This document shows, piece after piece, positions 1 through 64,000 of a stretch of DNA of 64,000 nucleotides. How positions within the stretch are numbered: the stretch's first letter is position 1; every line of letters begins with the position of its first letter. Both the position numbers and the translations under genes were made by a program. The DNA is from Bacteroidaceae bacterium (GTDB taxonomy: Bacteria > Bacteroidota > Bacteroidia > Bacteroidales > Barnesiellaceae_A): NCBI GenBank assembly GCA_017555825.1, contig JAFZFQ010000018.1, positions 8,359 to 72,358 of the forward strand, read 5' to 3'. The notes below the pieces were generated by a model. It was not told the DNA's origin. It ran no database searches and was given only the letters and a program-made list of their open reading frames with translations.

Positions 1-37
1 AAAAAAATAGGAGGCTATGATAATCTACATAGCCTCC
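1..37 (-). terminator. rho-independent terminator downstream of the 61..1779 gene
   Basis: Stem GGAGGCTATG (10-19) / CATAGCCTCC (28-37). The A-run at 1-7 reads as a T-run after the hairpin on the minus strand. Confidence 0.6.
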
Positions 38-60
38 ATTTATCTGAGCAGATAATAATT

Positions 61-1779
61 TTACTTTACAGCAACCTTGTAGGTGCGAGCACCATTACTA
101 CCTTCGCATCGTGCAAGGTAGATGCCATCGGCAAGGTGCAGTGCTGTTGCCTCGGCGGGGTTTTTATAGCGTGCTACTACTGCACCCGACAAGTCGTAGA
201 AGGTAACAACAGCCACATTTCCTTGGGTGTAGAGTGTTCTGTTGGCTACATATACATCTATGTTGCGGTCGTTCTCTATACTCTCTACTGCTTGCAATTC
301 GTTGAGATTTATTACATACGATGATTGACGATAAGTTACATAGTCGCTCCACTCGTCATACATAAATGAGCCGAATACTGTACCATCGCTATTGCAGTAT
401 ACCGAGCCTGCTACGATGCTATCGGTGTAGTCATATTCGATAGCATAGCCATACTCGTCATACTTGGTTACGCCCAGCACTTTGTATGTACTGATACTCT
501 TCAACCACTCGCCGGTAGCCTTGTCGATGCTTGTTATGTAATCTACAAACGGAGTCATTGTCATGCCATCGGCCGATACGATAAACGAATTGCGTGCGTA
601 TGCCATTTTGGGAGTTTGTGCAATAAAACGACCGTCGTTCATCACGCTCGATGCAATCATGTCGCTTGCTCCCTTAACCTCTACCATTGCATCGCCGTTA
701 TTGAGATCTATGCGAGTAGGTACGCTGTAGCTTATATAGGGATTGCTGGGATCGCCCTTTTCAACGGTTGTGTTGTAGTATTCACCGTTACCCGAAATAT
801 ACACGTTGTTAAAAACGAAACATATATTATATACGGTGCTGAAGAATACAGTGTCGAAGTTTGACAACAACTGATAATATTCGCGTATGGCTGCGCTATA
901 GTCGTTGTAATACTCAAACATATAGTCGGTAGGATCGGGCTCATCGGGATAGATGTAAGTTTCGCCGTTATTATATTTTTCTACCTCTTTTTCATACTCG
1001 GCATAGGCTGCAAGATATTCGGCAAGCTCTTCTTCGGTCATGTATTCCTTGGCGTTGGGTTCTTCACCGGGCCAGAGGGCAAATTGTGCTCCTTGGGGAT
1101 ACAAAATACCTTCACAAATGGTACGGTAGCTCCACACACCGGTTTCGTCTTGTGTGTAGATAATAGGATAGATAAAGAAGCCCGACCAGTCAACGATTTG
1201 TCCGGCGATGGTCTTTCCGTCGTCGCTCACTGCTACGGCTGTGATGTATTGAGGCTTGCGACCGGCAAAGTCGGTAGTGGGGCAGGGCAACAATTGATAG
1301 GTGTCATATCCACCCTCGGCATTGCGATCCCAGTATACGGGTTTTATCATTTGCTCGCTGTACATGTTCAAGCCTGTATTTCCCACTTGGCCCACAATGC
1401 GGCTACCGTCGGGGGTAATGGCGTTGGCAAGGTTGAGGGCTGTGTTCTCTTCTTTGACAGGAAGTGATGTCCACACACCATTTTTCCAGTAGGCACAATT
1501 CGAGTCACTTGTACCTCCAACTATCACGCCGTCATTACTTATACAGTTACCTATACCTGTGGCATAGTATTCGGTTACGGCGTCTTCCGATGCGCTGTAC
1601 TCGAAGTATTCATCGGTCTCTTGTGAGTAGATATATACATATCCTAACTCTTGTGTTGCCAACAACTTACCATTGGGGGCCATTTTGTCAAAGTAAAAAC
1701 CGTCGTGGTGTTGTGTTACTTGTGCCATGCTTATTGAGGCTACAAGCGTTGAGATTAAAAGGAGTAATGATTTTTTCAT
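61..1779 (-). CDS. secreted repeat protein (HAF-like extracellular repeats) with T9SS C-terminal sorting domain
   Basis: The track ORF 61..1812 starts at TTG. The internal ATG at 1779 gives signal peptide MKKSLLLLISTLVASISMAQ and lies 31 nt downstream of a TACTTTTG box. Repeated motifs of the type NCISNDGVIVGG / NAITPDGSRIVGQ are present. The C-terminus (..VVTFYDLSGAVVARY..GIYLARC..TYKVAVK) resembles a type-A T9SS CTD. Confidence 0.6.
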   Translation of the reverse strand: MKKSLLLLISTLVASISMAQVTQHHDGFYFDKMAPNGKLLATQELGYVYIYSQETDEYFEYSASEDAVTEYYATGIGNCISNDGVIVGGTSDSNCAYWKNGVWTSLPVKEENTALNLANAITPDGSRIVGQVGNTGLNMYSEQMIKPVYWDRNAEGGYDTYQLLPCPTTDFAGRKPQYITAVAVSDDGKTIAGQIVDWSGFFIYPIIYTQDETGVWSYRTICEGILYPQGAQFALWPGEEPNAKEYMTEEELAEYLAAYAEYEKEVEKYNNGETYIYPDEPDPTDYMFEYYNDYSAAIREYYQLLSNFDTVFFSTVYNICFVFNNVYISGNGEYYNTTVEKGDPSNPYISYSVPTRIDLNNGDAMVEVKGASDMIASSVMNDGRFIAQTPKMAYARNSFIVSADGMTMTPFVDYITSIDKATGEWLKSISTYKVLGVTKYDEYGYAIEYDYTDSIVAGSVYCNSDGTVFGSFMYDEWSDYVTYRQSSYVINLNELQAVESIENDRNIDVYVANRTLYTQGNVAVVTFYDLSGAVVARYKNPAEATALHLADGIYLARCEGSNGARTYKVAVK

Positions 1780-1809
1780 AAGGATTGATGTTATATTATT
1801 GCTATCTGT

Positions 1810-1817
1810 CAAAAGTA
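1810..1817 (-). promoter_or_regulatory. candidate Bacteroidetes -7 box (TAnnTTTG)
   Basis: Minus-strand TACTTTTG, 31 nt upstream of ATG 1779. Confidence 0.4.
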
Positions 1818-1901
1818 GTTATTATACCGATATATTGCAATATTTTACGCAATAATTTTTAATTATTGTATGCTCTTTTGTGATGCAGTCGCTTTATTAA
1901 T

Positions 1902-1909
1902 TAACTTTG
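1902..1909 (+). promoter_or_regulatory. candidate Bacteroidetes -7 box (TAnnTTTG)
   Basis: TAACTTTG, 35 nt upstream of ATG 1944. Confidence 0.45.
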
Positions 1910-1943
1910 CACTTCGATACGATACAACTACTTCAGTACCTCA

Positions 1944-4517
1944 ATGTTACGCAACATACATACACATCGCACAATATTATTGTTGCTTGTTTTTTGTGTC
2001 ACCACGTTTGTGGCTGTGGCTCAAAGGGGTACTTCTGTGGTCGGGTGGGTTGTCGATTCGCTTAGCAACGAGCCTCTGCCCAATGTGTCGATTGTGTTGG
2101 GCGAGACGGGTATGGGTACTATGACCGATGCCAATGGATATTTCGACATTCAATCGCAATTGGACTTCGACTGTGTTCGTTTCTCTACCCTGGGCTACAA
2201 TGCGCACGAGGTTGCGGTAAAAAAAGGTCGCAATAACCGCTTGCGAGTCTATTTGTCGCCCACATACATCCCGCTCGACGAGGTGTTGGTGCAGCCATCC
2301 AAGGAGAAGTATAGCAAAAAGAACAACCCCGCTGTCGACCTGGCTCGGCGACTCATTGATATGCGCCAAGTGCAAGACTCCTTGCGCCCCCAATACTTCG
2401 CGCAGCGCAAGTACGAGAAGACGGCCTATGCCATAGACCGATTTACCGATTTTGTGCGCGCCAATCCTATTGTGCGTCAAGCACCGTTCTTGATGCAGTA
2501 TGTCGATACATCCGATGTTACGCACAACCCCATCCTCAACCTTGTCGTTACCGAGAAGATTACCGACTGCTACTCGCAGCGCACACCTCGCAAGGTTGCC
2601 GAGATACCTGTTGCTGTAAAGAGAGAGGGTTTGGAGGGATTTTTCGATAAAGAGAACCTGCAGGCGCTCTCCGACGAAATGTTGCGCGAGGTAGATTTAT
2701 ACTCCAATGATATTACACTCTTCGACCAGCAGTTTGTCAGTCCGCTTTCGCAACATGCCATATCGTTCTACAAGTATTATCTGCTCGATACGCTCGACAT
2801 CGATGGCGAGAAGTGCATCGACCTCGGCTTTGCATCATACAACCCTCAGTCTATGGGATTTGCCGGCCATCTCTATGTCGTAATAGAAGATTCGAGCTAC
2901 TTTGTCAAGCGGGCTCGATATACTGTGCCCAGAGACATCAATCTCAACTATGTGAGCCGCATGATACTGCGTCAGGACTATTGTCGCGACTCGTTGGGCG
3001 TGCCCGTCAAGGTCTACGACGATGTGGTAGTAGAGTTTTCCATTGCGCGCCGTTTGCCCGGTCTCTATGCTCGTCGATCGGTGCACTATTCGCACTTTTC
3101 CTACGACGAGCCGGCTCACAATACATTCGACACTTCGACCTACCGTGCGGCACGTAATGCAACCGGCGAGCAAGGCGATGATTTCTGGCAGGAACACCGC
3201 CCCATGCCCTTGCGCCGGCAAGAGGCGAGTGTCGACGAGCTATCCTACAAGCTACAAGAAATTCCCTTTATCAAGGCCGTCTCTAAGACTATTCACACCT
3301 TCTCTACGGGATATATTGCTACGCATGCTATCGACAAGAAGAGTCGCTTTGATATTGGCCCGTTCAACACCTTTATCAGTGGCAACAGTATCGAGGGGCT
3401 TCGTCTCAAACTTGGTGGTACTACTACGGCCAAGCTATTGCCACACCTCTTTTTGTCGGGCTATGCAGCCTATGGATTTGACGACAACAAGTGGAAGTAT
3501 GCGGCATCGCTCGAATATTCATTCAATCGCAAGCGGCACTCGGCCTTGGAGTATCCCATTCACTCTATAAAGGCCTACTATCAGTATGACCTCAACTTCT
3601 TGGCACAACGATATATCCACTCTCTGCGCGACAATTTTGTCTTGTCATTGCGCCGTGCGCCCGACTACAATGCTACCTACATGCGCACATGTGGTGTTAC
3701 CTACAAGCACGAGTTTCTCAACGGTCTTTCGTTGGAGCTGGGTGTGCGCAACGAGCGCCAGGAGAGCACTCCCCATTTGCCATTCAATATATTGCACAAC
3801 GATGGCACAATAGAGTCGCACGCCTCTTTCTCGCAAACAATGGGCGAGGTGCTCCTGCAATATTGCCCCACCGACAACTTCTACTCGGCCTATGGGGTGC
3901 GTTATCCCATCAGTAGCGATGCTGTTTCGCTCTCCTTGCGACACATCTTTGCCATCAAGGGCCTTGGCAGCCGGTACGACTACCACCACACCGAGATGGC
4001 TGTTTCCAAGCGTTTCCGCATGTCGAAGTGGGGCTATATAGATGCCATTGCCAAGGGTGGTGTGGTGTGGAACAATGTGCCATACCCGTTGCTCATCATT
4101 CCCTATGCCAACATGTCCTACACCATCAGTCCCGAGTCATACTCCTTGCTATCTCCCATGGAGTTTATCTTCGACCGTTATGTAGCCTGCGACATTACAT
4201 ACTTTGCCAACGGATTGTTGTTCAATCGCATTCCCTTTATCAACAAACTTGCTCTGCGCGAGGTGGTTTCGTTCCGTGCCATCTATGGCTCTATTACCGA
4301 CAATAACTACTATCCCGAGCAGACGGGTATGTACCTCTTCAATCCCGAGTGGGAGGTCAAGCGCATGAATGGTGCACCTCCCTATATGGAGATGAGTGTG
4401 GGTATCGACAACATCTTCTCTATCTTGCGCATCGACTATGTATTTCGTCTCACATATCGCGATGCGGTCAATGCCGACATCCGCGGTGTGCGGGTAGGAC
4501 TACACGTTACATTCTGA
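1944..4517 (+). CDS. carboxypeptidase-regulatory-like domain / DUF5686-type outer membrane protein
   Basis: 857 aa with a signal peptide. The N-terminal VVGWVVDSLSNEPLPNVSIVL..TDANGYFDI matches a CarboxypepD_reg fold signature. The long C-terminal region ends in aromatic ..VGLHVTF, typical of a beta-barrel OMP. Confidence 0.7.
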   Translation: MLRNIHTHRTILLLLVFCVTTFVAVAQRGTSVVGWVVDSLSNEPLPNVSIVLGETGMGTMTDANGYFDIQSQLDFDCVRFSTLGYNAHEVAVKKGRNNRLRVYLSPTYIPLDEVLVQPSKEKYSKKNNPAVDLARRLIDMRQVQDSLRPQYFAQRKYEKTAYAIDRFTDFVRANPIVRQAPFLMQYVDTSDVTHNPILNLVVTEKITDCYSQRTPRKVAEIPVAVKREGLEGFFDKENLQALSDEMLREVDLYSNDITLFDQQFVSPLSQHAISFYKYYLLDTLDIDGEKCIDLGFASYNPQSMGFAGHLYVVIEDSSYFVKRARYTVPRDINLNYVSRMILRQDYCRDSLGVPVKVYDDVVVEFSIARRLPGLYARRSVHYSHFSYDEPAHNTFDTSTYRAARNATGEQGDDFWQEHRPMPLRRQEASVDELSYKLQEIPFIKAVSKTIHTFSTGYIATHAIDKKSRFDIGPFNTFISGNSIEGLRLKLGGTTTAKLLPHLFLSGYAAYGFDDNKWKYAASLEYSFNRKRHSALEYPIHSIKAYYQYDLNFLAQRYIHSLRDNFVLSLRRAPDYNATYMRTCGVTYKHEFLNGLSLELGVRNERQESTPHLPFNILHNDGTIESHASFSQTMGEVLLQYCPTDNFYSAYGVRYPISSDAVSLSLRHIFAIKGLGSRYDYHHTEMAVSKRFRMSKWGYIDAIAKGGVVWNNVPYPLLIIPYANMSYTISPESYSLLSPMEFIFDRYVACDITYFANGLLFNRIPFINKLALREVVSFRAIYGSITDNNYYPEQTGMYLFNPEWEVKRMNGAPPYMEMSVGIDNIFSILRIDYVFRLTYRDAVNADIRGVRVGLHVTF

Positions 4518-4541
4518 CAATTTTAAATCTCTCTTTGCCCT

Positions 4542-5060
4542 ATGTTCACCTTTCGCAATGCCACGCTACACGATGTTGCACTCATTCGCTCATTGGCCGA
4601 TGGTGTGTGGCAAGAAACCTATGCCAATATTCTATCTCCGCAACAGATAGAATACATGTTCGACATGATGTACAGTCCCGCAAACCTTGCCACGCAGATG
4701 CGCGAGAAGCATCATCACTTTCTCATTATCTATCGCCACAACGAGCCGTGTGCCTACATCTCTATCGAGCCTCTGGGCAACGGTCGTTACAACTTCCAGA
4801 AGATATATGCTCGCCGCGAGGTGCATGGCACAGGGGTAGGGCGGTATATGATAGAGCAGGGTATCGAGTGGGTGCGTCGCCAAGAGATTGAAGCTGGTCG
4901 TAGTGGCAATATCGTGGTCGAACTCTTTGTCAACCGAGCCAATCCCGCCGTCAATTTCTACAAGCACATGGGCTTCGAGATTGTCGATACTCGTGACTTC
5001 GACATTGGCAACAACTTCTTTATGAACGACTACATCATGGAGCGCACCATCGAGCTGTAG
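4542..5060 (+). CDS. GNAT family N-acetyltransferase
   Basis: 172 aa. The acetyl-CoA binding-type motif RREVHGTGVGRYMIEQ is followed by FYKHMGFE. Confidence 0.8.
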   Translation: MFTFRNATLHDVALIRSLADGVWQETYANILSPQQIEYMFDMMYSPANLATQMREKHHHFLIIYRHNEPCAYISIEPLGNGRYNFQKIYARREVHGTGVGRYMIEQGIEWVRRQEIEAGRSGNIVVELFVNRANPAVNFYKHMGFEIVDTRDFDIGNNFFMNDYIMERTIEL

Positions 5061-5091
5061 GCGCTCTTTCTATAAGAATAACCCATACAAG

Positions 5092-5118
5092 AAAAGGCTG
5101 TGCAGCGCACAGCCTTTT
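5092..5118. terminator. bidirectional rho-independent terminator between convergent genes
   Basis: AAAAGGCTGTGC (5092-5103) / GCACAGCCTTTT (5107-5118). A- and T-runs are built into both arms. Confidence 0.65.
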
Positions 5119-5146
5119 CTTATCTATATGCGATAGTATTACTATC

Positions 5147-7720
5147 TTACTTTTGTACGGCAACCTTGCTCACGCTATTGCCACAGCGCACAAGGTAAAT
5201 ACCCGATGTAGCAGGGCTATAGCTTGTTACATCGCCATCAAGTGCAATAGTTGCCACTGCAACACCTTGCATGTTATACACGGTAGCAGTTGCGTTATCG
5301 GCCTTTATGTATATACGGCCATTGGCGCTATACACATCGGCATTGGCAACAACACTCTCTACAGCACCCTTGTCGTCGGCTTTTACATTTATGACGTTCG
5401 ACCAGCGACTTGTTCCATCGGCTGTTACAGCACATACTTTATAGCGATACAGACCCTCATGTATAGGTGTCTCTACCTCTGTTACAGTATAGTGAGTGTC
5501 GGTTATACCCTCAATAGTGCGACTCTCGGTGATGCTCACTACATTCGACATCTCTTTTGCCTTGCTCACACGAGCCTTGCCCATGGTTGCTTCTCTCTCA
5601 ATACCGTTGTTGACGGTGAAGTTGTCAATAAAGATGCGTCGGTTGGCCTCAAGTGTAATTGAAACTTCGTCACCACCATGTTCATAAGCAATGCGCACTT
5701 CGCGGCTTTCGCCACTGGGCAGTTGCGACATATCTATATCGCACGATGCCGATGTTGCACCGTCTACTCTTATTGTCAGTACACCCGACTCGGCTGCCTT
5801 GTTGTAGGCATCGGCTGTAAAGCTCACTGTAAATTGCTTCTCCGTTTTAAACTTCGGAGTTGTGATATCGCCGGGATACTTGCTACTACCCAATTTCATC
5901 TTACCATTGCTGCAGAATACCTTCGAGCCACTCCATCCGGGGGTCATAGTATAGTCGTCGAGCGACGACGATATATCAAGGTCGGAACTCTCGGTAAACT
6001 TGTCGAAGTTCTCTTCAAAGGCAATAGCCGGAGCATCCGACTCCTCGATACGTTCTACATACAAGGTGTAGCTTATGGCTTCGTCTACTTTCGACCAGTA
6101 GGCTGTAAATTGGCTTGTGCTTATTTCGCCTGCCGATGTGGCAACAGGTGCCTCTACGGCTGCACCTTTACCGCCCATAAAGTCAAATGTGGTTACACCA
6201 TCGGCATAGTTGATATTGGTGATGGGCTTACCGGTAATGGTTGTATTGTATACCTTCATTTTGGGCGATGACGAGTCGGTGAGCGTGTTGTTTCCTTTGT
6301 AGGGGAACAAGTCGCCTTCCAAGTCGTATGTGCTCCAACGGTTGTCGGCAGGAATGAGCTTAAATCGTTGTCTTGACGGTGTGTCGTTCGGACCGTTGTG
6401 ATCCCACGCTCTCTTGTCATAGTCTACGGCTACTACCATCATGCCTTCGGCGGGCAATCCAAAGTCCCAACCCTCTTTCTTACGTGTTTCGAGTGTGATG
6501 TATTGGTTTTCATCGGTCGAGCTTATTCTATAAGCTGCGCTCTTGTCGCTATCCAAGAAGGGCATGGTGATTGTTGTAGGGTCGGTGAGTTCGTTCAACT
6601 CCAACCATCCGCAGTAGGCGCGCTCATAGGCGTTGTAGCCAATGGGTATATATCCGTCGCCGGCATAGCAACCGGCGTCCATAACGCTCCATGCGTCCAT
6701 ACCCATACCTCCCGAGTAGTCTATATCATACCAGTCGGGCAAGCCGAGTGTGTGGCTGTATTCGTGGCAGAATGTACCGATACCGTCGGGCTTAGTTCCC
6801 GATGAGTTGGCGAGCTCCGACGAGCAGGCATAAGCATCAAGTTTCACGCCATCAATCTCCACAGTGCGTTGTGCTCCTTGGTAGATATACCATGCATGAG
6901 GCCATATAGCATCTTCGTCTACACCACCTATATTCTCGCCATAGCCGGCATATATGGCATACACGAGGTCTACCCAGCCGTCTTTGTTCAAGTCATAGTC
7001 GGCCATGTTTACAAGTCCGTTTTTGCTGGCTATCTCGCATGCTTCCGACACCATCTCGTCGGGGTGTGCGTCATTGCCGTAGCGGTCGTTTCCGCCGTAA
7101 TACGACATATCCCTGCTCAGTGTTATGGGGCCTATTACGTCAAAGTCGGGTTTGAATTGACCATAACTTTGAGCGATAAAATAGTCGCGAGCCGAACCTA
7201 TCGAGCCATACTTGTCGGTGTAGCCCTCCTTGTTCATCATGTTATATACATTCTCTTGCGAGATCTTGAAAGCGTAGTCTTGAAACTCTACAAGGAGGAT
7301 GAGACCTCTCACTTTACCGTCGCTATCGGCTGTTTGACCAGCTTGTTGCATAGGAGCACGACGGCTCTTGATGTCGTTGTTCTTGCTTATGCGACGTGTT
7401 TGGTGTGTATTTCTGTGTTGCATGGCAATACTCTCTCGGCTGGCTATCTCGCCGGTGAAGGCGTCGCCTACTTTCACATTGCTTGCAACAAGGTTGTTTT
7501 GCTTGTCGAGTGTAGTATAACGGTAGAAACCATCTTCACACTTGGTTACGGGTGTGCCGTCTTCGGTTGTGTAGAAATGGTAAAATTCGTCACCACACAA
7601 GCGCAAGGTTATCACGCTTCCGTCGGGCTGTGTATAGGTTGTCACAGCTTTTCTCACGGGAGCAGCCGTGGCACATGTCAGTGCCATGGCTGCTATCAGT
7701 GTGTAAAAGATTCTTTTCAT
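5147..7720 (-). CDS. M6 family (immune inhibitor A-like) metalloprotease with T9SS C-terminal sorting domain
   Basis: 857 aa with a signal peptide. Zinc motif HEYSHTLGLPDWYD (HExxH). The C-terminus ..ATVYNMQGVAVATI..GIYLVRCGNSVSKVAVQK is T9SS CTD-like. About 250 aa of extra beta-rich sequence lies between the protease and the CTD relative to its neighbour. Confidence 0.8.
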   Translation of the reverse strand: MKRIFYTLIAAMALTCATAAPVRKAVTTYTQPDGSVITLRLCGDEFYHFYTTEDGTPVTKCEDGFYRYTTLDKQNNLVASNVKVGDAFTGEIASRESIAMQHRNTHQTRRISKNNDIKSRRAPMQQAGQTADSDGKVRGLILLVEFQDYAFKISQENVYNMMNKEGYTDKYGSIGSARDYFIAQSYGQFKPDFDVIGPITLSRDMSYYGGNDRYGNDAHPDEMVSEACEIASKNGLVNMADYDLNKDGWVDLVYAIYAGYGENIGGVDEDAIWPHAWYIYQGAQRTVEIDGVKLDAYACSSELANSSGTKPDGIGTFCHEYSHTLGLPDWYDIDYSGGMGMDAWSVMDAGCYAGDGYIPIGYNAYERAYCGWLELNELTDPTTITMPFLDSDKSAAYRISSTDENQYITLETRKKEGWDFGLPAEGMMVVAVDYDKRAWDHNGPNDTPSRQRFKLIPADNRWSTYDLEGDLFPYKGNNTLTDSSSPKMKVYNTTITGKPITNINYADGVTTFDFMGGKGAAVEAPVATSAGEISTSQFTAYWSKVDEAISYTLYVERIEESDAPAIAFEENFDKFTESSDLDISSSLDDYTMTPGWSGSKVFCSNGKMKLGSSKYPGDITTPKFKTEKQFTVSFTADAYNKAAESGVLTIRVDGATSASCDIDMSQLPSGESREVRIAYEHGGDEVSITLEANRRIFIDNFTVNNGIEREATMGKARVSKAKEMSNVVSITESRTIEGITDTHYTVTEVETPIHEGLYRYKVCAVTADGTSRWSNVINVKADDKGAVESVVANADVYSANGRIYIKADNATATVYNMQGVAVATIALDGDVTSYSPATSGIYLVRCGNSVSKVAVQK

Positions 7721-7756
7721 GTTGTTATATTCCTATGGTATTATTCTGCGATTAAC

Positions 7757-9595
7757 TTATTGTACGCTCACTTTCTCACAAAGTTCGCCGCATTTCACTA
7801 CATATAGACCGCGACCGGCGGGGGTGTAGTGTGCCTTGCCATTCTCTACTTTTACAGTGGCTACGAGCATACCTTGTACGTTGTATACATACATGTCGCT
7901 TGCGTGGCTATTGCGCACAATAATTTCACTACCGTTGTAGTATACTGCACCATTCTCGGCCTCAACACCATTTACACTACCGGTACCACCCATAAAGTCA
8001 AATGACGAAATCTTGGTTGTGGCGTCAAATGCAATGTTTGTTACGGGCTTACCCTTGATAGTTGTCAAGTGTATCTTCATGTTGGGGTTGGTCGATTCGG
8101 TAAATGAGTTTTGACCACCATTGGGCCACAAGTCACCCTCAAACGAATCTACACTTATATCATTGTCGGCAGGTACAAATTGGAAGCGTTGGCGCTTCAC
8201 GGTTGCATTCACCGAGTTGCTTTGCATATCCCATGCATCGGCGTCATAATCTACACGGATGATGAGCATACCCTCGGTGGGGAGGTATGCGTCCCAACCC
8301 TCTTGCACACGTGTCTCGAAGGTAAAGTAGCGGTCGGTGTTGTTATTGGCTACTACCTTGTAGGCTGTGGCCGATGTTGCTACATTCTCCATTACGATGG
8401 TAGTAGGCTCGGTGAGCTCGGTAATGCTCATCCAGCCGCAGAACTCACGCTCGTAGGCGTTGTATCCGCAAGGAATGCGACCTCCGGCGTTGTGGCAACC
8501 TTGGTCCATAACACTCCATTTGTTCATACCGAAACCGCCATAACCCTTGGTGTCGTACCAGTCGGGCAAGCCGAGTGTGTGGCTAAACTCGTGACAGATA
8601 GCGCCGATACCATACAAGTCGGTACCTTCTACGCCGGCAAGCTCCGATGTACATGCGTAGGCATCTACCTTCACACCGTTATACTCTCGATTCTTGGCTG
8701 CTGTGGTTTGACCCACCCATGCAGCATGAGGCCATATCGTGTTTTTGGGAGCACCGCTACTCTCGGCATAGCCGGCGTATACCACAAACACAAGGTCTAC
8801 ATAACCGTCGCTATCGCAGTCGTAGTCGGCAAAGTTGCACAAGTTTTGCTCCGAAGCTACATCGCAAGCATGCAAAGGCAAATAATACACCTTCGAGCCG
8901 TCGTCTCCACCGCTCATGCCATCTTGAGGTGTGCCATAGTAGGCCTCATTCTCCGGCAAGGTTACAGGACCTATTACATCGAAAGTGGGCTCAAACTTGC
9001 CGAAGCTTTGCGACAAGAAGTAGTCGCGTGCCGAGCCTATTGCGCCCATATAATCGTTGCCCTCTTCATTCATCAAGGCCGAGATATTCTCTTTTGTGCC
9101 GTTCTCGCTGAATTTTACATCTTGAAACTCAGCAAGAATTACAAGACCGCGCACCTTGGTCACTTCGCCTTCGGCTGTAGCTTGAGCTATCTTGCGCATG
9201 GGCGCTCCTTCGGGACGCGATGCAATGCTCATTTGGGCTCGTTTTACCTCTGCGTTGCGACGTACGTGGTTTTTGATAGCTTCGGCATCTATTTGTTGCA
9301 CAGATTGCAACTCTTCGCTTGCCAATTGCTTAGTATCACGAGCAACGATATTGCTGGCTACGCATTGGTTGTCTTGCATTTGTGTGTAGCGGTAGAAGCC
9401 ATCTTCGCACAACTCCACGATCTTGCCGTCGAGTGTGGTCATGTAGCTTCCATACTCATCACCATGCAACACTACGGTAATGGTGCTGCCATCGGGCTGG
9501 GTTATAACACGAGGTGTGCTGTCGGCAGGCAATGCCATGCCTTGCATTGCTATGAACAAGGCTGCTGCTGCACTGAGTAATAGTCTCTTTTTCAT
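7757..9595 (-). CDS. M6 family (immune inhibitor A-like) metalloprotease with T9SS C-terminal sorting domain (tandem paralogue)
   Basis: 612 aa with a signal peptide. Zinc motif HEFSHTLGLPDWYD. The N-terminus (TQPDGSTITVVLHGDEYGSYMTT..CEDGFYRYT) is colinear with the downstream gene. C-terminus ..MYVYNVQGMLVATVKV..GLYVVKCGELCEKVSVQ. Confidence 0.8.
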   Translation of the reverse strand: MKKRLLLSAAAALFIAMQGMALPADSTPRVITQPDGSTITVVLHGDEYGSYMTTLDGKIVELCEDGFYRYTQMQDNQCVASNIVARDTKQLASEELQSVQQIDAEAIKNHVRRNAEVKRAQMSIASRPEGAPMRKIAQATAEGEVTKVRGLVILAEFQDVKFSENGTKENISALMNEEGNDYMGAIGSARDYFLSQSFGKFEPTFDVIGPVTLPENEAYYGTPQDGMSGGDDGSKVYYLPLHACDVASEQNLCNFADYDCDSDGYVDLVFVVYAGYAESSGAPKNTIWPHAAWVGQTTAAKNREYNGVKVDAYACTSELAGVEGTDLYGIGAICHEFSHTLGLPDWYDTKGYGGFGMNKWSVMDQGCHNAGGRIPCGYNAYEREFCGWMSITELTEPTTIVMENVATSATAYKVVANNNTDRYFTFETRVQEGWDAYLPTEGMLIIRVDYDADAWDMQSNSVNATVKRQRFQFVPADNDISVDSFEGDLWPNGGQNSFTESTNPNMKIHLTTIKGKPVTNIAFDATTKISSFDFMGGTGSVNGVEAENGAVYYNGSEIIVRNSHASDMYVYNVQGMLVATVKVENGKAHYTPAGRGLYVVKCGELCEKVSVQ

Positions 9596-9653
9596 CTGTT
9601 TATTATTTGGTGTTTTAATATTATTTTGCGTGTCTCGATGTTGTCACAATCGA

Positions 9654-9661
9654 CAAAGTTA
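9654..9661 (-). promoter_or_regulatory. candidate Bacteroidetes -7 box (TAnnTTTG)
   Basis: Minus-strand TAACTTTG, 59 nt upstream of ATG 9595. Only 36 bp separate the two M6 genes, so one transcript is likely. Confidence 0.4.
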
Positions 9662-9781
9662 GTGCATTTATTTTTATTAAGATGTGTTTGTATTTAAAAA
9701 GTTTAAATCCTTGCACTATTTTGCCATTTGTCAAAAATTTCTTATTGCTCTATTTTATCCCTGTTATTGTACCAATAATGG

Positions 9782-9825
9782 CAACGGCAGGCTTGTCAAA
9801 ATCATTTTTGACACTCCTGCCGTTG
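9782..9825 (-). terminator. terminator-like nested hairpin downstream of the Crp/Fnr gene
   Basis: Outer stem CAACGGCAGG (9782-9791) / CCTGCCGTTG (9816-9825) encloses the inner stem GTCAAAA..TTTTGAC. It lies 23 nt past the stop. The minus-strand U-tract is weak. Confidence 0.4.
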
Positions 9826-9848
9826 TGCAATCGGTATTCTCTTTATTC

Positions 9849-10547
9849 TTATTCTTCCATAAACTCGATGCCCTCAAGCAACATGTCGCGCAAGGCTCTG
9901 CGGTCGAGTATATGTACCTCATTGATAGTATAATCGATGATTTTCTCTTGTTTCATTTCGGCAAGAGTGTTGAGCAATGCTGTGCGTTGCACACCAAAGT
10001 AGCTATACAGGTCGCGTTGGCGTGCATTGATGTGTATGTCGGTGGCATTGCGCGAGGTGAGGTTGAGTATCCAATAGGCCAATCGCTCGCGCAAGTCGCC
10101 ATTGCTTATCGACAATAGGCTCTCTTTGCTCTTCTGGCTACGGCGCGACAAGATATTGAGCATGTTTATCAAGAAAATAGGCTCATCTTGCATGAAACTC
10201 ATAAAGGTCGATTTGTCTATCTGCATCAAGCCCACCTGCCCCTCGGCATAGTAGTTGCCGGGATAGTGTGTGCTACGACCAAAGATGTGGTCGGGGGCAA
10301 TGATGTCGGGTGCATGCAACGTTTGTATGAGTCTTACTTTGCCATCATAGGTACTCATTTCGCATCGTATGCTTCCCGATAGCAAAAACTTCAAGTGCGT
10401 ACACGCGGTAGCACGTGATGCCACCTTCTCTCCATCTTCATACTTGAGAAAGTGAAAGCGTGTTTTTTCTACCAATTCCAGCAACTTGGCTCGGCTCACT
10501 CCTTGAAACAGAGGTAGCTGCATGAGTGTCTGATATATGTTTTCCAT
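9849..10547 (-). CDS. Crp/Fnr family transcriptional regulator
   Basis: A cNMP-binding-like N-terminus (LPLFQGVSRAKLLELVEKT..) is followed by a C-terminal HTH (..RDLYSYFGVQRTALLNTLAEMKQEKII). I prefer ATG 10547 (MENIYQTL..) over the track start 10634 because a TATTTTTG box sits at 10632-10639. Confidence 0.75.
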   Translation of the reverse strand: MENIYQTLMQLPLFQGVSRAKLLELVEKTRFHFLKYEDGEKVASRATACTHLKFLLSGSIRCEMSTYDGKVRLIQTLHAPDIIAPDHIFGRSTHYPGNYYAEGQVGLMQIDKSTFMSFMQDEPIFLINMLNILSRRSQKSKESLLSISNGDLRERLAYWILNLTSRNATDIHINARQRDLYSYFGVQRTALLNTLAEMKQEKIIDYTINEVHILDRRALRDMLLEGIEFMEE

Positions 10548-10631
10548 ATCTGTTCTTTTAGTATCTATTGTCGCTGTCTTGCACCTTGTTGTAGGTAGCG
10601 GGGTGCGCTCGTCGCAAGGCAACTCATTGCA

Positions 10632-10639
10632 CAAAAATA
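10632..10639 (-). promoter_or_regulatory. candidate Bacteroidetes -7 box (TAnnTTTG)
   Basis: Minus-strand TATTTTTG, 85 nt upstream of ATG 10547. Confidence 0.35.
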
Positions 10640-10776
10640 ATACTTAATTTTTACAATTGCCTATCCGATAAGAAAAAATAACTTTTATCGCCCATGCAGT
10701 GCTCAGTGTTCTCTTGCAACGCATAATTATGTGTAAAAAATCAAACAACTTTGTTCCATCTTCGCATACCTTTCAC

Positions 10777-10784
10777 TATCTTTG
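10777..10784 (+). promoter_or_regulatory. candidate Bacteroidetes -7 box (TAnnTTTG)
   Basis: TATCTTTG, 40 nt upstream of ATG 10824. Confidence 0.45.
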
Positions 10785-10823
10785 CAACCAAATTTATAAA
10801 ACCTATTTAATCCGATTTATTTT

Positions 10824-11444
10824 ATGGGAGAAGCAATGACTTTTCTGAAAGATTTTTTCAGCCATTTCTCTTTTGAAGAAACTATCAGTTCGTTTATCAT
10901 TATGTTTATGGTTATCGATATGGTAGGTCTCACGCCTATTATTATCGACATGCGTCAGAAGGGACGCGAAATCAACCCCACCAAGGCGGCATTGCTTTCG
11001 CTCATTATGTTCTTGGCTTTCCTTTTCTTGGGATCGTCTATATTGGGCTTATTCCATGTCGACGTGTGCTCATTTGCAATCGGTGGTTCTATTGTGCTCT
11101 TCCTCATGGCTGTCGAGATGGTGCTCGATATTGAGATTTTTCGCAATAATGGTCCCACGGGAGCCTCTACAATGGTACCTTTGGTATTTCCCCTCATTGC
11201 GGGTGCCGGCTCGTTCACAACATTGCTCTCGTTGCAATCAATGTATGGCTTGGTCAATATTCTCATAGGTTTGTTGCTCAACATCGTTATCGTGTATCTT
11301 GTGTTGCGCAATATGTATCTCTTGGAGCGCATCCTTGGTAAGAGTGGTGTGTATGTAACACGCAAGTTTTTCGGTGTTATGTTGTTGGCCGTTTCTATCA
11401 AGATGTTCCTCGACAACTTGGTACTTTTCATCGACCGCGTATAA
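10824..11444 (+). CDS. MarC family (UPF0056) integral membrane protein
   Basis: 206 aa with about 6 hydrophobic segments. Size and layout are typical of MarC/NAAT family proteins. ATG 10836 is an alternative start. Confidence 0.7.
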   Translation: MGEAMTFLKDFFSHFSFEETISSFIIMFMVIDMVGLTPIIIDMRQKGREINPTKAALLSLIMFLAFLFLGSSILGLFHVDVCSFAIGGSIVLFLMAVEMVLDIEIFRNNGPTGASTMVPLVFPLIAGAGSFTTLLSLQSMYGLVNILIGLLLNIVIVYLVLRNMYLLERILGKSGVYVTRKFFGVMLLAVSIKMFLDNLVLFIDRV

Positions 11445-11466
11445 GCAATGCTTACAAATAGTTACC

Positions 11467-11494
11467 AACGCCTCCTTTCGGGGGCGTTTTTTTT
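11467..11494 (+). terminator. rho-independent terminator after the MarC-family gene
   Basis: AACGCCTCC-TTTCG-GGGGCGTT followed by an 8-T run. Confidence 0.6.
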
Positions 11495-11587
11495 ATGGCT
11501 TTTTTTATATATATGTATATTTGCAATCGGTTGATATATAATAGGTTGTTGTCTCGCATTGATAAATTGCTAAATTTTCACCCTTTT

Positions 11588-11595
11588 TATATTTG
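11588..11595 (+). promoter_or_regulatory. candidate Bacteroidetes -7 box (TAnnTTTG)
   Basis: TATATTTG, 95 nt upstream of ATG 11690. A second identical box lies at 11516-11523. Confidence 0.35.
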
Positions 11596-11689
11596 TTTTT
11601 TATGTGTTTTATGTGTAAATTCGGGGCTGAATGTAAGCTACATGTATGTGTAGCATGTTGATTTAGTTAACCTGATTCTGTAAATAAAT

Positions 11690-13633
11690 ATGAGCTATCT
11701 TAAGTTTGACAAAAGGCTGATGATAAATCTCGAACAATCGTTGCGCAAAGAGTTGTTGCGCACCAACCGTTCGGGTGCTTATCACTGCACTACTATTGTC
11801 GATTGCAACACTCGCAAGCAACACGGTTTGTTGGTAATGCCTATACCCGAGTTTGACAACGAGAACTATGTGTTGCTTTCTACTCTTGACGAAACTGTTA
11901 TACAGCACGGAGCTCCCTTCAATCTTGGCTTGCACAAGTATCAAGGCGACTGCTTCAGTCCCAACGGACACAAGTATATCAGAGAGTTTAACTGCGATGA
12001 TACCATCAGCAAGACCTATCGCGTAGGTGGTGTTATTCTTACCAAAGAGAAGATTTTTGAGGAGCATCAAAACCGCATCCTCATCAAGTATACTCTCGTC
12101 GATGCACACTCTCCCACAACTTTGCAATTCCGTCCATTCCTCGCTTTCCGTCCTGTCAACGAGTTGTGTATGGAAAACGAAGTTATCGACAAGAGCTATG
12201 AAGAAGTGCCCAACGGTATCAGTTGCTGTCTATACAAGGGTTATCCTCGCTTGTACATGCAATGTAGCAAGAAACCTCAGTTTGTATATGACCCCCATTG
12301 GTACAAGGGCATTGAATATATCAAAGACCAAGAGCGCGGAGTGCCTTATACCGAAGACCTCTATGTGCCCGGATACTTTGAGTTGCCTATCAAAAAGGGC
12401 GAAAGCATTATATTTGCAGCCGGTGTCGAAGAGGCCAAGCCTCGCTCGCTTGCCCGAATATATCAAGAGGAGTACGAAAATCGCACCCCTCGCAACAGTT
12501 TCTTCAACTGTCTCAAAAACTCGGCTCAACAATTCTACCTCAAGCAAGGTCGCGACCTCTACATCCTGGCCGGCTATCCTTGGTTTGGTGTACGTGCCCG
12601 CGACCAATTCATCGCACTGCCCGGTTGCTCGCTGGCTATCGACGACATCAAGGCTTTCGAGTCTACAATGAAGACTGCCGAGCGCGCCCTGCGCAACTTT
12701 ATGAAAGACGGCTCTCAAGACGCCATGATACGCGAGATAGAGATGCCCGACGTGCCCCTATGGGCTATATGGACTATACAGCAATATGCTCGCGAGTTGG
12801 GTACTAAGGCTTGCTACGATAAGTATGGCAAGCTCGTAGCCGACATCCTCACATACATCATCAAAGGTGGTCATCCCAATATGGTAGTTCACCCCAACGG
12901 CTTGGTATATTCAAATGGCCGCGACCGCATCATTTCGTGGATGAACAGCCGTCTCAACGGCAAGCCTGTCAACCCCCGCAGTGGTTATCTTGTTGAGTTC
13001 AATGCTCTGTGGTACAACGCACTGCGATTTGCAAGCAATATGTTTGCCGAGCATGACGACAACGCGACTCGCGTAGAGCAATGGCAAGCCTTGGCCGACA
13101 AGGTTCAAGAGGTATTTGGTCCTACATTCCTCAACGACTATGGCTATCTATACGACTATGTAGATGGTACAATGACCGATTGGAGTGTGCGTCCCAATAT
13201 GCTCATAGCCATTTCGCTCGAATATTCGCCCCTCGACCGCCGTCAGCGCAAAGCAATACTCGATATAGTTACCAAAGAGCTACTCACCCCCAAGGGTATA
13301 CGTTCGCTCAGTCCTAAGAGCTGGGGCTATCGTCCTTGGTATACAGGCTCGCCCGAAGACCGTGCTTTGGCACAACACCAAGGCCCCGCTCGTCCCTGGC
13401 TCATGGGTGTATATGCCGATGCCTACTTGCGCATCTTCGGCATGAGTGGTGTAGCATTTATCGAGCGTATGCTCATCGGCTACGAAGACGACCTCTCCGA
13501 CAAGTGTATAGGTTCACTCTCTGAGATGTTCGATGGCAATCCTCCCTACACAGCTCGTGGTGCTATCAGCGCTGCCAAAAACGTGGGCGAAGTATTGCGC
13601 GTGTTACATTCATTGAAAAAATATAATTTGTAA
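11690..13633 (+). CDS. glycogen debranching enzyme family protein (amylo-alpha-1,6-glucosidase, GDE_N/GDE_C type)
   Basis: 647 aa. The N-terminus (MSYLKFDK..LLRTNRSGAY..T.VDCNTRKQHGLLV) and the (alpha/alpha)6-like C-terminus match bacterial GDE proteins. It is the first gene of a GDE-GT4-GH57 cluster. Confidence 0.8.
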   Translation: MSYLKFDKRLMINLEQSLRKELLRTNRSGAYHCTTIVDCNTRKQHGLLVMPIPEFDNENYVLLSTLDETVIQHGAPFNLGLHKYQGDCFSPNGHKYIREFNCDDTISKTYRVGGVILTKEKIFEEHQNRILIKYTLVDAHSPTTLQFRPFLAFRPVNELCMENEVIDKSYEEVPNGISCCLYKGYPRLYMQCSKKPQFVYDPHWYKGIEYIKDQERGVPYTEDLYVPGYFELPIKKGESIIFAAGVEEAKPRSLARIYQEEYENRTPRNSFFNCLKNSAQQFYLKQGRDLYILAGYPWFGVRARDQFIALPGCSLAIDDIKAFESTMKTAERALRNFMKDGSQDAMIREIEMPDVPLWAIWTIQQYARELGTKACYDKYGKLVADILTYIIKGGHPNMVVHPNGLVYSNGRDRIISWMNSRLNGKPVNPRSGYLVEFNALWYNALRFASNMFAEHDDNATRVEQWQALADKVQEVFGPTFLNDYGYLYDYVDGTMTDWSVRPNMLIAISLEYSPLDRRQRKAILDIVTKELLTPKGIRSLSPKSWGYRPWYTGSPEDRALAQHQGPARPWLMGVYADAYLRIFGMSGVAFIERMLIGYEDDLSDKCIGSLSEMFDGNPPYTARGAISAAKNVGEVLRVLHSLKKYNL

Positions 13634-13639
13634 TATATC

Positions 13640-14905
13640 ATGAAAGCATTAATGTTCGGGTGGGAATTCCCTCCGCATATCCTCGGTGGTCTTGGAACAG
13701 CCAGCTACGGCCTTGTCAAAGGCATGTGGGAGTGTGGAGACATGGACATCACCTTTGTTATACCCAAGCCTCATGGCGATGAAGATACGAGCTTTGCGCG
13801 TATCATCGGTGCCGGCAATACTCCCGTAGCCTGGCGCGACGTAAGCCGTGAGTATGTACAGAATCGTTACGGCTACTGCATGGAGCCCGATTTGTACTTC
13901 CGTCTGCGTGATCATATTTATGCCGACTTCAATTATCTCAACACCAATGATTTGGGTTGTATTGAGTTCTCGGGTCGCTACCCCGATAACCTTATCGAGG
14001 AGATCAACAACTACTCGATTGTGGCCGGCGTCATAGCCCGCGCTACCGAGTTCGATATTATTCACTCGCACGACTGGCTCACATACCCCGCAGGTATACA
14101 TGCCAAGCAAGTCACAGGCAAGCCTCTTGTTATTCACGTGCATGCTACCGACTTCGACCGTAGCCGTGGCAATGTCAATCCCACAGTATTTGCCATCGAG
14201 CGCGATGGTATGTTGAATGCCGACCACATCATCTGTGTGAGCGACCTTACTCGTCAAACAGTTATCGAAAAATACCACATCGATCCTGCCAAGGTCACTA
14301 CTGTACACAATGCTGTTACACCCCTTAGCGACGAGATAAAGGCAATAGAAATGCCTCGTAACACCAAGGATAAGGTGGTTACATTCTTGGGTCGCATCAC
14401 AATGCAGAAGGGTCCCGAGTATTTTGTTGAAGCTGCCGCCCGTGTGCTCGAAAGAACTCGCAATGTGCGCTTCGTTATGGCCGGCAGTGGCGATATGATG
14501 GATCAGATGATTAAGCTCGCTGCTGCACGTGGTATCTCCGACCGTTTCCACTTCCCGGGTTTCCAACGTGGCAAGCAGGTGTATGAAATGCTCAAGGCAA
14601 GTGATGTTTACATGATGCCTTCGGTATCCGAGCCATTTGGTATTTCGCCCCTCGAAGCCATGCAGGTAGGTGTGCCCTCTATTATCTCTAAACAATCGGG
14701 TTGCGCCGAGATTCTTGAGAATGTTATCAAAACCGACTATTGGGATATCGATGCCATGGCCGATGCTATATATTCTATTACTCACAACCAGGCTCTCTAC
14801 GACCACCTACGCATCGAAGGCGAGGCCGAGGTAAACGAGATTAAATGGAAATATGCCGGACAAAAGGTTATCAACATCTACAACGACGTCTTGAAACGTT
14901 ATTAA
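13640..14905 (+). CDS. glycosyltransferase family 4 (glycogen/starch synthase-like)
   Basis: 421 aa. N-terminus FPPHILGGLGTASYGL, and a GT-B C-terminal E..G...EAM motif (PSVSEPFGISPLEAMQVGVP). Confidence 0.8.
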   Translation: MKALMFGWEFPPHILGGLGTASYGLVKGMWECGDMDITFVIPKPHGDEDTSFARIIGAGNTPVAWRDVSREYVQNRYGYCMEPDLYFRLRDHIYADFNYLNTNDLGCIEFSGRYPDNLIEEINNYSIVAGVIARATEFDIIHSHDWLTYPAGIHAKQVTGKPLVIHVHATDFDRSRGNVNPTVFAIERDGMLNADHIICVSDLTRQTVIEKYHIDPAKVTTVHNAVTPLSDEIKAIEMPRNTKDKVVTFLGRITMQKGPEYFVEAAARVLERTRNVRFVMAGSGDMMDQMIKLAAARGISDRFHFPGFQRGKQVYEMLKASDVYMMPSVSEPFGISPLEAMQVGVPSIISKQSGCAEILENVIKTDYWDIDAMADAIYSITHNQALYDHLRIEGEAEVNEIKWKYAGQKVINIYNDVLKRY

Positions 14906-14941
14906 TACACTTTAGTTAGAAAATAAAAAACATAACATATC

Positions 14942-16336
14942 ATGAAAAGTATCTGTTTATACTTCCAGATTCATCAACCGTTCCGTCTCAAACGCTATCG
15001 TTTCTTCGACATCGGTCGCGACCACTATTACTACGACGATTTTGCCAATGACGACGTTATCAACCGTATAGCTCGCAACTCATACTTGCCCACTGTGCAA
15101 GCTATGAAAGAGATGATAGAGACATCGGGCGGTAAATTCAAAGCTGCCATTTCTCTCTCGGGTGTCGTGCTCGAACAGCTCGAAATGTATGTCCCCGAGC
15201 TCATAGATGCTCTCAAAGACCTTGCCAAAACAGGTTGTGTTGAGTTCCTCTCTGAAACATACGCCGATTCGTTGGCCTCGCTTTCTGATATTGAGGAGTT
15301 TCGCGCTCAAGTCAAGGAGCATGACGATAAGATTTTTGCACTATTCGGACAAAAACCCAAAGTATTCCGCAATACCGAGTTGATCTTCTCTGACGAGATT
15401 GCTGCCATGATAGCCTCTATGGGTTTCAAGGGTGTAATAACCGAGGGCGCAAAGCACGTATTGGGTTGGAAGAGCCCCAACTATCTCTACAACTCTATCG
15501 CAGCTCCCAAGCTCAAAATGTTGCTTCGCAACGACAAGTTTACCGATGATATTGTACGTCGATTCTCCGACTACGATTGGACTGAGTATCCTCTCACTGC
15601 CGAGAAGTTTATTTCGTGGGTAGCTGCTACACCTGCCGAGGAGCCCGTGGTAAATATCTTTATGAACTGCGAGACAATGGGCGAGGGTCAAGGTCGTGAA
15701 ACCGGTATCTTCGACTTCTTCAAGGCTTTGCCTGCTTATGCCGAGAAAGCCGGCGTTGGTTTCATTACACCCACCGAGGCTGTTACCAAGTTGCGTCCTG
15801 TCGATGCTTTGTCTGTTCCTTATCCTATGTCTTGGACCGACGAGGCTCGCGATGTGAGCACATGGTTGGGCAACCGCTTGCAAAACGAGGCCTTCCACAA
15901 GCTATATGCTTTGGCCGAGCGCGTGCGCATGTGTGACGACCGTCGCATCAAGCAAGACTGGAACTATCTGCAAGCTGCCGACCACTTCTTCTTCATGTCT
16001 ACCAAGTACGGCTCGGGTCGTAGCTCATACAGCCCCTACGAGAGTCCTTTCGATGCTTTCACCAACTATATGAATGTGTTGAGCGACTTTATCGTACGTG
16101 TTGAGGAGCAATATCCCACTCAAATCGAGAATGAAGAGTTGAATGCTTTGCTCACAACTATACGCAACCAAGCCGAGGAGATACAACAACTCGAAAAAGA
16201 GCTCAAGTCGGCTCGCAACGAGAAGCAATCGGCCAAGAAGGAACCGAAAGCTACTAAGGCTGCCAAAACCGAAGTCGACACTGTAGTTGCCGAGGACAAA
16301 CCCAAGCGCACTTGCAAGCGTACAGCTAAGAAATAA
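14942..16336 (+). CDS. glycoside hydrolase family 57 (alpha-amylase-like) with Lys-rich C-terminal tail
   Basis: 464 aa. The N-terminus MKSICLYFQIHQPFRLKRYRFFDIG is a typical GH57 start. The last ~60 aa are Lys/Ala/Glu-rich (..KQSAKKEPKATKAAKTE..KRTCKRTAKK). Confidence 0.8.
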   Translation: MKSICLYFQIHQPFRLKRYRFFDIGRDHYYYDDFANDDVINRIARNSYLPTVQAMKEMIETSGGKFKAAISLSGVVLEQLEMYVPELIDALKDLAKTGCVEFLSETYADSLASLSDIEEFRAQVKEHDDKIFALFGQKPKVFRNTELIFSDEIAAMIASMGFKGVITEGAKHVLGWKSPNYLYNSIAAPKLKMLLRNDKFTDDIVRRFSDYDWTEYPLTAEKFISWVAATPAEEPVVNIFMNCETMGEGQGRETGIFDFFKALPAYAEKAGVGFITPTEAVTKLRPVDALSVPYPMSWTDEARDVSTWLGNRLQNEAFHKLYALAERVRMCDDRRIKQDWNYLQAADHFFFMSTKYGSGRSSYSPYESPFDAFTNYMNVLSDFIVRVEEQYPTQIENEELNALLTTIRNQAEEIQQLEKELKSARNEKQSAKKEPKATKAAKTEVDTVVAEDKPKRTCKRTAKK

Positions 16337-16361
16337 GTAAACACATACTTGTGGCAATATA

Positions 16362-16401
16362 GCGGAGTACCTTCTTATACAATAAGAGTATTCCGCTTTT
16401 T
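16362..16401 (+). terminator. rho-independent terminator after GH57 gene
   Basis: GCGGAGTAC (16362-16370) / GTATTCCGC (16388-16396, one G-U pair), followed by TTTTT. Confidence 0.55.
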
Positions 16402-16423
16402 GCCCTATAATATATATGTATAT

Positions 16424-17299
16424 ATGGAGACAAAATATTTCCCCGAGTCGGAACTGATTATCAATGCCGACGGTAGTGCATTTCACATACACGTGCGCCC
16501 CGATCAATTGTGCGATAAAATTATCCTCGTAGGCGATCCCGGTCGTGTCGATATGGTGGCTTCCTATTTCGATGAAAAAACTTTCGAGGCTTCGAGCCGT
16601 GAGTTTCACACCATAGGTGGTGTGTACAAGGGAAAGAAGGTGATGTGTATTTCACACGGTATAGGCACCGACAATATCGACATTGTTGTCAATGAGTTGG
16701 ATGCCCTTGCCAACATCGATTTTGAAACCCGACGCGAAAAACCCGAGCATCGCACGCTCTCAATGGTACGCATAGGTACATGTGGAGGTTTGCAGTCCCA
16801 TGTTCCCATCGGTACGCATGTAGTATCCGAGAAGTCTATCGGATTTGATGGTGTGCTCAACTTCTATGCCGGTCGTAACGAGGTGTGCGACTTGGCTTTT
16901 GAAGAAGACTTCTGCAAGTCGGTAGGCTGGAATCCCTTGTGGGCTCATCCCTATGTTATAGACAACGATCCCGACCTTGTCAATCGCATCGATTGTGGTG
17001 ACGTGGTGCGTGGCGTGACTATCTCGGCCAATGGTTTCTACGGCCCTCAAGGTCGCGAACTTCGTGCTCCGCTGGCCGACCCCGACCTCAATGCCAAGAT
17101 ACAAGCCTTCAAGCGCGACCGTTATGTCGTTACCAACTACGAGATGGAGAGCTCGGCTCTTGCAGGCCTTGCCGCTTTGTTGGGTCACAAGGCTATGACT
17201 GTGTGTCTTGTTATTGCCAATCGTGTGGCACATCATTCCAATACAAACTATAAGTCGTCCATGGGCGACCTTATTGTCAAGGTGTTGGATAGAATTTGA
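16424..17299 (+). CDS. nucleoside phosphorylase (PNP/UDP_1 family, uridine phosphorylase-like)
   Basis: The start METKYFPESELIINADGSAFHIHVRPDQL..ILVGDPGRV and the ..VTNYEMESSALAGL motif fit phosphorylase family 1. The track ORF start 16349 lies inside the upstream terminator. Confidence 0.75.
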   Translation: METKYFPESELIINADGSAFHIHVRPDQLCDKIILVGDPGRVDMVASYFDEKTFEASSREFHTIGGVYKGKKVMCISHGIGTDNIDIVVNELDALANIDFETRREKPEHRTLSMVRIGTCGGLQSHVPIGTHVVSEKSIGFDGVLNFYAGRNEVCDLAFEEDFCKSVGWNPLWAHPYVIDNDPDLVNRIDCGDVVRGVTISANGFYGPQGRELRAPLADPDLNAKIQAFKRDRYVVTNYEMESSALAGLAALLGHKAMTVCLVIANRVAHHSNTNYKSSMGDLIVKVLDRI

Positions 17300-17334
17300 T
17301 ATTTGCCCACTCACTACCCATAATTAGCGCATAT

Positions 17335-18315
17335 ATGAAAATCAAACAATTGTTGGCAGGAGTGTTGTTGCTTGTCCAGGTAGGTATTGCATCGGCTACC
17401 TTGCCTGCCACACCCGAGCAGTTGCCCGATAGTGTATACCTGATGGCCTATTTCACATCGCCGGCTCAGCACCTATTCTATGCATGGAGTACCGATGGTC
17501 TGCATTGGCAAGAGGCCAATGGCGGAAATGCCGTCTTTGTAGCCTATGACGATGCAATATGGATGCGTGATCCCTACATAAATAAGGTTACACGCAATGG
17601 CTCTACTACCTATCACCTTGTTCACACATGGGGATGGGACAATCCTGCTATATTTCATTGGCAATCGCACGACCTCATCCATTGGACAGCAGCCGATGGT
17701 GGCACCACCACCGATAGTGGCAAGATTTATGTAATGGATGGCAAGGAGGGTCGCCCTCATGCACCCAATGCCTGGGCGCCCGAGTTTACTTATGTGCCCG
17801 AGGAGGATATGTTCTACATCTATTGGTCGTCGCGTGTCGATGACAGGCAGTTGCACTACGTTACCTCTACACGCGATTGGGTTACATTTTCTACTCCACG
17901 CCCGCTTTTCGATCCCGGCTTTACGGCTATTGACCTCACCGTCGTGCGCGAGGATGGACTCTTTTATGGATACTATAAAGACGAGCGCAACGGCAAGAAA
18001 ACCATTCTTCTCGCTACGACAACAAGTCTCGACCCCGCAGTCGATGTTTTTGTTGGTGCTCATCGAGTGCTCCCCGACGACTATAACATAGAGGTCGAAG
18101 GTCCTACGGTGTTTCGTCGCATAGGGGGCGATGGCTATATAGGCTACTTCGACAAGTTCAATGGCGATGCCGGATTGTCATATATGCAATGCACTACTCT
18201 CTCAAAGGGCGATTGGCAGCTCATTCCCGATGCCAATACCCTCAATGTGCACGAGGTGAAACATGGTAGTGTTGTGGTTATATCGCGCGAAGAGTTGCTC
18301 CTATTGCTCAAGTAG
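17335..18315 (+). CDS. secreted GH43-like (five-bladed beta-propeller) glycoside hydrolase
   Basis: Signal peptide MKIKQLLAGVLLLVQVGIASA. The motifs RDPYI, WAPEF and EGPTVF sit at positions expected for the GH43 catalytic Asp, Asp and Glu. Confidence 0.55.
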   Translation: MKIKQLLAGVLLLVQVGIASATLPATPEQLPDSVYLMAYFTSPAQHLFYAWSTDGLHWQEANGGNAVFVAYDDAIWMRDPYINKVTRNGSTTYHLVHTWGWDNPAIFHWQSHDLIHWTAADGGTTTDSGKIYVMDGKEGRPHAPNAWAPEFTYVPEEDMFYIYWSSRVDDRQLHYVTSTRDWVTFSTPRPLFDPGFTAIDLTVVREDGLFYGYYKDERNGKKTILLATTTSLDPAVDVFVGAHRVLPDDYNIEVEGPTVFRRIGGDGYIGYFDKFNGDAGLSYMQCTTLSKGDWQLIPDANTLNVHEVKHGSVVVISREELLLLLK

Positions 18316-18414
18316 AGTAGGAGAGACTCTATTGGTTGCATATTTTATACTGAATATTGAGGAAATAACGCAAAATATCACAGTCGAAAATTTGTGTAAC
18401 TCGCAAATTGTGTG

Positions 18415-18422
18415 TATCTTTG
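18415..18422 (+). promoter_or_regulatory. candidate Bacteroidetes -7 box (TAnnTTTG)
   Basis: TATCTTTG, 41 nt upstream of ATG 18463. Confidence 0.5.
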
Positions 18423-18462
18423 CACCCGCTAATGCAAAAAACAATTTAAAAACAAATTTCAA

Positions 18463-19017
18463 ATGGCAACAAAAATCAGATTGCAACGCCACGGTCACAA
18501 AGACTATGCGTTTTATCAAATCGTAGTAGCTGATAGCAGGGCGCCACGTGATGGCAAATTTATTGAAAGGGTAGGTTCTTATAATCCGAACACTAATCCT
18601 GCTACAATAAATTTGAATTTCGAGCGTGCTTTGTATTGGCTCAACACTGGTGCTCAACCCACCGACACAGTTCGTAGCATTCTCTCTCGCGAGGGTGTAT
18701 TGTTGAAAAAACACCTCATGGGTGGTGTTAAGAAAGGTGCTTTCACTGAGGAAGTTGCTGAGCAACGTTTCCAAGCTTGGGTTGAGAGCAAAAACAACGC
18801 CGCTTCTGCTTTGAAGAACAAGAACCGCGAGGCTGCTAAGGCCGAAGCTGCTGCTCGTCTCGAGGCTGAGAAAGAGGTTAACAAAGCTATCGCTGAGCGC
18901 GTAGCTAACAAGAAAGCCGAGCTCGCTCGTGCCGCTGCTGAAGCTGCTGCTGCCGCTGCTGCTGAGGCTGCTCCCGCAGAAGAAGCTGCTGAAGCTCCTG
19001 CCGAAAGTGCTGAATAA
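18463..19017 (+). CDS. rpsP: 30S ribosomal protein S16 with Ala/Glu/Lys-rich C-terminal extension
   Basis: [42 protein letters not shown].. is canonical S16. About 100 extra C-terminal residues are low complexity (..[28 protein letters not shown]). Confidence 0.95.
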
Positions 19018-19050
19018 TTTTGTACTCTCGTTAGTAACAAACAGCATAGT

Positions 19051-19087
19051 GAGGTTGAGTCTATACAATGACTCAACCTCTTTTTTT
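19051..19087 (+). terminator. rho-independent terminator after rpsP
   Basis: GAGGTTGAGTC / GACTCAACCTC stem (19051-19080), followed by a 7-T run. Confidence 0.75.
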
Positions 19088-19183
19088 ATATACTCTCGGC
19101 ACTTTATTTCTCCGGTAAATTATTGAGCGAATTTTTGTAACAAAAAATATCTTTTTTCGCTACTCAAAATGCTCGATTTTTAT

Positions 19184-19191
19184 TATTTTTG
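19184..19191 (+). promoter_or_regulatory. candidate Bacteroidetes -7 box (TAnnTTTG)
   Basis: TATTTTTG, 66 nt upstream of ATG 19257. Confidence 0.45.
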
Positions 19192-19256
19192 CAAGGTTGT
19201 GGCATAGACTGCAACGCTTTATTTTGAAATGAATTAACAATCTAAATCATAATACA

Positions 19257-21017
19257 ATGTACAGGACTAAAACTTGTGGCGAATTGCGCTTGAGTGACGT
19301 TGGATCTTCTGTTACCCTGTGTGGTTGGGTGCAACGTACTCGCAAAATGGGCGGTATGACCTTTGTCGACTTGCGCGATCGTTATGGTATGACTCAATTG
19401 GTGTTCAACCAAGAGATTAATGCCGAGTTGTGCGAGCAAGCCAATAAACTCGGTCGTGAATATGTAATACAAATCGTAGGTGAGGTTGCCGAGCGTAGCA
19501 ATAAGAACGCTCGTATGGAGACTGGCGAGATCGAAATCATCGTTAGCGAGCTCAACATCCTCAACGCATCTGTTACACCTCCTTTCACTATCGAAGACGA
19601 TACTGATGGTGGCGACGACCTCCGCATGCAGTATCGTTATCTCGACCTCCGTCGCAATGCCGTGCGTCGCAACCTTGAGTTGCGTCATAAGATGGCCTTC
19701 GAGGTGCGCCGTTATCTCGATGCTCAAAACTTCTTGGAGGTGGAGACTCCTGTACTCATCAAGTCTACTCCCGAGGGCGCTCGCGACTTCGTCGTTCCTT
19801 CGCGCATGAATCCCGGCGAGTTCTACGCTCTTCCTCAATCACCCCAGACACTCAAGCAATTGCTCATGGTGTCGGGCTTCGACCGCTACTTCCAGATTGT
19901 GAAGTGCTTCCGCGATGAGGACCTCCGTGCCGACCGTCAGCCCGAGTTTACTCAGATCGACTGTGAAATGTCGTTTGTTGAGCAAGAAGATGTTCTTAAC
20001 ATCTTTGAGGGTATGGCCAAGCACCTCTTCAAGTATATCAAAGATATTGACTTTACCGAGCCCTTCCCCCGCATGCCCTGGGCCGATGCAATGAAATACT
20101 ACGGTAGCGACAAGCCCGATACTCGCTTTGAAATGAAGTTTGTCGAGCTCAAAGACCTTACTGAGGGTCGCGACTTTGTCGTATTCGACAGCGTTCCTTA
20201 TGTAGGTGGTATCTGCTGTAAAGGCTGTGCCGGTTACACTCGCAAGCAAATCGACGAGTTGACCGACTTTGTAAAACGTCCTCAAATCGGTGCCAAAGGT
20301 CTCGTATGGGTACGTTACGATGAGGCTGGTACATTCAAGTCTTCTGTCGACAAATTCTATTCAGCCGACGACCTTCGTGCTTGGGCCGAGCGTTTCGGTG
20401 CTCAACCCGGCGATCTCATGCTCATCCTTGCCGGCGATACTATGAAGACTCGCAAGGCTCTCTGTGAGTTGCGTCTCGAGATGGGTAGCCGCCTTGGCTT
20501 GCGCGACAAGAATGTATACGCTCCCCTTTGGGTGGTTGACTTCCCCTTGTTTGAGTGGGACGATGAGACTCAACGTTTCTATGCAATGCACCACCCCTTC
20601 ACATCGCCCAAGCCCGAGGATATTCACTTGCTCGAAAGCGATCCCGGTGCTGTGCGTGCCAACGCATACGACATGGTGGTAAATGGTGTTGAGCTCGGTG
20701 GCGGTTCTATCCGTATACACGACAGCAAGTTGCAAGATACAATGTTCAAGTTGCTCGGCTTTACTCCCGAGCAAGCACAAGCTCAGTTTGGCTTCCTCAT
20801 GAATGCCTTCAAGTATGGTGCTCCTCCTCACGGTGGCTTGGCATTTGGTCTCGACCGCTTTGTCTCAATCTTTGCCGGTCTCGACTCTATCCGCGACTGT
20901 ATTGCATTCCCCAAGAACAACTCTGGTCGCGATGTTATGATGGATGCTCCCTCTACAATTGCTCAAGAGCAACTCGACGAGTTGTGCATCGATATTCACT
21001 TGCCCGAAGAGAAATAA
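19257..21017 (+). CDS. aspS: aspartate--tRNA ligase
   Basis: 586 aa. It has the OB anticodon-binding N-terminus ([26 protein letters not shown]), class II motifs ([18 protein letters not shown]; GGGSIRIH) and the GAD insertion. Confidence 0.97.
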
Positions 21018-21030
21018 TACAACCTCTATA

Positions 21031-22122
21031 ATGCCTACAATTCGCCAAATAATAGCACTTATCGAGGAATTTGCTCCCTTGCAATTGCAAGAAAGCTACG
21101 ACAATGCCGGCTTGCAGGTAGGCGATGCTTCGCTACCTGCCACCGCTGCGTTGTTGTGTGTCGATGTTACTGAGGCTGTTGTCGATGAGGCTATAGAATT
21201 GGGCGCCAATCTCATTATTGCACACCATCCGTTGCTCTTCCGTCCGCTCAAGCGCATTGTTGGTAGCAACTACATCGAGCGTGTGGTAATGAAAGCCTTG
21301 CGACACGATATAGCCATCTATGCGGCACACACCAATCTCGATGCCGTGGCTGTAAATCATGTGTGGGCTCAAAAGTTGGGACTCGCCAACGTCGAGGTAT
21401 TACAGCCTATAGCCAATATGCTCTATAAGCTCGTTACCTATGTACCCGTGGCGCAAGCTCAAGAAGTCAAGTCGGCTCTCTTTGCTGCCGGAGCAGGAAC
21501 AATAGGAGCCTACGACTGTTGTAGCTTTACAAGCAACGGAGAAGGTTCCTTCCGTGCCGGAGAGGGTACATCGCCCTATTGTGGCGAGCAAGGTGTGCTT
21601 CATCATGAGCCCGAGAGTAGGGTAGAAGTGATACTGCCGGCCTATCTCAAGGGTCGTGTGGTGCGAGCCCTCCTTGCTGCTCATCCCTACGAAGAGCCGG
21701 CCTACGACCTCATACCCATAGCCAACGAATATACCCGTGCCGGTATAGGTGTTGTAGGCGACCTGTCACAGCCTATGGGTGTGTACGATCTGTTGCAACG
21801 CATCAAGGAGCAAACAGGTTGTGCCATGTTGCGTCACACAGCAACGGCCGATAAAGAGGTGAAACGTGTAGCACTGTGTGGAGGAGCCGGAAGCTCGCTC
21901 ATAGGCAATGCCCTTGCTGCCAAGGCCGATGTTTTCATTACCGGCGAGATAGGCTATCATCAGTTTTTTGGTTACGAAAATAGTATGATTTTGGCCGAAG
22001 TAGGGCATTATGAGAGTGAACAACACACAAAAGATATTTTTTGTGAGGTAATTACAAAAAAAATTCCTAACTTTGCCACCTACTACACAAAGGTAGAAAC
22101 AAATCCGATAAAATATCTGTAA
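21031..22122 (+). CDS. Nif3-like dinuclear metal center protein (GTP cyclohydrolase 1 type 2 homologue)
   Basis: MPTIRQIIALIEEFAPLQLQESYDNAGLQVGD.., IIAHHPLLF and HTNLD are NIF3 signatures. ATG 21031 lies 13 nt after the aspS stop. Confidence 0.85.
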   Translation: MPTIRQIIALIEEFAPLQLQESYDNAGLQVGDASLPATAALLCVDVTEAVVDEAIELGANLIIAHHPLLFRPLKRIVGSNYIERVVMKALRHDIAIYAAHTNLDAVAVNHVWAQKLGLANVEVLQPIANMLYKLVTYVPVAQAQEVKSALFAAGAGTIGAYDCCSFTSNGEGSFRAGEGTSPYCGEQGVLHHEPESRVEVILPAYLKGRVVRALLAAHPYEEPAYDLIPIANEYTRAGIGVVGDLSQPMGVYDLLQRIKEQTGCAMLRHTATADKEVKRVALCGGAGSSLIGNALAAKADVFITGEIGYHQFFGYENSMILAEVGHYESEQHTKDIFCEVITKKIPNFATYYTKVETNPIKYL

Positions 22123-22125
22123 GCG

Positions 22126-22884
22126 ATGTCAGAAAAGACTAAAGAAAAAGAGTACACCGTAGAGGAAAAACTCAAATCTCTCTACGAATTGCAAACATTA
22201 CATTCGGAAATCGACCGCATCAAAACCCTTCGTGGTGAGTTGCCCCTTGAGGTGAAAGACCTCGAAGACGAAGTTGCCGGTTTGGAAACCCGTATAGAGA
22301 AGTTTCAAGAGACTATCAGCGCTTGTCGCAAAGATATCAACTCTTACAACGAAGAGATACAAGTTGCACGCAACAAAATCGAGCGCTATAAATCGCAACT
22401 CGACGATATTCGCAACAACCACGAGTTTGACAAACTCAACAAGGAGATTGAGTTCCAAGACCTCTCTATTCAAGCTCTCGAAAAGAAAATTCGCGAAGCA
22501 AACAATGTAATCAACCGTCGCAACGACGAGTTGAACCAATGTCGCGAAAACCTCGACGACCGTCAAAAAATGTTGGTTGAGAAGAAAGCCGAGCTCAACG
22601 ACATCGTGGCCGAGACAAAGCAAGAAGAAGAGAAACTTCGTGAGACTGTGAAAAATCTTGAAGCTGTTATCGACCCCCGTCTATTGCAAGCCTTCAAGCG
22701 CATCCGCAAGAATGCTCGCAACGGTTTGGCTGTTGTTTGCATCCAACGTGGTGCTTGTGGTGGTTGCTTCAACCGCATCCCGCCCCAACGTCAGCTCGAC
22801 ATCAAGATGCAAAAGAAAATTATCGTATGTGAATACTGCGGTCGCATCATGGTTGATCCTCAACTTGCTGGTGCAGAGGCATAA
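22126..22884 (+). CDS. coiled-coil / C4 zinc-ribbon protein (COG1579-type, usual Nif3 partner)
   Basis: 252 aa. A long coiled coil is followed by C-terminal CGGCFNRIPPQ..CEYCGRI. Confidence 0.8.
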   Translation: MSEKTKEKEYTVEEKLKSLYELQTLHSEIDRIKTLRGELPLEVKDLEDEVAGLETRIEKFQETISACRKDINSYNEEIQVARNKIERYKSQLDDIRNNHEFDKLNKEIEFQDLSIQALEKKIREANNVINRRNDELNQCRENLDDRQKMLVEKKAELNDIVAETKQEEEKLRETVKNLEAVIDPRLLQAFKRIRKNARNGLAVVCIQRGACGGCFNRIPPQRQLDIKMQKKIIVCEYCGRIMVDPQLAGAEA

Positions 22885-22907
22885 CAACCTCTCTCGTTAT
22901 AAAGTAC

Positions 22908-22955
22908 AAAGCTACTCGGGCTACATGTTGTGCCTTGAGTAGCTTTTTCTTTTTC
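22908..22955 (+). terminator. rho-independent terminator
   Basis: AAAGCTACTC (22908-22917) / GAGTAGCTTT (22937-22946), followed by a T-rich tract. Confidence 0.55.
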
Positions 22956-23051
22956 CCTCTCTTTACTTCTATTTCTGTATTTTTTTGCGTTTTTTTATTA
23001 AAACAAGCAAAAAAGTAACTCGCTATCACACTTTAATAAAGATTATTTTAG

Positions 23052-23059
23052 TAGCTTTG
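23052..23059 (+). promoter_or_regulatory. candidate Bacteroidetes -7 box (TAnnTTTG)
   Basis: TAGCTTTG, 134 nt upstream of the UpxY ORF. A long leader is usual for UpxY-regulated operons. Confidence 0.4.
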
Positions 23060-23192
23060 TAGGGTGTAGAATCTATTTTGTATAGAAGGCAATATTCGTC
23101 TCCGATATATGTGCATAACATCACTATCAATACAGGCATGTCAATGACCTATGTACAGAATATATTCGACCAATGTATTGTGAAATAGTATA

Positions 23193-23768
23193 TTGAAAGA
23201 GATAGTGGAAAGCATCCTCGATACCGACTTGCCCGTGTGGTTTGCAATGAGCGCACCTTACCGCAACGAGTTCAAGGCACAACGCCTTCTCGATGAGAAA
23301 GGTGTCGAAAACTTTTTGCCTCTCTGCACCAAGATTTTTACCGACAAAGACGGTAAGAAAGTGCGCAAGACTGTACCGGTTGTCACCAATCTCTTGTTTG
23401 CCTATACTACTCGCGATAATATACAACAAATAAAGTCACGTGCACCCTTTTTGCAGTATCGCACCCGTCGCGAGAATGGTCGCAATATACCCATCATCGT
23501 CCCCGACGATCAAATGCGACAATTTATGGCCGTGTGCAAGACCAATAGCGACAAACTCATATACTTGCAACCCGACGAAATAAATCTCGCTAAAGGTACT
23601 CCCGTCAGAGTCATTGGTGGTATGTTTGATGGCGTAGTGGGTACATTTATCAAAGTCAAGGGTGCAAGAGCCAAGAGGGTAGTGGTGCAGATAGATGGCA
23701 TCGCTGTTGCCACAGCCGAGATCGAACCTCAATATATAGAGATTATAGACACGCAAAAGAATAAATAA
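23193..23768 (+). CDS. UpxY family transcription antiterminator (NusG-like)
   Basis: [29 protein letters not shown] matches the UpxY/NusG NGN start. There is a C-terminal KOW-like [18 protein letters not shown]. No ATG precedes the NGN domain, so the start must be TTG 23193 or GTG 23205. Confidence 0.75.
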
Positions 23769-23782
23769 AAATATATAGCCTT

Positions 23783-25099
23783 ATGAAAATAGCAGTTGCC
23801 GGAACAGGATATGTGGGTCTTTCCATTGCCACATTACTTGCACAACACAATGAAGTTGTTGCAGTTGATATTGTACCCGAAAAGGTAGAACTCATCAACA
23901 ACCGAAAGTCGCCCATTCAAGACGATTACATCGAGCAATATCTTGCCGAAAAACCTCTCAATCTTCGTGCTACGCTTAATGCCGAGGAGGCCTATCGCGA
24001 TGCCGATTTTGTCGTCATTGCAGCTCCTACCAACTATGATAGCCAAAAAAACTTCTTCGACACTTCGGCTGTAGAGAAGGTTATCGACTTGGTACTCTCT
24101 ATCAACCCCGACGCTGTTATGGTCATCAAAAGTACCATTCCCGTAGGTTATTGCCGTTCGCTCTATGTCAAGTATGCCTTGCGCTTCATGGCCGATGAAC
24201 GCCTGAAAAACAAGAAGTTCAATCTTCTTTTCTCGCCCGAGTTCTTGCGCGAGAGCAAGGCTCTGTACGACAACCTCTATCCAAGTCGCATCATTGTTGG
24301 TGTACCCAAGCTCATTGCCAACTACGATGAGGAGAACCTTGCTATATCAGCAATCGCCGACATCGAAAAATTGGAAAAAGCAGCACAAACATTTGCCGCT
24401 CTTTTGCAACAAGGCGCTATCAAAGAGGACGTCGATGTGCTCTTTATGGGCTTGAAAGAGGCCGAGGCCGTAAAACTCTTTGCCAATACCTACCTCGCAT
24501 TGCGTGTGAGCTACTTCAATGAGTTGGATACATATGCCGAGCTCAAAGGTCTCGATACACAAGCTATCATTACTGGTATTGGTCTCGATCCCCGCATTGG
24601 TAGCCATTATAACAACCCCTCATTCGGATACGGAGGCTATTGCTTGCCCAAGGATACCAAGCAGTTGTTGGCCAACTACAACGACGTGCCCCAAAACATG
24701 ATGACTGCAATTGTCGAGAGTAACCGCACTCGTAAAGACTTCATTGCCGATCAAGTCTTGGCCAAAGCCGGCTATTATACCGCTTCAAGTGCCTGGAACC
24801 TCAATCAAGAGCAGGAAGTGGTAGTGGGTGTATATCGCCTCACCATGAAGTCCAACTCCGACAACTTCCGTCAGAGTGCTATACAAGGCGTCATGAAGCG
24901 CATCAAGGCCAAGGGTGCCAAAGTCATCATCTATGAGCCCACTTTGGACAATGGAGTAATGTTCTTTGGTAGCGAGGTCGTTAATGATTTCAATGAGTTC
25001 AAGCGTCGCTCTCAAGCTATCATTGCCAATCGCTATGACGACTCGCTCGACGATGTCATCGACAAAGTATACACCCGCGATATTTTCAAGCGCGACTAA
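23783..25099 (+). CDS. ugd: UDP-glucose 6-dehydrogenase (nucleotide sugar dehydrogenase)
   Basis: 438 aa. Rossmann start [14 protein letters not shown] and catalytic region [10 protein letters not shown]. Confidence 0.9.
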
Positions 25100-25152
25100 G
25101 CTACACATATATTATTAGATAGTAATCACCCCTTGTTATATCACACATTACT

Positions 25153-26211
25153 ATGAAAGTTCTTGTAACAGGAGCTGCCGGTTTTATTGGATCTAATCTT
25201 GTTGAGCGACTTTTTGCTACCGAGCCCGGTATTGAGATTGTCAATCTCGATAGTGTCAACGAATATTACGACGTCTCTATCAAGCAATATCGTTTGCGTC
25301 GTCTTGAGGAGTTGGCTGCACAACACCCCGGGTGTAAATACACATTTGTACAAGGCAATTTGGCCGACCGCGCTCTCATCGATCGTCTCTTTGCCGAGCA
25401 CGATTTCGAGATTGTTGTCAACCTTGCAGCACAAGCCGGTGTGCGATACTCTATTACCAACCCCGATGCCTACATCGAGAGCAATATTATAGGTTTTTAT
25501 AATATTCTTGAGGCTTGCCGACACAGCTACGACAACAATCGTCGCGGTGTGCAACACCTTGTTTATGCCTCGTCGAGCTCGGTATATGGTAGTAACAAGA
25601 AAGTTCCCTACAGCACCGACGATAAGGTAGACAACCCCGTAAGCCTCTATGCTGCAACAAAAAAGAGCAATGAGCTACTCGCTCATGCCTACAGCAAGCT
25701 ATACAATATACCCTCTACCGGATTGCGATTTTTTACCGTATATGGCCCTGCTGGCCGACCCGATATGGCATACTTTGGTTTTACCAACAAGTTGCGCAAG
25801 GGCGAGACTATCGAGATATTTAATTATGGCAACTGCAAGCGTGACTTTACATATATCGACGATATTGTCGAGGGTGTACAACGCGTGATGCATCATGCTC
25901 CCGAGCGTAAGCATGGAGAAGACGGCCTGCCCGAGCCTCCCTATGCTGTATATAATATAGGTAATAGCGACCCTGAGAATCTTCTCGACTTTGTAACAAT
26001 TCTTCAAGAAGAGCTCCTTGCTGCTGGTGTCCTACCGGCCGATTACGACTTCGAGGCTCACAAGCGTTTGGTGCCTATGCAGCCGGGCGATGTCCCTACA
26101 ACCTATGCCGATACTACTGCTCTTGAGCGCGATTTGGGTTTCAAGCCCCATACGCCTCTTCGCGATGGCCTACGTGCTTTTGCCCGCTGGTATAAGGAGT
26201 TTTACGGTTAA
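25153..26211 (+). CDS. NAD-dependent epimerase (UDP-glucuronate 4-epimerase-like SDR)
   Basis: MKVLVTGAAGFIGSNL, the YAATK catalytic motif and YYDVSIKQYRL are typical of UDP-GlcA 4-epimerases. Confidence 0.8.
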   Translation: MKVLVTGAAGFIGSNLVERLFATEPGIEIVNLDSVNEYYDVSIKQYRLRRLEELAAQHPGCKYTFVQGNLADRALIDRLFAEHDFEIVVNLAAQAGVRYSITNPDAYIESNIIGFYNILEACRHSYDNNRRGVQHLVYASSSSVYGSNKKVPYSTDDKVDNPVSLYAATKKSNELLAHAYSKLYNIPSTGLRFFTVYGPAGRPDMAYFGFTNKLRKGETIEIFNYGNCKRDFTYIDDIVEGVQRVMHHAPERKHGEDGLPEPPYAVYNIGNSDPENLLDFVTILQEELLAAGVLPADYDFEAHKRLVPMQPGDVPTTYADTTALERDLGFKPHTPLRDGLRAFARWYKEFYG

Positions 26212-26248
26212 TACTCACACATTACATGACTAACCACTATACAGCAAT

Positions 26249-26803
26249 ATGACACATCAGTATAACGAAGAAATTGTTATAGAAAAACTGCACAACCCCG
26301 ACACTATGCGACAAGCTTTTGGTCAGGTGGTTGAGCATTATGGCGAGAGGTTATACTGGCAAATTCGTAAAATGGTTGTCTCGCACGAAGATGCCGACGA
26401 CCTGTTACAAAATACATTCCTCAAGGCTTGGAGCAATATCGAAATGTTCCGGGCCGAGGCGCGTCTTTCTACTTGGCTCTATCGCATTGCGGTCAACGAG
26501 ACCATTACCTTCCTCAATCGCGAGCGTCAGCGCAACAATATTTCGGTCGACTCCGACGACAGTTTCTTGCTCAACAACATCGAGTCCGACGAGTGGTTCG
26601 ATGGCGACGAGATACAATTGCGATTGCAACAAGCCATCGCCCGTCTACCCGAGAAGCAACGCTTGGTTTTCAACATGCGATACTTCGACGAGATGAAGTA
26701 TGAAGATATTTCCGAGATCCTTGGCACATCGGTCGGAGCCCTCAAGGCTTCCTATCACCATGCTGTTAAAAAAGTTGAAGAATTTTTATTGGCTTGTGAT
26801 TAA
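26249..26803 (+). CDS. RNA polymerase ECF sigma-70 factor
   Basis: Region 2 (DADDLLQNTFLKAW..STWLYRIAVNE) and region 4 (LPEKQRLVFNMRYFDEMKYEDISEILGTSVGALKASYHHAVKK). Confidence 0.9.
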   Translation: MTHQYNEEIVIEKLHNPDTMRQAFGQVVEHYGERLYWQIRKMVVSHEDADDLLQNTFLKAWSNIEMFRAEARLSTWLYRIAVNETITFLNRERQRNNISVDSDDSFLLNNIESDEWFDGDEIQLRLQQAIARLPEKQRLVFNMRYFDEMKYEDISEILGTSVGALKASYHHAVKKVEEFLLACD

Positions 26804-26851
26804 ACCTTTGCCTATATCTTCAGTCATAACAATGCAAAAACTATCTACGCG

Positions 26852-27199
26852 ATGAAAAAGAAAGAAGACATACTTCAGCAAATAGGCGGCAAGACCGGTT
26901 ATAAAGTACCCGAAGGCTACTTCGAGAACTTCACCGCGCGTATGACCGAGCAGTTGCCCGAGCGCCAGTTGCCCAAGCCCGAGATCGTTACTACATGGCA
27001 AAAGTTGCGTCCCTACATTTATCTCGCTGCCATGTTTGCCGGTATATGGCTCATGTTGCAAGTCTTTGTTGCCCCCATTGTCGAGGCCGACAAGGCCATG
27101 ACAGCCTCTGTCGAGAACGACGAAGACCTCGAAGAGTACATGCTATACTCAATGGACAATTATACCGTGTTTGAAACCTTTTATGCCGATGCTGAATAA
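26852..27199 (+). CDS. small single-pass membrane protein, putative anti-sigma factor
   Basis: 115 aa with one TM (PYIYLAAMFAGIWLMLQVFVAPI). It lies immediately downstream of the ECF sigma gene. The call rests on position only. Confidence 0.45.
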   Translation: MKKKEDILQQIGGKTGYKVPEGYFENFTARMTEQLPERQLPKPEIVTTWQKLRPYIYLAAMFAGIWLMLQVFVAPIVEADKAMTASVENDEDLEEYMLYSMDNYTVFETFYADAE

Positions 27200-27224
27200 T
27201 CAACCTTAATACGCACCATTATTT

Positions 27225-27713
27225 ATGAAAAAACTACTTCCCATACTCATACTTGCACTCTCTTTCTCTGTGTCATTCAATGCCTTGGCTCAAGACAACA
27301 AGCAAGACCAACAAAATGCTCACAAAGAAAAGTGGGAGAAATTCCGACAAGACAAGCACGACTTCTATGTCAAAACAATGGAGCTCACTCCCGAGCAAGC
27401 CGAGAAATTCATCCCTCTTTATGATGAAATGGAAAGGCTCAAGTTCGAGGCTACTCGCCAAGTCCGTCGTGAGTCTCGTGCTATCATGAATGCCGACAAC
27501 GTTACCGACGAGCAGTACAAAGAGGCTGCCGAGCATGCGGCTGCTCTCAAAGAGCAAGAGCTTAAAATCGAAAACGAATATTATACTCGTTTCTGCGAGA
27601 TTCTCACACCTCGTCAGCAATTCCTCTACCACCGTTGCGAGCCCGAGTTCCAAAAGAAGATGGTACATAAGGGAAAGCCCGGTGGCGATAAGAAGCCCCA
27701 AGAATGCAAGTAG
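27225..27713 (+). CDS. periplasmic Spy/CpxP-like (LTxxQ motif) protein
   Basis: Signal peptide MKKLLPILILALSFSVSFNALAQ. Two LTxxQ motifs (LTPEQAEKF, LTPRQQFLY) and a helical charged composition. Confidence 0.5.
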   Translation: MKKLLPILILALSFSVSFNALAQDNKQDQQNAHKEKWEKFRQDKHDFYVKTMELTPEQAEKFIPLYDEMERLKFEATRQVRRESRAIMNADNVTDEQYKEAAEHAAALKEQELKIENEYYTRFCEILTPRQQFLYHRCEPEFQKKMVHKGKPGGDKKPQECK

Positions 27714-27732
27714 CTTCCTCCATTTATCCTAT

Positions 27733-27783
27733 AAACAGCCGAGGAGCATCACGCAACATGTGATGCTCCTCGGCTGTTTTATT
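27733..27783. terminator. bidirectional rho-independent terminator between convergent genes
   Basis: A long near-perfect stem AAACAGCCGAGGAGCATCAC (27733-27752) / GTGATGCTCCTCGGCTGTTT (27760-27779), with flanking A/T runs. Confidence 0.75.
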
Positions 27784-27797
27784 ATATCTGCTTACTA

Positions 27798-28343
27798 TTA
27801 CTCCTCGGGGCGAACAAAGAAACTAAAGTTTACACTGCCATACACTCGATGCTCGGCAAACCACGGATGATTGCTGAAGTCATTATTGCGCGAATGTTCC
27901 AGCACAAAGAGTCCTCCACGGCGCAGTAGGCAGTTCTCGTCAAGCACGCGCGATGGTATGCTTTCAAGTTGTGGCAAGTCGTAGGGTGGGTCGGCAAAGA
28001 TAAAGTCAAACTCCTCACCACACGAGGCCACAAACTTAAACACATCGCCACGTATAGCTTGCAAGTTGTCATCACCAAGCTGTTGTTGCACCTTGGTTAT
28101 AAAGTTGTATTGTGTGGGATGTTTCTCTACACACACCACACGCTTGCACTCACGCGACAGCAACTCAAAGCTTATTGCACCCGTACCGGCAAACAAGTCG
28201 AGGGCTACAGTCTCTTCAAAGTCTATTTGATTTTCAAGTACATTGAATAAGTTCTCTCTTGCAAAGTCGGTCGTGGGGCGTGCCTTTATGTTGTTGGGCA
28301 CATCAAAGCGTCTACGGCCATATTTTCCTCTTATAATTCGCAT
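27798..28343 (-). CDS. rsmD: 16S rRNA (guanine(966)-N(2))-methyltransferase
   Basis: MRIIRGKYGRRRFDVPNNIKARPTTDFARENLFNVL, LDLFAGTGA and DPPY motifs. Confidence 0.9.
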   Translation of the reverse strand: MRIIRGKYGRRRFDVPNNIKARPTTDFARENLFNVLENQIDFEETVALDLFAGTGAISFELLSRECKRVVCVEKHPTQYNFITKVQQQLGDDNLQAIRGDVFKFVASCGEEFDFIFADPPYDLPQLESIPSRVLDENCLLRRGGLFVLEHSRNNDFSNHPWFAEHRVYGSVNFSFFVRPEE

Positions 28344-29185
28344 AACGATAAAGCTGTTAAATCAAACGAAATTTGCATAGCATCGCTTCCCAGCACATGG
28401 CTGTTCGATGGAAATATTACAGGCACTACCGTGAGAATATAGTTGCGCAACAGTGCCGACAACTCCCGTCGAGTCTCTACATTACCCACAAGTTGCACCT
28501 CATCACGACGTTGGTCCAAGCCCAATTGTCTCCACACATTCAGTATGTGGTAGGCTGCATCGTTACTGTGGTGATAGTCGTAGGTGTTGGCCAGCAACAA
28601 GCCCTCTCTACCATAGCACACCACATCCATGCGACCATTCTGCAAGTGTACATACATTTTGCGGTGATTGCCAAGGCGGCTCTTGCGATAGAAATACTCA
28701 CACAGCGGTGTCAGCGGGTGTAGTAGGGTAGGGTTGTCAAATGTGCGGTTTATAAACGATACTACTCTGTTCGAGGCTCCCGATAGCATTACGGCACCCG
28801 TGTGTGGCATGCGACTCTCTATCACATAGTCATCGGCTGTTGGATAGAGCTTCTTGTAGAAGTGCGCGTTATCGCTCTGCGTGGCTACCTCGTTGGGCAC
28901 AAGTACAAATCGATTCGACGGCAATACCACATACACTCGCCTATAAGGTTGTAGCAGTATCTCATGGCTATACACCGCCTGTTCCACAGCATTGGCATGT
29001 TCATCGCCTGTGGGCAAGGCTATGCGCTCACTCACCAGCGACCCATCTTCGGCCGGGTGGTAGTATACATAGTGTAGCTCACTCTGCGTTATACGCATCA
29101 TTAGCGTGTATTGCGATGTATCTATGCTTGTACCTTTTTCCATACCACAAAGGTATGAAAAGAAAATCGCATTTCGGTTATTCAT
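28331..29185 (-). CDS. DUF3822 family protein
   Basis: 284 aa. It overlaps rsmD by 13 nt, the usual Bacteroidetes DUF3822-rsmD arrangement. The family assignment is from memory of that synteny and the sequence style. MEKGT (29143) is an alternative start. Confidence 0.55.
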   Translation of the reverse strand: MNNRNAIFFSYLCGMEKGTSIDTSQYTLMMRITQSELHYVYYHPAEDGSLVSERIALPTGDEHANAVEQAVYSHEILLQPYRRVYVVLPSNRFVLVPNEVATQSDNAHFYKKLYPTADDYVIESRMPHTGAVMLSGASNRVVSFINRTFDNPTLLHPLTPLCEYFYRKSRLGNHRKMYVHLQNGRMDVVCYGREGLLLANTYDYHHSNDAAYHILNVWRQLGLDQRRDEVQLVGNVETRRELSALLRNYILTVVPVIFPSNSHVLGSDAMQISFDLTALSLCEL

Positions 29186-29220
29186 GCCACATTTTCCCCT
29201 CTTTTATCTTCTACTTTCTC

Positions 29221-29228
29221 CAAAATTA
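29221..29228 (-). promoter_or_regulatory. candidate Bacteroidetes -7 box (TAnnTTTG)
   Basis: Minus-strand TAATTTTG, 36 nt upstream of ATG 29185. Confidence 0.4.
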
Positions 29229-29229
29229 T

Positions 29230-29237
29230 TACCTTTG
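29230..29237 (+). promoter_or_regulatory. candidate Bacteroidetes -7 box (TAnnTTTG)
   Basis: TACCTTTG, 41 nt upstream of ATG 29278. Confidence 0.45.
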
Positions 29238-29277
29238 TATACCTCTCAACAATGCATTTAAATCTTCACTTGCATAT

Positions 29278-30711
29278 ATGCTCTACGACGCTCTTGCCGC
29301 ACATACCATTTCGCAATTGCCCTACATACCCAACGAGCAACAGCGCGAGCTCATTACTCGGCTTGCTCGGTTTGTGCTCAATGGCAAGGATACCGACCTC
29401 TTCCTCCTCACCGGTTATGCCGGAACGGGAAAGACTTCGCTCGTAGGTGCATTGGTGCGCACCCTGCACGCTCTCAACTTCAAGACGGTACTTCTCGCTC
29501 CCACAGGGCGTGCTGCCAAGGTTTTTTCGCGCTATGCCGCACACCCGGCCTACACCATTCATCGCAAGATTTACCGCCAACAACGCTTTTCGCCCGATAT
29601 GCGAGGTTTTCTTGCCGGCAACAATACCCATCGCGACACGCTCTTTATTGTCGACGAGGCTTCGATGATTGCCAACTCGTCCGGTGACTCAGGTATTTAC
29701 GGCTCGGGGCAACTTCTCGACGATCTTCTCGAATACGTATATGGTGGCGACAACTGCCGCCTGTTGCTCTTGGGCGACATTGCTCAGCTCCCTCCCGTGG
29801 GGCAACCCTTTAGTCCGGCACTTTCGCCCGAGGTGCTTCGGGCTATGGGCATGAATGTTATCTCCTATGAGCTCAACCAAGTGGCCCGACAAGACTCCGA
29901 CAGTGGCATTCTCTACAATGCCACCCGCCTGCGCCACACCATGAACATCTGTAGCGACCCCATTATGCCACCTCCGCAATTGCGTTTCAAGGGCTTCCCC
30001 GATGTTGTCAATCTCAGCGGTGAGTTTCTCATAGAGACGCTTTCCGACTCGTTCGACTCTGTTGGTCTCGACGACACGATAGTCATCACACGTTCCAACA
30101 AGCGTGCGGGCATCTTCAGTCAAGGCATCCGCAACCAGATTCTCTATCGCGAGGAGGAACTCACGGCTGGCGATATGCTACTCGTGGCCAAGAACAACTA
30201 CTATTGGGGTAAGGAGTATAAAGAGGTCGATTTTATTGCCAACGGCGATATTGCTCGCGTTGTGCGTGTACGCAAGAACTATACAATGTATGGTTTCCGA
30301 TTTGCCGACGTGCAACTGCACTTTCCCGATCTCGATGTTGAACTCGAGGCGCGCATCCTTCTCGACACACTCCACAGCGATGCTCCGGCTCTCTCGCGTG
30401 AGCAGAACGAACAGCTATATACTGCCATTCTCGAAGATTATGCACACATTCCCACTCAACGCGAGCGACTCCAACGCCTCAAGGCCGACCCATGGTTCAA
30501 TGCCCTGCAAGTGAAGTATGCCTATGGTGTTACTTGTCACAAAGCGCAAGGCGGACAGTGGCGACACGCCTACATCGATATGGGATATATCGACCCCTCG
30601 GCACTCTCGCTCGACTTCTATCGTTGGCTATACACCGCTATTACGCGTGCTACCGAGCGTGTATATTTCATCAACGTTGCCGACCCCTTTGTCGACGAAA
30701 CCGATAAATAA
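29278..30711 (+). CDS. RecD/Pif1-like SF1B ATP-dependent DNA helicase
   Basis: 477 aa from MLYDALAAH... Walker A is GYAGTGKTS, followed by FIVDEASM, LLLLGDIAQLPPV and a C-terminal YAYGVTCHKAQGGQW..TAITRA. The track ORF start 28804 runs antisense through the DUF3822 gene and is not credible. Confidence 0.8.
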   Translation: MLYDALAAHTISQLPYIPNEQQRELITRLARFVLNGKDTDLFLLTGYAGTGKTSLVGALVRTLHALNFKTVLLAPTGRAAKVFSRYAAHPAYTIHRKIYRQQRFSPDMRGFLAGNNTHRDTLFIVDEASMIANSSGDSGIYGSGQLLDDLLEYVYGGDNCRLLLLGDIAQLPPVGQPFSPALSPEVLRAMGMNVISYELNQVARQDSDSGILYNATRLRHTMNICSDPIMPPPQLRFKGFPDVVNLSGEFLIETLSDSFDSVGLDDTIVITRSNKRAGIFSQGIRNQILYREEELTAGDMLLVAKNNYYWGKEYKEVDFIANGDIARVVRVRKNYTMYGFRFADVQLHFPDLDVELEARILLDTLHSDAPALSREQNEQLYTAILEDYAHIPTQRERLQRLKADPWFNALQVKYAYGVTCHKAQGGQWRHAYIDMGYIDPSALSLDFYRWLYTAITRATERVYFINVADPFVDETDK

Positions 30712-30746
30712 CCCCTTTTGTAAGTATTTCTTGATTTTCTTGTGTA

Positions 30747-31994
30747 TTAGAATGCCTCGCCCATGTTGAATACTACGGCAAAGGCGTCTCGTCCGAAACC
30801 AAAGTCTACACGCAGATTTACGTTGTGTTTCAACTCAAACCGCACTCCGGCTCCATAGTTTATCATAAGGTTGTCCCAGCCGAGGCGTTCGAATGACTCA
30901 AACACACCGCCATAACCTACCCATGCGACCAAGCCCACGCGACTGATAATGCGTTGTCGCAACTCCATTTGGGCATTTATCTGGTTGTTGTCTATGTAGC
31001 GACCGGCATAGTAGCCTCGCATACGTGCTCCTCCACCTCCCAGCTCGGCTCGCAATGGCCAGGGCGTATCTTTGCCCGTATACATGCCATAGAGGTCAAA
31101 GGCCAGTACACTGCCTTTCCATAGCGGTTGGAAGTAGTCTATCGTAAGTGTTGTCTTGAATACATCTTTTGTTGCTGTTCCCAAGAATTTGGGATATATA
31201 ACTTCCTGTAGCGCAATATACAATCCTCGCTTGGGGTTGGGGATAAAGTCGCGAGTATCATACACAATCGAGCCTCCTATACCGGTGAGCCAATACGAGG
31301 TAGGCTGGCCTTCCAGGTACTCTATATTACCTATTCTCGACAAGTAGCTATATCCCATGTTTAGCGACGGGCCTATATGCAGGTTGTCGGTTATGTTATA
31401 CACATAGTCGGCCTCAAAGTTAAAGTGTCGGCGGGTATACACACTCTTTTCATTCACTCGGCACGAGTCGTACGATATACCCCAGAAGTCGAGCGGTTTG
31501 TTATAGAACTGTGCATAGTAGTGTATGCGCGACTTACGGTTGAAGTGGTTGTTACCGCCTATACTTATCTTGTACTCGCCCTTCAGTGTTACGTTGGCAA
31601 AGAATTGCAAGTCCGACGGTTGCACAATACTATCTGTGCGGTCTATTCTATACAACGCTGTCACCACGCCACCAAGGCCCACACTTGCCTCTTGCGAGTA
31701 GAACGGAAACACCACAAACGACAAGTCGATAGGGCGCTCGTGCGTCTTGTCTTTGTTGCCTTTAAAGAGCTGATTGAAAAATTTCTTAAACACACTCTCT
31801 TTCTTCTCGGCAACAGGTGCTATACTATCGCTCTCTATCTCTATAAGTACAATACTATCTGTTATGGCTTCCTGACATAAAACAGCTACCTCGGCCGGTG
31901 TGGCTACAACGCATGCTATGCTATCTTGCGAATAGCATCGCAATACACATGCTACGAGCATGACGAGTATGGCGCTGTATCTTCTTTTTGTCAT
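30747..31994 (-). CDS. BamA/TamA-family (Omp85 surface antigen) outer membrane beta-barrel protein
   Basis: 415 aa with a signal peptide. The beta-barrel repeat pattern, GGGGARMRGYYAGRY and a terminal ..FNMGEAF aromatic residue fit this family. Confidence 0.7.
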   Translation of the reverse strand: MTKRRYSAILVMLVACVLRCYSQDSIACVVATPAEVAVLCQEAITDSIVLIEIESDSIAPVAEKKESVFKKFFNQLFKGNKDKTHERPIDLSFVVFPFYSQEASVGLGGVVTALYRIDRTDSIVQPSDLQFFANVTLKGEYKISIGGNNHFNRKSRIHYYAQFYNKPLDFWGISYDSCRVNEKSVYTRRHFNFEADYVYNITDNLHIGPSLNMGYSYLSRIGNIEYLEGQPTSYWLTGIGGSIVYDTRDFIPNPKRGLYIALQEVIYPKFLGTATKDVFKTTLTIDYFQPLWKGSVLAFDLYGMYTGKDTPWPLRAELGGGGARMRGYYAGRYIDNNQINAQMELRQRIISRVGLVAWVGYGGVFESFERLGWDNLMINYGAGVRFELKHNVNLRVDFGFGRDAFAVVFNMGEAF

Positions 31995-32055
31995 GGGTGT
32001 TTACAAATTGTCGTTATGGTTACACTCTTTATGCCATATAACAATTTTTGCTTGC

Positions 32056-32063
32056 GCAAAGTT
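32056..32063 (-). promoter_or_regulatory. candidate Bacteroidetes -7 box (TAnnTTTG)
   Basis: Minus-strand TAACTTTG, 62 nt upstream of ATG 31994. Confidence 0.4.
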
Positions 32064-32308
32064 AGCATTTATATTCATTCTTGTGCTATAGATTTATCAA
32101 AAATATCATAACCTATGTGCTATTAATCGGCTCAGCACACATACGAAAATTACTTGAGCCATCTTTCTCTTTTCGCCGAGGGTACATAGCGGCGCGTGCA
32201 ACCGAGTAGTGATGAGTAAGTTGGCTACTTCAATTCAAAATCATCCTATCGCAACATTTAGCCTTGCATCGTAGCTTCCTTTGTGCTCGTAATAAACTAT
32301 AAATAACT

Positions 32309-34261
32309 ATGAATACAATTGATTATCGTACCTTTAATCGCTCTAATCTCATGCCCAATCAGCCCGACAAAGCCCATGCTTCAACATGCGATTTTCATCG
32401 TCGCGACATCGATATTCTCGACGAGGCGCGCATGGCGTGGGAGGCTATTGCCGACTTCCGCACGCGTCGCGCTCGCAGTCGCGACTATACCTTTGGCAAG
32501 CAGTGGGGCGACCCCATATTGCTACCCGATGGGCGTGCCGTTTCTGAGGAGCAATACTTGCGTGAGCAGGGAAAAATACCGCTCAAAAACAATATGATAC
32601 GACAACTTGTCAAGAGCGTTTTGGGTCAATTTCGTTCTGCGCAGACCGAGCCTCTCTGTGTGGCTCGCGATAGAAGCGAGCAGCAATTGGGCGATCTCAT
32701 GACGACTGTCATGCAGTATGCCTATCAGCACAATCGCCTATACGAGCTCGATAGTCGCACGCTCGAAGAGTTCCTTATTTCGGGCGCATGCTTCCACAAG
32801 GTCGGATATGGCTCTCGTCGTGGCAAGACCGATGTGTGGGTGCAGGCGGTATCTCCATCGCGCATATTCTTCAACAACATGGAGGATAGTCGTCTGTGGG
32901 ATTGTACTCTCATTGGCGAGTTGCACGACATGACACTATCCGATCTTCTTGCTCGTTTTGCTCGTGGCGACGAGAAGAAAATGCAACAACTGCGCAACAT
33001 ATATGCCAATGTCTCACAGGAGCAGATTTACCAGGCATTCGACACGCTCTCCTCTCGCACCCAAGACTCGCTCGATTTCTTTATTCCATCCTCGCCCGAT
33101 CGCTGTCGTGTTATCGAGGTGTGGAAGATGACTCACACGCCACGTCTTCGTTGTCATGATACGCTCTCGGGCGACTTCTACAAGGTCGATGCCTCTATGC
33201 AGTCGCACATCGACAAGCAGAACAAATTGCGCATTGAGCAAGCGGCTATTCAAGGAGTAGTGGCGAGCGAAGTGCCTCTTATCGAGACCGAGTGGTTTTT
33301 GGATGCGGTGTGGTATTATCGTTTCTTCTCGCCTATGGGCGATGTACTCGACGAGGGCGAGACGCCCTATTGGCACGGCGAGCATCCCTATACGCTACGC
33401 CTCTATCCGCTTTTCGATGGCGAGGTGCACTCTTTTGTCGAGGATATTATCGACCAGCAACGCTACATCAATCGCCTCATTACAATGGTCGACTTCATAA
33501 TGGGTAGCAGTGCCAAGGGTGTATTGCTCTTTCCCGAAGATCAGATTCCCGACGGCATGACCATCGACGACATTGCTGCCGAGTGGACTCGCTACAATGG
33601 TGTTATTCTCTTTCGCCCCAAGCCGGGTTGCCCCATGCCGCAACAAGTATCGGTCAATGCTACCAACGTTGGGGCCTACGAGTTGCTTTCGTTGCAGATG
33701 CGATTGCTCGAAGATATTTCGGGCGTGCACAGTGCTATGCAGGGCAAGAGTGTATCGGCCGGTACACCTGCTTCGCTCTACACTCAGCAGGTGCAATTTT
33801 CGGCTACCAATCTGCTCGATATTTTCGAGTCCTTCAAGACCTTTCGCGAGGAGCGCGACACCAAGGTGCTCAAGACCATACAGCAGTTTTACTCTGCGGC
33901 TCGCTATTCGCTCATAGTGGGCGAGGGTGGGGGTATGCTCTCCGACACTACCCCCGAGAAGGTGCGCAATACCGAGTTCGACCTCTCGATTGCCGAGTCG
34001 GCGGCTGCTCCGGCGTTCCGTCAGGCTTCCAACGATTTTCTATTGGCGCTCTTTCGCTCGGGACACATATCGCTCTCTACATTGCTCGAAACAGGTGCTT
34101 TCCCCTTTGCCGACAAGCTATTGCAACACCTCAATACCGAGCAACAACAGCAATTGCAACAGATGGCTACGCTCATGGCGGCAAGTAATTCACAACCACA
34201 CTCCGTTGACTCATCTCACGAGCTCGACGCTCAACAACAACCATCGCAAGCAGGGCAGTGA
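32309..34261 (+). CDS. phage portal (podovirus head-to-tail connector)-like protein, orphan
   Basis: 650 aa. The N-terminal ..RARSRDYTFGKQWGD.. is like the F..G.QW motif near portal N-termini. The central ..YPLFDGEVHSFVEDIIDQQRYINRLITMVDFIMGSSAKGVLLF.. reads, from my memory of that sequence, like the core of T7 gp8-type connectors. The C-terminal tail is Gln-rich and helical (NTEQQQQLQQMATLMAAS). No signal peptide. Needs HMM or structure confirmation. Confidence 0.55.
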   Translation: MNTIDYRTFNRSNLMPNQPDKAHASTCDFHRRDIDILDEARMAWEAIADFRTRRARSRDYTFGKQWGDPILLPDGRAVSEEQYLREQGKIPLKNNMIRQLVKSVLGQFRSAQTEPLCVARDRSEQQLGDLMTTVMQYAYQHNRLYELDSRTLEEFLISGACFHKVGYGSRRGKTDVWVQAVSPSRIFFNNMEDSRLWDCTLIGELHDMTLSDLLARFARGDEKKMQQLRNIYANVSQEQIYQAFDTLSSRTQDSLDFFIPSSPDRCRVIEVWKMTHTPRLRCHDTLSGDFYKVDASMQSHIDKQNKLRIEQAAIQGVVASEVPLIETEWFLDAVWYYRFFSPMGDVLDEGETPYWHGEHPYTLRLYPLFDGEVHSFVEDIIDQQRYINRLITMVDFIMGSSAKGVLLFPEDQIPDGMTIDDIAAEWTRYNGVILFRPKPGCPMPQQVSVNATNVGAYELLSLQMRLLEDISGVHSAMQGKSVSAGTPASLYTQQVQFSATNLLDIFESFKTFREERDTKVLKTIQQFYSAARYSLIVGEGGGMLSDTTPEKVRNTEFDLSIAESAAAPAFRQASNDFLLALFRSGHISLSTLLETGAFPFADKLLQHLNTEQQQQLQQMATLMAASNSQPHSVDSSHELDAQQQPSQAGQ

Positions 34262-34272
34262 CTTTTCTTTTT

Positions 34273-34306
34273 GTGGCGCAACTCTCTTGAATTGCGTCAC
34301 TTTTTT
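34273..34306 (+). terminator. rho-independent terminator after the portal-like gene
   Basis: GTGGCGCAA (34273-34281) / TTGCGTCAC (34292-34300, one G-U pair), followed by TTTTTT. Confidence 0.65.
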
Positions 34307-34369
34307 ATACCCACGCGCTCCACATCTTTAATAATTTCTAAAATCCTCACACGATACAAAAAAATAGTG

Positions 34370-34377
34370 TATTTTTG
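34370..34377 (+). promoter_or_regulatory. candidate Bacteroidetes -7 box (TAnnTTTG)
   Basis: TATTTTTG, 44 nt upstream of ATG 34421. Confidence 0.45.
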
Positions 34378-34420
34378 TTCTCACATTTTACATTCAATCT
34401 TATTCACGATAACAACACTT

Positions 34421-35284
34421 ATGAAACAACTCATTCTCTCTCTATCTCTATGTGTAGCCGGTGTGTTCTCTTCATTGGCTGCCACCCCCGATTCTATCGC
34501 CTATTACAACCACACTACCGATACCGCTACAATAGCCAAGATATTAGATGCCACACGCCGGGCTGCTATCGAAAGCCCTGCCGACCGTCTTGTTTTTGTG
34601 GCGCGTCAATTCATCGGCTTGCCCTACAAAGCAGCTACTCTTGAGGGCGATACCGAACTCTTGCGCATCAACATGTCGGCGTTCGACTGCACTACTTTGG
34701 TCGAGACGGCTATCGCTCTTGCTCAAACTGCCGCTGTCGATACCGCATCTATCGACGAGTTTGCTACCAATTTGCGCAATATACGCTATCGCGGTGGTGT
34801 GGTCGATGGATATGCCTCGCGATTGCACTATGTCAGCGATTGGATTGCCGACAATACCGAGCGTGGCAACTTTGCCGAGGTTACGGCCGAGTTTCAAAAG
34901 TCTACACGCGATGTCAAGACCATCAATTTCATGTCGGCACACCACCGCAGTTATCCCGCATTGGTAGGCAACGACTCGTTGCTCAATTGCATCAAGGATG
35001 TTGAGGCCCGATACAACAACTATCGCTACTACTATATTCCCGCACATATCACCAACACCGATGCGGCGCTCAAGTGGTTCAAGAATGGCGACATTGTCTT
35101 CTTTACAACCACTACCAAGGGGCTCGATGTTTCGCACATGGGCATTATTGTTATCGAGCGTGGCATGCCTTTCCTTATTCACGCATCGTCCAAGGCTCGC
35201 ATGGTTGTGTTCGAAAAGCAACCTATCTACAACTATATACTCGGCAATAATGTTATTAAAGGTGTGAGAATTGTCCGCCTTTAA
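34421..35284 (+). CDS. secreted DUF1460 (N-acetylmuramoyl-L-alanine amidase-like) protein
   Basis: Signal peptide MKQLILSLSLCVAGVFSSLAA. The motifs ..FIGLPYKAATLEGD..ELLRINMSAFDCTTLVETAIAL.. and ..DVSHMGIIV.. are typical of DUF1460. The track start 34271 overlaps the upstream terminator. Confidence 0.65.
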   Translation: MKQLILSLSLCVAGVFSSLAATPDSIAYYNHTTDTATIAKILDATRRAAIESPADRLVFVARQFIGLPYKAATLEGDTELLRINMSAFDCTTLVETAIALAQTAAVDTASIDEFATNLRNIRYRGGVVDGYASRLHYVSDWIADNTERGNFAEVTAEFQKSTRDVKTINFMSAHHRSYPALVGNDSLLNCIKDVEARYNNYRYYYIPAHITNTDAALKWFKNGDIVFFTTTTKGLDVSHMGIIVIERGMPFLIHASSKARMVVFEKQPIYNYILGNNVIKGVRIVRL

Positions 35285-35336
35285 GCACAATGCATCCAAT
35301 AGCATGTAGTAGAACTTTAAATATATACATACAACA

Positions 35337-36716
35337 ATGCCTGTCTCAGAACAATACAGCTCACTTCGCGAGCGACAAAGACTCTTCTATATCGAACATA
35401 TTACGCGCGAATTACCCTTTCGACTCACAGCGTTAGACCGTCTTCGCGAGGGTATTAAGACTCACGAGCAAGCGCTTTCACAAGCCTTGCACGACGATTT
35501 GGGCAAGTCACAATTCGAGAGTTACGCTACCGAGATAGGCATTCTGCTCAACGAAATTGGCTATGTGCAGAGCCATCTGCGCAGTTGGGCAGCCGACCGT
35601 CATGTTCCATCGCCTCTTGCGTTGTTTGGTTCACGCAGTCGCATACACTACGAGCCTCGCGGTGTGGTGCTCATCATCGCTCCCTGGAACTATCCCCTCC
35701 AGCTCGCCTTTGCTCCACTCATTGGTGCCATTGCCGCGGGCAACTGTGCCGTTGTCAAGCCCTCGTCGAGTGCCCCCCACACGGCTGCGGTTATGAAACA
35801 GATTATCGACGAATGTTTCGAAGACGAGTATATCGCCGTCGTCGAGCCGGGTAACAACGTTACCGAGCAACTCTTGGAGCTACAGTGGGACTACATCTTC
35901 TATACCGGTGGCGACAAGCACGGTCGCAGTGTACTGCAAGCCGCCGCCCGATACCTCACCCCCGTAACACTCGAATTGGGTGGCAAGAGCCCTTGCATTG
36001 TCGACCGCGACGCCGACCTCCGCATTGCAGCCCAACGCATCGTATGGGGTAAGTTGCTCAATTGCGGACAGACATGTGTTGCTCCCGATTACCTTTTTGT
36101 TCATCGAGACATCCAAGACCGCCTCTTGCAACTCATGCAACAAGAGATTGTAGCTCAGTATGGCAACAACCCCATGCTCAGCCCCGACTATCCCCGCATT
36201 GTCAATCTCCACCACTTCGACCGCTTGGCCTCGTTACTCTCACACGGCACCATCATAGCCGGTGGAGTAGTCAATCGCGACCAACGCTACATTGCACCCA
36301 CACTCATAGCCGACGTCAAGAGCGACTCGCCGCTACTCACCGACGAGATTTTTGGCCCCATACTACCCATTATTCCATTCGACGACATCGACGACTGTGT
36401 CGAGCACATCAATACCCATCCCACACCCTTGGCGCTCTATTATTTCACTACGAACAAAAAGAGTGCCCAATACATCGTCGAGCACACCGAGTCGGGTGGC
36501 ATGTGCATCAACGACACCATAGTGCATGTAGCCAACCACCACCTACCATTCGCCGGCAAAGGCCGTAGTGGCATGGGACGATACCACGGACGATACAGCT
36601 TCGAAACATTCAGCCATGCCAAAGCCGTAGTATCAACCACCAACCGCTTCTTCCTATCAATCAAATGCGCACCCTACGGCAACAAACTCAAGTGGATTAA
36701 AAAGATACTCAAGTAA
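35337..36716 (+). CDS. NAD(P)-dependent aldehyde dehydrogenase (class 3-like)
   Basis: 459 aa. ELGGKSPCIV and the catalytic-Cys region NCGQTCVAPDY; the size fits ALDH3-type enzymes. Confidence 0.9.
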   Translation: MPVSEQYSSLRERQRLFYIEHITRELPFRLTALDRLREGIKTHEQALSQALHDDLGKSQFESYATEIGILLNEIGYVQSHLRSWAADRHVPSPLALFGSRSRIHYEPRGVVLIIAPWNYPLQLAFAPLIGAIAAGNCAVVKPSSSAPHTAAVMKQIIDECFEDEYIAVVEPGNNVTEQLLELQWDYIFYTGGDKHGRSVLQAAARYLTPVTLELGGKSPCIVDRDADLRIAAQRIVWGKLLNCGQTCVAPDYLFVHRDIQDRLLQLMQQEIVAQYGNNPMLSPDYPRIVNLHHFDRLASLLSHGTIIAGGVVNRDQRYIAPTLIADVKSDSPLLTDEIFGPILPIIPFDDIDDCVEHINTHPTPLALYYFTTNKKSAQYIVEHTESGGMCINDTIVHVANHHLPFAGKGRSGMGRYHGRYSFETFSHAKAVVSTTNRFFLSIKCAPYGNKLKWIKKILK

Positions 36717-36721
36717 TAAGC

Positions 36722-36765
36722 CCCTCACGCATCAGCACGCCCGATCTATATGCCAATAGGTAATC
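36722..36765. repeat. copy 1 of a 44-bp intergenic direct repeat
   Basis: CCCTCACGCATCAGCACGCCCG-AT-CTATATGCCAATAGGTAATC. Confidence 0.7.
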
Positions 36766-36805
36766 ATTTGCTCCACTGTCGCCTTGCGACTGAGGGGTTG
36801 AAATA

Positions 36806-36872
36806 CCCTCGTGCATCAGCACGCCCGTAGGGACGTACCACCGGTACGTCCGCTATATGCAGATAGGTAATC
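36806..36872. repeat. copy 2 of the repeat, carrying a 25-nt hairpin insertion
   Basis: CCCTCGTGCATCAGCACGCCCG and CTATATGCAGATAGGTAATC are separated by TAGGGACGTACCACCGGTACGTCCG. That insert has stem GGACGTACC (36831-36839) / GGTACGTCC (36843-36851). Confidence 0.7.
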
Positions 36873-36915
36873 CCATACCGTTGCATTACATTGCTTCTGT
36901 GAAACGTGCGCACCG

Positions 36916-37061
36916 ATGTCTGCAAGACATGTTGAGTGGCATTTATGCCACGAATATGGATAACCCCGTACGAGTGCCGATAGGCACGAAGTGCGGGGAA
37001 AACGAGTCAAAGAAAACCACCGTCTGCAAGACGGGAGATATACCCACGTCCGATGTATATC
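36916..37061. other. cluster of short GC-rich hairpins (possible structured RNA or REP/MITE-like relic)
   Basis: Five hairpins: ATGTCT-GCA-AGACAT (36916-30); GTGGCAT-TT-ATGCCAC (36936-51); nested CCCCGTAC..GTGCC-GATA-GGCAC..GTGCGGGG (36964-98); CCGTCT-GCA-AGACGG (37020-34); GATATAC..GTATATC (37037-61). There is no plausible ORF. Confidence 0.5.
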
Positions 37062-37239
37062 ACGCACCGTCCTTGCATTTCCGCCCACACCTCTCACACC
37101 ACACATCTTTTATTATAAAATTTCCCCACATCCCCCAAATCACGCCAAAAATTGCTATCTTTGAGGTAAACCTCCAATATACTTTCGCTCGCTGTGAAAA
37201 ATATTCAAGCAAGCTTGATATTTCTCGCTCGCTTATTCG

Positions 37240-37247
37240 TATCTTTG
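37240..37247 (+). promoter_or_regulatory. candidate Bacteroidetes -7 box (TAnnTTTG)
   Basis: TATCTTTG, 21 nt upstream of GTG 37268. A second TATCTTTG lies at 37156-37163. Confidence 0.4.
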
Positions 37248-37267
37248 TTCACTAAAAATAAGCCCAC

Positions 37268-39610
37268 GTGAACAACCCGCTTTTACAACACCTCAACCCC
37301 GCTCAGCAACAAGCTGTACTATATACCGACGGCCCTCAACTCGTCATTGCTGGTGCCGGCTCGGGTAAGACCCGTGTACTCACCTACAAGATTGCACACC
37401 TTCTCTCTTCGGGCTACCAGCCCTGGCGCATTTTGGCTCTCACATTCACCATCAAGGCCGCCAACGAGATGAAAGAGCGCATTGCAAAGCTCGTAGGCAA
37501 GGAGGTGGCTTCGCGACTGTGGATGGGCACTTTCCACTCCATCTTTTCGCGCATTCTTCACGCCAATGCCGAGTGCTTGGGCTTCCGTTCCGACTTCACC
37601 ATATACGACACGGCCGACTCGCGTTCGCTCCTCAAGTCCATCATCAAGGAGATGCAACTCGACGACAAGATATACAAGCCTGCAACCGTGCAGAGCATTA
37701 TTTCCAATGCCAAGAACGCCCTTATCACTCCCGGCGCCTATGCTGCCAATAGCGAACTGCGCGACATGGACATCAAGCAGAAGCGCCCCATGATGCACAA
37801 CATCTACCGTGTATATTGGGAGCGATGTTTCCGTGCCGGTGCTATGGACTTCGACGACCTCTTGCTCTACACCAACATACTCTTCCGCGACCACCCCGAG
37901 GTAGCACAGAAGTACCGCGACCTCTTCAGCTATGTCTTGGTCGACGAGTATCAAGATACCAACTTCTCGCAGCACCTCATCGTCAATCAGTTGTGTCGCG
38001 AGCATCGTCACCTATGCGTCGTTGGCGACGATGCGCAGAGCATCTACTCATTCCGAGGTGCCAAGATTGGTAATATTCTCAACCTCAAGAACGAATATCC
38101 GGGTTTGCGCATCGACAAGTTGGAGCAGAACTATCGCTCTACGCAGAATATTGTCGACGCTGCCAATAGTCTCATCAGCAAGAACAAAGAGCAGATACCC
38201 AAGCGCGTCTTCTCCGAGAAAGAGCGTGGTAGCAAGGTACAGTTGCTATCGGCCTACTCCGACTTCGAGGAGGGCTACCTCGTAGCCAATCGCATCAAAG
38301 AGATGCACCTGCTCAATGCTCACACCTACAACGAGTTTGCCATTCTATACCGCACCAACGCGCAGTCGCGTGTGCTCGAGGAGGCGCTTCGCAAGCGCAA
38401 CATGCCCTATCGCATCTATGGTGGACTATCGTTCTATCAACGCAAGGAAATAAAAGATGCTGTGGCATACTTCCGCCTCACCATCAACCCCGACGACGAG
38501 GAGGCCTTCAAGCGTGTGGTCAACTATCCCGCAAGGGGTATTGGCGACACTACCGTGAGCAAGATACTCACTACGGCGCAAACACACAATGTCGGTGTGT
38601 CCCGAGTCCTGGAGCAACCTCTCGAATACAACTTGCCCGTCAATGCTGGTGCGCGTGCCAAACTATCGGCTTTTGTCGAACTTATCGACTCTTTCCGCAA
38701 CCTGGCAGCTACACTGCCCATTACCGAGCTTGTCGAGCAGATATTGCGTCGTTCGGGTATCATCAACGATATATATTCGTCCGACACGCCCGAGAATGTG
38801 AGCCGTCAGGAAAACATCCAAGAGCTGCTCAACGGTGTGCAAGAGTTCCTATCGCTTCGCATGGAGGAGGGTAGTGATGCTGTATCGTTGGCCGACTTCT
38901 TGGCCGAAATTTCTCTCATTACCGACCAAGACAATGGCGATGAGGGTGAGCAAGACAAAATCACGCTTATGACTATCCATTCGGCCAAGGGTCTCGAATT
39001 TCGCAACGTTATCATCACAGGTCTCGAAGAGGAACTTTTCCCTTCGGCCATGTCGCTCGACGATCCTATGAACATCGAAGAGGAGCGTCGTCTGCTATAC
39101 GTTGCCATAACCCGTGCCGAGGAAAATTGTATCCTCACATACGCTCAGACTCGTTTCCGCAACGGTAAGACCAACACTTGTCGCCCCAGTCGCTTTATCA
39201 AGGATCTCGATGAGCGATATGTTGATATACCCGACAATCTTCCTTCGTCAACAACTTCATCTACCGCTTCGTTTGGCGGTGCGTGGGGTAGGCGAGAGCA
39301 GCACTACGAGCGGTCGTACGATGCGCCGCAACGTCCCTTCAAGGCTCCCGAGCCTCAACCGCACCTCAAGCCCGTGGCCGGCTCTCGTCGTGTAGTTACA
39401 CCCGACACACCTGCACCTCAGGTGCGCGACAGCATTCTTTCATCGGCCGGCACATTGCGTCCCGGCACACGCATCCGACACGAACGCTTCGGACTCGGCA
39501 CTGTCGAGGCTATCGAAGGTGCTGGCGACAACTGCAAGGTTAGTGTCGCATTCGACAATGTGGGTCGCAAGCAACTACTACTCAAATTTGCCAAGTTTAC
39601 TATAATATAA
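37268..39610 (+). CDS. UvrD/PcrA/Rep-family ATP-dependent DNA helicase
   Basis: 780 aa with a GTG start. LNPAQQQAV..AGAGSGKTRVLT (Walker A), VDEYQDTN, TIHSAKGLEF and YVAITRAE motifs. The C-terminus has a small domain with RHERFGLGTV. Confidence 0.9.
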   Translation: MNNPLLQHLNPAQQQAVLYTDGPQLVIAGAGSGKTRVLTYKIAHLLSSGYQPWRILALTFTIKAANEMKERIAKLVGKEVASRLWMGTFHSIFSRILHANAECLGFRSDFTIYDTADSRSLLKSIIKEMQLDDKIYKPATVQSIISNAKNALITPGAYAANSELRDMDIKQKRPMMHNIYRVYWERCFRAGAMDFDDLLLYTNILFRDHPEVAQKYRDLFSYVLVDEYQDTNFSQHLIVNQLCREHRHLCVVGDDAQSIYSFRGAKIGNILNLKNEYPGLRIDKLEQNYRSTQNIVDAANSLISKNKEQIPKRVFSEKERGSKVQLLSAYSDFEEGYLVANRIKEMHLLNAHTYNEFAILYRTNAQSRVLEEALRKRNMPYRIYGGLSFYQRKEIKDAVAYFRLTINPDDEEAFKRVVNYPARGIGDTTVSKILTTAQTHNVGVSRVLEQPLEYNLPVNAGARAKLSAFVELIDSFRNLAATLPITELVEQILRRSGIINDIYSSDTPENVSRQENIQELLNGVQEFLSLRMEEGSDAVSLADFLAEISLITDQDNGDEGEQDKITLMTIHSAKGLEFRNVIITGLEEELFPSAMSLDDPMNIEEERRLLYVAITRAEENCILTYAQTRFRNGKTNTCRPSRFIKDLDERYVDIPDNLPSSTTSSTASFGGAWGRREQHYERSYDAPQRPFKAPEPQPHLKPVAGSRRVVTPDTPAPQVRDSILSSAGTLRPGTRIRHERFGLGTVEAIEGAGDNCKVSVAFDNVGRKQLLLKFAKFTII

Positions 39611-39632
39611 CATCTATAATACTCATCACAAT

Positions 39633-40763
39633 ATGTCACAACTTCCATCACCCTGCTATGTACTCGAAGAGGCTCTTTTGCGTCGCAACCTCCAACTCAT
39701 CAAGTCGGTAAAAGACCGTGCCGGTGTCGACATTATCCTTGCTTTCAAGGCTTTTGCTCTTTGGGAGGCTTTCCCCATTGTGCGCGAGTATATACCCACT
39801 TCTACTGCAAGTTCTATACACGAGGCGCGTTTGGCTTACGAGGAGTTGGGCTGTTTGGCTCACACATATTCGCCGGCCTATACCGATGCTACTTTCGACG
39901 ATATACTTCGCTATAGCAGTCACATTACATTCAACTCGCTCACACAGTTCAACCACTTTGCCGACCGTGTTGCTACCTACGAGCGTCACATTTCGTGTGG
40001 ATTGCGCATCAACCCCGAGTTCTCCGATGTCGAGACCGATCTATACAATCCCTGTGCGCCGGGTTCTCGTTTGGGTGTTGTTGTCGACCAACTCCCTGCC
40101 ACACTTCCTGCCGGCATCGAGGGCTTGCATTTCCACACACTTTGCGAGTCTACTTCATACGACCTCGAACGCACCTTGGCCGTTGTCGAGGAGCGTTTTG
40201 CTCCCTGGCTCTCGCAAGTCAAATGGCTCAACATGGGTGGTGGCCACCTCATGACCCGCAAGGGATACGACGTCGATCACCTCGTCAAGCTGCTCACCGA
40301 TTTCCGTGCGCGCCATCCTCACTTGCAACTCATCATGGAGCCTGGTAGTGCCTTTGCTTGGCAAACAGGCACGTTGGAGACTACCATCGTCGATATTGTC
40401 GAGAATCATGGCATACGCACTGCCATCATCGATGCATCCTTTGCCTGTCACATGCCCGACTGTCTCGAAATGCCCTACAAACCTGCCATACGTGGTGCTA
40501 AAGAGCCGGGCGAGGCTCCCTATACCTACCGCATGGGTGGCAATTCTTGTCTTAGTGGCGACTTTGTTGGCGATTGGAGCTTCGACAAGCCTCTTGCCAT
40601 TGGCGACCGCATCATCTTCGAGGATATGATACACTACACCATTGTCAAGACTACCATGTTCAACGGTGTGCCACACCCCGCTATCGCGGTGCGTCGTCCC
40701 GATGGTGCTACTCAGCTCTGGAAGCAATTCACATACGACGACTATCGCAATCGTATGGGTTGA
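39633..40763 (+). CDS. nspC: carboxynorspermidine decarboxylase
   Basis: 376 aa. SPCYVLEEALLRRNL.., the FAFKAF-type (here LAFKAF) PLP-fold start, NMGGGH and CLSGD motifs. Confidence 0.88.
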   Translation: MSQLPSPCYVLEEALLRRNLQLIKSVKDRAGVDIILAFKAFALWEAFPIVREYIPTSTASSIHEARLAYEELGCLAHTYSPAYTDATFDDILRYSSHITFNSLTQFNHFADRVATYERHISCGLRINPEFSDVETDLYNPCAPGSRLGVVVDQLPATLPAGIEGLHFHTLCESTSYDLERTLAVVEERFAPWLSQVKWLNMGGGHLMTRKGYDVDHLVKLLTDFRARHPHLQLIMEPGSAFAWQTGTLETTIVDIVENHGIRTAIIDASFACHMPDCLEMPYKPAIRGAKEPGEAPYTYRMGGNSCLSGDFVGDWSFDKPLAIGDRIIFEDMIHYTIVKTTMFNGVPHPAIAVRRPDGATQLWKQFTYDDYRNRMG

Positions 40764-40805
40764 TTTTCTTGATAAAATACATATTTACAAAATTTTACAA
40801 CATGC

Positions 40806-40845
40806 AGGCCGTGTCATTATTTTGACATGGCCTCTTCTTTGTTTT
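40806..40845 (+). terminator. rho-independent terminator after nspC
   Basis: AGGCCGTGTC (40806-15) / GACATGGCCT (40824-33, one G-U pair), followed by a T-rich tail. Confidence 0.55.
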
Positions 40846-40953
40846 CATATTTCTTTCTGCCGTAAGCATCACCCGTTGTGGTAGTAACATATTTATTCTT
40901 ATTTGTAGCAAAAAAATAGTAATGTTTACACTTTTATTTAAATTTTTTATTTG

Positions 40954-40961
40954 TACATTTG
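40954..40961 (+). promoter_or_regulatory. candidate Bacteroidetes -7 box (TAnnTTTG)
   Basis: TACATTTG, 70 nt upstream of ATG 41031. Confidence 0.4.
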
Positions 40962-41030
40962 CGTTGTATTGTATAATGCCACAAAAACATATTTTTAAGT
41001 TGAAAAAAACAAAATTTAATACTAATTCTA

Positions 41031-42434
41031 ATGAAAAAAATCAAACTTCTCATTTGTGCTTTTGTTGCCACACTATGTTGTGTACCACAACTCTCGGCAC
41101 AAAAGTATCTCAACAACCCGCTGCCCGAAGCGTGGACTGCCGACTCTCTTTTGTCGGTCGTTTCCCCCGCCGAAGATAGTTGGTGGAAAGCCTTCGGAGA
41201 TACTTGTCTCACGGCGCTCATCAACGAGGCTGTTGACAATAACTACGACCTCTTGGCTGCTGCTAAGCGTATTAAAGTAGCCAAGTCTATGTACAATAGT
41301 GCATTGGCAGGATACTCTCCTGTTATCAGTGCCGGTGCCGATTGGGTCAACAACCAAACAAGTGGCAACCTCACCGCTTCTTCGGCCGACCCTACATTGA
41401 CTCGATACCTTCAAGCCGACCTATCGGTAAGCTGGGAGATTGACCTCTTTGGTAAAGTATACTTCCGTGCCAAGGAGAGCAAGGAGCAGTACAATGCTAC
41501 CCAAGAAGAGTACAACGCAGCTATGATTGCACTTTGTGCGCAATTGGCTTCCAACTATATCACCCTGCGCACATATCAGTCGCAGATGCAGGTTGCCGAG
41601 CATCACCTCCTTTCGCAATTGGCTATACTCAACATTACCGAGACTCGTTTCAATACAGGTCTTGCATCGGCTCTCGATGTTGCTCAAGCCAAGACGGTAT
41701 ACCTCAATACTCGTGCATCGCTCCCTCAACTCGATGCCGCTATCGACAACCAAATCAACGTCATTGCCGTGCTTCTTGGTAAGTATCCCGCAGAGATTCG
41801 CAACCGCCTTGCTCTCCCTGCCACTCAACTCGACTACATGCACATCGTCAATGTCGGTATTCCCTACGACCTTTTGCGTCGTCGTCCCGACATTCGTCAA
41901 GCCGAGTACAACATCGCTGCACAAGCGGCTGCGGTAGGCATTGCTGTTACCGACTTCCTACCTTCTGTTTCGCTCAATGGTAGTGTTGGTTACGCCTCGC
42001 ACGACCTCGACAAGTTCTTCGACCAAGGTAGTCTCGCTTTCAATATTACACCCTCATTCCGCTGGACTCTATTCAACGGTACACAACGCATTCAAGCACA
42101 CAATGCCGCTAAGGCTCAGATGCAAGCCACTGTCGATAGCTACAACAGCACTGTATTGTTGGCTGTACAAGAGGTAGAGAGTGCCATGTCGTCTTACAAA
42201 AACTCGATTAAGCAATTGGTGTTTTTGCGCGAATTGGTCAACCAAGGCCAAATCACGCTCGACCTATCTATCGACCTCTATAAGAATGGTCTTGTCGATT
42301 TCCAAACAGTGCTCGATGCACAACGTCAAGCCCTCTCTTACCAAAATTCTCTCGAAGAGACCCGTGGCTCTTCGGCCAAAGCTTTAGTTAATCTATACCA
42401 AGCACTCGGTGGTGGTTGGTCCGACAATCAGTAA
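41031..42434 (+). CDS. efflux transporter outer membrane factor (TolC/NodT family)
   Basis: 467 aa with a signal peptide. It has the duplicated OEP helical repeats and the C-terminal ..ALVNLYQALGGGW motif. Confidence 0.9.
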   Translation: MKKIKLLICAFVATLCCVPQLSAQKYLNNPLPEAWTADSLLSVVSPAEDSWWKAFGDTCLTALINEAVDNNYDLLAAAKRIKVAKSMYNSALAGYSPVISAGADWVNNQTSGNLTASSADPTLTRYLQADLSVSWEIDLFGKVYFRAKESKEQYNATQEEYNAAMIALCAQLASNYITLRTYQSQMQVAEHHLLSQLAILNITETRFNTGLASALDVAQAKTVYLNTRASLPQLDAAIDNQINVIAVLLGKYPAEIRNRLALPATQLDYMHIVNVGIPYDLLRRRPDIRQAEYNIAAQAAAVGIAVTDFLPSVSLNGSVGYASHDLDKFFDQGSLAFNITPSFRWTLFNGTQRIQAHNAAKAQMQATVDSYNSTVLLAVQEVESAMSSYKNSIKQLVFLRELVNQGQITLDLSIDLYKNGLVDFQTVLDAQRQALSYQNSLEETRGSSAKALVNLYQALGGGWSDNQ

Positions 42435-42455
42435 TCTATAAAAACTCTATACACT

Positions 42456-43559
42456 ATGAACAATCGTTTTCTTCTCGCTTCATTGCTTGCTACTGCCATC
42501 TTGGTTGGTTGCAACAACAATGACCAAACTGCAGTTACCCCCACTGCTCCCAATATCACAGTCGCTACTGCAATACAAGATTCGGTTACACTATACGCCT
42601 CATATCCCGGATACCTTGAGGCCAAGTCATACATCAACCTCATCGCTCGTGTAGCTGGTTTCCAAGAGGCTTCAAACTATGTTGCCGGACAACGCGTCGC
42701 CAAGGGCGATACGCTCTTTGTCATCGAGCCTTCTCGATACAAAGATGCCGTAGAGCAAGCCGAGGCTACTTTGGCTACTTGCAAGGCTCAACTCTACTAT
42801 GCCGAGAACAACTACCGTCGCATGAAAGATGTTGCCAATACCAACGCTATCAGCGAGATAGACTATATCAAGTCTGAGGCTGCATACTACGAGGCCGAGG
42901 CGGCCGTGATGAATGCCGAGGCGGCTCTCCGTTCTGCTCGCACTTATCTCAGCTACTGCTACGTCATTGCTCCCTTCTCAGGTCGTCCCACTGCTTCCAA
43001 CTTTGGCGAGGGCGACTACATCAATGCCAACACTACATTGGCTACCGTATACCAAGATGACCAAATGTATGCATACTTCAGTATCGACGATGCTCAGTAC
43101 ATGCGACTCATCCAAAATCTCAAGAACAACAAGACTACACTCCGTCACGATGCCGTGAAGCTCACTTTCAGCGAAGCGCTTCCTCACGAATATAGCGGTT
43201 ATATCGACTACATTGCTCCCAACGTAGACCTCACTACAGGTACGCTCCGTGTGCGCGTCGTTGTCGACAACCCCTACAGCGAGCTCAAGCATGGCATGTA
43301 CGCTACTGTTCACATGCCATATTCTCGTAGCGAAAAAGTAGTCATGGTGCGCGACGCCTCTATCGGTACCGACCAAGTGGGTAAGTATGTATACGTCGTC
43401 AACGACTCCAACCGTGTCGAAATGCGACACATTGAGATTGGTGAACTTTACAACGACTCTTTGCGTATTGTCGAGAGTGGTGTAAACCCCGGCGAAAAAT
43501 ACGTATCTCTCGCCTTGCAAAAGGTACACGAGGGTATGGTTATCAACCCCGTCGAGTAA
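42456..43559 (+). CDS. efflux RND transporter periplasmic adaptor subunit (MFP)
   Basis: 367 aa. Lipobox LVGC, a biotinyl-lipoyl-like region, a coiled-coil hairpin and a beta-barrel region (..APFSGR..). Confidence 0.9.
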   Translation: MNNRFLLASLLATAILVGCNNNDQTAVTPTAPNITVATAIQDSVTLYASYPGYLEAKSYINLIARVAGFQEASNYVAGQRVAKGDTLFVIEPSRYKDAVEQAEATLATCKAQLYYAENNYRRMKDVANTNAISEIDYIKSEAAYYEAEAAVMNAEAALRSARTYLSYCYVIAPFSGRPTASNFGEGDYINANTTLATVYQDDQMYAYFSIDDAQYMRLIQNLKNNKTTLRHDAVKLTFSEALPHEYSGYIDYIAPNVDLTTGTLRVRVVVDNPYSELKHGMYATVHMPYSRSEKVVMVRDASIGTDQVGKYVYVVNDSNRVEMRHIEIGELYNDSLRIVESGVNPGEKYVSLALQKVHEGMVINPVE

Positions 43560-43600
43560 TTGTCAACCCTATTTCTTAACACAACAAATAGTGATAGTTT

Positions 43601-46600
43601 ATGTTATCAAAGTTTTTTGTTAAGCATCCCATTTTTGCTACTGTATTGGCATTGGTAATGGTGTTGGCGGGTGGTATCACACTCTTTACACTGCCCATTG
43701 CTCAATACCCCGACATTACACCGCCTACGGTGCAAGTCACTGCCATTTATCCCGGTGCCGATGCCGAAACCATTGCCGAGACTGTGGGTGTGCCCATCGA
43801 GCAACAAGTCAATGGTGTCGATGGTATGATATATATGAGCTCTACCTCTTCTTCTACAGGTCAGTACACACTCACTGTTACCTTCGAGGTGGGTACCGAT
43901 ATCGACATGGCTACCGTATTGGTTCAAAACCGTGTTAGTACCGCACAGAACTCTCTGCCTCAATCGGTTATCGAGCAGGGTATTACCACCAAGAAACAAT
44001 CTACAAGCATTGTTATGTTCTTGGCTCTCAACTCTCAAGAGGAGGTCTACGATGGTCTGTACCTCTCAAACTACGCCAACCTCAAGATTATCGACGAGCT
44101 CACTCGTCTCCCGGGAGTAGGTGGTGTTACCGTTTTTGGTGCCGACAACTATAGCATGCGTGTATGGCTCAAGCCCGACATCATGCAGATGCGTGGCGTC
44201 ACTGCGGCCGAGGTGTACAATGCCATCGCTTCGCAAAACATCGTTGCGCCTGCCGGTAGTGTGGGTCAGCAACCTGTATCTTCGCCCGAGGCGTTCCAAT
44301 TTACACTCAAAACCGAGGGTATGATGACCGATGTTTCGCAATTCAGCAACATCATCATCCGTTCCGACGGTAAGGGTGGCTATCTCCGTCTCAAAGACGT
44401 TGCTACCATCGAGTTGGGTAGTGCTTCTTACAACGTTTCTACCAACCTCAATGGTCGTGAAGCTGCAGCTATCGGTATCTATCAGCTCCCCGGTTCTAAC
44501 GCTCTCGACGTAGCGCAAAACGTGCGCAATAAGATGGACGAGTTGCAACAATACTTCCCCGAGGGTGTACACTACGACGTCGTGCTCGATACTACCGAGT
44601 TCGTTACCGCATCTATCGAAGAGGTGCTCATCACCTTTATCGAGACTACGCTCATCGTTATGCTCGTTATTCTGCTCTTCTTGCAGAACTTCCGTGCGGT
44701 GATTATTCCTTCGCTCACTATTCCCGTTTCGCTCATTGCTACTTTTGCAGTCATGCAGGTTTTGGGCTTCTCTATCAATACGCTCACACTCTTCGGCTTG
44801 GTATTGGCTATTGCCATTGTGGTCGACGATGCTATTGTGGTTGTTGAGAATGCTACACGTCTGCTCGATACAGGGCAATATACTCGCCAAGAGGCTGTTA
44901 TCAAGGCTATGGAGGAGATTACAGGCCCCGTTATCGGTGTGGTTTTGGTGTTGCTCTCGGTTTTCATCCCCACTGCATTCATTGGTGGCATCACAGGTGT
45001 GCTCTACAAGCAGTTTGCATTGACTATCGCCGTGGCCACAATATTTAGTGGTCTCAACTCGCTCACGCTCACACCGGCTCTCTGTGCCCTCTTCTTGCAA
45101 CCCACTCGCGAGACCAAGTTCTGTGTATATCGCTGGTTCAACAAGGGTTTCGACGTTACACTTGCCGGATATGTAAGCATCATCACTTCGATGATTAAGA
45201 AACCCGTTGCCGCAATGCTCGTTTTCGTTGTACTCTCTATGGGTGCATTCTACGGCTTCATGAAGTGGCCCTCGTCATTCATCCCTGCCGAGGACTTGGG
45301 TTATGTCATTACTTCGGTACAATTGCCCAACGCTTCGTCGTTCGACCGCACTACCGAGGTGACAGAGCGTCTCCAAAAGATTGTTATGCAATACCCCGAG
45401 GTTGAGAATGTTCTTGTTATCAACGGTTTCTCTACACTCTTCGGCTCACAATCGTCCAACATGGGTACATTCTTCGTCGTTCTCAAGCCCTGGCACGATC
45501 GCTCGGGCAAGGAGCACAGTGCCGATGCCGTTGTGGCTCGCATCAACCGCGATGCGGCTGCTATCGAAGAGGCTATCATCTTTGCCATCAATCCTCCCGC
45601 TATCCAAGGTTTGGGTAATACAGGTGGTCTTGAGTGGCAACTCGAAGATGTCAATAACCAAGGTGTTGTTGCCATCGAGAGCGCTTTGCAAACCCTCAAA
45701 GCCGGCATCAGCGACTATCCCACATTGGGCTCTATCACCTCTTTCTTCGAGGGTGCTACTCCCCAATACTTCATCGAGTTCGACCGCAGTCGCATCGAGT
45801 TGATGGGGCTCGACATTAGCAATGTTTTCCAAGCACTCTCTTTCCAAATGGGTGCAAGCTACGTCAACGACTTCATCGACTTTGGTCGTGTATACCAAGT
45901 CAAAATGAGTGCCGAGGCTGCCGCTCGTGCCAATATCGATGATGTGCTCAAGCTTAGCGTTAAGAACAAAGACGGACAGATGGTTCCCTTCGCCGCCTTT
46001 ACCAACATCAAGTCGGTTATGGGTCAAAACTTGGTTACTCGCTACAACATGTATCCCTCGGCATCTATTACCACACTCCCCGCGGCAGGTGCCAGCTCGG
46101 CGCAAGCTATCGAGCAAACCGAGCAACTTGTACGCGAGCAATTGGGCAACAACTTTGCACTCAGTTGGACAGGTATGGCTCAACAAGAGAAGGAGTCAGG
46201 CTCGGCTGTTACACTTATATTTGTTTTGGCTATCATATTGGTAGTCTTTGTATTGGCAGCTCAATACGAAAGCTGGACCGACCCCATCGCCGTTATCCTC
46301 TCTATGCCCACTGCCATTTTGGGTACAGTACTCGGCTGTTGGATTATGAGCGAGCCTATCAGTATCTACACTCAGATCGGTGTTATCTTGCTCATCGCCC
46401 TTTCGGCCAAGAATGCTATTCTTATCGTCGAGTTTGCACGCGAATACCGTAAGGAGGGCATGCCTATCAAAGAGTCGGCTATCGAGGCAGGTCGCTTGCG
46501 TTTGCGCCCCATCCTCATGACCTCTTTCGCATTCGTTATCGGTGTATTGCCACTCTTGTTTGCTTCGGGTGCCGGTGCTGCAAGCCGCATATCTCTTGGT

Positions 46601-46750
46601 GCTGCCGTTGTATTCGGTATGCTCATCAACACAATCTTGGGTACTATGTTTGTTCCCAACTTCTGGGTCATGATGCAATCGTTCCAAGAGAAGTACCTCA
46701 CCGGTCTTTTCTCCGAGAAGAAACCTCAATCAAAGTCTGACAAGGAGTAG
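43601..46750 (+). CDS. efflux RND transporter permease (AcrB/HAE1 family)
   Basis: 1049 aa. MLSKFFVKHPIFATVLALVMVLAG.., 12 TM segments and two large periplasmic loops. Confidence 0.95.
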   Translation: MLSKFFVKHPIFATVLALVMVLAGGITLFTLPIAQYPDITPPTVQVTAIYPGADAETIAETVGVPIEQQVNGVDGMIYMSSTSSSTGQYTLTVTFEVGTDIDMATVLVQNRVSTAQNSLPQSVIEQGITTKKQSTSIVMFLALNSQEEVYDGLYLSNYANLKIIDELTRLPGVGGVTVFGADNYSMRVWLKPDIMQMRGVTAAEVYNAIASQNIVAPAGSVGQQPVSSPEAFQFTLKTEGMMTDVSQFSNIIIRSDGKGGYLRLKDVATIELGSASYNVSTNLNGREAAAIGIYQLPGSNALDVAQNVRNKMDELQQYFPEGVHYDVVLDTTEFVTASIEEVLITFIETTLIVMLVILLFLQNFRAVIIPSLTIPVSLIATFAVMQVLGFSINTLTLFGLVLAIAIVVDDAIVVVENATRLLDTGQYTRQEAVIKAMEEITGPVIGVVLVLLSVFIPTAFIGGITGVLYKQFALTIAVATIFSGLNSLTLTPALCALFLQPTRETKFCVYRWFNKGFDVTLAGYVSIITSMIKKPVAAMLVFVVLSMGAFYGFMKWPSSFIPAEDLGYVITSVQLPNASSFDRTTEVTERLQKIVMQYPEVENVLVINGFSTLFGSQSSNMGTFFVVLKPWHDRSGKEHSADAVVARINRDAAAIEEAIIFAINPPAIQGLGNTGGLEWQLEDVNNQGVVAIESALQTLKAGISDYPTLGSITSFFEGATPQYFIEFDRSRIELMGLDISNVFQALSFQMGASYVNDFIDFGRVYQVKMSAEAAARANIDDVLKLSVKNKDGQMVPFAAFTNIKSVMGQNLVTRYNMYPSASITTLPAAGASSAQAIEQTEQLVREQLGNNFALSWTGMAQQEKESGSAVTLIFVLAIILVVFVLAAQYESWTDPIAVILSMPTAILGTVLGCWIMSEPISIYTQIGVILLIALSAKNAILIVEFAREYRKEGMPIKESAIEAGRLRLRPILMTSFAFVIGVLPLLFASGAGAASRISLGAAVVFGMLINTILGTMFVPNFWVMMQSFQEKYLTGLFSEKKPQSKSDKE

Positions 46751-46780
46751 ATCATATACCCACTTATTCTATATAATTTG

Positions 46781-46821
46781 CGAGGCTGTGTCTATATAAA
46801 AGGACACAGCCTCGTGCTTTT
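46781..46821 (+). terminator. rho-independent terminator after the RND operon
   Basis: CGAGGCTGTGTC (46781-92) / GACACAGCCTCG (46803-14), followed by TGCTTTT. Confidence 0.65.
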
Positions 46822-46932
46822 ACCGCTCGTTCCTTTTCATCCTTCTTCTTCTCCATGCCCTCTTTCAACGCTTTTAGCCTCATTTCCTATTTCTCATGCC
46901 CTGCGATTCTTGCTGTTTATAAGAATTTTTCT

Positions 46933-46940
46933 TAAATTTG
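46933..46940 (+). promoter_or_regulatory. candidate Bacteroidetes -7 box (TAnnTTTG)
   Basis: TAAATTTG, 128 nt upstream of ATG 47068. Confidence 0.35.
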
Positions 46941-47067
46941 TAACGACTATATCCATCTGCAACCTGCGCACAAGTTTCGATAGAGTGGGGTGGATAGGTT
47001 ATAAATTGAAACCTTAGTTTAATCTATATCGGCGACACAGTCGCTCGATACTAATTATAGAAACAAT

Positions 47068-48117
47068 ATGAGCAACAATAATCATGTAGTGATAATGGCC
47101 GGTGGCATTGGCAGCCGCTTTTGGCCCATGAGTACACCCGAGTGTCCCAAGCAATTTATCGATGTTATGGGATGCGGTCGCACACTTATACAACTCACCG
47201 TCGACCGCTTCCGTGGTATATGCGACCCCGAGCATGTTTGGGTTGTCACTTCCGAGCAATATCTATCTATTGTCAAGGAGCAACTTCCCGAGATTCCTGT
47301 CGACAACATCTTGGCCGAGCCTTGTCGTCGCAACACGGCTCCCTGTATTGCCTACGTTGCATGGAAAATTCAGCAACGATACCCCGATGCCAACATCGTC
47401 GTTACGCCAAGTGATGCACTTGTGCTCAATACTGTCGAGTTCCAACGCGTCGTTTCTCAAGCACTCAACTTCACTGCTCAAAGCAACGCCATTGTTACCA
47501 TTGGTATTCGTCCCAGCCGTCCCGAGACTGGCTACGGCTACATCGCCGCCGGCAATCAACTCCCCGAGAGCGAGATTTGCAAGGTTGAGCAATTCAAGGA
47601 GAAACCCAACCTCGACACTGCCAAGGCATACCTGGCTGCCGGCAACTACCTCTGGAATGCCGGTATCTTTGTTTGGAATGTCAATACCATCGTCTCTTCT
47701 ATTTCGGCCTATCAGCCCGACCTTGCCGACATTTTCAACAACATCGCTCCCTCGCTCTACACACCTGCCGAGGCCGAGGTTATAGCTAATCTCTTCCCCA
47801 CATGCCCCAACATCTCTATCGACTATGCCGTCATGGAGAAGTCGCCCGATATTTATGTGCATCCTGCCGACTTCGGTTGGAGCGACCTCGGTACTTGGGG
47901 CTCTCTGCACACGCACATCGCACACGACGATGCGGGCAACGCTACTGTAGGCAACGTCAAGCTCTTTGATAGCGCCAACTGTATCGTACATGCTCCCCAA
48001 AACCGTCGCGTTGTTGTTCAAGGCCTCGACGGTTATATCGTGGCCGAGAAAGACAATACACTGCTCATTTGCAAGCTCGACCAAGAACAACGCATCAAAG
48101 ACTTCTCGGCCGAATAA
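47068..48117 (+). CDS. manC: mannose-1-phosphate guanylyltransferase
   Basis: 349 aa. VIMAGGIGSRFWPMS nucleotidyltransferase start, and a position upstream of gmd and fcl. Confidence 0.85.
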   Translation: MSNNNHVVIMAGGIGSRFWPMSTPECPKQFIDVMGCGRTLIQLTVDRFRGICDPEHVWVVTSEQYLSIVKEQLPEIPVDNILAEPCRRNTAPCIAYVAWKIQQRYPDANIVVTPSDALVLNTVEFQRVVSQALNFTAQSNAIVTIGIRPSRPETGYGYIAAGNQLPESEICKVEQFKEKPNLDTAKAYLAAGNYLWNAGIFVWNVNTIVSSISAYQPDLADIFNNIAPSLYTPAEAEVIANLFPTCPNISIDYAVMEKSPDIYVHPADFGWSDLGTWGSLHTHIAHDDAGNATVGNVKLFDSANCIVHAPQNRRVVVQGLDGYIVAEKDNTLLICKLDQEQRIKDFSAE

Positions 48118-48164
48118 TACATAAACCATACCACCCTTTATAAGGGTTACAAATACATAAGATA

Positions 48165-49238
48165 ATGAAAAAAGCACTTATCACCGGTATTACAGGTCAA
48201 GATGGCTCTTTCTTGGCCGAGTTCCTGCTCGAAAAAGGCTACGAAGTGCATGGCATCTTGCGTCGTAGTTCCTCTTTCAATACCGCTCGCATCGAGCACC
48301 TTTACCTCGACGAGTGGGTGCGTGATATGAAAAACAAGCGCCTCATAAATCTACACTATGGCGACATGACCGACTCTTCTTCGCTCATTCGCATCATACA
48401 GATGATACAGCCCGACGAGATTTACAACCTTGCTGCCCAAAGCCACGTCAAGGTCAGCTTCGACGTCCCCGAGTATACTGCCGAGGTCGATGCAGTGGGC
48501 ACGTTGCGTCTCTTGGAGGCTGTGCGCATCCTTGGTCTCGAAAAGAAGTGCCGCATATACCAAGCATCTACCAGCGAACTTTTTGGCATGGTACAAGAAG
48601 TCCCTCAAAAGGAGACCACTCCCTTCTATCCTCGTTCGCCCTATGGTGTTGCCAAGCAATACGGTTTCTGGATTACCAAAAACTACCGCGAGGCCTACGG
48701 CATGTTTGCCGTAAACGGTATACTCTTCAACCACGAGAGTGAGCGACGTGGCGAGAACTTTGTTACGCGCAAGATTACGCTTGCCGCTGCTCGCATTGCA
48801 CAGGGATTGCAAGACAAGTTATATCTGGGCAACCTCAACTCGTTGCGCGATTGGGGCTATGCTCGCGACTATGTCGAGTGCATGTGGCTCATGTTGCAAC
48901 ACGACACGCCCGAAGATTTTGTTATCGCTACCGGCGAGTACCACACCGTGCGCGAGTTCTGCTCCATCGCTTTCCGCGAAGCGGGTATCGAGCTACGTTG
49001 GGAGGGTGAGGGTGTCGACGAAAAAGGTATCGACACCAAGACCGGTCGCATACTTGTCGAGGTCGATCCCAAGTTCTTCCGTCCCACCGAGGTCGATCAG
49101 CTCCTGGGCGATCCTGCCAAGGCCAAGACTCTTCTGGGTTGGAATCCCTGTAAGACTCCCTTCGACCAATTGGTGCGCATCATGGTCGAGCATGACCTCA
49201 ACTTTGTCAAGAAACTCCACGCCAAAACTACATTGTAG
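48165..49238 (+). CDS. gmd: GDP-mannose 4,6-dehydratase
   Basis: [40 protein letters not shown].. is canonical Gmd; also has YGVAK. Confidence 0.95.
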
Positions 49239-50318
49239 ATGGAAAGGAATGCCAAGATATATGTTGCCGGACACCGTGGCCTTGTAGGCTCGGCCATTTG
49301 GAACAACCTCACAGCCAAGGGGTATACCAACTTGGTGGGTCGCACCCATGCTCAGCTCGACCTGCTCGACCCTGTAGCCGTGCGTCGCTTCTTTGACGAG
49401 GAGCAACCCCAATATGTTGTCCTCGCGGCAGCTCACGTTGGCGGTATTATGGCCAACAATACCTATCGTGCCGACTTCATATATGAAAATCTGCAAATCC
49501 AGCAAAACGTCATCGGAGAGAGCTTCCGTCACGGCGTCAAGAAGTTGCTCTTCTTGGGTAGCACCTGCATATATCCCCGCGAGGCACCTCAACCCATGAG
49601 CGAAGATACGCTCCTCACTTCTCCCTTGGAGTACACCAACGAGCCCTACGCCATTGCCAAGATTGCCGGCCTCAAGATGTGCGAGAGCTTCAATATTCAG
49701 TATGGCACCAACTATATTGCTGTCATGCCTACCAATCTCTACGGCCCTCGCGACAATTTCCACCTCGAAAACAGCCACGTTCTCCCCGCGATGATACGCA
49801 AGATTCACCTCGGCAAGCAACTCTACGACGGCAATTACGAGGCGTTGCGTGCCGACCTCAATCTGCGACCGGTCGAAGGCGTAGATGGATCGGCTTCACT
49901 CTCCGACATCGAGCGCATTTTGGCCAAGTATGGCATCACCCGCGAGGCTGTTACCCTTTGGGGCACAGGCACTCCCGTGCGTGAGTTCCTCTGGAGCGAA
50001 GAGATGGCCGACGCTTCGGTTTTTGTACTCGAAAACATTGACTTTACCGACACCTATGCGCCCGATTGCAAGCAGATACGCAACTGTCACATCAACATAG
50101 GTACAGGCAAGGAAATATCTATTCGCGACGTAGCACACTTGATTGTCAATACTATAGGCTATCAAGGTCAACTATGCTTCGATGCAACAAAGCCCGATGG
50201 CACAATGCGCAAGCTCACCGATGTCTCTAAGTTGCATCGCCTCGGTTGGCATCACAAAATCGAGATTGACGAGGGCGTGCAACGTCTATACGAGTGGTAT
50301 CTTTTAGGCGAAAAATAA
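49239..50318 (+). CDS. fcl: GDP-L-fucose synthase
   Basis: IYVAGHRGLVGSAI.., PTNLYGP and YAIAK motifs. Its ATG abuts the gmd TAG (TAGATG). Confidence 0.93.
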   Translation: MERNAKIYVAGHRGLVGSAIWNNLTAKGYTNLVGRTHAQLDLLDPVAVRRFFDEEQPQYVVLAAAHVGGIMANNTYRADFIYENLQIQQNVIGESFRHGVKKLLFLGSTCIYPREAPQPMSEDTLLTSPLEYTNEPYAIAKIAGLKMCESFNIQYGTNYIAVMPTNLYGPRDNFHLENSHVLPAMIRKIHLGKQLYDGNYEALRADLNLRPVEGVDGSASLSDIERILAKYGITREAVTLWGTGTPVREFLWSEEMADASVFVLENIDFTDTYAPDCKQIRNCHINIGTGKEISIRDVAHLIVNTIGYQGQLCFDATKPDGTMRKLTDVSKLHRLGWHHKIEIDEGVQRLYEWYLLGEK

Positions 50319-50349
50319 TCTCTATTTAATCTCTTAATTTATTAGTTTT

Positions 50350-52362
50350 ATGGTAAAAAAAGTATTCTCTCTCTTATCGCTTTTTGTTGCAGCAACCACT
50401 TTGGTAGCTTGTTGCAACAGTAGCTCTCTCTCTGAGGGACAGTGGACTATCTCTTTCGATGAGCAGTCATCGGCTATCGATTTGTCTCAAGGCGACAACA
50501 TCTTGGCCAACGACCTCTATGCTACCTATTGCAATGGCGAGCGCTTGGTGTCGTCTCGCGAATACACACATCGCTCTTTCAAGCAATCCTCTATCAACGA
50601 TGTTTTTGGCGCGGGTAAGGTATTCTCTGTTGTATACACTGCTGAGGGGCTCCCTACGCTCACGCAATCGTTCTACATCTATCCTCATCTCGATTATCTA
50701 CTCACCGACTTTACATTGCAAGCCGATAGCACTGTAGCTTCCAACTACATGGCGCCTGTCAATATCGACTCTGTGCAATCGTTAGATGCCCAAGGCGACG
50801 CACTCCGCATGTTATTTGTTCCCTTCGACAACGACTGCTGGATTCGCTACGCCTCTCACCCCGCACGCTTTGCATCACTCACAAGCTACGAGGTTACTGC
50901 TATGTTCAACAACGACTCTCGTTGCGGTTATGTAGTAGGTTCGGTCGAGCACGATGCTTGGAAAACCGCTATCACCACTACTTGCGACACACTCGCCGGC
51001 ACTTTTGCCTCTTTGCGTTGTTACGGTGGTGTAGCCGACTCGCTCACTCGCGACTCTAAGCCTCACGGTACACTCAAGGCTGCTTCTATCAAGTCGCCCA
51101 AGGTCATGTTGGGCCGTTTTGCCGATTGGCGCGATGGCCTCGACACTTACGGCGAGGCTAATGCTCTCGTTGCTCCTCCCAAGGCTTGGGACAAGGCCGT
51201 GCCTTTTGGTTGGAACAGTTGGGGTGCTTTGCAATTCGACCTCACATACGACAAGGCTATCGAGGTTTCCGACTTCTACCGCGACCACTTGCAATGCAAC
51301 AACTTCCACAATGCCGACACGCTTGTTTACACAGGTCTCGACTCGGGTTGGAACAGCTTCACCGAAGACCAACTTCGTGCCTTTGTTGAGCGTTGCAAGG
51401 CCAACGGTCAAGTTGCCGGTATCTATTGGACTCCCTTCGTGCATTGGGGTCGCAATCCTCATCAATATATCGAGCATGGCGATGGTTACCAATTCAAGGA
51501 CGTATATCTCTATGCCAACGGCAAGCACCAAACGCTCGACGGTGGTCGTGCCATAGACCCCACTCACCCCGCTATTGAGGCTACTATGAAGTATTTCTCC
51601 GACCTCTTTACTCGCCTTGGTTATGAGTATGTCAAGCTCGACTTCATGACTCACGGTGCTATGGAGGCCGATAGCTGGTATCGACCCGAAATTCAAACCG
51701 GTATTCAAGCCTACAACTATGGCCTTAACCTCATAGAGAAGTATTTCGGTCACATGTACATCAACTTCTCTATCTCGCCTGCATTCCCAGCTCAGTATGC
51801 TCAGTCGCGCCGTATCGCTTGCGATGCGTGGAACAAAATCAAAGATACCGAGTACACTCTCAATGCTCTCTCTTACGGTTGGTGGCTCGACAAGCCATAC
51901 CAATTCAACGACCCCGACCACATTGTATTGCGCAATGCTACCGAGGGCGAAAACCGTGCCCGTGTCACTTCGGGTGTCATCACAGGTATTTTCATCTGTG
52001 GCGACGACTTTAGTGCCGGTGGTGCCGAGGTTGACAAGCTCCGTGCCAAGAAGTTCTTGACCAACGCCGAGATTATCTCTATCGCCAATGGTGTATCTTT
52101 CCGTCCCGTCGAGGGTTGTGGCGAGCGTAGCGAAAACCAATTCATCCGCTTTGAGGAAGACGGAACTGCCTACTACGCTATTTTCAACTATACCGACTCT
52201 CCTCTCAACGCTACTGTCGATATGCAACGCATAGGTCTTGATGCCGAGGCTACCTACGCCATGCGCGAGTTGTGGAGCGGTGTCGAGAGTGAGGCTGCTG
52301 CTTCATTCCAAGTTGAAGTACCCGCGGCCGATGTTGCTATCTTCCGCATCATCAAGAAATAA
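50350..52362 (+). CDS. lipoprotein, clan GH-D (GH27/GH36 melibiase-like) glycoside hydrolase
   Basis: 670 aa. The lipobox is LVAC. FGWNSWG and YVKLDFM motifs resemble the alpha-galactosidase (beta/alpha)8 core. Substrate specificity is unknown. Confidence 0.55.
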   Translation: MVKKVFSLLSLFVAATTLVACCNSSSLSEGQWTISFDEQSSAIDLSQGDNILANDLYATYCNGERLVSSREYTHRSFKQSSINDVFGAGKVFSVVYTAEGLPTLTQSFYIYPHLDYLLTDFTLQADSTVASNYMAPVNIDSVQSLDAQGDALRMLFVPFDNDCWIRYASHPARFASLTSYEVTAMFNNDSRCGYVVGSVEHDAWKTAITTTCDTLAGTFASLRCYGGVADSLTRDSKPHGTLKAASIKSPKVMLGRFADWRDGLDTYGEANALVAPPKAWDKAVPFGWNSWGALQFDLTYDKAIEVSDFYRDHLQCNNFHNADTLVYTGLDSGWNSFTEDQLRAFVERCKANGQVAGIYWTPFVHWGRNPHQYIEHGDGYQFKDVYLYANGKHQTLDGGRAIDPTHPAIEATMKYFSDLFTRLGYEYVKLDFMTHGAMEADSWYRPEIQTGIQAYNYGLNLIEKYFGHMYINFSISPAFPAQYAQSRRIACDAWNKIKDTEYTLNALSYGWWLDKPYQFNDPDHIVLRNATEGENRARVTSGVITGIFICGDDFSAGGAEVDKLRAKKFLTNAEIISIANGVSFRPVEGCGERSENQFIRFEEDGTAYYAIFNYTDSPLNATVDMQRIGLDAEATYAMRELWSGVESEAAASFQVEVPAADVAIFRIIKK

Positions 52363-52412
52363 TTGTGAGCCCTGCGCTCTATATATAATATATGTAACAT
52401 TCGACACACGAT

Positions 52413-53282
52413 ATGGACTATATCAAACTTCTCAGACCCGCACAGTGGAGCAAGAATCTCTTCGTCTTCCTTCCACTATTCTTTGCTCAGAATATCGACA
52501 ATCTGCCTCGCCTATTGGCGGTTATAGTAGCCTTTGTGGCGCTTTGTTTGGCAAGTAGCTCTATATATCTGCTCAATGATATGTGCGATGTTGAGTTCGA
52601 TCGCAAGCACCCCGAAAAGTGTCGTCGTCCTATCGCTTCGGGCAGGGTTTCCCTGCCCGCGGCTCGAGTGTTATATGCCTTGCTTCTCACTCTTTCGCTT
52701 GCTGTCGTTGCGATATTTTTGCCTTCGGTACCCATGTTTGTAGTCTTGGGTACATACTTGCTCATCAATCATGCCTACTCGTTGCGGCTCAAGCATGTAG
52801 CCATTCTCGATGTCATGTTGGTGGCGTTCGGCTTTGTCTTACGCATCATTGCCGGTGCTCTTGCTGCCGATGTTGTTCCCTCACATTGGATTATCATCAT
52901 GACATTTCTCTTGGCGCTCTTCCTTGTCTTGGCCAAGCGTCGCGATGATGTTATCAAGTACGAGCGCACGCAAGCCGTTGCTCGTCGCAACGTCACTGCC
53001 TACAATCGCAACTACCTCGACCACGTTATTACGCTTGTTGCTGCCATCACGTTGGTGAGCTACATCATGTACACCGTCGACGAGGATATTGTTGCTCGCT
53101 TTCAATGCAACTACGTCTACGCTACCGCTATCTTTGTTTTGGCTGGCATCTTGCGATATTTGCAGATTACGCTTGTCGACGAGAAGAGTTGGAGTCCCAC
53201 CAAGATAATCATGCGCGACCGTTTCTTGCAACTCTGTGTCTCGGGTTGGTTGTTACTTTTTGCCTACATCATCTATGGATAA
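52413..53282 (+). CDS. UbiA-family prenyltransferase, decaprenyl-phosphate phosphoribosyltransferase-like
   Basis: 289 aa. MDYIKLLRPAQWSKNLFVFLPLFFA.. and the NDxxD motif (LLNDMCDVEFDRKHP) are typical of DPPR-synthase-type UbiA enzymes. About 8 TM segments. Confidence 0.75.
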   Translation: MDYIKLLRPAQWSKNLFVFLPLFFAQNIDNLPRLLAVIVAFVALCLASSSIYLLNDMCDVEFDRKHPEKCRRPIASGRVSLPAARVLYALLLTLSLAVVAIFLPSVPMFVVLGTYLLINHAYSLRLKHVAILDVMLVAFGFVLRIIAGALAADVVPSHWIIIMTFLLALFLVLAKRRDDVIKYERTQAVARRNVTAYNRNYLDHVITLVAAITLVSYIMYTVDEDIVARFQCNYVYATAIFVLAGILRYLQITLVDEKSWSPTKIIMRDRFLQLCVSGWLLLFAYIIYG

Positions 53283-53910
53283 GCCTGTAGTTGCACTCTT
53301 CGATTTCGACGGCACAATCACACGTAGCGATACATTGCCTCTATTCATTCGTCATGCTACAGGGTGGGGCGGTTTGGCGCTATCTATGCTCTCTACACTC
53401 CCGGCTATGGTCATTCTGGCTTGCTCGGGTTGGAAGTCGGTTTGGGGCATCGATGCCGGTTCTACCAAGGAGCGACTCTTGCGCCGCTGTTTTGCCTCGC
53501 GCACAGTTGACGATGTGGCTTGTCTCGGCAACCAATTCATACCCAAGGTCAATGCTGTTCTTGCTCCTGCAGTAGTCGAGCGTATGCAATGGCACAAGGC
53601 TCAAGGACACAAGGTTGTCGTTGTCTCGGCAAGTGTCGATGTGTGGGTCAAGCCCTGGTGCGACGCCCACGGTGTCGATGAGGTCATTGCTACCCGTTTG
53701 CAAGTCGAGGGAAACACCTATACAGGTCGTTTCATGGGCCCCAACTGCAACGGTCGTGAGAAAGTGGCTCGCATAGCGGAGCTCTACACACCCGACCATT
53801 ATCATCTCGTGGCCTACGGCAACAGCTCGGGCGACTATCCCATGTTTCGATATGCTCACGAGGCTTTTCTATGCACCGATGGTAGCATAGCGCCTTTTCA
53901 AGAACCTTAG
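53275..53910 (+). CDS. HAD-IB family hydrolase/phosphatase
   Basis: MDKPVVALFDFDGTIT (DxDGT motif), SASVD and GNSSGD motifs. Its ATG overlaps the UbiA stop (ATGGATAA). Confidence 0.75.
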   Translation: MDKPVVALFDFDGTITRSDTLPLFIRHATGWGGLALSMLSTLPAMVILACSGWKSVWGIDAGSTKERLLRRCFASRTVDDVACLGNQFIPKVNAVLAPAVVERMQWHKAQGHKVVVVSASVDVWVKPWCDAHGVDEVIATRLQVEGNTYTGRFMGPNCNGREKVARIAELYTPDHYHLVAYGNSSGDYPMFRYAHEAFLCTDGSIAPFQEP

Positions 53911-54029
53911 GTTATTATCACTCTCTCTTATCTCTTATGTCCTGCGTCGCCCTCACGATGCACCGATTGACGTTTGTCAAAAAATCAAAGAAAAAGCACA
54001 AATTATTTCCTCGCAACAAAGTGATTTGC

Positions 54030-54037
54030 TATATTTG
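54030..54037 (+). promoter_or_regulatory. candidate Bacteroidetes -7 box (TAnnTTTG)
   Basis: TATATTTG, 103 nt upstream of ATG 54140. The 7-bp inverted repeat ACATTTT..AAAATGT (54043-54059) follows it. Confidence 0.4.
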
Positions 54038-54139
54038 ACAAAACATTTTTGCAAAATGTAAATTTATACGCACTTTGTTTTTGCAATTTTACTCGATTTT
54101 AATAACCTTAATAGATAACCTGTTTATTATCAAACAACA

Positions 54140-57100
54140 ATGAAAAGGCTTTCACTATTTTTGGCATTTGCCTTCTGTATCGTGGTTGCTATGGTAGCGC
54201 AGAGTACCATTCAACTCACGACTTCACGTCCTGTGGGCGAAGAGTTTGTCATGACTCTATACTCTACATCGAGCAACGACCCCTTTACTATCGATTGGGG
54301 CGATGGCTCTAAGACTACTCACAATGTGTCGCCTACCGATATTCCCTATTTTCAACGCATTGCAGGTACACTCCGTGGCAATACACTCACCATTACAGGC
54401 AACATTGTTCACCTCACTGCCACCGAGCAAGCTATTACATCTGTCGAGATTGCCAATCAAACACACCTCAAAGAGCTCTGCTTGTCGCAAAACGAACTCT
54501 CGCACATAGCTTTCGTGGGCGATGCTGCTCCCTTGCAGTCATTGCAACTCAACAACAACCGGCTCACCAATAGCACCGAGAGCAATCCCACGCTGGGCCT
54601 TGAGGTTTTTGCTTCAACTCTCAGCACCCTCGATCTCTCCAACAACAACCTCATTTGCCTCAATATTCAAGAGCTGGTCAATCTCAAGGAGCTGTATATT
54701 AAGGACAACCCCTTGTTTACATCTATCTTCATTGCCATGCCCGAGGAGTCGCGCGACATCGAAAAAATCGATCTCTCTAATGGCGACCTCTCGCACTTCT
54801 ATCCCATATACATGCCCAAGCTCACCTCCTTGCACCTTGCCAACAATACGCTCATGGAGGACTTTGTTATCGACCACTACTATCCTGCGCTCAAATATCT
54901 CTCTATCAATGGCAACTACATCCCCGCTATCGATGTTACAGAGTGTGCCAAGTTGGAGCAGTTCGATTGTTCGCGCAACTACTTGACCAATCTCGATGTC
55001 TCGCAAAATGCGCAACTCACACAATTGCTCTGTTCGGCCAATCAACTTTCGGCTATCAACGTTTCCAACAACGTCATGCTCACTACCTTGTCGTGCGATA
55101 GCAACAACATTGCCAAGATCGACCTTTTGCAAAACAACAAGTTGCAATACATCAACGTGTCGAGCAACCCCATCTCTTTTATCGACCTTTCACAAGCCTA
55201 CAACCTGCGTCGTTTTGAGGCGGCTGCTACCTTGTGCGACTACTTCTATTTCAACCACGTCAATCCTGCCGGTCGTTTCGAGTATGTCGATGTGCGCGAC
55301 AACCCCAACCTCACTGCCGATGCGCTCAACTGCATGTACAAGACCATGCCCGTGCATCATGGTAGCTCCTACAGTGCCAACTTGCTCATAAGTGGCTCTA
55401 ATGGAGAGACCTCCGATACTTCATACCCCAACAGCACCGACATGGGTTGGAAAACCGATATTCAAGGCGACGGTACTGCCACCAATCACTTGGTCGACGT
55501 TACATTCGATGCAGTCAAGTCGGGCAATACAATCGACATTACAGGCACTTTTGGCGGTATCAATGCCGACCAATCTTATACCTTTGCCGAGTATACTACC
55601 GAGTTTGGTACTTTTGCTGTGGCTCAATGGGATACTCCTTATTATCAAAAGTTTAAAGAGGTTACCGACAAGGCCAATGTGGGTGTACCCATCGTTGTGT
55701 TTGCATTTCCCAAGGTGGGATACAAGTTCAAGAACATAGAGATTGACGGTCGCGTGGTAGAGAACAACACCTTTGTTATCAACCAAGCCGCCAATGTAAA
55801 GGTAAACTTTGCCGTTGAAGAAAACTCTATCACTTTCACTACTACCCAAGGCATTCCCTTGTCATTCCAACTTGGTGGACCCGACCTCAGCAATACAATT
55901 GAGATCGATTGGGGTAATGGTAGCCGTCAGCAATACACCATTCCTCAATATGCCGACTATACCATCGCCGGTGGTCGCATTGAGGGCACATCTATGGGCT
56001 CTACTGTTACCATTTACGGTAATGTTATATATGCCAACTTCGAGAGCGAACCCTACTTTGTGGGTTGGGACAACCAGATTACAGCCATCGACCTCTCGCA
56101 AAATACTTATCTCGAATATCTCGACCTCTATTGGAACCCTGTTCGCACCCTCAATCTTGCCGGCATGAGCCGTCTTGAGGTATTGGGTGTGAGTTACACC
56201 GCGCTCAAAGAGCTCAACTTGGCAGGCGCTTCCAACCTCTTGCAACTCGAATGTTATAGCGATGGTTACGGTTTTGAGGAAGACGGTATCGCATTGCTCT
56301 CGCAACTCGATATCTCTAAGACTCCCAAGTTGCGCTACCTCGATGCCAAGAACAACCGCCTCGAAACCATCAACTTTGCCTACAACAGCGACTTGAACTA
56401 TATCAATATTTCAAACAACAATATTTCCTATGTCGATGTTACCAACCTGCCTACTTTGTGGTATTTCATGGCGGCCGACAACGAGCTTACTCAACTCGAT
56501 TTGTCACAAAACATACAGTTGGTAGAGTTGGCTTTGAGCAACAACAACCTCACCGAACTCAATCTTTCTAATAACAATAGTATACAATTATTGTCTATTG
56601 AAAATAATGCTATCGCAACACTCGATTTGAGCGGTATGGCCAACCTTATGCAACTCAAAATAGGTGGCAACGGCCTCACTGCTTGTCAGCTCAACGACAT
56701 CTACTACTCATTGCCTCAATATCCCGAACTCACCCAAGAGGAGCAAGATGCCATAGCGGGCTATCCCTTGAATGTGGGTCAAGCCGGTGAAGCAACCCCC
56801 AACGACTCTTACGGTGCCGATGCTTCTATCGCTACTTCAAAGGGTTGGAGCATCAACATTGCCGGCAATGGCAATGGTTGCGAGACTGCCTATATCGACA
56901 TCGTTCCCTCTGAGAATGGCTCTATCCGCTTGTACGATGTTGACAATAACGAGATTTTATCGGGTACTACCACCCTGCGCAATAGTGACATCACTGTGGT
57001 CGCTACGCCTGCCGAGGGTTATGCCTACACCTCTGTTTTGCTGAACGATGTAGAGGAAGTCAAGGGCAACACATTCATGATTGGTGCCTACTGCCGTGTG

Positions 57101-57352
57101 CAAGGTCTCTTCAATAGCAACCAAGCAATCGACGACAATCTCTCTCGCACTACTCGCGTCTTTGCCACTCGCGGTGCTATACATGTCGAGGCTCACGAGC
57201 GCGTGATGGTTGCAGTATACACTATCGATGGTCGCTTGGTATATGAGACTGCCGTACTCGACAACGTCTCAATACCCACACCCTCGGGCATGTATATCGT
57301 GCGAGTTGTCGACAACAACCAAACCGAAACACACACCATAGCCGTGCAATAA
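54140..57352 (+). CDS. leucine-rich repeat surface protein with T9SS C-terminal sorting domain
   Basis: 1070 aa with a signal peptide. Two blocks of ~22-aa LRRs (L..LDLS.N.L..L) are each preceded by a ..DWG[DN]GS.. module. InlB-B-repeat-like segments are present. The C-terminus ..VAVYTIDGRLVYE..GMYIVRVVDNNQTETHTIAVQ is CTD-like. Confidence 0.8.
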   Translation: MKRLSLFLAFAFCIVVAMVAQSTIQLTTSRPVGEEFVMTLYSTSSNDPFTIDWGDGSKTTHNVSPTDIPYFQRIAGTLRGNTLTITGNIVHLTATEQAITSVEIANQTHLKELCLSQNELSHIAFVGDAAPLQSLQLNNNRLTNSTESNPTLGLEVFASTLSTLDLSNNNLICLNIQELVNLKELYIKDNPLFTSIFIAMPEESRDIEKIDLSNGDLSHFYPIYMPKLTSLHLANNTLMEDFVIDHYYPALKYLSINGNYIPAIDVTECAKLEQFDCSRNYLTNLDVSQNAQLTQLLCSANQLSAINVSNNVMLTTLSCDSNNIAKIDLLQNNKLQYINVSSNPISFIDLSQAYNLRRFEAAATLCDYFYFNHVNPAGRFEYVDVRDNPNLTADALNCMYKTMPVHHGSSYSANLLISGSNGETSDTSYPNSTDMGWKTDIQGDGTATNHLVDVTFDAVKSGNTIDITGTFGGINADQSYTFAEYTTEFGTFAVAQWDTPYYQKFKEVTDKANVGVPIVVFAFPKVGYKFKNIEIDGRVVENNTFVINQAANVKVNFAVEENSITFTTTQGIPLSFQLGGPDLSNTIEIDWGNGSRQQYTIPQYADYTIAGGRIEGTSMGSTVTIYGNVIYANFESEPYFVGWDNQITAIDLSQNTYLEYLDLYWNPVRTLNLAGMSRLEVLGVSYTALKELNLAGASNLLQLECYSDGYGFEEDGIALLSQLDISKTPKLRYLDAKNNRLETINFAYNSDLNYINISNNNISYVDVTNLPTLWYFMAADNELTQLDLSQNIQLVELALSNNNLTELNLSNNNSIQLLSIENNAIATLDLSGMANLMQLKIGGNGLTACQLNDIYYSLPQYPELTQEEQDAIAGYPLNVGQAGEATPNDSYGADASIATSKGWSINIAGNGNGCETAYIDIVPSENGSIRLYDVDNNEILSGTTTLRNSDITVVATPAEGYAYTSVLLNDVEEVKGNTFMIGAYCRVQGLFNSNQAIDDNLSRTTRVFATRGAIHVEAHERVMVAVYTIDGRLVYETAVLDNVSIPTPSGMYIVRVVDNNQTETHTIAVQ

Positions 57353-57375
57353 TCGGCTACTTAAACCACAATAAA

Positions 57376-57417
57376 ATAGGCTGCGCCCAAAGTTTCAGGG
57401 TGCAGCCTATTTTTTTT
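57376..57417. terminator. rho-independent terminator between convergent genes
   Basis: ATAGGCTGC (57376-84) / GCAGCCTAT (57402-10), followed by a 7-T run. Confidence 0.65.
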
Positions 57418-57462
57418 CTATAAGATCGAGAGTTGTACCTCTGTGGGTCGCTCTTTATAGCT

Positions 57463-58236
57463 CTACCACTCGGCTCTCTTAAATCGTCGCTTCAACATTA
57501 TGTCGTTTATATTCACGCCCTCGTCGAGGGTGTTCAGGTCTACATATCCATTTATACCCTCTACCACACCGCGATTGCTATATTGCCATATTGTACACTC
57601 ACGCTTGTCTTCGAGCGAGGGCGAGGGCTTGAATTGGTAGGCTCCATAGCGTGCTATCCACAAGATGTGGTCGTCAAATGAGCGTTGCAACAGGTAGTTA
57701 TAGAAGCGTTGGTGTGTGTAGATAATAGGACGCGTACCCCATTGTGCAAGTATCATTGATGAGAATTTCTCCAAGCTGTCGCATATCTGCTTGCTGGGCT
57801 TGCGACCTTTCTCTTCAATATCTACAACGGGTATGAGGTCTTGGGTAGAGAGGTCTACAAGGCTCATAAAGTTCTTGTATTGCACTGCTACAGGCACGTT
57901 GGGGTGGAAGTAGTGGTAGCTACCCACTGCAAGTCCTGCTCGGCGCGCTTGCTCTGTATTGTAGCGGTATAGCGAGTCTTTGTGTGATGAGCCTTCGGTG
58001 GCTTTGATGTAGACAAACTTGATGTTGGTCTCGCTACCTACACGATCCCAATCGATCTTGCCTTGATAGTGCGACACGTCGATACCCTGTTTGTCCCAAT
58101 CGCCACAGCATCCCAGATCATCGGGCTGTTGTTCTATGATGGTAAGTGCTATCACGCCTACGATTGTCATAGCCGATAGTGCCACCAAGAGTTTGCCCAA
58201 TGCGTTGAGGCGAAAGATTTTCTTTTCTCCTGTCAT
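57463..58236 (-). CDS. membrane-anchored GH25 muramidase (lysozyme)
   Basis: An N-terminal TM (LLVALSAMTIVGVIALTII) is followed by GIDVSHYQGKIDWDRV..FVYIKATEG, the GH25 signature. Confidence 0.85.
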   Translation of the reverse strand: MTGEKKIFRLNALGKLLVALSAMTIVGVIALTIIEQQPDDLGCCGDWDKQGIDVSHYQGKIDWDRVGSETNIKFVYIKATEGSSHKDSLYRYNTEQARRAGLAVGSYHYFHPNVPVAVQYKNFMSLVDLSTQDLIPVVDIEEKGRKPSKQICDSLEKFSSMILAQWGTRPIIYTHQRFYNYLLQRSFDDHILWIARYGAYQFKPSPSLEDKRECTIWQYSNRGVVEGINGYVDLNTLDEGVNINDIMLKRRFKRAEW

Positions 58237-58262
58237 TTTATTTCTACTGCCTTGCGGTTTAC

Positions 58263-58682
58263 TTATTTCTCTATTTCAATATATCGGCTCTCGTCGTCGG
58301 CTGTTTTGATGTGTACCGCAACTGCCTCGTCGGGTAGTATCTCGGCTATGTTTTCGGGCCATTCGATAAAGCACAGACTGCCACTGTCAAAGTAGTCTTG
58401 GCAACCCATATCGAGTGCCTCTACAATCTTATTGATGCGGTAGCAGTCAAAGTGATATATAGTGCTGCCATTGCCGGCAAGATACTCATTTACAATGGCA
58501 AATGTAGGACTGTTGATGACATCGGTTACACCCAGCTCCTCGCACACGGCCTTGATGAATGTGGTCTTTCCGGCGCCCATGTGGCCATAGAAGGCAAAGA
58601 TGGTGTCGTTGCCTATGTTGTCGATAAAGGTGCGTGCGGCTTGGTGTATGCGGTCGAGGCTCTCTATTTGTATTTGTATCAT
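58263..58682 (-). CDS. tsaE: tRNA threonylcarbamoyladenosine biosynthesis ATPase TsaE
   Basis: 139 aa. [10 protein letters not shown] Walker [11 protein letters not shown] and HFDCYR motifs. Confidence 0.9.
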
Positions 58683-58689
58683 AGTGTTG

Positions 58690-60234
58690 TTATTTGGCTG
58701 TGAGTGTTATCAGAGGAACCATCATCTCTTCGAGCGATATACCTCCGTGTTGGAAAGTGTCCTTATAGTAACTTACGTAGTAGTTGTAGTTGTTGGGGTA
58801 GGCAAAGAAGTCGCTGTTGGTAGCAAAGATATAGGTCGAGCTGATGTTGGGCGAGGGTAGGCCATAGAGCTTCGGATTCTTTATCTCGTATACCTGCTTG
58901 GGGTTGTAACTGAGTGACTTGCCTACTTTATAGCGCAAGTTGGTATTGGTATTTTTGTCGCCTATAACTTTGATAGGACTATCGACGTGTACCGTGCCGT
59001 GGTCGGTTGTGAGGATAATTTTGTATCCGCTCTCGGCTATCTTCTTAAAGAGGTCTATAGCCGATGAGTGGCGAAACCATGACTCGGTAAGCGAGCGATA
59101 GGCTGCCTCGGTCGAGGCGAGCTCGCGCATCATCTTCGACTCGGTGCGGGCATGTGATAGCATATCGATAAAGTTGAGTACGCACACATTCAACGGCTTG
59201 TCGGTAAAGCGCGAGAAGTTCTGCAAGAGCTTGTCTCCGTAGGCGTTTTCGTTGATTTTGTTGTAGGTAAACTCATAGTTCTTGCGGAAACGGTCGAGTT
59301 GTGTCTGTATGAGGGGTGCTTCGTTGAGGTTCTTGCCCTCTTCTTCGTCTTCGTCTACCCATAGGTCGGGAAACATCTCGGCTATTTTGTTGGGCATCAG
59401 ACCCGAGAAGATTGCGTTGCGGGCATATTGGGTTGCGGTGGGCAGTATGCTGCAATACATCTCTTCCTCGGCAGTAAAGTAGTTGCTGAGTAGGGGTTGT
59501 ATGATGCGCCATTGGTCGAGGCGGAAGTTATCGATGAGTATAAAGAAGAGCTTCTCGCCATTGTCCAGGGCAGGAAAAACGCGCTTCTTGAAGAGCTCGT
59601 GGCTCATCATGGGGTGGTCGTCGGTGGTTATCCAGCGCTCGTAGTTTTTCTTGATAAACTTGGCAAACGCGGCATTGGCTTCCACCTTCTGCATGCGCAA
59701 TAGGTCGTCCATATTGGTTGTCTCGGCATGCGATAGCTCAAGATCCCAATAAACGAGTTTGCGATATACTTCGTTCCAATCTTCCCAGGTAGATGAGTTG
59801 TTTATGAGCATACCTATGCGGCCAAACTCTTGTTGGTAGTTGCTCGTTGTCTCGTCCGATATAATCTCGCGACTATGCAAGTTCTTCTTGATAGAGAGAA
59901 ATATCTGGTTGGGATTGACGGGCTTGATGAGGTAATCGGCAATTTTGTTGCCTATGGCCTGGTTCATAATATCCTCTTCCTCACTCTTGGTTATCATGAC
60001 CACAGGTATCTCGGGGTGACGCTCTTTGATGTGGCTCAGGGTCTCCAGGCCACTCAAGCCGGGCATGTTCTCATCGAGAATGATGAGATCGTATTTCTCT
60101 TTTTCGCACGCATCGAGGGCATCGAGACCATTGGTCACGGTGGTGAGGTCATATCCCTTCTGTGTGAGAAAAAGTATGTGAGGCTTGAGCAAGTCTATCT
60201 CGTCATCGGCCCATAGTATCATCGGTTGTTTCAT
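58690..60234 (-). CDS. porX: response regulator with PglZ (alkaline-phosphatase-like) domain, PorX-type T9SS regulator
   Basis: 514 aa. A CheY receiver ([23 protein letters not shown]) is fused to a C-terminal PglZ domain (..TDHGTVHV..). The architecture, size and adjacency to a PorW/SprE-like gene fit PorX. Confidence 0.75.
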
Positions 60235-62890
60235 CGTTGTAGGGGGTGTAGAAGTTGTTAAAAAACTCGAAGTACTCTTCCAACGTGCGACCTTGCAATA
60301 GCAACTCGTAGTTGGCTGTACTTATCATCACCGGTCGCACGCCTTCGGGTAGTACAAAGCTGCTTTCGTTGGTCATTACCGAGCGGTAGTGTACCACCTC
60401 TTCAAAGGTGTTGAAGCCTTTGACCATGAGCAACGACAAGTCGTTGAATGTAACAATATCGAGGTCGAAATCTTTCACTAAGAAGTGTGAAAAATTCATG
60501 CGTGCTACCTCATAGAGCAACAAGTTGGCCGATATCTCACGGTTGTTGAAGGCATACAGGAAGTAGTGCTCGCTGAGGGGGGTGTATGTAAATGTGCGTG
60601 TACTGTCGGCCACGGCGTTCTCGCCTTCGCCCAGTCGGGTATCCCACACCATGCCGCGTGCATTGCCACTGCCACTCACTTCGCGACCTTGTGTTATGCC
60701 CTTGAGAATGTTGCCGGTAAACTCGCTCACATCGGACGAGGGGTACTTGTCGATGAGGGTTTGAACAATATCTTTAAACTTGTCGAAGTCCTTGTCGCCT
60801 ATGTAGGCCATAGCGTCGAGGAACATAAACTTGTGCATGATGTCCGACAGTGGGTATTCGCTCTTGGCTTGTGCCACATATTGATGCACGGCGGGGTTGT
60901 CGTTGTTGAGATATGCCGTGTAGGTCTTGTGGTAGAGAGAGTCTTGCATGGCACCCTCATTGCGACGTTTTTCGAGATAGTAGGGGTCGCTCAGTGCTAT
61001 GGCATATTCGCTCTCCTTGAAGAGTGTGAGTATCTTGCTGCGGTATGTCTCGGCCTGTTCGGGCTCGTTGTTGCGCATGTGCATCAAGTAACGGTTGTAG
61101 TAGGTGTCGAGGCGATATTTGTGCTCGGGGAATCGTTTTTCCAACTCGTCAAATGTTGCCGATGCCGCCTCATAGTCTTCCAAGTCGTTCTTGAGGATGA
61201 TACCCATGTTGTAGAGTCCCTCGATGATAATCTCGTTTGACGATGCCATCTCCTCGGGTGTCAGAGGTATCTGTTTGAGATAATACTCTATCTTGTGCGG
61301 GTCGTCGGCATTGGCAAGGGCCACACTGTCGACGGGTGTGCTATTTGTGCCTTCGGCCATGGCCGGGGCGTTGTCGGCCTCTGTGTCGTTGCTACCTACG
61401 TTGCCAAAGTCGCTGGTTGAGAAGCCCGACTTGTTGCGACGACGCCAATCATCTTCCAACTTACGTGAGCCCCATTTTTTTTGGAACTCCGACTTACCCG
61501 AGTTGATGAGTTGTTGGTTGTAGAAGTACCACGAGCCATCGCCGGCCATAGTATTGTTCATGGGCTGGTTGGCTCCACCTTTCAGTAAGTTAGTGCTCAA
61601 GCCTTCGTTTTCGGCCAGATACTCTTCGCGGGCACGTTCTTCGGCCTCTTTCTTCTCGGTTTCGATAAGGTCGTCTATCATCTTTTGCAACACGGCATTA
61701 CGCTCCTCCTCGCTCATGCGGGCAAGGTTTTGCAAGCTGTCTTGCAACTCGACGTTCTGTGCATATACGACCAACTTGTCGAGCACAGCCGAGCGACGTG
61801 TGAGCAACTTGTAGTTGGGGTAGTCTTCCTTGAGCATGGGTATTGCCTCGGAGTAGCAGGGTTGTGCATCGACATACTCGCGACGACCAAAGTGCAACTC
61901 GCCCAGCGTGATTTGGCACACGGCTTTTTCTATACCGTTGCGAGTGCTTTTCTCTACTGCTTTCTTGTAGTTGTCTATGGCATGTGTGGTATCGTTGTGA
62001 GCCATGTAGAGGTTGCCTATGGCATAGTATATCTGGTCGAGATAATCTTTGTTTACACTTCTGTGAGTGAGGCGTTCGAGCGATTTTACCTCTTTCTCCA
62101 CGTTGCTACCGGCATATACCTCGCTCATCTTGATGCGGGCGTTGAACTGTGTGCGGTAGGTGGGGTTCATATTGATAACCTTCTTGAAGGCATTGTATGA
62201 CTCTACAGGTTGCTTGTCGATGGCATAGAGCTGACCCAACAAGAATGTGAGACGCGCCTTTTGCGACTTGTTGTGCTCGTCTTTGATGGCTGTCTCAAGG
62301 AAAGGAATAGCCTTGGCGTAGTTCTTGGTTTTGATGAGATAGTCGGTATTGACAGTAGCAAACGTACTATTCATCTCGGGAGGTAGGCTGTCGTTGTTGG
62401 CTTTGTAGAGCACATCTTCGGCTTCATAAATCCAGTCGAGAGCGATGTAACTGCGAGCTTGCCACAGACGAGCTTCGGCAACGGTCTTGGGTAGCCATGA
62501 GTAGTGTTGCGCAATGTACATAAAAGTGGCCGAGGCACCCAAAAAGTCGCCCTTGTTGTACTGAGCCTTGCCCATGAGCATCCATGCGTTGTGTATAAAG
62601 GGGTTATACTCTTCTCGTTGCATATACTCCTTGTACTTGGGGTCGTTGCGCTTGCCTTGTGTGCGCTTGGGCTTGCTCTTGATACTGTGCTTTTGTATCG
62701 CGCTTTGGCACTTCTCTATTGTACGGTCGAAAGAGCCCTGAGGTTGAGGGTCTTTGGGGTTGCTGTAGGCTTGAGCCGGAGTGGTGTATACGAGGTCGGT
62801 ATAGTTGTCTTCGTATTGGTCTTGTTGCAACTTGAGTTGCTCTATATAGTTCTGCTCGGCATTGAAGTAAACGTTGTAGCGGGTGGTCAT
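60203..62890 (-). CDS. porW: TPR-repeat protein, PorW/SprE-like T9SS lipoprotein (longest intact ORF; signal peptide is detached, see 62942..63004)
   Basis: 895 aa with multiple TPR-like repeats. The residues just upstream and at the start (..SSCNTTKNTGWTRFYQSMTTRYNVYFNAEQNY) match the C-[ST]TKKN...R..H.[LM]T.[RK]YN.L[YF]N pattern I recall at SprE/PorW N-termini. It overlaps porX by ~30 nt. Confidence 0.65.
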   Translation of the reverse strand: MTTRYNVYFNAEQNYIEQLKLQQDQYEDNYTDLVYTTPAQAYSNPKDPQPQGSFDRTIEKCQSAIQKHSIKSKPKRTQGKRNDPKYKEYMQREEYNPFIHNAWMLMGKAQYNKGDFLGASATFMYIAQHYSWLPKTVAEARLWQARSYIALDWIYEAEDVLYKANNDSLPPEMNSTFATVNTDYLIKTKNYAKAIPFLETAIKDEHNKSQKARLTFLLGQLYAIDKQPVESYNAFKKVINMNPTYRTQFNARIKMSEVYAGSNVEKEVKSLERLTHRSVNKDYLDQIYYAIGNLYMAHNDTTHAIDNYKKAVEKSTRNGIEKAVCQITLGELHFGRREYVDAQPCYSEAIPMLKEDYPNYKLLTRRSAVLDKLVVYAQNVELQDSLQNLARMSEEERNAVLQKMIDDLIETEKKEAEERAREEYLAENEGLSTNLLKGGANQPMNNTMAGDGSWYFYNQQLINSGKSEFQKKWGSRKLEDDWRRRNKSGFSTSDFGNVGSNDTEADNAPAMAEGTNSTPVDSVALANADDPHKIEYYLKQIPLTPEEMASSNEIIIEGLYNMGIILKNDLEDYEAASATFDELEKRFPEHKYRLDTYYNRYLMHMRNNEPEQAETYRSKILTLFKESEYAIALSDPYYLEKRRNEGAMQDSLYHKTYTAYLNNDNPAVHQYVAQAKSEYPLSDIMHKFMFLDAMAYIGDKDFDKFKDIVQTLIDKYPSSDVSEFTGNILKGITQGREVSGSGNARGMVWDTRLGEGENAVADSTRTFTYTPLSEHYFLYAFNNREISANLLLYEVARMNFSHFLVKDFDLDIVTFNDLSLLMVKGFNTFEEVVHYRSVMTNESSFVLPEGVRPVMISTANYELLLQGRTLEEYFEFFNNFYTPYNDETTDDTMGR

Positions 62891-62941
62891 CGATTGGTAG
62901 AAGCGAGTCCAACCGGTGTTTTTGGTAGTATTGCACGACGA

Positions 62942-63004
62942 TCACAACACGACAATGAGTAGTGTTGCAACGATGTATATGTGGGTGATAGTCTCTTTTT
63001 TCAT
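62942..63004 (-). other. detached lipoprotein signal-peptide segment of the PorW/SprE-like gene, ending in an in-frame TGA
   Basis: In the same frame as the 60203..62890 ORF, ATG 63004 gives MKKETITHIYIVATLLIVVL, then TGA (62944-62942), then SSC... It starts 28 nt downstream of the preceding gene's stop. Confidence 0.7.
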
Positions 63005-63032
63005 CTTTACATATAACGTTTTTTGTCGTGGT

Positions 63033-63869
63033 TTATTGTCTTATATTCATGCTCTTGTTGCGCAATGTGCGTGTGTACAGGGCGTGTATTGCCTTGGCAA
63101 TTGCATATAGCACTACGAGCACTACTACTATGCAAGCACCTGTGGGGACAGCAATGATGGCCGACATAAAGAGCCCGACCACGCTACCTGCGAGGCACAC
63201 ACTACCCGATAGTATCATCATCGTTTTGTATCGAGAGGTGTAGAGCTCGGCAATAATCTGTGGCAGTGTGAGCACCGACATGAGCAACATGATGCCAATG
63301 AGTCGTATGGAGAGTACCACGCCGATGGCTATAAAGAGCATCATGATGGTGTTGATGTGACTCGTTTTTATGCCTTGAATGCGAGCAAAGTCGGTATCGA
63401 ATGCAGTGTAGAGTATGGGGCGGTATTGCACGGTAACATAGAGCACAAGTGCCAATGTGTAGATGGCAAAGAGGGTAATATCGGTAGTGGTGATGGTGAG
63501 GATGTTGCCAAATAGAAACTCCGACAGCCCCGGTGTGTAGCCCGGTGTGAGGAAAATAAAGATGATGCCCACAGCCATGCCCACAGCCCAAAATAGTGCT
63601 ATCGCCGAGTCTTCGCGTATGCGCTTAGTGCGCGAAGTGAGCTCGATGCCCAATGCCGTGGCGGTAGCAAATATGAGCGCCGAAAAGGTGGGCGAAATGC
63701 CTGCAAAGTATCCAATACCCAACCCGCCGAAAGAGGCATGTGTGAGCCCGCCGGCGATGAAAACCATGCGCCGTGTGACGATGTAGGTGCCAATGATGGC
63801 CGCTACAACCGAAATGAGCAGGATGCCTACAAGGGCGTTTTGGAAGAATGTATATTGCAGTATATCCAT
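63033..63869 (-). CDS. metal ABC transporter permease (ABC-3 / ZnuB-like)
   Basis: MDILQYTFFQNALVGILLISVVAAIIGTYIVTRRMVFIAGGLTHASFGG.. is typical of ABC-3 permeases, with ~8 TM segments. I prefer ATG 63869 because the upstream reading frame stops at 63883-63885. Confidence 0.85.
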   Translation of the reverse strand: MDILQYTFFQNALVGILLISVVAAIIGTYIVTRRMVFIAGGLTHASFGGLGIGYFAGISPTFSALIFATATALGIELTSRTKRIREDSAIALFWAVGMAVGIIFIFLTPGYTPGLSEFLFGNILTITTTDITLFAIYTLALVLYVTVQYRPILYTAFDTDFARIQGIKTSHINTIMMLFIAIGVVLSIRLIGIMLLMSVLTLPQIIAELYTSRYKTMMILSGSVCLAGSVVGLFMSAIIAVPTGACIVVVLVVLYAIAKAIHALYTRTLRNKSMNIRQ

Positions 63870-63882
63870 TGTTTGGTGGTGG

Positions 63883-64000
63883 TTAAAAGCGTCTTTCGCC
63901 AACGATGAGCAGTACTTCGTCTTTTACCTCGTCGGGTAGTTCTATGCCACGCAGTTGCAAGCTACGCACCCAGCCGGCTACTTCGTGGCTCTGCATGGTG
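63883..64000 (-). CDS. 3' end of a CDS truncated by the window edge (function not determinable; possibly the ABC transporter partner)
   Basis: An open minus-strand frame ..LQLRGIELPDEVKDEVLLIVGERRF-TAA ends 13 nt before the permease ATG. Only position supports a functional guess. Confidence 0.3.
   Translation of the reverse strand, partial: TMQSHEVAGWVRSLQLRGIELPDEVKDEVLLIVGERRF

Follow-up and report, generated by a model that had tools for sequence, protein, structure and literature searches.

A P22-family portal gene among core genes of Barnesiellaceae and its probable descent from a domesticated phage packaging module

Results

A full-length P22-like portal gene lies among housekeeping genes

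The 64-kb stretch of DNA analysed here over its whole length (hereafter referred to as the window) contains, on the plus strand at positions 32309–34261, an open reading frame of 650 codons with an ATG start. Its coordinates, its length and the peptide strings quoted from its product were as given in the original prediction, which had taken the product for a full-length homologue of podovirus-type portals encoded among housekeeping genes and had proposed profile and structure searches. Both searches bore out this assignment. The protein matched the Pfam family PF16510 (P22_portal) with an E-value of 1.4e-38 and a score of 133.2 bits against a cut-off of 26.1, its residues 39–648 aligning with positions 3–589 of the 594-position profile, and it matched the portal family PHROG_156 with an E-value of 1.3e-75. 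An AlphaFold (AF2) model of the monomer, built on an alignment of 133 sequences, had a pLDDT of 88 and a pTM of 0.83 (a 28-sequence alignment gave a pLDDT of 52 and uninformative TM scores). All of the best 50 Foldseek matches of this model were podovirus portals, led by the portal of Pan3 (9vyf; E-value 1e-23, TM score 0.71, 607 columns), and this full-length structural match suggests that the protein has the complete wing/stem/clip/crown fold. Conservation among the portals is highest at residues 341–480, with a peak at 381–420; by region, it is strongest in the predicted stem/clip and weakest in the Gln-rich C-terminal tail (residues ~621–650). Thus, the product of 32309–34261 is a real P22-family portal, its likeness being far beyond chance. 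The proposed colinearity with the T7 gp8-type connector did not hold: a Pfam scan at E ≤ 10 returned P22_portal and no other portal or connector family, and the T7 portal was absent among the best 50 structural matches listed for the model.

The codon usage of the portal gene is host-like (codon log-likelihood z = −0.64), and its GC content is 0.527 against 0.491 ± 0.024, in agreement with the earlier impression of a host-like or slightly more GC-rich codon style. The other likely genes of the window, 45 in number and all scanned, were cellular or unannotated. They included no terminase, capsid, tail, integrase or repressor gene, the window contained no tRNA and no Rfam family, and att-like flanking direct repeats in it were confined to chance-level matches, all of which agrees with the earlier reading of the window. 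A GH25 lysozyme and an AmiA-like amidase were considered as phage lysis genes and rejected, since both are syntenic host genes. We also rejected an intact or cryptic prophage, because integrase, tRNA and flanking repeats are missing, the neighbours are cellular and the locus is syntenic between species, as well as a phage satellite of the PICI, cfPICI or P4 type, because the window and the related loci have no integrase, replication module or mobility and the position is the same between species.

The portal gene has its own flanking elements

A gap of 314 bp separates the portal gene from a divergent Omp85-family gene that ends at 31994, and an intrinsic terminator lies directly 3′ of the portal stop codon, both as originally described. 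The terminator (34273–34306, plus strand) consists of a 9-bp outer stem, a 2-bp inner stem and a U6 tract; the hairpin proper (34273–34300, the U6 tract extending to 34306) folds with −15.3 kcal/mol (z = −7.5), a value that none of 200 shuffled sequences reached. A simple terminator scanner missed this hairpin because its outer loop is longer than 8 nt. On the 5′ side, a bipartite promoter-like element, TATCGCA-N24-CCTTTG, occupies positions 32247–32283 of the plus strand, ends 25 nt 5′ of the portal ATG and is kept in an alignment of seven species. Its TTTG part resembles the Bacteroidota −7 box; the sigma-70 promoter scanner that was also run is uninformative for Bacteroidota. The rest of the divergent intergenic region (31995–32246), as seen in the sequence and the seven-species alignment, includes a perfect TAACTTTG box of the −7 type for the Omp85-family gene (minus strand, 32064–32057) and a stretch of ~110 nt (about 32120–32230) that is absent from six relatives.

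A terminase gene and two further phage-related genes lie beyond the window

Contig L054 overlaps the right end of the window (56644–64000; 7,357 bp, one mismatch, 99.99% identity). Past the window end, it carries the rest of a 138-aa gene, the genes for EPSP synthase, SSB and ferritin, and then, on the minus strand at window-equivalent positions ~66644–68629, the gene of a large terminase, TerL, with an 82-aa gene alongside. F4 (181 aa), a 90-aa gene and F6 (722 aa) lie on the plus strand at window-equivalent positions ~68991–72101. TerL lies 2.6 kb beyond the window and 32 kb from the portal, with core host genes between the two. It matched PHROG_2 (2.7e-18) and T4 gp17 (3.6e-11), and its catalytic motifs, which are common to phage TerLs, are all invariant, the ATPase and nuclease residues being kept. 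The portal is alone within the 64-kb window, as predicted, but neither a true orphan nor the last phage survivor, in view of the TerL, F4 and F6 genes on L054 and of a motif that TerL and F4 share with it (see below). Phage structural genes immediately beyond the locus, which had been named as evidence against the original prediction, were thus found in part, as TerL, F4 and F6 from 2.6 kb past the window.

The arrangement of these genes varies. In a sister species, one scaffold holds the portal and TerL/F4/F6 in the same layout as here. In this genome the portal and the terminase gene are not neighbours, and only in other lineages do the two lie side by side or nearly so; at L017, L019, L022, L025 and L031 the portal and the TerL-set genes form contiguous clusters. 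In Coprobacter, 12 kb of host genes separate the portal from its partner genes. TerL is missing within 10 kb of the portal in B. viscericola-type genomes, and in one lineage it occurs without a portal in the same range. The portal and TerL may not be obligate partners, or they may simply lie further apart in some lineages. Two further genes, F5 and one encoding a gp26-like protein, do not occur in the 78.6 kb covered for this genome, so that the gene set is not constant.

Profile searches with the gp26-like protein, F4 and F6 against PDB sequences gave no significant match, and Pfam and PHROG annotation gave nothing significant for F4, F5, F6 and the small proteins. A zinc-protease motif in F6 was dropped, as it reads HExxxH and not HExxH. 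In PADLOC-DB 2.0 there was no match for the portal, TerL, F4, F5, the gp26-like protein or the small proteins, and F6 had only weak LeoBC matches (4e-5 and 2e-4), which belong to a candidate defence model.

The genes are related to those of a temperate Bacteroides phage

By sequence, the closest portal is that of the temperate Bacteroides phage BS-TP4 (PQ571277), with 47% identity, and TerL is 45% identical to the BS-TP4 TerL. F4 matches a BS-TP4 gene that spans the ends of the phage record, and F6 matches residues 4129–4374 of gp3, a giant protein of 5,391 aa. Searches of IMG/VR returned just 35%-identical portals and one fragment; the bacterial portal clade is therefore not a known virus group. 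BS-TP4 itself was detected in 31% of viromes (PMC12694917), and Bacteroidales contain 2,134 homologues of the major capsid protein (MCP) of this phage family, the best 120 of them at 83–99% identity. Homology searches for an MCP were swamped by these Bacteroides prophage capsids. An MCP HMM, which detected the BS-TP4 MCP and a distant IMG/VR contig (3.8e-9) as positive controls, was negative in ~0.93 Mb around the portal and TerL genes of ~45 genomes and in the 78.6 kb of this genome. These capsid-negative loci include clusters that are still colinear with the phage; in the phage itself, only three genes' distance and the divergent junction separate the MCP from TerL.

A promoter-like motif is common to the portal and TerL/F4 regions

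The strict pattern TATCGCA-N24-CTTTG occurred 15 times in 932 kb, as compared with ~0.25 times in shuffled sequences, and every occurrence was either 5′ of a portal gene or within the TerL/F4 intergenic region. It is found twice in the TerL/F4 spacer of the window's own genome, and it is common to the portal and TerL/F4 in four separate lineages. The portal and TerL regions of BS-TP4 itself do not have it. By itself, the 8-mer CTATCGCA shows enrichment in the window, where it is mostly intragenic; only the full bipartite pattern is specific. The shared motif suggests that the portal, TerL and F4 are switched on together; it could also be an inherited promoter, and is not proof of a regulon.

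The portal is vertically inherited under purifying selection

Orthologues of the portal are intact in about 45 Barnesiellaceae genomes; intact reading frames occur at 38 genome loci plus others, and in every complete locus. The bacterial portals all fall into one clade, with phage BS-TP4 as the outgroup and with subclades that match the gene-context groups, and the order Omp85–portal–AmiA–ALDH–UvrD is kept in the clade of the window. The dN/dS of the portal is 0.05–0.15, a rough value, as dS is above 1 and saturated in most comparisons, and its dN resembles that of the neighbouring Omp85 and DUF3822 genes. For one pair in which dS is not saturated (~0.3), the dN/dS values were 0.054 for the portal, 0.060 for TerL, 0.081 for the gp26-like gene, 0.095 for F4, 0.19 for F5 and 0.29 for F6, the flanking host gene having 0.054, and the dS of the module genes was equal to that of the host gene. 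The portal is kept by selection in the family Barnesiellaceae and inherited vertically, and it is not a decaying leftover. The original prediction had left the choice between the last survivor of an eroded prophage and a domesticated protein. Conservation and dN/dS, which it had proposed to examine in relatives, favour domestication, since the gene is intact, holds its place in a conserved gene order and is as strongly constrained by purifying selection as its housekeeping neighbours, and speak against a decaying survivor.

As to single members of the set, F6 is possibly lost in L053, and one Muribaculaceae contig has a truncated portal.

Discussion

Our preferred reading, which we regard as fairly probable, is that the portal survives as one member of a phage packaging module that was domesticated long ago in the Barnesiellaceae and is now dispersed; the portal–terminase module is probably co-regulated. 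As the comparative data suggest, an ancestor would have taken up the part nearest the portal from a Bacteroidales podophage similar to BS-TP4, namely the portal itself, TerL with its small upstream partner, F4, F5, F6 (a gp3 fragment) and the gp26-like structural protein. The genes for capsid, tail, lysis, replication and integration would have been lost, and the remaining genes would then have been inherited vertically under purifying selection, while insertions of host genes moved them apart, by 0–5 kb in some lineages, by 12 kb in Coprobacter and by 32 kb in the genome studied here. By homology, the portal would still form a 12-mer ring whose stem/clip docks the co-retained TerL, and, since TerL keeps its ATPase and nuclease residues, the pair would cut and translocate DNA. 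The shared promoter-like motif would turn the module genes on together, and the ring would act either capsid-free or inside a capsid, whose gene would lie elsewhere or which an infecting phage related to the source phage would supply. The cellular role could be GTA-like, phage-interfering or capsid-less.

More tentatively, we consider it possible that the Barnesiellaceae have kept a capsid-less portal–terminase machine since the divergence of the family, with a dedicated promoter type, and that it serves the host, for instance by exporting or importing DNA, by processing the chromosome or by taking over incoming phage capsids. It would be made up of the portal ring, a TerL predicted to be active and a piece of the giant protein that the phage injects, to which some lineages would add a nozzle-like protein. 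If this is true, the machine would be the first case of a phage DNA-packaging motor that was domesticated and works without a capsid of its own.

In an alternative that we consider unlikely, the portal, TerL and accessory proteins would package host DNA into a dispersed GTA-like particle (viriform), with the capsid, scaffold and tail genes located elsewhere. As with RcGTA, the genes come from a phage, are inherited vertically under purifying selection and lie dispersed at several loci; the TerL catalytic motifs are intact, and the shared promoter motif suggests host-controlled co-expression. However, the MCP HMM was blank in all the loci searched, including the clusters colinear with the phage, and no tail genes were seen at the portal/TerL loci, whereas in known GTAs TerL, portal, protease and MCP stay together. 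The chances are lower still that the host portal, perhaps with TerL, is expressed upon infection by BS-TP4-like phages and poisons procapsid assembly or diverts packaging to host DNA. Capsid-less portal-vertex and packaging parts are what a parasite on incoming capsids would need, the source phage family is common in Bacteroidales, as its MCP homologues and its occurrence in viromes attest, and F6 weakly matches a candidate defence model; on the other hand, the portal, TerL, F4 and the gp26-like protein have no significant PADLOC match, and the motif is missing at the phage's own portal and TerL, so that nothing points to induction by a late activator of the phage. Moreover, no Barnesiellaceae-infecting phage of this capsid type was identified in this analysis, and the portal and TerL evolve as slowly as housekeeping genes, which is unusual for genes in an arms race.

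It seems improbable to us that the cell adopted the portal ring for a task apart from TerL and DNA packaging, for instance as an envelope-associated channel or scaffold. An outer-membrane β-barrel gene is the divergent neighbour in two clades, and in B. viscericola-type genomes the portal has been kept with no TerL close by, but the neighbours of the portal vary between clades and the specific promoter motif is common to the portal and TerL/F4 in four lineages. In addition, the most conserved segment of the portal is the predicted stem/clip, and in established portal structures the clip is the docking site of the terminase or adaptor. A functionless, decaying remnant of an eroded prophage is hardly credible and is already contradicted. 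The isolation of the portal among host genes, without integrase or att sites, and the erosion of single members in some lineages (F6 possibly in L053, the Muribaculaceae portal) would fit such a remnant, but every complete locus has an intact reading frame, dN/dS is ~0.05–0.15 though dS exceeds 1, the promoter motif and the terminator are conserved, synteny is kept between species, and the codon usage is fully host-like.

Portal and terminase are hallmark genes for prophage calling and tailed-phage classification. Here, they behave like core bacterial genes, next to those for EPSP synthase, SSB, TsaE or rplS, and lone portal or terminase matches in Bacteroidales genomes need not mean a prophage. 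In the literature searched, we found no description of the portal–terminase gene set, nor of a GTA in Bacteroidota, including the Barnesiellaceae, an abundant gut family. If functional, the set would add a packaging vertex to the phage machines known to be co-opted (GTAs, tailocins, contractile injection systems and encapsulins). The specific motif and the culturable species Barnesiella viscericola and Coprobacter fastidiosus make the question directly testable.

The portal resembles the P22-like portals (PF16510) in its full-length homology, its fold match over more than 600 aligned columns and its highly conserved stem/clip, the closest solved structures being those of cyanopodophage Pan3 (9vyf), GP4 (8jov) and P22 gp1. 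It differs from the phage portals in being encoded on the chromosome among core genes, with host-like codons and no adjacent morphogenesis module, and in being vertically inherited in a bacterial family. With GTAs and viriforms, such as RcGTA, the Bartonella BaGTA, PBSX-like elements and the FpGTA of Faecalibacterium (PMC12946183), the module shares phage-derived structural and packaging genes that are fixed in the host, vertically inherited and under purifying selection, sometimes at several loci and with apparently common regulation. Known GTAs, however, retain the genes for capsid, protease and tail, as a rule within a single main head–tail cluster, whereas no capsid or tail gene is linked to the module in any lineage. 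Phage satellites (PICI, cfPICI and P4) are similar in having a partial morphogenesis set that could act only with parts supplied in trans, but the module has no integrase, replication module or att sites, and it is not mobile, its chromosomal position being fixed between species. Domesticated defective prophages reportedly also have vertically retained genes with dN/dS well below 1, and the module is like them in this respect. It is, in contrast, much deeper (family level, with dS saturated) and reduced to the packaging-vertex group; it is interleaved with essential host genes, and its separated pieces have a motif in common.

The ORF encodes a P22-like portal protein

The ORF at 32309..34261 on the plus strand (ATG start, 650 aa) was present and contained the peptide strings quoted in the original prediction. 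A gap of 314 bp separates it from the divergent Omp85-family gene upstream, and the terminator at 34273-34306 is a stem-loop followed by U6 (-15.3 kcal/mol, z = -7.5), as well as which none of 200 shuffled sequences folded. The AmiA-like gene downstream carries a TATTTTTG box of its own, which makes the portal gene monocistronic, in agreement with what had been proposed. Composition and codon usage of the portal gene are host-like (GC 0.527 against 0.491 +/- 0.024; codon log-likelihood z = -0.64).

P22_portal (PF16510) was the sole Pfam family to match the product, over residues 39-648 (133 bits against a cut-off of 26; E = 1.4e-38). The T7 gp8-type connector identity that had been suggested is not supported. 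PHROG_156, ‘portal protein’, matched at 1.3e-75, and podophage portals among the PDB sequences matched down to 3.9e-11. AlphaFold gave a poor model from a shallow alignment (pLDDT 52) and, from 133 diverse homologues, a model (pLDDT 88, pTM 0.83) with a predicted complete portal fold. In a Foldseek comparison with the PDB, all of the best 50 matches of the portal model were podovirus portals (Pan3, GP4, KHP30, Pam1, phicrAss001, P22, Sf6, N4, SU10 and DEV), and the top match had an E value of 1e-23 and a TM score of 0.71 over 607 columns. Conservation peaks in the predicted stem helix and clip (about residues 376-420), where it averages 0.95 among 40 bacterial orthologues, and is lowest in the Gln-rich C-terminal tail. 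By sequence and fold, the gene product belongs to the P22-like portal family, lacking the adjacency to a morphogenesis module that is the contextual feature of this family.

We scanned the 45 other likely genes of the window against Pfam, and the unannotated ones also against PHROGs. These genes were cellular: glycogen metabolism, AspRS, a NusG-like protein, nucleotide-sugar enzymes, an ECF sigma factor, RsmD, DUF3822, a RecD-like helicase, Omp85, an AmiA-like amidase, aldehyde dehydrogenase, UvrD, an RND efflux pump, GDP-mannose/fucose genes, a PglZ-domain response regulator, TsaE, GH25 and an ABC-3 permease. As predicted, no terminase, capsid, tail, integrase or repressor gene was found among them; the window also had no tRNA, no Rfam family and no credible flanking repeats around the portal gene, which is alone within the window.

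About 110 nt of the Omp85/portal intergenic region (window ~32120-32230), lying between two divergent promoter boxes, are missing in six related genomes. One Barnesiella genome has a 696-aa open frame, longer than the portal ORF, antisense over the entire portal gene (sampled locus L013, 9887-11974, minus strand), which is probably a composition effect.

The portal gene is vertically inherited under purifying selection

In a scan limited to one genome per species, 38 portal loci with 57-85% identity were found, almost all of them labelled Barnesiella, Coprobacter, ‘Porphyromonadaceae’ or Bacteroidales MAGs; the gene order Omp85-portal-AmiA-ALDH-UvrD is retained in the closer relatives. All portal ORFs not cut by a contig end were intact, except one Muribaculaceae copy. 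The full-length bacterial portal ORFs grouped in a single clade, the temperate Bacteroides phage BS-TP4 serving as outgroup, and subclades agreed with the gene-context groups. Recognised viral contigs contained portal relatives at 35% identity only, and in the library clustered at 50% identity the best portal representative was 47% identical.

The dN/dS ratio of the portal gene against syntenic orthologues was 0.05-0.15, which is only a rough value because dS exceeded 1 and was saturated in most pairs; its dN resembled that of Omp85 and DUF3822, both neighbours, and was below the AmiA value. For an unsaturated pair (dS about 0.3), the portal dN/dS of 0.054 equalled that of a flanking host gene, and dS was equal as well. 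These results show that the portal gene has been under long-term purifying selection and has descended vertically.

The Muribaculaceae ORF is truncated to 450 aa and 40% identical (L038, 7668-9020); its 17.5-kb contig gave no TerL (large terminase) or capsid match, and it may represent an independent, decaying copy.

Other phage-derived genes are retained at a distance

The nearest real phages are three Bacteroides phages of 64-68 kb, with portals 42-47% identical (PMC12694917). Phage proteins and then their bacterial versions were searched against all loci for other phage-derived genes, with a view limited to 10 kb around the sampled loci. The portal gene had been considered a possible last survivor of a prophage, a suggestion overturned by other phage-derived genes in relatives and on L054, a contig overlapping the right end of the window. 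In a basal clade (loci L017, L019, L022, L025 and L031), a cluster bordered by conserved host genes consists, in this order, of a gp26-like gene (-), portal (+), a few small genes, TerL (-), and the phage-derived genes F4 (~176 aa), F5 (~160 aa) and F6 (~650-790 aa). The portal half and the TerL half are about 12 kb apart in Coprobacter fastidiosus, with a transporter, a TonB-dependent receptor and histidine kinases between them. In B. viscericola-type genomes, F4-F5-F6 follow portal at a distance, and no TerL was found within 10 kb of portal.

L054 matches window positions 56644-64000 over 7,357 bp with one mismatch and represents the window's own organism. Past the window end it encodes EPSP synthase, SSB, ferritin and then TerL (window-equivalent ~66.6-68.6 kb) with an overlapping 82-aa gene; divergent from TerL are F4, a 90-aa gene and F6. 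On a single 68.9-kb scaffold of a sister species, both modules occur together and are ordered as here. TerL was identified by PHROG_2 (2.7e-18) and T4 gp17 (3.6e-11). Its invariant motifs are those common to phage TerLs (Walker-A-like KARQWGGST, HLSE Walker B, ESTANGT and the nuclease acidic residues), and the sequence indicates that the co-retained TerL is catalytically intact. F4 matches a gene spanning the ends of the BS-TP4 record (2e-14), and F6 matches residues 4129-4374 of the 5,391-aa BS-TP4 gp3, which is encoded directly upstream of the phage portal. Constraint on TerL, gp26-like and F4 is as strong as that on portal, and weaker on F5 and F6.

The GenBank record of BS-TP4 is linearised within the F4 homologue (L041 1-312, L042 24964-25275), which is split over both record ends and only partly annotated. 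The TerL orthologue at L051 10001-12037 (63% identity to the query TerL) is isolated on a 3.16-Mb contig: neither portal nor F4-F6 occurs within 10 kb. Its neighbours are a DpnII-type restriction-modification system and a TonB-dependent receptor. In the L053 lineage, TerL adjoins the genes for ribosomal protein L19 and a class II aminoacyl-tRNA synthetase, and F4 and F5 are present; the expected place of F6 (7060-8541) is 1.5 kb without a called gene, into which a motif copy points, and may reflect F6 erosion.

The dispersed genes have an upstream motif in common

An invariant CTATCGCA together with a TTaCTTTG box lies upstream of portal in seven species. The strict pattern TAT[CA]GCA-N24-[ACT]CTTTG had 15 matches in 932 kb (window plus bacterial loci), against about 0.25 in shuffles; 12 lie immediately upstream of portal genes and the remainder on both strands of the divergent TerL/F4 spacer of loci L048 and L049, with none elsewhere in the 932 kb. 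The window's genome has the motif at portal (32247-32283) and two copies in the TerL/F4 spacer. Clade-specific variants, in which N24 and NNTTTG follow TATCACA, CTTCACA or TATGCCA, lie upstream of portal and F4 alike in L019, L031 and L043, and of portal and TerL in Coprobacter. The pattern is absent at the portal and TerL of BS-TP4 itself. These results show that a specific upstream motif is common to the dispersed genes, which we therefore read as co-regulated through a putative promoter motif.

The 8-mer CTATCGCA by itself occurs 11 times in the window (2.45 expected; 0/100 shuffles reach 11), including sites at 5129, 8811, 15495, 26479 and 32246. Most of these copies, the one upstream of portal excepted, are intragenic, and specificity for the phage-derived genes is confined to the full bipartite motif.

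A putative portal-terminase module and its alternatives

Judging from these sequences, the portal is probably, though by no means certainly, part of a domesticated, dispersed portal-terminase module. The portal protein would still assemble as a 12-mer ring, and its conserved clip, a region with a docking role in established portal structures, would dock TerL; the pair could then cut and translocate DNA, with the module genes expressed together. That the host has co-opted a capsid-less packaging motor is a tentative proposal, which we hold to be possible but doubtful. Full-text literature searches returned no description of the gene set.

BS-TP4 gp11 is an SU10-type major capsid protein (MCP; 1.5e-29), encoded three genes from TerL across a divergent junction (gp8 and gp9 are minus-strand genes, gp10 and gp11 plus-strand genes). 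The capsid HMM detected its positive controls, BS-TP4 and a distant IMG/VR contig (3.8e-9), and gave no match in about 0.93 Mb surrounding portal and TerL genes from some 45 genomes, or in the 78.6 kb seen for the window's genome; the MCP homology search was saturated by true Bacteroides prophages. A capsid gene may thus lie elsewhere in the genome. Like GTAs and domesticated defective prophages, the module is vertical, constrained and dispersed; unlike them, it consists of the packaging vertex without any linked capsid or tail, has family-level depth, and has a dedicated promoter-like motif common to pieces separated by core genes. A GTA-like particle with its head genes elsewhere is unlikely. 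Somewhat less likely still is interference with, or hijacking of, the capsids of infecting BS-TP4-like phages; the PADLOC models did not recognise the components, save for weak matches of F6. A cellular role of the ring independent of TerL is improbable. Simple decay would suit a portal standing alone in the window, but the gene is conserved, vertically inherited and as constrained as its flanking host gene, which excludes a neutral remnant and makes decay very improbable.

The F6 matches, to LeoBC, a candidate defence-system component (loci L039 17168-19489, 2e-4; L052 6058-8424, 4e-5), are too weak to interpret. The PglZ-domain (PorX-type) response regulator gene at 58690-60234 (-) adjoins TsaE within the conserved block leading to the TerL module, and the sister-species copy shows 95% identity; PorX-type regulators are known from the regulation of type IX secretion. 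The spacer that separates the aldehyde dehydrogenase gene from UvrD is unusually long (550 bp) and contains, at 36722-36872, two pairs of direct repeats of 20-22 nt, which are 84 and 107 nt apart and 90-91% identical.

Follow-up and report, generated by a model that had tools for sequence, protein, structure and literature searches.

The porW gene of the ruminant-hindgut, Barnesiella-like MAG analysed here is interrupted at codon 21 by an in-frame TGA (62944-62942, minus strand) which, judged by sequence comparison, is a private, derived TTA>TGA point change (Leu21>stop) and not a new mechanism. The change concerns one base, at 62943 (T to G on the coding strand, A to C on the plus strand), in a window (the whole stretch of DNA analysed) of 64,000 nucleotides. 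Direct reading of the minus strand gave an ATG (63004-63002) followed by 19 more sense codons and then the TGA, with the reading frame unbroken on either side. This matches base for base the sequence-only reading, in which an in-frame TGA parted a lipoprotein signal peptide from a PorW/SprE-like protein.

The open reading frame after the stop exhibited a match to the NCBIfam equivalog for PorW/SprE, NF052312.1, of 692.9 bits against a cutoff of 250, which confirms the proposed identity. Residues 2-743 of this frame align with profile positions 7-714 of 716, the match starting one residue past the TGA, and TPR arrays (TPR_2, TPR_1, TPR_12, TPR_8, TPR_14 and TPR_6, above Pfam cutoffs) occupy approximately residues 200-372 and 576-606. 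A type II signal peptide and the lipobox Cys are both encoded in this record, yet they are split by the TGA at lipobox position -3, while they are contiguous in 6 of 6 conspecific contigs. The signal is kept in 22 homologues and in 12 related-species loci, with an invariant lipidation Cys, so the 20 upstream codons had rightly been taken for a lipoprotein signal. The stop does cut the signal from the lipidated Cys as had been claimed, with the refinement that it replaces the -3 Leu of the lipobox (L-S-S-C) and does not stand in front of it. PorW family proteins are outer-membrane lipoproteins with a lipobox (PMC8754138), in agreement with the sequence-only reading. The locus is a porW gene, but the product encoded in this record is not a lipoprotein. 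Because both flanks of the TGA are homologous to intact orthologues, we read the arrangement as a genuine interruption of a genuine gene and not as a chance arrangement of open reading frames. Two overlapping frames, one antisense (62504-62962, plus strand) and one in the +1 frame (62604-62945, minus strand), were set aside as shadow frames, neither having a Pfam family. The coordinates of the locus are given in Table 1.

Table 1. Features of the interrupted porW locus and its neighbours (window coordinates).
Feature	Position	Strand	Remark
porX (T9SS response regulator, PglZ domain), intact	58690..60234	-	NF052313, 838.6 bits
Mature porW/sprE, 912 codons + native TGA stop	60203..62941	-	100% identical to intact P0001
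Next in-frame ATG, annotated start	62888..62890	-	Poor initiation context
Lipobox remainder Ser-Ser-Cys (TCG TCG TGC)	62933..62941	-	Conserved lipidation at the Cys, codon TGC 62935-62933
6-nt direct repeat GTCGTG	62953-62948 and 62939-62934	-	Copies on either side of the changed base (region 62934..62953)
Premature TGA, porW codon 21	62942..62944	-	Lipobox -3 position; Leu (TTA) in all conspecifics
SPII signal peptide remnant, 20 codons, MKKETITHIYIVATLLIVVL	62945..63004	-	A-rich start context, typical of the genome
ABC-3 metal-transporter permease, upstream	63033..63902	-	Stop 28 nt before the porW ATG

The native porW stop is a TGA at 60205-60203, and porX adjoins the gene downstream, its start (60234 or 60222) overlapping the porW 3' end. 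On the other side, the short distance to the permease stop means that porW is probably co-transcribed with the permease gene. Three CTD cargo proteins scored above the TIGR04183 cutoff and a fourth reached 20.8 against a cutoff of 23; this agrees with the earlier statement that porX and at least four CTD-cargo genes are intact, with the fourth falling just below the cutoff. M6 proteases and an LRR protein are among this cargo. The NCBI annotation contains only the 895-aa frame from ATG 62890 (MBR5843330.1). The 25 nt upstream of this ATG have 16% A and 44% A+T, in the bottom 2% of the 46 gene starts of the window. ATG 62890 is thus a poor initiation site, and its product would have no signal peptide.

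In an intact protein, P0001 (933 aa), Leu occupies the place of the stop, and the 20 residues before it and the 912 after it are the same as here. TTA was found at the site in 9 of 9 conspecific loci covering it (six distinct contigs), and the 12 related-species loci have TTC, CTG, CTC, CTA or GTA (Leu, Phe or Val), with TGA in none. The orthologue alignment that had been suggested as a check thus returned a sense codon in all relatives (TTA/TTC/CTN/GTA); therefore the TGA is derived and private, which by itself does not prove an assembly error. Contig k141_298503 of ERZ27256905 differs from window positions 36863-64000 (27,138 bp) at 62943 only. Conspecific porW sequences differ synonymously at 12-16 codons and non-synonymously at 2-4, so the gene is under purifying selection. 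A 36-mer with N at the variable base had no match in an exact-DNA scan of the GTDB representative genomes, so this 36-mer is absent from the representative of the species.

Several other leads were rejected. A paralogous donor or a mis-join was set aside because the window contains no second copy of the 21-mer that surrounds the site, even with 3 mismatches allowed. A second porW disruption (L006, 570 + 248 aa) is only a 10-N gap in a related scaffold, and likewise a split GH25 gene (L002). The spectrum of mutations decides nothing, as 36 of the 211 natural SNPs among conspecifics (ts/tv 2.0) belong to the unpolarised A<->C/G<->T class. Stop-creating substitutions are only 3.5% of those possible in the region, a proportion that does not discriminate between a real allele and an artefact.

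PorW links Sov to PorK/N, and the need for PorW in CTD protein secretion and its binding to Sov and PorN are known only from P. gingivalis and F. johnsoniae (PMC8754138). We give about an even chance to the presence, in the DNA of the sampled bacterial population, of a very young, real porW loss-of-function allele, and we lean slightly towards a real variant over an artefact. Such an allele may be carried by a sub-population only, without being fixed. It would consist of the private TTA>TGA at lipobox -3 of an otherwise intact porW, in an organism that reads TGA as stop. Translation from ATG 63004 would release a 20-residue peptide, and re-initiation at ATG 62890, 51 nt downstream and in a poor context, would yield little protein. 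The product of ATG 62890, with neither signal peptide nor lipidation site, would stay cytoplasmic and could not connect the Sov translocon with the PorK/N ring; allele-bearing cells would thus no longer secrete the CTD cargo (M6 proteases, LRR protein) by the type IX route, and expression of the overlapping porX may drop too. MEGAHIT keeps only k-mers seen at least 2 times and resolves bubbles to the deeper path, so a wrong base in a 99.8-kb contig should be uncommon. The reads came from PCR-free NovaSeq 2x150 sequencing, and MEGAHIT was the assembler used (PMC8199421). Against a real allele, the G occurs in one assembly only and the 895-aa product is recorded solely as MBR5843330.1. A null core T9SS gene would also have cargo genes and a porX that are all intact as neighbours, and the 27 kb show no second mutation, a state which fits an artefact equally well.

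The strongest rival, to which we allow somewhat less than an even chance, is that the DNA really reads TTA, that porW is intact and that the G at 62943 is a miscall carried by MEGAHIT into the MAG contig, either by chance where local coverage was low or through a sequence-specific 'dark-G' error of the NovaSeq. In two-colour Illumina chemistry the absence of signal is read as G, and T>G (plus-strand A>C) is the expected class of miscall. The platform was indeed NovaSeq (PMC8199421). The base is a singleton, all other conspecific contigs having T, including the one identical over 27,138 bp; the truncated product is on record from the NCBI MAG only, and porW and the neighbouring T9SS genes show no further sign of decay. 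However, the error would have to recur to pass the k-mer and bubble rules of the assembler at the depth implied by a contig of 99.8 kb, and the classic triggers are absent locally (no GGC motif, homopolymer or strong hairpin; fold z = +0.39). A Logan contig, for which the reads were presumably not trimmed, likewise stops 5 nt from the site, which speaks against a miscall.

Among same-strain contigs from other assemblies, ends at 62948 and at 62943 and a start at 62933 fall 0-10 nt from the changed base. These breaks suggest read-level heterogeneity at the site and are hard to explain unless the reads are heterogeneous here in several samples, although a local sequence-specific problem of quality or coverage, as the artefact reading would have it, could also produce breaks at the same spot. 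A strain mixture was rejected as their cause: it requires SNPs k-1 bases away (63083, 62978 and 62793), and conspecifics vary at none of these positions, the nearest variable sites being 63266 and 62615. A SNP-bubble or a 14-nt-deletion model for the downstream contig starts was also rejected, since the predicted 912-aa and 911-aa products are not on record; the sole cut product on record has 909 aa and starts at 62933. The junction of a 14-nt slippage deletion across 62947-62934 would read CATTGTCGTG joined to CAATAC. Segregation of G and T alleles in several animals or gut sites would explain same-strain contig breaks within 10 nt in independent assemblies. An uncultured, Barnesiella-like commensal of the hindgut would then have a natural sub-population that is porW-null and T9SS-off, maybe recurring at a hot spot bracketed by GTCGTG and maybe kept by phage, immune or 'cheater' selection, a scenario that we regard as unlikely.

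Decoding of the UGA, as selenocysteine or as Trp, Cys, Gly or Arg via a near-cognate or suppressor tRNA, with enough functional full-length lipoprotein being made, is very improbable. UGA is the leakiest bacterial stop codon, and its leakiness together with a frame fully intact on both sides is in favour of such decoding. Nevertheless, the UGA is not conserved (0 of 6 conspecific contigs, 0 of 12 related-species loci), and the sequence downstream is identical in the TTA-bearing strains, therefore no recoding signal has evolved there. No SECIS-like stem-loop is formed by the 81-nt stretch that surrounds and follows the UGA (MFE -13.4 kcal/mol compared to a shuffle mean of -14.45, z = +0.39), an Rfam search gave no match, and a tRNA scan found no tRNA gene within the 64-kb window, suppressor and tRNA-Sec included. 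The UGA is followed by U, the base with which UGA terminates most efficiently in E. coli, and Trp, Sec or Arg would fit poorly at the Leu position -3 of the lipobox. Of the three options offered earlier (error, recent nonsense mutation and leaky readthrough), readthrough as a designed feature is thereby removed, and a sequence error and a recent nonsense mutation are left.

The genetic code is standard, as the earlier doubt about a reassigned code had anticipated, and an alternative code (table 4 or 25), under which this lineage would translate TGA and nothing would be interrupted, is refuted and practically without a chance: nothing favours it except the in-frame TGA itself, whereas the 46-gene set under table 11 covers 90.6% of the window with TGA ending five of those genes, no conserved gene of the set contains another in-frame TGA, otherwise identical strains have TTA, porW itself ends in TGA at a conserved C-terminus (tandem TGA TGA in three related species), and the lineage is Bacteroidales, in which codon reassignment is not known.

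The main value of the finding is that of a quality flag: the public protein MBR5843330.1, annotated as an ordinary TPR protein, is in fact a PorW that lacks its N-terminus, and the T9SS capacity or lipoprotein content inferred from this MAG would mislead. With a real base, type IX secretion would have just been lost from the sampled lineage or from a sub-population of it, and a gut commensal would provide a small natural case of a knocked-out secretion system; a miscall would instead show how a false pseudogene can arise from one base of a short-read MAG. Knowledge of T9SS and of translation is unchanged by either outcome.

Compared with PorW of Porphyromonas gingivalis and SprE of Flavobacterium johnsoniae, T9SS lipoproteins of the outer membrane that face the periplasm, the locus is alike in its equivalog HMM match, its TPR arrays and the porX and CTD cargo genes nearby, and the SPII signal and lipobox Cys are kept in all relatives. 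It differs in that codon 21 is here a stop and the encoded product can be neither exported nor lipidated, MBR5843330.1 (895 aa) being without the defining N-terminus. The case resembles the consensus errors and apparent pseudogenes of short-read MAGs in being a singleton base against an otherwise identical same-strain contig, and in that the pipeline annotated the gene as a shorter 'normal' protein. In contrast to these, it is a substitution and not an indel or a scaffold gap, and contigs from other assemblies terminate at this place too. For gliding and T9SS genes of Flavobacterium, two reports describe loss-of-function mutations that arose spontaneously or under phage selection (PMC9804748; bioRxiv 10.1101/2020.10.02.323337); no sprE/porW allele was found in those texts, 'spre' matching 'spreading' only. 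Those mutants come from laboratory selections in cultured Flavobacteriia and have verified phenotypes, whereas here there is one base in a gut Bacteroidales MAG, known from sequence alone and with no known selective agent. What the mutants share with the porW allele is that single mutations disable T9SS or gliding in otherwise intact genomes and can segregate in populations.

We examined the porW reading frame on the minus strand. From ATG 63004-63002, the codons AAA AAA GAG ACT ATC ACC CAC ATA TAC ATC GTT GCA ACA CTA CTC ATT GTC GTG TTG are followed by an in-frame TGA (62944-62942) and then by TCG TCG TGC AAT. Past this stop the frame is open until TGA 60205-60203, and its earliest start codon, ATG 62890, opens an ORF of 895 aa. 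On this direct reading, the coordinates and translation of the sequence-only reading were exact. With 692.9 bits (cutoff 250), the 912 post-stop residues matched the PorW/SprE equivalog of NCBIfam, which models a periplasmic lipoprotein of the T9SS, and contain, as expected, TPR arrays (Pfam), which bears out the earlier PorW/SprE assignment. The profile match begins at position 7 of 716 and at residue 2 of the post-stop stretch, so PorW includes the 17 residues encoded between the TGA and ATG 62890.

The neighbouring genes and the contig ends near the changed base are listed in the table. The native TGA of porW overlaps the porX start by 20-32 nt (60203-60234), which suggests translational coupling. 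Three of the at least four CTD-cargo genes proposed earlier are above the TIGR04183 cutoff, the fourth falling just short. The two M6-family genes are adjacent on the minus strand, and the first also shows a weak match to NF052644, a T9SS-dependent surface endonuclease family (47 bits vs cutoff 260).

Features of the window and contig ends from other assemblies, in window positions (-, minus strand)
Feature	Position	Observation
CTD protein	61-1812	type-A sorting domain above TIGR04183 cutoff
M6 protease	5147-7720 (-)	type-A CTD above TIGR04183 cutoff; TIGR03296 family
Second M6 protease	7757-9595 (-)	TIGR04183 20.8 vs cutoff 23; TIGR03296 family
LRR protein	54140-57352	type-A CTD above TIGR04183 cutoff
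porX	directly downstream of porW, start overlapping porW end	NF052313, 838.6 bits
tsaE and GH25 lysozyme gene	beyond porX	
ABC-3 permease gene	end 28 nt upstream of porW ATG	
ERZ27256885:k141_2432439 (17,144 bp)	ends 62943	last base T
Logan contig, SRR12529250	ends 62948	
SAMN15830058 scaffold_306 (46,754 bp)	starts 62933	

Alignment with orthologues, proposed earlier as a check, gave a sense codon throughout. A 933-aa homologue found by protein search (P0001) is identical to the 20 pre-stop and 912 post-stop residues and carries Leu at the stop position. All nine conspecific loci covering the site (L001-L005, L027-L030; six distinct contigs from ENA and Logan assemblies) read GTG TTG TTA TCG TCG TGC. 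Twelve related-species loci, from GTDB representative genomes (ruminant-rectum 'RGIG' MAGs, Barnesiella or Porphyromonadaceae MAGs; protein identity 69-87%), present TTC, CTG, CTC, CTA or GTA; two small residues and then an invariant Cys come next in every case. As conspecific and related-species loci all carry sense codons, the TGA is derived, by one transversion, and takes the place of Leu at lipobox position -3 (L-S-S-C).

The change is private to this assembly. NCBI lists the 895-aa product as MBR5843330.1 ('MAG: tetratricopeptide repeat protein [Bacteroidaceae bacterium]'), encoded on a contig of 99,805 bp; in the gene-position index it occurs on no other contig. Contig ERZ27256905:k141_298503 differs from window 36863-64000 (27,138 bp) solely at 62943, where it has T and the window G. 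Other conspecific contigs are ~99.0-99.3% identical to the window; their porW shows, besides the stop, 12-16 synonymous and 2-4 non-synonymous codon differences, so the gene is under purifying selection within the species. Two further apparent gene splits in related scaffolds were rejected, both being 10-N gaps in XIEF21-1_..._METAG scaffolds (L002 15030, in the GH25 gene; L006, at porW nt ~2014); genes at such gaps are called as two products and look like pseudogenes in gene tables, although they are scaffolding artefacts.

The 'RGIG' names of neighbouring MAGs and the XIEF21/SRR125292xx labels of identical contigs point to the ruminant GIT study as source, in which PCR-free NovaSeq 2x150 reads were assembled with MEGAHIT, as single samples and co-assemblies (PMC8199421). 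Neither the stop-creating share of possible substitutions (3.5%) nor the natural SNP spectrum (ts/tv 2.0; the unpolarised class containing T>G makes up 17% of SNPs) discriminates between allele and artefact. We give an even chance to the reading that the porW-null allele is genuine and arose very recently, perhaps sub-clonally. MEGAHIT drops k-mers seen once and retains the deeper bubble branch, so for a 100-kb contig to contain a wrong consensus base the miscall would have to recur; this was counted for a real variant. A sequencing or assembly artefact at 62943 is a serious possibility, though short of an even one: the TGA allele is a singleton, no other change occurs within 27 kb, and T>G fits the miscall class expected from two-colour chemistry.

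Same-strain contigs from other assemblies (L025, L026, L031/L032), 100% identical to the window in the overlap, end or start within 10 nt of 62943. The ends at 62948 and 62933 come directly after the two GTCGTG direct-repeat copies flanking the changed base, and the 909-aa cut product of scaffold_306 also occurs on one further contig. By our estimate, each of the two long contigs had a probability of ~1 in 1,000 of ending by chance no more than 10 nt from a particular base, so in several samples the reads around 62933-62953 are likely to be heterogeneous or depleted (a coverage dip). This could stem from genuine T/G polymorphism, perhaps with more alleles, or from a sequence-specific sequencing problem. 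Strain SNPs were rejected as a cause of the ends, none being known at k-1 distance, as were a plain SNP bubble and a 14-nt slippage deletion, the contigs with the predicted starts not being on record; no paralogue of the site's sequence was found within the window. That a T9SS-off sub-population segregates at a small hot spot is unlikely and, if true, would be of moderate interest.

Functional readthrough or an alternative code, taken jointly, is highly improbable for this TGA. Under table 11 the 46-gene set spans 90.6% of the window, five of its genes end in TGA, and the porW TGA is the only in-frame one, in line with the earlier view that a reassigned code is unlikely; the C-terminal porW TGA lies at a conserved end in all relatives, as a tandem TGA TGA in three related species (L013, L014, L016). 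The leaky readthrough offered by the sequence-only reading is disfavoured: the 81-nt stretch surrounding and following the stop is no more stably folded than its shuffled versions (z = +0.39), Rfam gave no match, the window has no tRNA genes, and since the downstream sequence is identical in TTA strains no recoding element can have evolved. The stop is followed by U, a context in which termination is strong in E. coli.

If the G is real, translation from ATG 63004 would terminate after 20 residues. The 25 nt upstream of this ATG are 52% A, typical of the genome, and those upstream of ATG 62890 are 16% A and 44% A+T (bottom 2% of 46 gene starts). Any product from ATG 62890 would lack the signal peptide and lipidated Cys, both encoded upstream, as had been argued. 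A lipobox with a +1 Cys is common to all PorW family members, and in P. gingivalis, PorW, a periplasm-facing lipoprotein of the outer membrane, links Sov to PorN/PorK (PMC8754138), in agreement with the earlier statement that characterised PorW/SprE are lipoproteins. Such a product could therefore not reach its site of action, the periplasmic face of the outer membrane; the T9SS should then be non-functional and CTD cargo unsecreted, and porX expression may also drop, if coupled.

Elsewhere, intergenic 36717-37267 holds short direct repeats (36722/36806 and 36746/36853), the matching place in a conspecific scaffold (L007 5474-6041) carries a 296-bp tandem duplication (two copies, 96% identical), and two other same-strain contigs begin there, at 36863 and 37219; this looks like a repeat region that varies. 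The gene at 32309-34261 (+), between Omp85-like and AmiA-like genes, has an identical 650-aa product in L007 that matches PF16510 (P22_portal; precomputed Pfam) and no NCBIfam model, and may be a phage-derived remnant.

The public protein MBR5843330.1 (60203-62890, -) is a truncated PorW labelled neither as a pseudogene nor as PorW; in practice, the observation serves to warn users of this entry and to direct attention to the reads at 62943. Seen in one short-read MAG of an uncultured Barnesiella-like ruminant-hindgut bacterium, it is an unremarkable single-base nonsense change affecting a gene that is well known, and the interrupted porW is no new kind of system.
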